Below, one piece after another: positions 1-24,589 of a DNA stretch of 24,589 bases. Below the pieces are notes generated by a model. The model saw only the letters and a program-made list of their open reading frames with translations. It made no database searches and was not told where the DNA came from. The translations under genes were made by a program, and so were the position numbers. Positions within the stretch are counted from its first letter, which is position 1. Each line of letters begins with the position of its first letter. This stretch comes from Abditibacteriaceae bacterium (GTDB lineage: Bacteria > Armatimonadota > Abditibacteriia > Abditibacteriales > Abditibacteriaceae), in assembly GCA_031425655.1 (NCBI GenBank), contig JANPJS010000187.1:1-24589 (forward strand), written 5' to 3'.

Positions 1-61
1 CCAAACCATAGAAACCACACTCAGTCTGTTTGGAAGAGGGCGCCAGCCCCGCTCTGAACTT

Positions 62-1222
62 TTAATACATCAACGCAAAGCTGCCGTCGGGCCGCGCGAA
101 AACGGCGGTCATGCCCCAAACGGGAAGCCCATTTTGCTCACCGCTCGCAAGCGGACGGCGCGCGGCATCGAACATCTGCCATTTCACTTTGCCGCCGCGT
201 GCCCAGCCGGTGCCTTCCGTCCACGCCAGCAAAATTTCGCCGCGCGCGTTGCTTGCCAAAACCGGATGTTTGCGATTGTCACCTTTGCCTGGCGCGCCTA
301 AAATAACGCCGGCTTTGCCATCCTCGTTAAAAGGCGCCCAGAAAATCTGCTGCTCGCTTTCCCACGCCGACAGCAAGCTTTCGGCGATTTTTGCGAACGA
401 ATAACTGCTCATCGGGCAGGCATTGATTTTCCACGGATGAATATTAGCGCCGCGAAAAGTGCGCCCGCCATCCTCCGAAACCATCAAATACGTGTCGCGG
501 TTCTCGATATTGGTGGCCGAGCGATACAAAAGTCGCACTTTTTCACCGGCACCGGCCCACACTTTAAGCTGGCAGCACGCGCAAACGCCGGTCGGCTCAT
601 TCCAGACCATGATTGCTTTGCCAAACGTCGCGCCGTCGTCGTCCGAGCGCACCAGCCAGACACGGCGCCCTTCCTCGCCGCCGCTTTTCACCGCGCCCGA
701 ATGCCAAGCAACGTAAACGTGGCCCTCGTTATCGGCGGCCAGTGAGCCGCCGGCGTCCAAATCGAAACCGCTCGCCATCATATTGCGCTGCGGCTCAAAT
801 TCACCGTTTGGCAGCAAACGCGAATAAAGCATCGGCGAGCCGCCGCCCACGCGCGGCTCGGCTTTGCCCGAACCGTTCCACGCCACATAAACGCGCCCTT
901 CGCGGCCAATCGCGATTTGCCCGCCGCGAATCGTGCCCATCGCGATGGCGCTGCCCATTTGGCTGTTGACGCGAATTGGCGCACTCGAAGTTTTGCCGGC
1001 ATCGCTCGAATGCACATAAAACAAGTCGCCCGCTTTGGGATCGCCTTTGTAATAAAGCAAATGCACGTTCGCGCCCTCGGTGACGATTTGCGGCTGCAAT
1101 CCGCCGTGCGGAACGCGCAAAATTTCCACGCTCGGCGCATTTTGCGCCCGCGCGCAGGACGACAAACCAAAAACTGAGATCAGGAAAAATGAGAAAAGAG
1201 CGATGGCTCGAAGAATTCGCAT
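62..1222 (-). CDS. Secreted or lipoprotein BNR/Asp-box beta-propeller protein (sialidase-like family)
   Basis: 386-aa ORF with a hydrophobic N-terminal signal (MRILRAIALFSFFLISVFGLSSC). Three Asp-box motifs (SSDAGKT, SDDDGATF, SEDGGRTF), plus VCACC and WKINACP motifs typical of this family. Confidence 0.75.
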   Translation of the reverse strand: MRILRAIALFSFFLISVFGLSSCARAQNAPSVEILRVPHGGLQPQIVTEGANVHLLYYKGDPKAGDLFYVHSSDAGKTSSAPIRVNSQMGSAIAMGTIRGGQIAIGREGRVYVAWNGSGKAEPRVGGGSPMLYSRLLPNGEFEPQRNMMASGFDLDAGGSLAADNEGHVYVAWHSGAVKSGGEEGRRVWLVRSDDDGATFGKAIMVWNEPTGVCACCQLKVWAGAGEKVRLLYRSATNIENRDTYLMVSEDGGRTFRGANIHPWKINACPMSSYSFAKIAESLLSAWESEQQIFWAPFNEDGKAGVILGAPGKGDNRKHPVLASNARGEILLAWTEGTGWARGGKVKWQMFDAARRPLASGEQNGLPVWGMTAVFARPDGSFALMY

Positions 1223-1227
1223 GAATC

Positions 1228-2712
1228 TTACGACTTCAACGCCGCCACAACGTCGCGCAGTGTCGCGGCGTTTTCAACTCGTTCGACTAAAGCAGGAAAA
1301 TCGGCAAATTTCGGCAGGCGAATCGAAAAACGCTCGCCGTTTTCTTCGGCGTGAATGACACCCCACGATAGGGACTTGATATTTTCGGCGAAACGTCGCA
1401 CGAAAACGCCGCGCAACGCGGCGCGCGTTTGAGTTGGCGCTGCGTTGCGCGCCGCTTCGATTTCCTCGTCGCTGACCAGCGTTTGCATCAGGCCGGCTTG
1501 CGCGAGTCCGTAATACAAACCGGCTTCGGGATCAACGTTGTGATACGCCAGATCAAGGCTTTGCAGCGTTTCGGTATCGCGCTGCCAATCGAGCTTTTCC
1601 GAGTCGGCGAAATCGTCGAGCAGCATTTTTTTGGCGACCCAATCGAGGCGGTCGTGCAGCGAATTGGGGTCGCTTTCGAGTGCATCTAAGGTAGCTTGCC
1701 ATTCCTCGCAAATCCACTCGCTGCCCGCCATTTTCAGTTCCTGCGCACCGCGCAAAAAGCCCCGCTGCACATCAACCGCGCTGATGCTGTCGCCGTCTTC
1801 GTCTTCGACCAGCCAGCGATAAGAAGCATCGCGCGAAATCTGCTTGACGGCACGCACCGGATCGCGCAGCACAATCGGCGTGCTCCAACCGCTTTCGAGC
1901 AGTGCCACGACCAAATTGGTGGCGCCGACGCGCAGAGCCGTCGCATATTCGGACAGATTGGCATCGCCCGCGATGAAGTGCAGACGACGGGCGCGGCGCG
2001 GATCGCTGTGCGGCTCGTCGCGCGTGTTGACAAGAGGGCGATTCGCCAGCGTGTCCACGCTTTGCAGCACGCTAAAAAAGTCGGCGCGCTGCGAAATCTG
2101 AAAGGGCACGAAGGCCGCGCCGCGTTCCTCGCAGCCGACTTTTCCGGCGCCGGCGTAGATGATGCGCGTGGCCAAAAACGTCGCCATATTCCGCACCACG
2201 TCGTCCCACGGAACGCCCCGCCGCAGCACATAACTTTCGTGCGTGCCGTAGCTGGCGCCGTGAAAATCGGTGTTGTTTTTGAAGATGTCAACGCCTTTGC
2301 CGGTCGCTTCGGACAAGGCGCGGGCACAATCCAGAACGATGCGTTCGCCGGCTTTGTCATGCGCCACGAGCGAACGCAAATCACAGCATTCCGGCGTGGC
2401 GTATTCGGGATGGCCGTGGTCGTTGTAAAGGCGGGCGCCGTTAGTCAAAACGCGGTCGCAGCGGTCTTCGGTCGGAGAATTGACGCGGTCGGTGGGACGG
2501 TCGAATTGCGCGTCGGTTGTGTCCTGCGAAAGCCGTTCCACGTCGAAGCCGCGCACGTCGTGACGCGGGTTTTCCGCGCGATAATTCCACGGCCCGGCTG
2601 CGCGTCCGCGATAACTTTTCACCAAATCGCGCGAGGCGGCCACAAGCGCGTTCGCGTCGGCGCCTGCCACGGTAATGCCGTATTCGGTTTCAATGCCAAA
2701 AAGAGAATTCAT
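1228..2712 (-). CDS. dop: Pup/UBact deamidase-depupylase Dop (PafA2 family)
   Basis: N-terminal GIETEYGI, the Dop-specific loop WNYRAENPRHDVRGF, NGARLYNDHGHPEYATPEC, KNNTD..GASYGTHESY, SQRADFF, RPLVNTRDEPH, RRLHFIAGDAN, LDWVAK and DLAYH. The Dop loop and H-x-HPEY distinguish it from PafA. Confidence 0.9.
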   Translation of the reverse strand: MNSLFGIETEYGITVAGADANALVAASRDLVKSYRGRAAGPWNYRAENPRHDVRGFDVERLSQDTTDAQFDRPTDRVNSPTEDRCDRVLTNGARLYNDHGHPEYATPECCDLRSLVAHDKAGERIVLDCARALSEATGKGVDIFKNNTDFHGASYGTHESYVLRRGVPWDDVVRNMATFLATRIIYAGAGKVGCEERGAAFVPFQISQRADFFSVLQSVDTLANRPLVNTRDEPHSDPRRARRLHFIAGDANLSEYATALRVGATNLVVALLESGWSTPIVLRDPVRAVKQISRDASYRWLVEDEDGDSISAVDVQRGFLRGAQELKMAGSEWICEEWQATLDALESDPNSLHDRLDWVAKKMLLDDFADSEKLDWQRDTETLQSLDLAYHNVDPEAGLYYGLAQAGLMQTLVSDEEIEAARNAAPTQTRAALRGVFVRRFAENIKSLSWGVIHAEENGERFSIRLPKFADFPALVERVENAATLRDVVAALKS

Positions 2713-2713
2713 A

Positions 2714-2774
2714 CTTGATGCTTGACGCTTGATGCTCGATGCAGACCATCCAGCATCAAGAATCCAGCATCAAG
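2714..2774. repeat. Inverted array of heptamer repeats (4+4 units) forming a hairpin
   Basis: CTTGATG CTTGACG CTTGATG CTCGATG, loop CAGAC, then CATCCAG CATCAAG AATCCAG CATCAAG. It fills almost the whole spacer between the WD40 stop and the dop start. Confidence 0.9.
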
Positions 2775-2777
2775 ATT

Positions 2778-4262
2778 TCAATCCACTCGCCAGATTTTGA
2801 CGGTGCGATCTTCGCTGCTTGAATATATCGTGGTGCTGTCGGGGTCAAAAGCCAGAGCCGTCACGAAACCGGTGTGGCCTCGGAGAATCGTGTGGATTTT
2901 CAGCGTGCGCGCGTCCCAAACACGAATCTCGTTGTTGAGCGAAGTGACGGCCAGCCAGCGTCCATCGAGCGAAAAAGCCATATTGCCCTGCCCGTTGAAG
3001 CCGGCCAAAGTGCCGCGAGAATTGCCGGTCGTGACATCGAAAACCTGCACCGTGCCGTCTTGCCGTCCCGCCGCCAACCAGCGCCCGTCCGATGAATAGG
3101 CCAATGACGGCACCGGCGCATTGGTGGGCAAAAGACGGCGCATTTCTCCCGTCGCCGTGTCCCATAAGGCTACGCCACGCCACAAGCCACCGGCCAGCGA
3201 GCCGCCATCGGGCGAAAAAGCCACCGAGGGCGTGGCATCGCTGGCTTTGGCGCCGCCCGGCGGCGGCTCGTTTTCCTGCCAGCGCAGCGTCAGGCGCGGC
3301 GCGCCCGTGGCCACGTCCCAGAGCTTGACTTCGCCTTCGATTAGGCCGTCGCCGGCGCGGAATTTTCCGGGCGCGAGGCCGGTCGCCACAAGGGCGCCGT
3401 CGGGCGAAAACGCGACGGCGGAAATCGGGCGCAGCGGCTTGATGATAAAAGGCCGCGTGGCTCCGGTTGCGGCGTCCCACAAGACCAATTCGGATTCGCG
3501 CGATGTCGCCAGAATTTGGCCCTGCGCCGCGAAAGTCAGGTCTTTGGCGTTGTCGGCTTTGGCATCCAGCGTCAGGCGCAAGCTCCCGGTTGTCGAGTCC
3601 CACAATTTCACGGGAGGTGCGTCGGAGCCGGTCGCCAGCAAAGTGCCGTCGGAGGAAAGGGCGAGCGATTGCAGCGGCACGGCATCGCGGATTTCCGAGA
3701 GCAGCGGCGTGCGACCGCTGACCAAGTCAACGACTAAGGTGCGCCCCCACGGAAAATCAAGGCGCAGTGTCGGCCTTTCGGCGCCGAAGAGGCTCGGCTG
3801 CGCACCTTCGCGCCACCAGCGGTCGGTTGGAGAAACCGCCACGCGCGTTGCAATATCGTCGGCGGGCAACAAATCTTCTAACTTGAAATCCTTAACCAAT
3901 TGGCCGGTCGGCCCGTAAATCGTCAGGCTGTGGTTTTGTCCGGCGTGCCCCCAGGCATCGAAAAGCACAACATAAGGCGTAGTGCGCCCGGCGATGATGG
4001 CATCTACCGGGAAAACCGGCAGCGCGCTACGCCAGACTTCGCGTTCGGCGCCGGTCGCATCCAACGTGATTAACGCGGCGACCGCCGTTGGCCCGTTCGG
4101 CACGACTTTTAAGGCGTAACGCCCATCGCCGGACGCAAAAAAACGCGGCGTCGGAGTTCCCCAGGCCGCGCGAATAACTTTCCACGACTCGGCGCGCGAC
4201 GGCATGGCCGCAAGCAGGCACATCAGAGAAAGGGCGAAGACGGCGAGTCGGTGGCGCATCAT
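2778..4262 (-). CDS. Secreted WD40-repeat protein with an uncharacterised N-terminal domain
   Basis: Signal peptide MMRHRLAVFALSLMCLLAAMPSRA. About 7 WD40 repeats in the C-terminal half (VKLWD, LVLWD, VALWD, IRVWD, GHTGFVTALAF..VKIW). Start placed at 4262 (or 4259) because the 4286 ATG overlaps a -10 element. Confidence 0.8.
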   Translation of the reverse strand: MMRHRLAVFALSLMCLLAAMPSRAESWKVIRAAWGTPTPRFFASGDGRYALKVVPNGPTAVAALITLDATGAEREVWRSALPVFPVDAIIAGRTTPYVVLFDAWGHAGQNHSLTIYGPTGQLVKDFKLEDLLPADDIATRVAVSPTDRWWREGAQPSLFGAERPTLRLDFPWGRTLVVDLVSGRTPLLSEIRDAVPLQSLALSSDGTLLATGSDAPPVKLWDSTTGSLRLTLDAKADNAKDLTFAAQGQILATSRESELVLWDAATGATRPFIIKPLRPISAVAFSPDGALVATGLAPGKFRAGDGLIEGEVKLWDVATGAPRLTLRWQENEPPPGGAKASDATPSVAFSPDGGSLAGGLWRGVALWDTATGEMRRLLPTNAPVPSLAYSSDGRWLAAGRQDGTVQVFDVTTGNSRGTLAGFNGQGNMAFSLDGRWLAVTSLNNEIRVWDARTLKIHTILRGHTGFVTALAFDPDSTTIYSSSEDRTVKIWRVD

Positions 4263-4284
4263 GGCGGTAAAATCTTCGCGTTGC

Positions 4285-4293
4285 ATTATAACA
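4285..4293 (-). promoter_or_regulatory. Extended -10 promoter (TGnTATAAT) for the WD40-dop-BNR genes
   Basis: Minus strand reads TGTTATAAT, a perfect extended -10, about 22 nt upstream of the ATG at 4262. Confidence 0.55.
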
Positions 4294-4352
4294 AGGCGAA
4301 CGCGCGCTTCGGACGTGATCTTCGTGAATTTCGAACATTACGAAATGGCAAT

Positions 4353-5114
4353 TCAATCGGAAAACAAGCGCGGAACGTCATCTTTTGCCTCGCCGACACG
4401 CTCCGGCACAATATCGAGCCGCTTTTGGCCAAACGGACATAAATTGAGCAGCACGCAGCGCCGGCAATCGGGATTGAAGTGATAGCAAACGCGCTGTCCG
4501 TGCAGCATGAGAATTTCGTGATTATCGTAAACCTGCTGCGCTGTCCATTCGGCGGGCAGCATGGCTTCGAGAACCTCGTGCGACGGCCCAACGGCCAAGC
4601 TCGCCGGAATAACTCCCAAGCGAATCGCCACGCGATGATGATGGCTGTCAACCGGCAGCGCGCGGCGCTGCAAAGTGCTGAAACACAGCACAGCAGCGCT
4701 GGTTTTCGGCCCGACGCCCGGCAATTTTTCAAGCCAGCCGCGCGCTTCGACAACCGTTAAATCCGCCAGAAAATCGAGCGTTAACTCACTTCGTTCTTCA
4801 GAAATCTTTTTCAATACGGCTTGAAGGCGCGGCGCTTTTTGTTCGGGCCATGTGCAGTGCGCGATAGCGCGTTCCACGTCTGCGGTCGGCGCATCGCGCA
4901 CCGCTTGCCAGTCGGCAAATTGTGCGCGCAAATTCTTGAAAGCGCGGCTGGAATCGGCGTTTTTGGTGCGATGCGACAGCAATGAGGAAACCAATTCGCT
5001 GAGCGGATCCAGATCGTGAAAATACGCAATCGGACATTTGTATTCGCCGCACAACCGCCGGTGAATTTCGAGCATTTTTTCGCGCGCCGAGGCTTGCGTT
5101 TTCGGTTGAGGCAT
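4353..5114 (-). CDS. Endonuclease III-like HhH-GPD DNA glycosylase with [4Fe-4S] cluster
   Basis: LVSSLLSHRT, HhH motif LEKLPGVGPKTSA, PVDSHHHRV, and C-terminal CYHFNPDCRRCVLLNLC (C-x6-C-x2-C-x5-C). ATG at 5114 preferred over the ORF-track start at 5144. Confidence 0.85.
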   Translation of the reverse strand: MPQPKTQASAREKMLEIHRRLCGEYKCPIAYFHDLDPLSELVSSLLSHRTKNADSSRAFKNLRAQFADWQAVRDAPTADVERAIAHCTWPEQKAPRLQAVLKKISEERSELTLDFLADLTVVEARGWLEKLPGVGPKTSAAVLCFSTLQRRALPVDSHHHRVAIRLGVIPASLAVGPSHEVLEAMLPAEWTAQQVYDNHEILMLHGQRVCYHFNPDCRRCVLLNLCPFGQKRLDIVPERVGEAKDDVPRLFSD

Positions 5115-5151
5115 GACCAAGCGCGGCTGCGAATCGAATGCCACGCAAAAA

Positions 5152-5189
5152 GAAACGCAGAATTAACAATAGCGAAATTTGAGCGTGAC
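5152..5189 (+). promoter_or_regulatory. GlnR-box-like array with 11-bp period upstream of the sigma gene
   Basis: GAAAC-n6-TTAAC-n6-GAAAT-n6-GTGAC at 5152, 5163, 5174 and 5185. Resembles the actinobacterial GlnR consensus gTnAc-n6-GaAAc. Confidence 0.6.
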
Positions 5190-5233
5190 CCGCACCAGTT
5201 AGCCTGAAAGAGTGACAACCGCGAGGTGACTTT

Positions 5234-6322
5234 ATGCACGCTCTTTTTTCCGCGCCGGCAGATGCGCCGGTTTTCGCTTTTGAAGACATTCCTCTGGACG
5301 ATTTAATCGCGCAGGCACAAAGCCACGATCCGGGCGCGGTCGAGCATATTTTAGAGCGGTTTCGACCGCTTTTGCGCTCGCGGATGCATCGTCTTTGGAC
5401 ATCTGTGCGCGAAGAATTGACAAGTCTGGAATGGGCCGACGTGGAAGCGCAAATTCATTTGATGTTTCTCACGCGATTGGGCCAATTCAGGCCGCAAAAC
5501 GGCGTTTATTTCGCGCATTATATCGAGCAAATGCTGACGCTTGATTGTCTGTCGTGGCTGCGTGGCCAACGGCGCGGCGTGGCGGTTCCGTTTTCGCAAT
5601 TATCCGTCGCGGATGCCGCAGACCCCGACGGCTGGCTGGGCGACGATAACGGCACTTTAGCCAGCGACGTGGAAGGCACACTCAGCCTGCGCGCGGCATT
5701 GGACGACCTCAACGACGCGCAGCGCGAAGCCGTGTGGCAGTGCTGCGTTTTAGGCCGCACCGAAGACGAAGTGGCCGCGCGTTTGGGCATTTCGCGCTCG
5801 GCGGTTCGCAACCGATTGCAAGCCGGATTGACGCATTTGCGCGAACATTTTCACGATTTACCGGACAACGCTACGCGCACCGGGCGCACTTCGACCAAGC
5901 AAGCGTTGCTCGATTTTAGAACCGAAGGAATTTTTATGGCAAAGGATGAAAAACGGCCCGACCTCATCGGCATCGGCGCGGGCCGCCCGATTCTCCTGCA
6001 AGGCGTTTTCGATTTCGAGGCGACGGGTTTCAAGACGCCGCAACTGCTTTCGCCCAAACTGCGTTACATCGTGCCGGTCGGCCACGTCGCGGGCATTCGC
6101 TTCGTGCGCGTCGGCGCCATGTGCGACAAAATGGTGTGCCTTTCGACGGTCGTCAATGGAATGCCGCATCGCTTGATTCCTGTGGCCGCCAACGCCGCGA
6201 TGCACGTTCCTTTCGCCATCGTGGAAACGATTCCCGCTGGCTCAGAAATCGAAATTCACATCGCCTCGGACGCGCCGGGAACAGTTGTCGTTGATGTCGG
6301 CGTTTTGCAAATGCCCGCGTGA
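5234..6322 (+). CDS. Sigma-70 family RNA polymerase sigma factor (regions 2 and 4) with a fused ~128-aa C-terminal beta-rich domain
   Basis: RBS GAGGTG before the ATG. Region 2: LIAQAQSHDPGAVEHILERFRPLL...QFRPQNGVYFAHYIEQML. Region 4: LRAALDDLNDAQREAV...EVAARLGISRSAVRNRLQAGLTHLR. The C-terminal extension begins at Met235 (MAKDEKRP...LLQGVFDFE...GTVVVDVGVLQM). Confidence 0.8.
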   Translation: MHALFSAPADAPVFAFEDIPLDDLIAQAQSHDPGAVEHILERFRPLLRSRMHRLWTSVREELTSLEWADVEAQIHLMFLTRLGQFRPQNGVYFAHYIEQMLTLDCLSWLRGQRRGVAVPFSQLSVADAADPDGWLGDDNGTLASDVEGTLSLRAALDDLNDAQREAVWQCCVLGRTEDEVAARLGISRSAVRNRLQAGLTHLREHFHDLPDNATRTGRTSTKQALLDFRTEGIFMAKDEKRPDLIGIGAGRPILLQGVFDFEATGFKTPQLLSPKLRYIVPVGHVAGIRFVRVGAMCDKMVCLSTVVNGMPHRLIPVAANAAMHVPFAIVETIPAGSEIEIHIASDAPGTVVVDVGVLQMPA

Positions 6323-6326
6323 AATT

Positions 6327-7181
6327 ATGGAAACACTCAATTTTTCCGGCCTGCGCGTAGTCGCTTTTGAAAGCCGCCGCGCCGATGAAATGGCCAAGCT
6401 GATCGAACATCACAAAGGCGTGGCGACCGTCGCGCCTTCGATGCGCGAAGTGCCGTTGGAACACAATCCCGAAACCCTCGCTTTCGAGCAGGCGCTTTTA
6501 GCGAACGAACTCGACATGGTGATTTTCCTGACCGGCGTCGGCGTGCGCCTGCTGGCGCGCGAAATCGAAGCGCGCATTCCGCGCGAACGCTGGACAGAAG
6601 CGCTCAAACGCACCGCGATTATCGCGCGCGGGCCAAAACCCGTCGCGGCCTTGAAAGAGTTCGATGTTCCCGTCACGCTGCGCGTGGACGAACCGAATAC
6701 GTGGCGCGAAATCATCGAAGCGTTAGACGAGCGCGAAGCCACGCTGCCACTGAAAAACCGGCGCGTGGCCGTTCAGGAATACGGCATGATAAACCGCAAT
6801 CTACTGGTCGGTTTGCACACGCGCGGCGCCAATGTGCTGCGCGTGCCGGTCTATAAATGGGCGCTGCCCGAAGACACCGGCCCGCTGCGTGCGGCATTGG
6901 AAGACATCATCGAAGATCGCTTCGACGTGGCGCTTTTCACGGCGGGCATTCAAATGTGGCATCTCTTCAAATTAGCTGGCGAAATGGGCATGGAAAACGA
7001 ATTGCGCGAGGGTTTGCGCCGCTTGATTCTGGTATCCATCGGCCCCGCGACCAGTGAAACGTTCGCGGAACTCGAATTAGTGCCCGATCTCACGCCGGAG
7101 CATCCCAAAATGGGCCATTTGGTGCGCCATGCCGCGATTCACAGCCGCGCCGCGTTGGAATCAAAACGCGCTTTGGTTTAG
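6327..7181 (+). CDS. hemD: Uroporphyrinogen-III synthase (HemD family)
   Basis: GLRVVAFESRRADEM..LI, VAPSMREVPL, DMVIFLTGVG, ARGPKP..AL, VAVQEYG, VPVYKWALPED, SIGPATSE and PEHPKMGHLV. ATG at 6327 lies 4 nt after the sigma stop. Confidence 0.8.
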   Translation: METLNFSGLRVVAFESRRADEMAKLIEHHKGVATVAPSMREVPLEHNPETLAFEQALLANELDMVIFLTGVGVRLLAREIEARIPRERWTEALKRTAIIARGPKPVAALKEFDVPVTLRVDEPNTWREIIEALDEREATLPLKNRRVAVQEYGMINRNLLVGLHTRGANVLRVPVYKWALPEDTGPLRAALEDIIEDRFDVALFTAGIQMWHLFKLAGEMGMENELREGLRRLILVSIGPATSETFAELELVPDLTPEHPKMGHLVRHAAIHSRAALESKRALV

Positions 7182-7185
7182 GAAG

Positions 7186-7322
7186 CTGAAACTTTTAATT
7201 GGAACACGGATTTCATACACGGAAACAGCCACGGATTTTCACGGATTTTTTGGATTGATCTGCGAAAATCCGCGTATGAAATCCGTGTCTGCGAAGCCGC
7301 CGTGTTCCATTGAAAGTTTCAG
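7186..7322. repeat. Long palindromic intergenic element, ACACGG family, copy 1 (inverted relative to copies 2 and 3)
   Basis: Ends are CTGAAACTTTTAATTGGAACACGG and CCGTGTTCCATTGAAAGTTTCAG, with internal CACGGA/TCCGTG repeats. Centre GGATTTTTTGGATTGATC is the reverse complement of the GATCAATCCAAA centre of the other copies. Confidence 0.85.
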
Positions 7323-7355
7323 ACTTCAAAAATCATCTCTTCTGCCTCAAACGCC

Positions 7356-7393
7356 GAAATGTCCGCGTAACAAAAAATTCACTCGCATTAAAC
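7356..7393 (+). promoter_or_regulatory. GlnR-box-like array with 11-bp period upstream of nirB
   Basis: GAAAT-n6-GTAAC-n6-TTCAC-n6-TAAAC at 7356, 7367, 7378 and 7389. The core AACAAAAAATTCACT (7369-7383) matches the nasA upstream site at 14 of 15 positions. Confidence 0.6.
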
Positions 7394-7473
7394 AATTTTC
7401 GTGTGGACAAGGCGCCCGAAAGCTCGCACTTTACTTTGCGATGCAGCGTAGCGCTGCCGAAAGGATGTGCATT

Positions 7474-10032
7474 ATGGACAACCGCAAGCGATTGATTGTT
7501 ATAGGTAACGGCATGGTCGGCCACAAGTTTTTGGAGCGTTTCGCCGCATCGGGCGCGCTGGAACAGTGGCAGGTGACGACGTTTTGCGAAGAACCGCGCC
7601 TTGCCTACGACCGCGTCGGATTGAGCGGCTTTTTCGAGGGCAAAAACGCCGATGATTTGGCGCTGACTTCTCCGCTCTTTTTTCTCGAACACGGCATTGC
7701 GGTGCGCGTTGGCGACCGCGCCGCGACTATTGACCGGAGTGCCAAATGCGTGCATTCGCAGCATGGCGAAACTCTGCCGTATGACGCGATTATTTTAGCG
7801 ACTGGCTCGTTTCCCTTCGTGCCGCCGATTCCCGGCAAAGACGCGCAGGGCAGCTTCGTTTATCGCACGATTGAAGACCTCGAAGCCATTCGAGACTACG
7901 CCGCAAATTGCAAAACCGGCGTGGTCGTCGGCGGCGGCTTGCTCGGATTGGAAGCGGCCAATGCGCTGCGGAATTTAGGTTTGGAAACCAACGTCGTCGA
8001 GTTCGCGCCGCGCTTGATGTCGGTGCAAATTGACGATGCCGGCGGGCGCCTTCTCAAAAAGAAAATCGAAGATTTGGGCGTGCGCGTTCACTTGAATAAA
8101 TCCACCACGCAAATCGTGGCCGACGAAAACGGGCGCATTTGCAAGATGATTTTCGCCGACAACAGCGAGTTGGAAACCGAAATGATCGTGTTTTCCGCCG
8201 GTATCCGTCCGCGCGACGACATTGCGCGCGAATGCGGCCTCGAAGTCGGCCCGCGCGGCGGCATCGCTGTTGATGAAGAGTGCCGCACCAGCGACCCGGA
8301 TATTTTGGCGATTGGCGAATGTGCGCTGTATTCCGGGCGCATTTTTGGCCTCGTCGCACCCGGTTATGCGATGGCGAATACCGCCGTTCACACGCTGACG
8401 GGCGGTGCCGAACGCTTTACTGGCGCCGATATGAGCACCAAATTGAAGCTGATGGGCGTGGATGTCGCCAGCTTCGGCGACGCTTTTGGAGCCGCGCCGG
8501 GCGCGCAGGATTTGTTCTTTTCCGATGCCAAAGTCGGCATCTATAAAAAGTTGGTTTTGAACGAAGACGGCACGCGCTTAATCGGCGGCATTTTGGTGGG
8601 CGATGCCAGCGATTACGCCACGCTGCAAAGCTACGTCAAAGACGCCATGCCCCTCCCGGAGCATCCCGAAGACTTGATTTTACCCGTCCGCGACGGCAAA
8701 AGCGTGCTCGCTAAAGGCGTGCTTTCTCTGCCGCCGACAGCGCAAATTTGCTCGTGCGAAAACGTTTCCAAAGGCGCGATTTGCAATTCGATTTGCGAAA
8801 TGCAGCTCATGGACGTGGCGGGCATTAAAAAATGCACCAAAGCCGGGACGGGCTGCGGTGGCTGTGTGCCGCTGCTGACCGACATTCTCAAAGACGAACT
8901 GGCCAAAGCCGGAATCGCCGTCAACAATCACATTTGCGAGCATTTTCCGTATTCGCGCCAGGAGCTTTATCACATCGTTCGCGTTGAGCGATTGGCTAAC
9001 TTCGACCAACTTTTACAAAAACACGGCAGCGGAATGGGCTGCGAAATCTGCAAGCCCGCCGTCGCTTCGATTTTGGCTTCGACGTGGAACGAATACATTC
9101 TTGACGAACAGCACGCCGGACTTCAGGACACCAACGACCGCTTTTTAGCCAACCTGCAAAAAGACGGCACTTATTCAGTCGTGCCGCGCATTGCGGGCGG
9201 CGAAATCACGCCCGAAAAGCTGATTGTTATCGGCGAAATCGCGCGCGACTTCGGCTTGTATACCAAGATCACGGGCGGGCAGCGCATTGATTTATTCGGC
9301 GCTCGCGTAGATCAACTGCCGATCATTTGGAAGCGCCTCGTGGATGCCGGATTCGAGTCGGGCCACGCTTACGGCAAGGCGCTGCGCACCATTAAATCGT
9401 GCGTCGGCTCGACGTGGTGTCGTTACGGCGTGCAGGATTCGGTCGCGCTTGCCATCGAACTCGAAGAGCGTTACCGCGGCATTCGCGCGCCGCACAAAAT
9501 CAAGTCAGCGGTGTCGGGCTGCACACGCGAATGCGCCGAAGCGCAAAGCAAGGATTTCGGCGTCATTGCCACGGAAAAAGGCTGGAATCTCTACGTTTGC
9601 GGCAACGGCGGCATGAAGCCGCAGCACGCGCAACTGCTTGCTTCTGATTTGGACAAAGACACTTTAGTCGCCTACATTGACCGTTTCGTGATGTTTTACA
9701 TCCGCACAGCGGGCCGTTTGGAGCGCACCGCAACGTGGCTCAACAAGCTGGACGGCGGCCTCGAATACCTGCAAAAAGTGATTATTGAGGATTCGCTGGG
9801 CATCTGCGACGAATTGGAAAGCGAACTGGCGCACCTCATCAAAAGCTACCGCTGCGAGTGGAAAGCGACGTTGGACGACCCGCAAAAACTGGCTCGTTTC
9901 AGCCACTTCGTCAACTCGGACGAAAGCGACACCAACATCGTCTTCGTGCCCGAACGCGGCCAAATCCGCCCCGCTTTCACATCCGAAAAAGCGTTTATTC
10001 CGCTCACCACGAGAGAAACCGAATTAGTTTGA
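7474..10032 (+). CDS. nirB: NADH-dependent assimilatory nitrite reductase large subunit (852 aa)
   Basis: RBS GAAAGGA before ATG 7474. FAD motif IGNGMVGHKF, NAD motif GGGLLGLEAA, BFD Fe-S motifs CSCENV...GTGCGGC and CEHF...GCEICKP, LQDTNDRFLANLQKDGTYSVVPR, and siroheme/4Fe-4S motifs SCVGSTWCRYG and SGCTRECAEA. Confidence 0.97.
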   Translation: MDNRKRLIVIGNGMVGHKFLERFAASGALEQWQVTTFCEEPRLAYDRVGLSGFFEGKNADDLALTSPLFFLEHGIAVRVGDRAATIDRSAKCVHSQHGETLPYDAIILATGSFPFVPPIPGKDAQGSFVYRTIEDLEAIRDYAANCKTGVVVGGGLLGLEAANALRNLGLETNVVEFAPRLMSVQIDDAGGRLLKKKIEDLGVRVHLNKSTTQIVADENGRICKMIFADNSELETEMIVFSAGIRPRDDIARECGLEVGPRGGIAVDEECRTSDPDILAIGECALYSGRIFGLVAPGYAMANTAVHTLTGGAERFTGADMSTKLKLMGVDVASFGDAFGAAPGAQDLFFSDAKVGIYKKLVLNEDGTRLIGGILVGDASDYATLQSYVKDAMPLPEHPEDLILPVRDGKSVLAKGVLSLPPTAQICSCENVSKGAICNSICEMQLMDVAGIKKCTKAGTGCGGCVPLLTDILKDELAKAGIAVNNHICEHFPYSRQELYHIVRVERLANFDQLLQKHGSGMGCEICKPAVASILASTWNEYILDEQHAGLQDTNDRFLANLQKDGTYSVVPRIAGGEITPEKLIVIGEIARDFGLYTKITGGQRIDLFGARVDQLPIIWKRLVDAGFESGHAYGKALRTIKSCVGSTWCRYGVQDSVALAIELEERYRGIRAPHKIKSAVSGCTRECAEAQSKDFGVIATEKGWNLYVCGNGGMKPQHAQLLASDLDKDTLVAYIDRFVMFYIRTAGRLERTATWLNKLDGGLEYLQKVIIEDSLGICDELESELAHLIKSYRCEWKATLDDPQKLARFSHFVNSDESDTNIVFVPERGQIRPAFTSEKAFIPLTTRETELV

Positions 10033-10146
10033 ATTGGAACACGGGCCTTCGGCACACGGAAACGGCACAGATTGACACGGATCAATCCAAAGAAAAATCC
10101 GTGTTAATCCGTGGCCGTTTCCGCGTAATCCGTGTCCCATTGAAAG
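10032..10146. repeat. Long palindromic intergenic element, ACACGG family, copy 2
   Basis: AATTGGAACACGG...GATCAATCCAAAGAAAAATCCGTGTTAATCCGTG...CCGTGTCCCATTGAAAG. It starts at the nirB stop and ends just before the nirD RBS. Confidence 0.85.
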
Positions 10147-10163
10147 CTTGAGAAGGAGACATC

Positions 10164-10490
10164 ATGCAAAATTGGATCGAAGTTTGTGCCGTCGAGTGCA
10201 TCGCGCCCGGCACCGGCGTGTGCGCTTTAATCGGCGCCGAACAAGTGGCGATTTTTCGCATCGCCGCCACCGACGAACTATTTGCCATCGGCAACCACGA
10301 CCCGTTTAGCGGCGCCAATGTGCTGTCGCGCGGCATCATCGGCGACAAGAACGGCAAGCCCAAAGTTGCTTCTCCGGTTTACAAGCAGAACTTTTGCTTG
10401 CTCACCGGAGAATGTTTAGACGACCCGGCGGTGAAACTGCCGATTTATCCGGTGCGCTGCGAAAACGGGCGTGTGATGGTTGCGATTTAA
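10164..10490 (+). CDS. nirD: Nitrite reductase small subunit (Rieske-like)
   Basis: RBS GAAGGAG. WIEVC..I.PGTGVCALI..EQVAIFR, AIGNHDPFSGANVLSRGIIGD and VASPVYKQNFCLLTGECLDD. Directly follows nirB. Confidence 0.95.
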   Translation: MQNWIEVCAVECIAPGTGVCALIGAEQVAIFRIAATDELFAIGNHDPFSGANVLSRGIIGDKNGKPKVASPVYKQNFCLLTGECLDDPAVKLPIYPVRCENGRVMVAI

Positions 10491-10495
10491 AACCG

Positions 10496-10620
10496 TTAAA
10501 CACAAAGACACAAAGGCGCAAAGAAATCACAAAGTTTAGAAATTGGATTTAAAGGCTTTACTCTTTTCAATCCTCAACTTTGTTTGTGATTTCTTTGCGC
10601 CTTTGTGTCTTTGTGTTTAA
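10496..10620. repeat. Perfect 38-bp inverted repeat built from CACAAAG-type units; probable bidirectional terminator or REP-like element
   Basis: TTAAACACAAAGACACAAAGGCGCAAAGAAATCACAAA (10496-10533) and its exact reverse complement (10583-10620), lying between the convergent nirD and dehydrogenase stops. Confidence 0.9.
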
Positions 10621-10623
10621 AGT

Positions 10624-11508
10624 TTATTTTTCAAGCGCCGCCATGCGCGCCAGCACTTTATACATGGCCTGAATGCCGTCCGCGCCGTCGCCGTTGGCTT
10701 GCGCGGCGCGCCAGAGCTGCGTAGTCAGGGCCGCGCCGGGCAGCGAGGCTTGCGCGGCTTCGGCGGCTTGAGCGACTAAGCGCATATCTTTTTGCTGCGT
10801 GTCCACCATGAAACCGGGCGCGAAATCGCCGCGCAGGATTTTCGGCGCGAGGTTTTGCAAAGCCCAACTCGCCGCCGCACCACCCGACAATCCTTCCACG
10901 ATTTTTTCGCCTTCGATGCCCATCTTCTGACACAAAACCAAGGCTTCGCAAACGCCGAGCAAGTTCATCGCGCCCATGATCTGGTTGCACAATTTGACGC
11001 CCTGCCCGCAGCCCGCCGCGCCGCAAAAGGTGATGGTTTTGCCCATCGCTTGAAACAGCGGCATCGCTGCGTCGAAATCGCTTGGTTCGCCTGCCGCGAG
11101 AATTGAAAGCGTGGCGTTTTGCGCGCCGATGGTGCCGCCGGTCACGGGCGCTTCCAAAAAACGAAAGCCGCGCGATTGCGCCGTTTGCGACAATTCGCGC
11201 GCTTTTTCAGGCGCGATTGTGCTCATGTCAATGAAAAGCGCGCCCGGCGCGGCGGTTTGGGCCGCGCCATTTTCGCCGAATAAAACCGCTTCGACATCCG
11301 GCCCATCGGTGACAACAGAAACCACGAAATGCGCGCCCTGCGCGGCTGCCTTTGGCGTGTCGTGCGCTGTTGCGCCAGCTTCGACGACCGGCTCGGTTTT
11401 GCTTTGCGTGCGATTGTAGCAAGCCACTTCGTAGCCGGCGCGCAATAAGTTGACGGCCATCGGCGCGCCCATCAAGCCGGTGCCGAGAAACGCAATTCTT
11501 TGAGTCAT
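10624..11508 (-). CDS. NAD(P)-dependent beta-hydroxyacid dehydrogenase (3-hydroxyisobutyrate dehydrogenase / tartronate semialdehyde reductase family)
   Basis: IAFLGTGLMGAPMA.NL, YNRT, FIDMSTI, FLEAPVTGG..GA, GQGVKLCNQ and FAPGF...QKDM. Start set at MTQRIAF (11508). Confidence 0.9.
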   Translation of the reverse strand: MTQRIAFLGTGLMGAPMAVNLLRAGYEVACYNRTQSKTEPVVEAGATAHDTPKAAAQGAHFVVSVVTDGPDVEAVLFGENGAAQTAAPGALFIDMSTIAPEKARELSQTAQSRGFRFLEAPVTGGTIGAQNATLSILAAGEPSDFDAAMPLFQAMGKTITFCGAAGCGQGVKLCNQIMGAMNLLGVCEALVLCQKMGIEGEKIVEGLSGGAAASWALQNLAPKILRGDFAPGFMVDTQQKDMRLVAQAAEAAQASLPGAALTTQLWRAAQANGDGADGIQAMYKVLARMAALEK

Positions 11509-11670
11509 AGATAAATCCTGAAGGGTGAAATCAAATGATTTTACAAGTAATTGAGGCGTAGGCTTTCCGAATGGATTCACGTTAAAGTAGAATCCAAAAG
11601 GAACCCAACGTGTCGAGTTCCTTAGCCAGACAAAACATGGTCCTGTCCTACGATAGAAGGCAAGTTATAA

Positions 11671-11719
11671 CAGAAAAGAAAAACCCCGCACTCGACGAGC
11701 GCGGGGTTTCTCTTTTCTG
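11671..11719 (-). terminator. Rho-independent terminator (potentially bidirectional)
   Basis: CAGAAAAGAAAAACCCCGCACTCGACGAGCGCGGGGTTTCTCTTTTCTG: a GC stem with A/T tails on both sides, 22 nt downstream of the DUF1559 gene stop. Confidence 0.8.
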
Positions 11720-11741
11720 CTTTGGTTGAAGGGAGTAAATC

Positions 11742-12527
11742 TCAGTCGTTGGCTACGGTAAAGATTTTCCAAACGTTGGCGCCGGCAGTGCCGCCGACGC
11801 GCAAACTCTCAACGCCCAAAGACTTAACGTGACCATCACAGTAGAGAACATTGAGCTTATCTAAGTGACGTTCAATGGGTTCACCGTTACCGCATTGTAA
11901 ACGGCGCGGCGTTCCTCCCACGCTCAATCCACCTGCCGCCGTATCGTTCTCCCACGCAATTTCAAAGTTGTTTCCTGCCGCATTTACATCTGCGACGAAC
12001 AAAGTCGTAGAGGGCACCACAATTTCGGAAAGAGCACGATTGTTGGGATTGCCGCCGCCTGTTCCGCCCCAATAAGCGACGTTGTAACCATAGGTGCCGA
12101 AAGGCCCGCCGGTTCCGGCAGTCTGTGTGGCTGGATTACGGTAGACATAAGGCGCACTGCCGCCACTGGCACTGGGACACGTATAAAGCTGAGTGCTCTT
12201 GACGTAAGGATAAATGCAATCCATCCAGCGCCAAGAGCCAGGATAACCAGCCCCACCCACAGCAGTCCAGGCCGGGGGCGTTGTTTCGTCGTAATCCTGT
12301 GTGTATTGCAAAAGGCCAAGGCCGATTTGCTTCAGGTTGTTGGCGCAGCTTGACTTGCGCGCGTTTTCGCGCGCACGCGCAAAAACCGGGAACAGAATGG
12401 CCGCCAGCAGCGCAATGATCGCTATGACGACCAGCAATTCGATCAGCGTGAAGCCGGAACGCCCATTTCGCGTTTTGCCGTGTGTGACGGCAGGGCCGGT
12501 TTGAAACCGGCGATTGACAAATAACAT
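11742..12527 (-). CDS. Prepilin-type N-terminal cleavage/methylation domain protein (DUF1559, H-X9-DG C-terminal motif)
   Basis: [67 protein letters not shown] and [25 protein letters not shown] before ATG 12527. Confidence 0.92.
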
Positions 12528-12584
12528 TTCTTTCTCCTCGTGCCCCTGAAGGGGTTTAAGCAATTGTGCCCCATTTCTTCAAGT

Positions 12585-12600
12585 TTGAAACCGGTTTACA
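12585..12600. promoter_or_regulatory. Putative LacI-family operator upstream of the DUF1559 gene
   Basis: TTGAAACCGGTTTACA with a perfect palindromic core AAACCGGTTT. It lies just downstream of a minus-strand TAAAAT -10 candidate (12611-12616). Confidence 0.45.
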
Positions 12601-12680
12601 CCTTCTTTCGATTTTATTGGCCGAAATCGAACAAAAGCGGCAAGATGTTCGCGGCACAGGCACTTGCTAACAAGCGCCTA

Positions 12681-12914
12681 CTAACGAGCCGCAGGACTTG
12701 AGTTTTTGCTGCCGGGCGCGATGCGTTTGGGAAGTTTGTCGGTGGACGGGCTTGATCCCGCGCTTGGTGGAATCGGTGCTTGTGACTCTGCCGGCGGCGC
12801 TGCTTTGCTACAGCCAACAACGGCCACACTCATTGACAAACCGAGCAGGCCAGCCCAAAATAAGCGCCCCGCGCTAAGCCGACCCTTCGAGACAGACTCG
12901 TAATTACTCTTCAT
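12681..12914 (-). CDS. Small putative lipoprotein with Pro/Ser-rich tail (77 aa)
   Basis: RBS GGAGAG before ATG 12914. Hydrophobic stretch LFWAGLLGLSMSVAVVGC ends in a lipobox-like VVGC. Such small genes often accompany DUF1559 genes. Confidence 0.55.
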   Translation of the reverse strand: MKSNYESVSKGRLSAGRLFWAGLLGLSMSVAVVGCSKAAPPAESQAPIPPSAGSSPSTDKLPKRIAPGSKNSSPAAR

Positions 12915-12954
12915 GCGATTACTCTCCATTTTGACATTCCCAGATTGGCAATTG

Positions 12955-14907
12955 TCAGTGCTGCACACCAGTGAGATGCGGTGCGCCGGGCAAGGACACT
13001 TGACGGGTAATGCCTTTTTCTTCATCAATTATAAAACTGCGTCCCGCCAACAAATTATCGAAATGGGACACCTTTCCGTCGGGCCAGCGCACCTTGAGCG
13101 TAGCGATTTTCAAATTAGCACCTATACCGAGCGTAGCAGGCAATTCGCTCTGAGACAAATATGATGAGCCACATCGCACCCAGCGCACGAAGCGTTCACT
13201 TTTGGTGGAAACTTCAATTAAGGCTCCAATCGCTTGACGATTGGGAGGCCGACCAGATAATTGAATTCTTAGAGCGCGATTAGCGCCTGTCAACTGCGGA
13301 AATTGTGCAGAACTGTCATTTCTGAGCAAAAGAGGTGCTGCCCCATTGCTGGTGAGCACGACATCTACGTCGCCGTCTAAATCGTAGTCGGCACAGGCCA
13401 GGCCGCGACCAACTAAGGGCGTCGCGGCTGCAGGGCCGGCGCGCTGAGCCACTTCAAAGAATTGTTTTTGGCGCTGCAAGTAAATCTGCGGAGGCTGCTG
13501 GAACGTCAGACTGGGGTTTGTCGTGGCGACATCAGCGTTGATATGGCCGTTGGCAGTGATGAAATCGGGCCAGCTGTCGTTGTCGAAATCCGCGAAGGCT
13601 GCGCCGAAGGTCGTAGATTTAAAACTACTGGAACCCATGGAAGTGAGCGGCACAATATCGGTGAAGACGCGGTCCTGATTGACCCATAATCCCAGCATTT
13701 CTTCAGAAAAATTACCGATTAGCACGCTGTCGCGCCCGGTATGAAAAATGTCGGCGGTGTCAATGCCCATACCGGCGCGCACCATGCCTTGCGAAGTGAG
13801 CGCTAATCCTGCTCTTCGTCCGACTTCCTTAAAAGTGCCTTTGCCCGTGTTTTCCAGCAAATGATTGGGTGTCATATCGTTGGCAACGGCGATGTCCGGC
13901 CAATTATCGCCGTTCCAATCGAAAACGGCGACACCTAAGGCATTTCCGGTCAGCGGGAACAATTTTCCCCCGAAAATCGGCGACGGCTGGCGCCCCACAC
14001 CGGAGGCATCTGAAACGTTCACAAAACGGGTGCCGGTGTTGCGGTAAAGATGGCTCACGCGGGCTTTATAAGCTCGCGGACGACTATAGGATTTATGAAT
14101 TCCATCTGTGCTGTAAAACGTGTCGCGCTCCGGCGCCCAATCTATGTAACGACAAACGAACAAATCCAAGCGTCCATCCCGATCATAATCGAGCCACGCC
14201 GCACTGCTATTGAAACCATTGTCAGCCACGCCGGCGCGTTGCGTAACGTCTTCAAATTTGCCTCCTCCGCGATTTCTAAAAAGCAAATTGTGTGGATAAG
14301 CCGTGATATAAATATCGGTTAAGCCGTCGCCATCGTAGTCGGCGGCGCTGGCCCCCATTCCGTAAATTTCTTTGTCCAAACCACAGCCGCGTGTCACATC
14401 CCGAAACGTGCCGTCGCGGTTGTTACGGTAAAGCGCCCCGGTGTGCGTGCGATGCAAATGCGGTGGAATATCTCGCCGCAAGGGTGCCTTCGGGCCGTGG
14501 GCTGCGCGAAACGCCTGGGTTTCCTGACGGCTCCAGGGCCGATTCTTGAAGGCGGCAATCTCTTTTTCCGTCCAATCGCGGCTGTTTACAAAAAATAAGT
14601 CCGGCCAGCCATCGTTGTCATAATCAAAAAACACGACGCCACTGCCAACGTTTTCGGGCATCATTTTCAATCCGAACGCGCCGTTGTAGTGTTGAAAACG
14701 AATGCCCGCACTTTGCGTCGCGTCGGTAAAGTAAAGCGGAGGCACGGTTTCTACGGCTTTGGCGGGCCGAGCCGCGTTTGGCGTGGGAATCGAATTTTCG
14801 CTCTGGCGCGAGCCACAACCGCTTAACAAGCCTCCCAGGCAAGTCAACGCCGCAACAACGGTTTTATAGCGCCGCATTGTTACGTAGAGGTCATTTAGAA
14901 AATTCAT
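12955..14907 (-). CDS. CRTAC1-family / ASPIC-UnbV domain lipoprotein with FG-GAP (VCBS-like) repeats
   Basis: Lipobox GGLLSGC, repeated DYDNDGWPDLF / DYDGDGLTDIY / DYDRDGRLDLF / DFDNDSWPDF motifs, GRGLACADYDLDGDVD, and C-terminal NRQAIGA...GSSYLSQS...LGIG...VRWPDG. Start is uncertain (14907 or 14877). Confidence 0.88.
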   Translation of the reverse strand: MNFLNDLYVTMRRYKTVVAALTCLGGLLSGCGSRQSENSIPTPNAARPAKAVETVPPLYFTDATQSAGIRFQHYNGAFGLKMMPENVGSGVVFFDYDNDGWPDLFFVNSRDWTEKEIAAFKNRPWSRQETQAFRAAHGPKAPLRRDIPPHLHRTHTGALYRNNRDGTFRDVTRGCGLDKEIYGMGASAADYDGDGLTDIYITAYPHNLLFRNRGGGKFEDVTQRAGVADNGFNSSAAWLDYDRDGRLDLFVCRYIDWAPERDTFYSTDGIHKSYSRPRAYKARVSHLYRNTGTRFVNVSDASGVGRQPSPIFGGKLFPLTGNALGVAVFDWNGDNWPDIAVANDMTPNHLLENTGKGTFKEVGRRAGLALTSQGMVRAGMGIDTADIFHTGRDSVLIGNFSEEMLGLWVNQDRVFTDIVPLTSMGSSSFKSTTFGAAFADFDNDSWPDFITANGHINADVATTNPSLTFQQPPQIYLQRQKQFFEVAQRAGPAAATPLVGRGLACADYDLDGDVDVVLTSNGAAPLLLRNDSSAQFPQLTGANRALRIQLSGRPPNRQAIGALIEVSTKSERFVRWVRCGSSYLSQSELPATLGIGANLKIATLKVRWPDGKVSHFDNLLAGRSFIIDEEKGITRQVSLPGAPHLTGVQH

Positions 14908-15007
14908 AAAGCTGTCAGATTCCTCTTTTGCTTGCTTGGGTGAAAAGCGATGGACTGGCTTCTTGCCTGACGGCAATTTGCAGCCTATTGCATCCAATTT
15001 TATTCTG

Positions 15008-15034
15008 TTCACAATCTCGAAACAAAAACTTCAC
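15008..15034 (+). promoter_or_regulatory. GlnR-box-like array with 11-bp period upstream of the nitrate reductase gene
   Basis: TTCAC-n6-GAAAC-n6-TTCAC at 15008, 15019 and 15030. The core AACAAAAACTTCACT (15021-15035) is nearly identical to the nirB site. Confidence 0.6.
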
Positions 15035-15150
15035 TTGAAATACATTTTCGGCACGCGGACAACGCGCAGGGCAAACGGCACTATTCAATTTGTTTTGGCC
15101 CAAAACCCTGATTTTTCAAACCCTGTTCAACGGAATCCAGCTTATTCAAT

Positions 15151-17214
15151 ATGCAAACTGCGACTCACTGTCCGTATTGCGCGATGCAATGCGGTATGAA
15201 TTTGGAAAACGGCTCCGGCCCGCTGCGTGTTGTGCCGCGCGACTTTCCGACCAACAAAGGCGGGCTTTGCCGCAAAGGTTGGACTTCGGTGGACTTGCTG
15301 GAGCATCCCGAACGGCTGACCACGCCACTGCTGCGCGAAAGCAAAAACGCATCGCTGCGCCCGGCGACGTGGAACGAAGCATTAGATCGCATTACGCGCG
15401 AAATTGGGGCGGCGCAGGCGAAATACGGACACGATGCCATCGGCGTTTTCGGCGGCGGCGGACTCACCAACGAAAAACTTTATTTGCTCGGCAAATTCGC
15501 GCGACTGGCGCTTCGCACCTCGCAGATTGATTACAATGGCCGCTTTTGCATGAGCAGCGCCGGAGCGGCCAACATCAAGGCGTTTGGTATAGATCGCGGC
15601 TTGCCGTTTCCGCTCGAAGACATCGCGCAGGCCGAAGTGGTTCTGATGGTTGGCAGCAACAGCGCCGAAACCATGCCGCCGATTATGCAGTGGTTCGCGG
15701 CGCAAAAGGAAAATGGCGGCCAGCTCATTGTGGTTGACCCGCGCCACACGCCAACCGCCGAAAGCGCCGCACTGCACCTGCAAATCACGCCCGGAACCGA
15801 CTTGGCGTTAGCCAATGGATTATTGCACGTCGCCATCCACGAAGGCCTTATTGACGCCGATTTCATCGCCCGGCGCACCAATGGTTTCGAAGAAGTGCAG
15901 CGCACCGTGGCGGCTTATTGGCCGGATCGGGTGGAGCATATCACGGGCGTGCCGGTCAAGAAAATTGTCGAGGCGGCGCGGCTTTTGGGGCGCGCAAAAT
16001 CGGCGATGATTATCACGGCGCGCGGTGCCGAGCAGCACTCGAACGGCGTCGAAACGGTGCTGGGTTTTACCAATCTGGCGCTGGCATTGGGCAAAATGGG
16101 CAAGCCGTTTTGCGGCTATGGCTGCCTGACCGGACAAGGCAACGGACAAGGCGGGCGCGAACACGGCCAAAAGGCCGACCAACTGCCCGGCTACCGCAAA
16201 ATTGACAACCCGGAGCATCGCGCCCATATCGCCAAAGTTTGGGGCATCAATCCCGAAGATTTGCCGCAAAAGGGCCGCTCTGCTTACGAATTGCTCGATT
16301 GTCTGGGACAGGAAGGCGGCGTGCGGGCGCTGATGGTTCACGCCTCCAACGTCGCGGTTTCAGCTCCGAACGCGGGACACATTCAAAAGCGGCTGGATTC
16401 GCTGGATTTTCTGATGGTCGCCGATATTTTTCTCTCGGAAACCGCCGAACGCGCCGACGTGGTTTTGCCGGTCACGCAATGGGCCGAAGAAGAAGGCACC
16501 ATGACGAATCTCGAAGGCCGCGTGCTTTTGCGCCGTCAGGCCAAAAAGCCGCCCGAAGGCGTGTGGAGCGACGCGCAAATCGTGACCGAACTGGCTAAAC
16601 GCTTAGGTTTCGGCGACTTTTTCACCGCTGAGCCGAACGCGATTTTCAATGAACTGCGCCGCGCCACTGCCGGCGGCCCCGCCGATTATTCGGGCATCAG
16701 CTACGCGCGCATCGTGGCCGAAAACGGCGTTTTCTGGCCTTGTCCTTCCGACGATCATCCCGGCACGCGGCGGATGTTTCTCGATAAATTCGCCACCGAC
16801 GATGGCCGCGCAAAGTTTCACGCCGTGCGCCACTCGCCCGCCGCCGAAGAGCCGGACGACGATTATCCGCTTTATTTCACAACCGGGCGCGTGATGGGAC
16901 AGTATCAATCGGGCACGCAAACGCGGCGCGTCGGCGCGTTGCGCGAATCGGCGCCCAATGCTTTTGTGGAAATGCACCCACTTTTGGCGAAGCATTTCGG
17001 CGTTCAAGACGGCGAATTGGTGCGTGTCGCCACACGGCGAGGCGAAGCGGAAGTCGCGGCGAAAATCACATCGCACATTCGCCGCGACACCATTTTCATG
17101 CCGTTTCACTGGGCCGGAAAACAATGCGCCAATCTGCTCACGAATCCGGCGCTTGATCCAATTTCAAAGATGCCGGCATTCAAAGTCTGCGCCGCACGCA
17201 TCGAAAGAATCTGA
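15151..17214 (+). CDS. nasA: Assimilatory nitrate reductase catalytic subunit (Mo-bisPGD, N-terminal [4Fe-4S])
   Basis: THCPYCAMQCG...GGLCRKG, FGGGGLTNEK.YLLGKFAR, IDYNGRFCMSSA, LTGQGNGQGGREHGQKADQLPGYR, TTGRV..QYQSGTQTRR and LDPISKMPAFKVCA. No C-terminal BFD domain. Confidence 0.93.
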   Translation: MQTATHCPYCAMQCGMNLENGSGPLRVVPRDFPTNKGGLCRKGWTSVDLLEHPERLTTPLLRESKNASLRPATWNEALDRITREIGAAQAKYGHDAIGVFGGGGLTNEKLYLLGKFARLALRTSQIDYNGRFCMSSAGAANIKAFGIDRGLPFPLEDIAQAEVVLMVGSNSAETMPPIMQWFAAQKENGGQLIVVDPRHTPTAESAALHLQITPGTDLALANGLLHVAIHEGLIDADFIARRTNGFEEVQRTVAAYWPDRVEHITGVPVKKIVEAARLLGRAKSAMIITARGAEQHSNGVETVLGFTNLALALGKMGKPFCGYGCLTGQGNGQGGREHGQKADQLPGYRKIDNPEHRAHIAKVWGINPEDLPQKGRSAYELLDCLGQEGGVRALMVHASNVAVSAPNAGHIQKRLDSLDFLMVADIFLSETAERADVVLPVTQWAEEEGTMTNLEGRVLLRRQAKKPPEGVWSDAQIVTELAKRLGFGDFFTAEPNAIFNELRRATAGGPADYSGISYARIVAENGVFWPCPSDDHPGTRRMFLDKFATDDGRAKFHAVRHSPAAEEPDDDYPLYFTTGRVMGQYQSGTQTRRVGALRESAPNAFVEMHPLLAKHFGVQDGELVRVATRRGEAEVAAKITSHIRRDTIFMPFHWAGKQCANLLTNPALDPISKMPAFKVCAARIERI

Positions 17215-17215
17215 C

Positions 17216-17341
17216 TTTCAATGGAACACGGCGGCTTCGCCGACACGGAAACGGCAGGGGTTTTCGCTGATCAATCCAAAAGAAAATCCGTGTTAATCCG
17301 TGTCGTTTCCGTGTCGGCGAAGCCGCCGTGTTCTATTGAAA
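17216..17341. repeat. Long palindromic intergenic element, ACACGG family, copy 3
   Basis: 38-bp arms TTTCAATGGAACACGGCGGCTTCGCCGACACGGAAACG (17216-17253) and 17304-17341 are complementary at 37 of 38 positions; the one mismatch is a G-U pair in RNA. Begins 1 nt after the nasA stop. Confidence 0.9.
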
Positions 17342-17367
17342 CTCACGCAGCTAAGAAAGTTTGAGCT

Positions 17368-18816
17368 ATGGAAAAGCAAGAATTAGTCGTCATCGGCAAC
17401 GGCATGGCCGGGGCGCGCACCGTCGAAGAAATTCTCGCGCGCGGCGGCGATAAGCAGTTCGACATCACAATTTTCGGCGATGAACCGCACGGTAATTACA
17501 ACCGCATCATGCTTTCGGCGGTGCTGAACGGCTCGCGCGAAGCCAATGATATTTTTCTGCATCCGCGAGAATGGTATGCAAAACACAATCTGACTTTGCA
17601 CGCCGGAGTGCGCGCCGAAACCATTGATCGCGTTGGGCAAACCGTGACCGCTAACAACGGTTTAACGGTGCCTTACGACCAGCTTTTAATCGCAACCGGC
17701 AGCCGTCCATTCGTGCCAACGCTGGATGGATTGAAGAAAGCGGACGGAGCGCATAAACCCGGCATTTTCGTTTTTCGCACGTTGGACGATTGCCGGCGCA
17801 TCGAGTCTTACGCCAACAAATGCAACCGCGTGGCCGTGCTTGGCGGCGGATTGCTGGGTCTTGAAGCCGCGCGCGGCCTGCTCAACTTTGGCTGCGAAGT
17901 TCACGTTATTCAGCGCGGCGAGCGCTTGATGAATCAGCAACTCGACACGCAGGCCGCGCACATTTTGGAAAGCGCGATGCGAAAACTCGGCATCAAAACG
18001 CATTGCAACAAGCGCACAACGGCGATTTTAGGCGAAGAAATAGTCACAGGTTTGGCTTTCGCCGACGGCAGCGTGCTGGATTGCGACATGGTTGTCATTT
18101 CCTGCGGAATTCAGCCGAACGTCGAACTCGCGCAGAAATGCGGCATGACCGTCGAACGCGCGATTTTGGTGGACGACCAAATGCACTCGATTGACGACAA
18201 AAACATCTTTGTCGTCGGCGAATGCGCGCAGCATCGCGGCGTGACTTATGGCCTCGTGGCACCGCTCTGGGAACAAAGCCAGGTGCTGGCCGATGTCATT
18301 ACGGGCGCCAACCCGAACGCGATGTATTGCGGCTCAAAAACCTCGACCAAACTCAAAGTTTTAGGTGTTGAACTGGCCGCGTGGGGCGTGCCGGACGCGA
18401 TTGAAGAGCAGGACGAAACCGTCTGCTACGCCGAACCAAAACGCGGCATTTATAAAAAGCTCGTCATCCGCGACGACCGGCTTATCGGCGGAATTTTACT
18501 CGGCGACATCAGCAAAGCTTGCGAACTAATGCCGGCTTTCGACCGTGGCACATTGCTGCCCGAAAACCGCGCGTCGCTGCTTTTCGAGAGCGGAACGCCC
18601 AACCGCCGTTTCACGATGCTGGAAATGCCCGACGAAGCGCCGGTTTGCCAGTGCAACGGCGTCACAAAGGGCACAATTCGCAAATGCGTGCTGGGCGGCG
18701 CCAAATCCATCGGCGCCATTATGAGCGCCACGCGCGCCTGCACCGGCTGTGGCTCGTGCAAAAGTCTGGTGCGCGAAATCGCCGAATGGGCCAATGAAGG
18801 CCAGTTGGACGATTGA
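17368..18816 (+). CDS. NasB/NirB-N-terminal-like FAD-dependent NAD(P)H oxidoreductase with one BFD-like [2Fe-2S] domain; probable electron-transfer subunit of the nitrate reductase
   Basis: VIGNGMAG, NYNRIMLS.VL, IATGSRPFVP, FRTLDDC, GGGLLGLEAARGL, GECAQHRG.TYGLVAPLWEQ and VCQCNGVTKG...CTGCGSC. Lacks the siroheme domain. Confidence 0.85.
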   Translation: MEKQELVVIGNGMAGARTVEEILARGGDKQFDITIFGDEPHGNYNRIMLSAVLNGSREANDIFLHPREWYAKHNLTLHAGVRAETIDRVGQTVTANNGLTVPYDQLLIATGSRPFVPTLDGLKKADGAHKPGIFVFRTLDDCRRIESYANKCNRVAVLGGGLLGLEAARGLLNFGCEVHVIQRGERLMNQQLDTQAAHILESAMRKLGIKTHCNKRTTAILGEEIVTGLAFADGSVLDCDMVVISCGIQPNVELAQKCGMTVERAILVDDQMHSIDDKNIFVVGECAQHRGVTYGLVAPLWEQSQVLADVITGANPNAMYCGSKTSTKLKVLGVELAAWGVPDAIEEQDETVCYAEPKRGIYKKLVIRDDRLIGGILLGDISKACELMPAFDRGTLLPENRASLLFESGTPNRRFTMLEMPDEAPVCQCNGVTKGTIRKCVLGGAKSIGAIMSATRACTGCGSCKSLVREIAEWANEGQLDD

Positions 18817-18835
18817 AGACGCTAAACTGCGCGTC

Positions 18836-19231
18836 ATGAAAATCCGATGGACACGAAACAGCGTGCGCTTTCGCATCACGCCTTCCGAGTTGCTGTGGTT
18901 GATGGGCGGAGATGAAATAGTCGAACACCTAACTTTGCCCGGCGGCTCATGGCAGGTGGAAATCGTGGTTCTGGAATCAAGCCACAGCTTTGTGATGCAG
19001 GACACGAATCAGGGCAATGTTCTGCAGCTTGTGTTGACCGAGAATGAACTCGCAGAGCTTGCCGCACCGGAAAACGAGGGCGTTTATTTCAGCACCGACA
19101 GCGAGCCGCCGATTCGCTATTTCATCGAAAAGGATTTTCCGTGCGCTCATCCACGCGCGGCGGAAGCCGACGAACCGGCGACGGAAACTTTCATCGCACC
19201 GCCCGATTTCGAGCAGCGTAAGCAAAGTTAA
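18836..19231 (+). CDS. Conserved hypothetical protein (resembles DUF7009-type small proteins)
   Basis: 131-aa ORF, MKIRWTRNSVRFRITPSEL...IRYFIEKDFPCAHPR, starting 19 nt after the previous stop and followed by a terminator. The family assignment is from recollection of the MK.R...S.R.R and EKDF.C motifs. Confidence 0.65.
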   Translation: MKIRWTRNSVRFRITPSELLWLMGGDEIVEHLTLPGGSWQVEIVVLESSHSFVMQDTNQGNVLQLVLTENELAELAAPENEGVYFSTDSEPPIRYFIEKDFPCAHPRAAEADEPATETFIAPPDFEQRKQS

Positions 19232-19279
19232 GCCTCGGCTCAATGTTGAACGGAGCCATGAATTTTCAATCAGCACACG

Positions 19280-19316
19280 AAAAGGCCGTCGCGCTTTAAC
19301 CTGCGACGGCCTTTTT
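19280..19316 (+). terminator. Rho-independent terminator of the nasA block
   Basis: AAAAGGCCGTCGC, 10-nt loop, GCGACGGCCTTTTT. Confidence 0.8.
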
Positions 19317-19416
19317 GCTGCTTAATTCGGTGTTGAGTTTGCACCTGTTTCGAGGCTCTGGCCGTTGCTTTTTATCCAGGGCAAACGCCTGAGGATTTTT
19401 CGGAGGCTTGCCTGAG

Positions 19417-19584
19417 TGCCCGGCGAATAAATTCGCGGCAACCCTGCCCAGAGGGCGCCCGCCCTGCCCAAAGGGCACCCGAAGTCCGCCTGCGCGGACT
19501 ATTTTCTGAGTTATTTGTCGCCGCAGGGCGACTTTGCCGCGGGCGCCCTCTGGGCAGGGTTGCCGCGAATTTATTCGCCGGGCA
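19417..19584. repeat. Composite REP-like palindrome with perfect 46-bp terminal inverted repeats
   Basis: TGCCCGGCGAATAAATTCGCGGCAACCCTGCCCAGAGGGCGCCCGC (19417-19462) and its exact reverse complement (19539-19584). Inner hairpins AGTCCGCCTGCGCGGACT and GTCGCCGCAGGGCGAC. Contains three copies of a 20-mer. Confidence 0.9.
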
Positions 19585-19684
19585 GTTCTTATGCGATTGC
19601 CCTGGCTTTTTATCACCCATTGGATATTGAACCGGGCAATTAGCGTATAATTCAGCAGTTGTCGTAAATTGCGGCACTTTTGTC

Positions 19685-22600
19685 ATGGACGAGCAAAGCC
19701 AACAATTACAAAGCGCACTGGCGCGCGTCAGCCAACTCGAACGCGCGTTGGAACGCCGCGAGCGCCAAATTGGCGTGCTGCGTCGTGTTGACGAGGCCTT
19801 GTTCGGATGGCCCGACAGCGATGTGCTGTTGGCACAGGTGCTGGAAGTCGCGGTCGAAATGCTGCCCGCGCGCGTCGGTTCCTTGCAGATTTACGACGCG
19901 GAACCAGACGAATTAGTCGTTATCTGCGTGGCCGGCTCCGGCTCCCAATCGCTCACAGGCCGTCGAATGCCGGCCTCGCAGGGCATCGCCGGGCAGGTAT
20001 TACGCACCGGCGCCTTAGATATTTCCCTTCATGCCGGAGAACACGGCGGCGCGAATTTTTTAGCGGGCGAAGCCGGCGACACTCTAATTACGGCTCCGCT
20101 GAAGCGCGCCACTGGACAATGCTTAGGCGTGCTGCAACTGCTGAACGCGGGGCCAATCAATGCGGCGAAATTCGATCCGGGCGACCTCGAATTTTTTCGG
20201 GTGCTGGGCGCGGCGGCAGCGGCGGCGATTGAGATGGCGCGCCTGACCAAGCGAGCGCGGCAGTCGGAAGTCGTGAATATCATCGGCGATATTTCGCACG
20301 ACATCAAGAATATGTTGACGCCGATTCAGTCCGGCTTGTGGACGCTGGAGCCGATGCTCGAAGAATTGTTCGCCGAACTGGAAGTTCTGCGCGAGCAATC
20401 GCACGGGCGCGTTGCCGAACAGGAAATCCAGCGCATCACCTCGCCGGTGCGCGAACTTTATAGCTGGATTTTTCAGGGTGCGCTCGGCGCGTGCGATCAA
20501 GTGACGGCACGCACGCGCGAGATCGCCGACGCCATTAAAGGCGAGGTCGCGGCGCCTTTTGTCGAAGAAAGCGATCTCAACGAAGTGATTGGCGAAGTAG
20601 TGCGCCCGCTTTTGATGGTCGCCGACCGCGCCAATGTGCAAATCCACCTCGAACTTGACGAATTTTTGCCGCGCGCCGAGTTCGACCGCAAGCAAATGTA
20701 TAACGCGGTCTATAATCTGGTGAACAATGCCATTCCCGAAACCCCGGCGGGCGGCAGCATCACCATCCGCACGCAGCGCTTAAAAGCCGGCGGCGACTCT
20801 GAGCAACTTCTCCTCGAAGTGCAGGACACCGGGCGAGGCATTCCAGAAAACGTGCGCGCGAAACTCTTCACCGCCGACGCGATTTCAACCAAAGCCGGTG
20901 GAACCGGGTTAGGCACGCGCATCGTAGCCGGCGTGGTGCGGCGGCACAACGGCACGATTGCCGTGCAAAGCCAGCCGGGCCGGGGATCAACTTTTACGAT
21001 TCACCTGCCGCTGCGCTATCGGTCTCAAATCGTCGAAAGTCTGGCGGAATCCGGCCCGCTGCCGGCGCGACGCCACAACTTGCCCGCGTCGGCCACTTCC
21101 TTCGTCGGACGAGAGCGCGAACGCAATCTGGGCCGCGCGGCGCTGAGCCGCACTGCCACGCGACTGCTCAGTTTGGTTGGGCCGGCGGGAGCGGGAAAAA
21201 CCCGCCTCGCGGTGCAAATTGCCGGCGAAATGTTGGACGATTTCCCAGAGGGCGTCTGGTTCGTATCGCTGGCGCCGCTGGAAGCTACCGAAGGGCCGGG
21301 CCGCGTTGCCGCGGCGATTTCCTCGACTTTAGGCGTGCGCGACGAGCCGGGCCAGTCGCCCGCCGACACGCTGCTCGACTGGCTGCGACCGCGCCAATTG
21401 CTGCTGGTGCTGGACAATTTCGAGCAACTTTTGGTCGCCGCGCCACTTGTCAGCGATTTGTTAGCGGCGTGCGGCGGTTTAAAAGTTCTGGTAACGAGTC
21501 GTTCTCCGTTGCACTTGCGCGGCGAGCGCGAATTGACGGTTTCTCCCCTCGAAGTGCCCGTTTTGGCGTCCATTGCGGCCCGTCCCACGCCACACCAATT
21601 GGAAGAACTCAAGCACTGCGCCGTCATCGCCTTGTTCGTGGAGAGAGCGGCAGAAGTCAGGCCGGAGTTCGTGTTAACGCCGGAAAACGCGCGCGATGTC
21701 GCCGAAATTTGCGCGCGTCTGGACGGCTTGCCTTTAGCCATCGAATTGGCGGCGGCGCACATGAAAACTCTTTCGTCCGCCGCGTTGCGGGCGCGCTTGG
21801 AAAACCATTTGCCGCTGCCGGAACAAGGGCCGCAGGACGCGCCTTTGCGCCATCAAACCCTGCGTGCGGCTCTCGATTGGAGCTACAACCTGCTGACCGA
21901 TGCCGAGCAGCAATTGCTGCGGCGCCTGATGGTTTTTGAAGGCGGTTGCTCGCCGCAATCGGCTCAGGCCATCGCGGGCGAAGCGGGCGCGGAAACGCCG
22001 ACGCGGTTATCGCAACTGGCCGATAAAAGCCTGCTCCACTGCGAAGAGCGACCCGACGGAGGAACATGGTTTTTCCCCTTGCAAACCGTCCGCGAATATG
22101 GATTGGACAAGCTAAAACAAAACGGCGAGCTTGACGCACTGCGGCAACGGCACGCGCATCATTACCTGGCACTGGCCGAAACCGCCCTCGCGCAGAATTC
22201 CGCCGATTCCGCTACGCCTGCACCGCCGTTGGGTTATCCGGCGCCCGATGCTTCGCCCGCCGTCTGGCGCGACTGGCGCGAACGCGAACGCGATAATATC
22301 CACGCCGCCATGCGCTGGTTTCTCGAAAACAGCGGACAAAACGCAGATGATCCGGCGCTGCAACACGGCGCCCTGCGACTGGCGCTGCGGCTCAAAGACA
22401 TATGGCGCGGCGGAATGTGGAGCCAAAGACGCGAGGCTCTGGAAGCCGGCCTCCAAGCCGAACCGGACGCGCCCGACCATATGCGCATGATCGCCATGCT
22501 GTTTTTAGGCGACTTAGCCGGTCTGCAAGCCGATTACGAGCGCGCTGCCGAATGGGGGCAAAAAAGCCTCAATCTGAGCCGGGTGTGCAATAGCGGTTGG

Positions 22601-23473
22601 GGCACCGGACGCGCGCTTGGCATTTTAGCCAAAGTCGCGCTGGAAGCAGGCGATTTGGAGCGGGCGCGATCTCTTTATGAGCAAAGCCTTGCTTTGCAGC
22701 GCGAACTCGACAACGTAGGGTCGGTGTCGTGGGCGCTTTACTTTTTGGGCACAGTGGCAACGCGCGCGGGCGATGCCGTCTTAGCGCGCGACTGGTTTGA
22801 GCAAAGTTTGGCGGCCTTTCAGCAAACCAGCGATGCGGAAGGCACGGCTTTCGCGCTTTATGAGCTGGGCATGAATCTTTACGACCGCGCCGACCCTGAA
22901 CCGGCGCGTCGTATGCTGGACGATAGCCTCAGCACCTTCCGCGAACAGGGACACAAGGCCGGTGTCGCCTTTGTGCTGGCGTATTTAGGCCAAGTCGCAG
23001 CAGACGAAGGCAATTTCGCCCTTGCCCGCGAGCAATTTCAGGAATGTTTAGGCATTCTGCGCCAATTGGGGCAGCGAACCCAACTCTGCGAGGCGCTTCA
23101 AGCCTTAGGAGAAATAGCGCTCAAAGAAGGCAATTTGGCCGAGGCGCGGATGTTGTGGCGCGAAGCGGCGACACTGGGCCGCTCTCTGAAGAAACTCTCG
23201 TTTCAGCGCACACTCTTGCACAGCTTCGCGCGACTGGCAGCAGCGCAAGGTCAATGGGAACGCGCCGCACGTTTGCTGGGCGCAGCTCAGACTCCGTCGC
23301 AAATTGCTGACGAAAACCGGGCCGCAGAGCAAAAAAATGATCTCAAGGCCGCCCATGACCTGGCCATTTTAGAAGTGCGCGGCGTGCTGGGCGAAACGGT
23401 TTTCGCCGCCGCGCGTGAGCAGGGCCGCCTCATGTCGCACGAAGACGCCCTCAATGAGGCGCTTCAAATCTGA
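19685..23473 (+). CDS. GAF - histidine kinase (HisKA + HATPase) - STAND/NB-ARC-like ATPase - TPR fusion protein
   Basis: GAF (GIAGQVLRTG, LITAPLK, LGVLQLLN), H-box DISHDIKNMLTPI, N-box NLVNNAI, G1 VQDTGRGI and G2 GGTGLG. Then HNLPASATSFVGRERE, Walker A GPAGAGKT, Walker B LLLVLDNFE, TSR, LDGLPLAIELAAA, RHQTLRAALDWSY, and multiple TPR helices. Confidence 0.9.
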   Translation: MDEQSQQLQSALARVSQLERALERRERQIGVLRRVDEALFGWPDSDVLLAQVLEVAVEMLPARVGSLQIYDAEPDELVVICVAGSGSQSLTGRRMPASQGIAGQVLRTGALDISLHAGEHGGANFLAGEAGDTLITAPLKRATGQCLGVLQLLNAGPINAAKFDPGDLEFFRVLGAAAAAAIEMARLTKRARQSEVVNIIGDISHDIKNMLTPIQSGLWTLEPMLEELFAELEVLREQSHGRVAEQEIQRITSPVRELYSWIFQGALGACDQVTARTREIADAIKGEVAAPFVEESDLNEVIGEVVRPLLMVADRANVQIHLELDEFLPRAEFDRKQMYNAVYNLVNNAIPETPAGGSITIRTQRLKAGGDSEQLLLEVQDTGRGIPENVRAKLFTADAISTKAGGTGLGTRIVAGVVRRHNGTIAVQSQPGRGSTFTIHLPLRYRSQIVESLAESGPLPARRHNLPASATSFVGRERERNLGRAALSRTATRLLSLVGPAGAGKTRLAVQIAGEMLDDFPEGVWFVSLAPLEATEGPGRVAAAISSTLGVRDEPGQSPADTLLDWLRPRQLLLVLDNFEQLLVAAPLVSDLLAACGGLKVLVTSRSPLHLRGERELTVSPLEVPVLASIAARPTPHQLEELKHCAVIALFVERAAEVRPEFVLTPENARDVAEICARLDGLPLAIELAAAHMKTLSSAALRARLENHLPLPEQGPQDAPLRHQTLRAALDWSYNLLTDAEQQLLRRLMVFEGGCSPQSAQAIAGEAGAETPTRLSQLADKSLLHCEERPDGGTWFFPLQTVREYGLDKLKQNGELDALRQRHAHHYLALAETALAQNSADSATPAPPLGYPAPDASPAVWRDWRERERDNIHAAMRWFLENSGQNADDPALQHGALRLALRLKDIWRGGMWSQRREALEAGLQAEPDAPDHMRMIAMLFLGDLAGLQADYERAAEWGQKSLNLSRVCNSGWGTGRALGILAKVALEAGDLERARSLYEQSLALQRELDNVGSVSWALYFLGTVATRAGDAVLARDWFEQSLAAFQQTSDAEGTAFALYELGMNLYDRADPEPARRMLDDSLSTFREQGHKAGVAFVLAYLGQVAADEGNFALAREQFQECLGILRQLGQRTQLCEALQALGEIALKEGNLAEARMLWREAATLGRSLKKLSFQRTLLHSFARLAAAQGQWERAARLLGAAQTPSQIADENRAAEQKNDLKAAHDLAILEVRGVLGETVFAAAREQGRLMSHEDALNEALQI

Positions 23474-23476
23474 AAA

Positions 23477-23643
23477 ACTGTCTGAGAAGTGCTTATGGCT
23501 CCCTTCCCCTTTGCCGTATCAAGGGGAAGGGCTGGCGGGTGCCCTCTGGGCAGGGGATTCGGAAAAACGGCAGCCCCCCACCCTAACCCTCCCTCCTGCC
23601 CAAAGGGCACCCGACGGCAAGGGGAGGGGACTTTTCAGACAGT
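23477..23643. mobile_element. MITE-like element: 14-bp terminal inverted repeats enclosing CCCCT/AGGGG REP-type hairpins
   Basis: ACTGTCTGAGAAGT (23477-23490) and ACTTTTCAGACAGT (23630-23643) are complementary at 13 of 14 positions. Internal CCCTTCCCCTTTGCCGTATCAAGGGGAAGGG and CCCCACCCTAACCCTCCC...GGGGAGGGG. Starts 3 nt after the stop of the HK-STAND gene. Confidence 0.6.
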
Positions 23644-23686
23644 ATCTAAAGGCTTTCCCGGAAGGGGAAATTACGAAAGGATTACC

Positions 23687-24517
23687 GTGAGCACCAAGTT
23701 CCTCTTCGCCCTCAGTGTTACAGCGGCACTTTGCGCCAACGCTGATGCGCCGTTGACAGCCGGATCACGAACTCCTGCGACCTTTGTCGGCGACTTCGAG
23801 CGCGGCGATTTTTCCAACTGGGACACCCGACAAGGCGCACAGGCCGACTCGCTGCAAATCGTAACCGACGTGGTGCGCCGGGGCCGTTACGCGGCAAAAT
23901 TCACGGTGCGGCCCGGCGAGATCGTCAGCAACGGCAACCGCGCTGAAATCACACACGATCACGCTGACCATCCCGGCAGCAAGCGTTGGTATGCCTGGAG
24001 CTTTTTCGTGCCCTCTGACTTTCAAGACACCGAATGGCAGCCTAAATTATGGCAGTGCATCGGCCAATGGCATGACCAACCCGATCCCCGGCTCGGCGAA
24101 ACATGGAAAACATTTCCCGGACACTCGCCCTCGATTGCGCTTTATTACACCTCGAAAAACGGCGTGCCGGCTATCGAATTGTGGCACGGCCCCAAAAAAG
24201 ATCAGGACATCGTAGCCGTCGCGCCGATTCGCAAAGGCGAATGGATGGATGTCGTTTTTCACATCGGCTGGTCGCCCGGCGCCGACGGTTATGTCGAAGC
24301 ATGGCTCAACGGCAACCCGCTCATCGCGCCGGAAGGCGATCAGCACAAGGTTTTCGGGCCGAATATGTGGAATTCCTATTCGCATTTCCTGAAAATCGGG
24401 CTTTATCGCAGCAGTCGTTTCACCACCACCAACAGCATTTATTACGACGAAGTGCGCGTCGGCAACAGTCAAGAAGAAGTCGCTTTAAAGCCGAGTGAAG
24501 CGCCAAAAGCCCAATAA
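23687..24517 (+). CDS. Secreted polysaccharide-lyase-like (jelly-roll) protein
   Basis: RBS GAAAGGA before GTG 23687, signal peptide STKFLFALSVTAALCANA, and motifs GDFERG, NRAEI, WYAWSFFVP, IGQWH, FLKIGLYR and YYDEVRVG typical of the Polysacc_lyase/heparin lyase I-like family. Confidence 0.75.
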   Translation: MSTKFLFALSVTAALCANADAPLTAGSRTPATFVGDFERGDFSNWDTRQGAQADSLQIVTDVVRRGRYAAKFTVRPGEIVSNGNRAEITHDHADHPGSKRWYAWSFFVPSDFQDTEWQPKLWQCIGQWHDQPDPRLGETWKTFPGHSPSIALYYTSKNGVPAIELWHGPKKDQDIVAVAPIRKGEWMDVVFHIGWSPGADGYVEAWLNGNPLIAPEGDQHKVFGPNMWNSYSHFLKIGLYRSSRFTTTNSIYYDEVRVGNSQEEVALKPSEAPKAQ

Positions 24518-24564
24518 TATAGCAGTTCAGGAACGGGAAGCTACTCAATAGATGTGGTCGGTTT

Positions 24565-24589
24565 GTAGGGGCGCAACCTGTTGCGCCCT
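24565..24589 (+). repeat. GTAG-type REP hairpin (may continue past the window edge)
   Basis: GTAG followed directly by the palindrome GGGCGCAAC-CT-GTTGCGCCC. Confidence 0.55.

Follow-up and report, generated by a model that had tools for sequence, protein, structure and literature searches.

In the window, by which we mean the whole stretch of 24,589 nucleotides that was analysed (contig JANPJS010000187.1 of an Abditibacteriaceae bacterium), a gene for a sigma factor fused to a jelly-roll domain was found. Comparison of sequences across the family suggests that its product probably serves (we put this at about 0.7) as a pathway-specific nitrate/nitrite sigma factor in a coherent feed-forward loop leading from GlnR to the sigma factor and on to the nitrate operons. 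The fusion protein is real and conserved, and it is apparently undescribed. The Abditibacteriaceae are a little-studied family, and the sigma factor appears to take in it a role that is elsewhere given to ordinary transcription factors. All features placed below by window coordinates lie on the forward strand.

Architecture of the fusion protein

The fusion gene (5234..6322) is an open reading frame of 362 codons with no internal stop. The earlier note had described sigma regions 2 and 4 continuing in frame into a beta-rich domain of 128 aa, and this was borne out by the reading frame, by Pfam and NCBIfam searches and by the predicted fold. Region 4, a helix-turn-helix at 5657..5854 (residues 142-207), was matched by PF08281 at residues 151-202 (E 2e-10) in the Pfam search of the fusion protein. 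In the NCBIfam search, residues 36-205 barely exceeded the cut-off of TIGR02937, the sigma70-ECF model (43.6 vs 42.9 bits), and no sigma subfamily cut-off was reached. Region 2 (5294..5578, residues 21-115) is divergent, yet conserved within the family. It gave no Pfam match in the same search; its model folds as sigma2, with helices over residues 21-115 and a Z of 11.3 to region 2 of pro-sigmaK in structure comparison, and a profile of the fusion family aligned it with region 2 of Bacillus sigmaF. Among 120 homologues, F78, R81, F93, Y96 and D104 of region 2 were invariant, and the recognition-helix motif S-R-S-x-x-R-N-R-L of region 4 was kept in 116-119 of the 120 at each position. The two regions were equally conserved (mean identity 56% each), and the DNA-contact positions of regions 2.4 and 4.2 were conserved as well. 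As an ECF sigma factor, the fusion protein would bind core RNA polymerase and melt its own -10 region.

The full-length AlphaFold model built from the 120 homologues (mean pLDDT 84.5) consisted of sigma2 (21-115), a low-confidence linker of ~26 aa, sigma4 (142-207), a second linker that varies and closes with a helix, and the all-beta domain; its pTM of 0.42 gives no confidence to the placement of one domain against another. The fold neighbours of the front half were SigB, pro-SigK, SigL, SigW and SigE, and the nearest ESM Atlas clusters were generic sigma-70 proteins. As modelled, the protein has the ECF (group 4) layout, with regions 2 and 4 and no region 3. Its domain order is that of an ECF-like sigma factor with a C-terminal extension, which is longer than 50 aa and conserved across the 120 aligned homologues. 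No conserved partner gene or anti-sigma gene was found beside the sigma gene at 20 loci, where the neighbours vary.

Distribution of the fusion

A protein search returned 136 relatives of full-length size, and the 120 listed covered 84-100% of the query. The named relatives among the matches listed were Abditibacterium, Abditibacteriaceae or Armatimonadota, and the cultured family member Abditibacterium utsteinense carries the fusion. The domain was present in 20 of 27 family genomes (membership of Abditibacteriaceae being assigned by the names of homologues), always with 234-282 open codons upstream, and the sigma half was confined to the same 20. Among 401 genomes of the phylum, 63 contained the domain; the fusion occurred in no other family, and outside Abditibacteriaceae most of the domain reading frames were short. 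A one-off lost stop or an assembly error, either of which the earlier note had held fatal to its proposal if the fusion were absent from relatives, was thus ruled out as the source of the fusion by the 120 listed relatives and by the frame kept in 20/20 genomes. The domain is frameshifted in two family genomes, G003 and G010; the frameshift in G003 is likely an assembly error, because its nirA is fragmented likewise.

The jelly-roll domain and its stand-alone relatives

The orphan domain (5936..6322, residues 235-362, 128 aa) is a C1q/TNF-like beta-sandwich, and in isolation it folded as an all-beta structure at pLDDT 93. None of 97 family members matched a Pfam or NCBIfam model at better than E 0.002, and the domain had no sequence match among the solved structures of the PDB. 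Its best fold neighbour was the C1q domain of Caprin-2 (Z 9.8, rmsd 2.6 over 105 residues). The resemblance to C1q/TNF jelly-rolls, whose protomers form trimers, is one of fold only, because 40 chains reached Z 8 or more with identities of 8-14%; no sequence-profile match accompanies it. Across the 97 sequences R58, R79, D120 and G122 (domain numbering) were invariant, one histidine was near-invariant, and no cysteine was conserved. The two invariant arginines, the aspartate and the histidine could form an anion site.

The earlier note had given a sequence pattern of small stand-alone proteins encoded beside nasA/nirB-like genes and often labelled 'molybdopterin oxidoreductase', and it had named as refutation a failure of the domain to match small proteins of nas/nir clusters. 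Such matches were found. The stand-alone relatives are 115-140 aa long, are homologous to the domain end to end at 30-42% identity and lack the sigma part of the fusion, and their alignment consensus agreed with the pattern in the note. The label was also confirmed: a Mycobacterium copy is so annotated and ESM Atlas clusters of the same name scored 0.97, other annotated examples reading 'hypothetical protein'. A scan of species genomes gave 302 confirmed matches of the domain. At the best 80 of the 302 loci, which come from Alphaproteobacteria, Acidobacteriota, Actinomycetota, Myxococcota, Armatimonadota and others, nir or nas genes were nearby in 79, nirB lay directly downstream of the stand-alone gene in 77 and nasA directly upstream in 56, so the neighbourhood given in the note held as well. 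Near the stand-alone genes of these 80 loci no copy of the fusion-type sigma was found, and a sigma-only ancestor beside stand-alone domains was searched for there without success. In two Kineosporia species the domain is fused in frame behind NasA. A published function for the stand-alone proteins was not found in the open-access literature, and the domain is not mentioned in the accessible part of PMC4013037.

In other Armatimonadota the domain often comes as a pair of paralogues, of which the short one precedes nirB and the long one nasC; at 20 loci, 15 of 17 long copies were placed before nasC. In a quick tree, the fused clade was monophyletic on a long branch and fell together with this long type (SH-aLRT 89-91), which lends modest support to a link between the two.

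A probable internal start at Met235

An invariant internal methionine, preceded by a ribosome-binding site (GAAGGA with the Met235 codon, 5924..5938), opens the domain, a point on which the earlier note was silent. Met235 was present in 120/120 homologues, where 14-70 linker residues and then five variable positions lead up to it. Pairing with a generic anti-SD sequence averaged -6.2 kcal/mol before Met235 and was below -4 in 14/20 genomes, compared with a mean of -2.2 kcal/mol before other internal ATGs (17/124 below -4). A conserved Trp codon supplies part of this SD-like signal. The choice of arginine codons is independent of the Trp-codon effect: at positions -4 to -2 of Met235, the rare AGA/AGG were used in 11/11 cases, against 21/485 elsewhere in the same genes. 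In the genus labelled g2, the SD was mostly missing before Met235 and at true starts too. Because the invariant Met235 follows a ribosome-binding site that bears these signs of selection, internal initiation probably yields a free 128-aa domain in addition to the fusion.

A conserved internal start would also suit a fusion that is only a convenience of transcription and translation, with the sigma factor controlled by GlnR alone and the free domain acting as an accessory or adaptor subunit of NasC/NasB/Nir. The stand-alone copies that sit between structural genes, the NasA fusion in Kineosporia and the lack of a confident domain-versus-sigma arrangement in the model point in the same direction. 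However, none of 20 genomes has regained a stop between sigma and domain, although the linker ranges over 14-70 residues with the frame kept, and no part of the fusion protein is better conserved than the domain (73% across 120 sequences), also in G013, where nasC and the FAD subunit described below were not found. In addition, some stand-alone copies have no reductase within 6-8 kb (loci L089 and L248; the copy at L242 adjoins a response regulator). We hold this explanation to be improbable; control of the sigma factor through its extension, as proposed in the earlier note, is a candidate reading.

As regards the role of the domain, its gene order points to the reductases, and its retention in G013 and occurrence away from reductases point to regulation.

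Gene neighbourhood and co-occurrence with reductases

The sigma gene had been described as heading a hemD-nirB-nirD operon. The gene order is locally true: a HemD-like gene (6327..7181, PF02602) is followed by nirB (7474..10032, above the cut-off of TIGR02374) and nirD (10164..10490, above the cut-off of TIGR02378). Beyond this locus the arrangement did not hold up, with the HemD-like gene found in only 5/27 family genomes, and in the window nirBD is preceded by a promoter element of its own at 7356-7432. The HemD-like protein has no DNA-binding domain and matched PRK07239 at positions 8-272 of 381 only; its gene is a local passenger and no part of the core. From the placement of promoter and SD, the start of nirB is probably at 7474 rather than at 7129. 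A NasC/NasA-like assimilatory nitrate reductase catalytic subunit (15151..17214; NF047855 at 873 bits, below the cut-off of 1100) and an FAD/BFD electron-transfer subunit (17368..18816) are located 9 kb further on from the sigma gene. The FAD subunit corresponds to the N-terminal half of the NirB type that accompanies the stand-alone domain, to which it is 55% identical, against 37% to the window's own NirB. Nitrate genes lay within two genes downstream of the sigma gene in 11/20 genomes, and in the remaining 9/20 the sigma gene had no adjacent nitrate gene, two of these being on short contigs.

NirA or NirB was encoded in 19/20 sigma-positive genomes (in G010 the NirA gene runs into the end of its contig), and the one left, G022, contained nasC and the FAD subunit. 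A nitrite or nitrate reductase was found in only one of the seven sigma-negative genomes (G014, with NirA), which were 80-93% complete and came from three genera. The association of sigma gene and reductases across the 27 family genomes gave a Fisher p of 2e-5, a value overstated by kinship. No nasC orthologue was present in the seven sigma-negative genomes; a 46% match in G018 was rejected as nasC, being at the same level as the second molybdoenzyme gene of the source genome. The search for nasC found nothing in five sigma-positive genomes, G013 (93% complete) among them, which argues against NasC as the sole partner of the domain.

A GlnR orthologue and its predicted sites

A regulator of the OmpR family is encoded in the source genome (G000, C267:6912-7595) directly before glnB-glnA, and it was 76-87% identical among the family loci compared. 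Its best PDB match was M. tuberculosis GlnR (8HIH, E 4e-41; also 8HIG and 8HML), with RegX3 (2e-27) and MtrA behind. The entry 8HIH is identified as M. tuberculosis GlnR in the part of PMC10235972 available, where the GlnR element is given as gTnAc and GaAAC sites at 6-nt spacing, bound by four protomers head to tail. The position before glnB-glnA and the place among OmpR-family members closest to actinobacterial GlnR mark this regulator, by sequence, as a GlnR orthologue. Several other Armatimonadota contain a separate GlnR-like regulator inside the nitrate cluster, of which no close orthologue was found in Abditibacteriaceae.

Arrays of repeats that fit gTnAc/GaAAC at 6-nt spacing, and are therefore predicted sites of GlnR type, preceded glnB in 6/6 loci holding glnB and amt in 15/30 loci; the other 15 amt loci did not show the array pattern. 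In the glnB/amt promoters, the -10 hexamer sits 10-11 nt past the last repeat and reads (T/C/G)ANAAT, with C-12 in 4/20, T-9 in 0/20 and A-8 in 19/20, a count that left out the array-less amt loci and L205 (1/16: an array without a fitting -10). Four such 5-bp sites with an 11-bp period (GAAAC-N6-TTAAC-N6-GAAAT-N6-GTGAC, 5152..5189) lie before the sigma gene. The pattern matched at 3 places in the window, this array among them, and in 0/100 shuffles, and the same array stood before 20/20 orthologues. A putative housekeeping-type -10 hexamer, TAGCCT (5200..5205), follows 10 nt past the array, and T-12 and A-11 were found in 20/20 orthologous promoters. ECF sigma factors commonly autoregulate from their own promoter type. 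Autoregulation was not found for the fusion gene, which has no nitrate-type element before it and whose own promoter is of the GlnR type.

A predicted nitrate-specific promoter class

Of 31 extracted upstream regions, four were set aside (two that belong to pilin-like genes, one with a misplaced start, and the control from G014), and a Gibbs sampler was run on the other 27. One element could be aligned in 27/27 operon-head regions, that of G013 being re-registered by hand. It is a composite of four 5-bp repeats that recur every 11 bp from about -83 to -46, a GGACA-like -35, a 17-bp spacer and CAYTYT at -12 to -7, often with one more GAAAC at -27, and an AAA tract ahead of the third repeat is strongly conserved. 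In the window, the nirBD composite promoter (7356..7432) comprises repeats at 7356-7393, a -35 TGGACA at 7404-7409 and a -10 CACTTT at 7427-7432; the nasC promoter (15008..15084) comprises repeats at 15008-15045, a -35 CGGACA at 15056-15061 and a -10 CACTAT at 15079-15084. A matrix trained without the source-genome sites gave three strong matches in 6 Mb, namely nasC at window position 15006 (45.6 bits, the top score), nrtABC at C277:14347 (37.0 bits) and nirBD at window position 7354 (33.6 bits); the next match scored 12.1 bits. A further nine sites came from relatives; eight of these precede nitrate-cluster genes, and the gene behind the ninth is truncated where its contig stops.

The nitrate promoters had C-12 in 35/37, T-9 in 35/37 and A-8 in 2/37 when the hexamers were chosen for A-11 and T-7 with a leeway of one or two bases, and C-12 in 30/37 and T-9 in 32/37 in a fixed register. 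The ten untrained sites (the nine in relatives and the source nrtABC), all of which passed on their repeats alone, showed C-12 in 9/10 and T-9 in 10/10. The -35 was moderately conserved (G-33 in 28/37, C-31 in 30/37). With 454 genome matches over 12 bits, the -35/-10 part by itself fails to discriminate genome-wide; specificity comes from the repeats. An exact-pattern search matched in 17/20 sigma-positive genomes, weakly in 1 of 7 sigma-negative genomes and in 2/34 genomes of other families; this search is partly circular, because the pattern was derived from sigma-positive genomes. The composite element was absent from the stand-alone-domain loci and from the nirA locus of G014.

It is conceivable, if unlikely, that these are weak housekeeping promoters aided by GlnR, and that the fusion protein is an NnaR-like (co-)activator acting through its region-4 helix-turn-helix, perhaps as a jelly-roll oligomer. 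CAYTYT does retain A-11, T-7 and the 17-bp spacer behind a TTGACA-like -35, and the conserved AAA tract could be the site of a second protein. Region 2, with its missing Pfam match, also reads D-V-E-A-Q where D-x-x-Q-E is the usual stretch in sigma region 2. However, region 2 folds as sigma2 and is conserved as well as region 4, and a plain activator by itself leaves the systematic switch at -12/-9/-8 (C,T,Y vs T,A,A) unexplained. We think it very improbable that a different sigma factor reads the CAYTYT promoters and that the fusion gene is merely a GlnR-regulated member of the regulon: the source genome does contain about 20 further sigma-like genes, and the link between protein and motif is a comparative one, but sigma gene, reductases and promoter class go together throughout the family, and the exception, G014, fits as well.

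That genome, with NirA and no sigma gene, had a best nitrate-type score of -7.7 bits. Its FNT-nirA was preceded by a promoter of the sigma-gene type (22.8 bits, the sole match in 16 kb; leave-one-out range 31-49), which, in this single case, looks as if the sigma gene had been deleted and its promoter captured. The proposal of a sigma factor dedicated to nitrate assimilation thus gains indirect support from the co-occurrence, from a promoter class predicted at nitrate genes only, and from G014, which has neither the sigma gene nor the promoter class.

Some observations count against the feed-forward reading. C-12 also occurs in the 4/20 glnB/amt promoters mentioned above, the -35 is moderate, and G014 is a single genome with a score below the range. 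Also to be weighed are the incompleteness of the sigma-negative genomes, the frameshifts in G003 and G010, the roughly 20 further sigma-like genes and the 9/20 sigma genes that have no nitrate gene beside them.

Proposed circuit

In the feed-forward reading that we prefer, the motifs suggest that under nitrogen shortage the GlnR orthologue would occupy the array at 5152-5189 and act together with the housekeeping sigma factor in transcribing the fusion gene. The fusion sigma would then load RNA polymerase on promoters of the form GGACA-like/17 bp/CAYTYT with four upstream GlnR sites. Expression of nirBD or nirA, nasC-nasB and the nitrate transporters would need both proteins, because the CAYTYT promoters also carry GlnR sites. 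With less assurance, internal initiation in the fusion gene would add a free domain of 128 aa. The domain may be a module for interaction that was recruited from the long paralogue usually found before nasC in Armatimonadota. We favour the reading that, through contact with other proteins (free copies of itself and/or reductase subunits), it would couple the activity of the sigma factor to the condition of the nitrate pathway; direct binding of nitrite or nitrate by the domain is about as likely. We tentatively suggest, as a possibility with the odds against it, that mixed oligomers of fusion protein and free domain, for which nitrite or the reductase complex would act as the gate, time the firing of the GlnR-requiring promoters. 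If this is true, the widespread orphan protein of nasA-nirB clusters would have a part in nitrate assimilation, in sensing or in coupling, that has gone unrecognised.

The proposal offers a testable circuit, with a regulator, its sites, the -35/-10 elements and a three-operon regulon in the source genome, and a cultured family member is available. It would extend GlnR and the GlnR box beyond Actinobacteria. It also provides a handle on a small protein that lacks a family model and is found in hundreds of genomes (the 302 matches), beside nitrite and nitrate reductases.

Comparison with known systems

To our knowledge, the pathway-specific nitrate regulators described so far are antiterminators or activators (NasR, NasST, NtcB and NnaR). 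NasR (NIT-ANTAR), NasS/NasT and NtcB (LysR, acting with NtcA) form a pathway-specific layer beneath a global nitrogen regulator. The fusion protein would resemble them in forming such a layer and differ from them in that its control would act at promoter recognition; for NasT, antitermination is described in the sources available in part. The fusion protein was not identified with NasR, NasT or NtcB, as no NIT, ANTAR or LysR domain was detected in it by Pfam at E 0.01. The open-access literature, covered mostly as listings and abstracts, gave no sigma factor in a pathway-specific nitrate role, and no description of the fusion protein, of the domain or of GlnR in Armatimonadota was found in such listings and abstracts.

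Among ECF sigma factors, the extensions at the C-terminus described in the main texts of PMC7826278 and PMC8999054 are SnoaL-like (ECF41/56/294/295), TPR (ECF42), Cys-rich (ECF238 CorE), DUF1835 and membrane extensions. The fusion protein is like these factors in having sigma2 and sigma4 without region 3, no adjacent anti-sigma gene seen and an extension >50 aa. It is unlike them in that its jelly-roll is an independent gene of nas/nir clusters elsewhere and keeps its own start codon, and in that its predicted target is nutrient assimilation; the word 'nitrate' is absent from the main texts of both papers.

The claim that the arrangement is unlike known regulation stood in part: there is a parallel with the actinobacterial pair of GlnR and NnaR, and what is distinct is that a sigma factor would occupy the place of NnaR. 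NnaR combines a HemD-like domain with a DNA-binding domain. The fusion protein has no HemD domain and was rejected as an NnaR, and a split NnaR, made up of a HemD-like sensor and the sigma factor, was ruled out by the rarity of the HemD-like gene in the family. As in Streptomyces and mycobacteria, a global GlnR would activate the gene of a nitrate-specific regulator, and both would act at the promoters of the pathway. According to the part of PMC10704036 available, GlnR activates nnaR in Streptomyces and NnaR co-binds the nirB promoter, and the available parts of PMC10704036, PMC6277429 and PMC11162112 describe both proteins as acting at nir/nas/narK promoters. The GlnR sites are of the same kind, 5 bp at 6-nt spacing (PMC10235972, in part), and the regulon is similarly small. 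The two systems differ in that NnaR, as far as these sources go, binds a CTCAC...GTGAG inverted repeat, whereas the regulator predicted here in Armatimonadota is a sigma-70 protein with a -10 class of its own and a jelly-roll domain.

Promoter copies and molybdoenzyme genes elsewhere in the genome

The HemD-like gene that follows the sigma gene (window 6327-7181) has a paralogue in the same genome on the reverse strand of contig C215 (9966-10947, locus L261), which matches it at 64%. Immediately 5' of this paralogue lies the instance of the sigma-gene promoter with the highest score (54.6 bits), and the paralogue also adjoins genes similar to those 5' of the sigma gene in genomes G002 and G003. 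This arrangement suggests duplication of a promoter-sigma-hemD unit and loss of the sigma gene from one of the two copies.

In the window, nirBD and nasC are set apart by three unrelated reverse-strand genes (10624-15012), encoding a hydroxyacid dehydrogenase, a prepilin-type DUF1559 protein and an FG-GAP/ASPIC protein. The ASPIC ORF as annotated begins within the nasC promoter element, with an overlap of a few bases, and its true start is therefore probably further in. A second molybdoenzyme cluster was found on contig C222 (19749-26239), in which the molybdoenzyme (48% to nasC) is accompanied by 4Fe-4S, Rieske, membrane and NarK-like genes; the nitrate-type promoter had no match across this cluster.

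GlnR-type regulators and the nitrogen regulon

The genome also carries a glnR-glnB-glnA cluster (contig C267:6912-9695, locus L165), encoding a GlnR of the actinobacterial type and containing predicted GlnR boxes. Our literature search found no paper treating GlnR and Armatimonadota together. Downstream of this cluster, the glnA 3' end recurs as two short, near-identical copies (C267:13203 and C267:13983). A two-site GlnR-type promoter with TAAAAT was detected on the forward strand at contig C290:100, 5' of a 271-aa gene, which is an additional candidate for the nitrogen regulon. Other Armatimonadota have, within the nitrate cluster, a second GlnR-like response regulator, which is atypical (loci L041:8895-9653, L237, L242, L243, L249-L251 and L255) and in some cases immediately adjoins the long stand-alone domain; at L242, where it does so, no reductase was present within 8 kb.

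Other genes of the nitrate clusters

In two Kineosporia species the domain is in frame with NasA (L097:3874-6348 and L115:3895-6348), and these fusions also retain an internal Met and an SD-like sequence. An exported protein of about 510 aa, which had no NCBIfam match, recurs between the nrt genes and nasC (L028:15612-17210; L031:4031-5545) and after nrtABC on contig C277 of the present genome. Its gene has its own nitrate-type promoter in genome G008, and the protein is possibly an outer-membrane nitrate porin.

The DUF7009 gene 3' of the FAD subunit (window 18749-19231, forward strand) is likewise a neighbour in the nas clusters of G002, G003, G011, G157 and G278. At window 19685-23473, also on the forward strand, a 1262-aa protein is encoded in which a GAF-histidine kinase is joined to NB-ARC and TPR domains. 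The window also contains a reverse-strand Pup-ligase/Dop family gene (1228-2712), and a pair similar to it adjoins the sigma gene in G008 (L031). In actinobacteria, pupylation is linked to nitrogen starvation.
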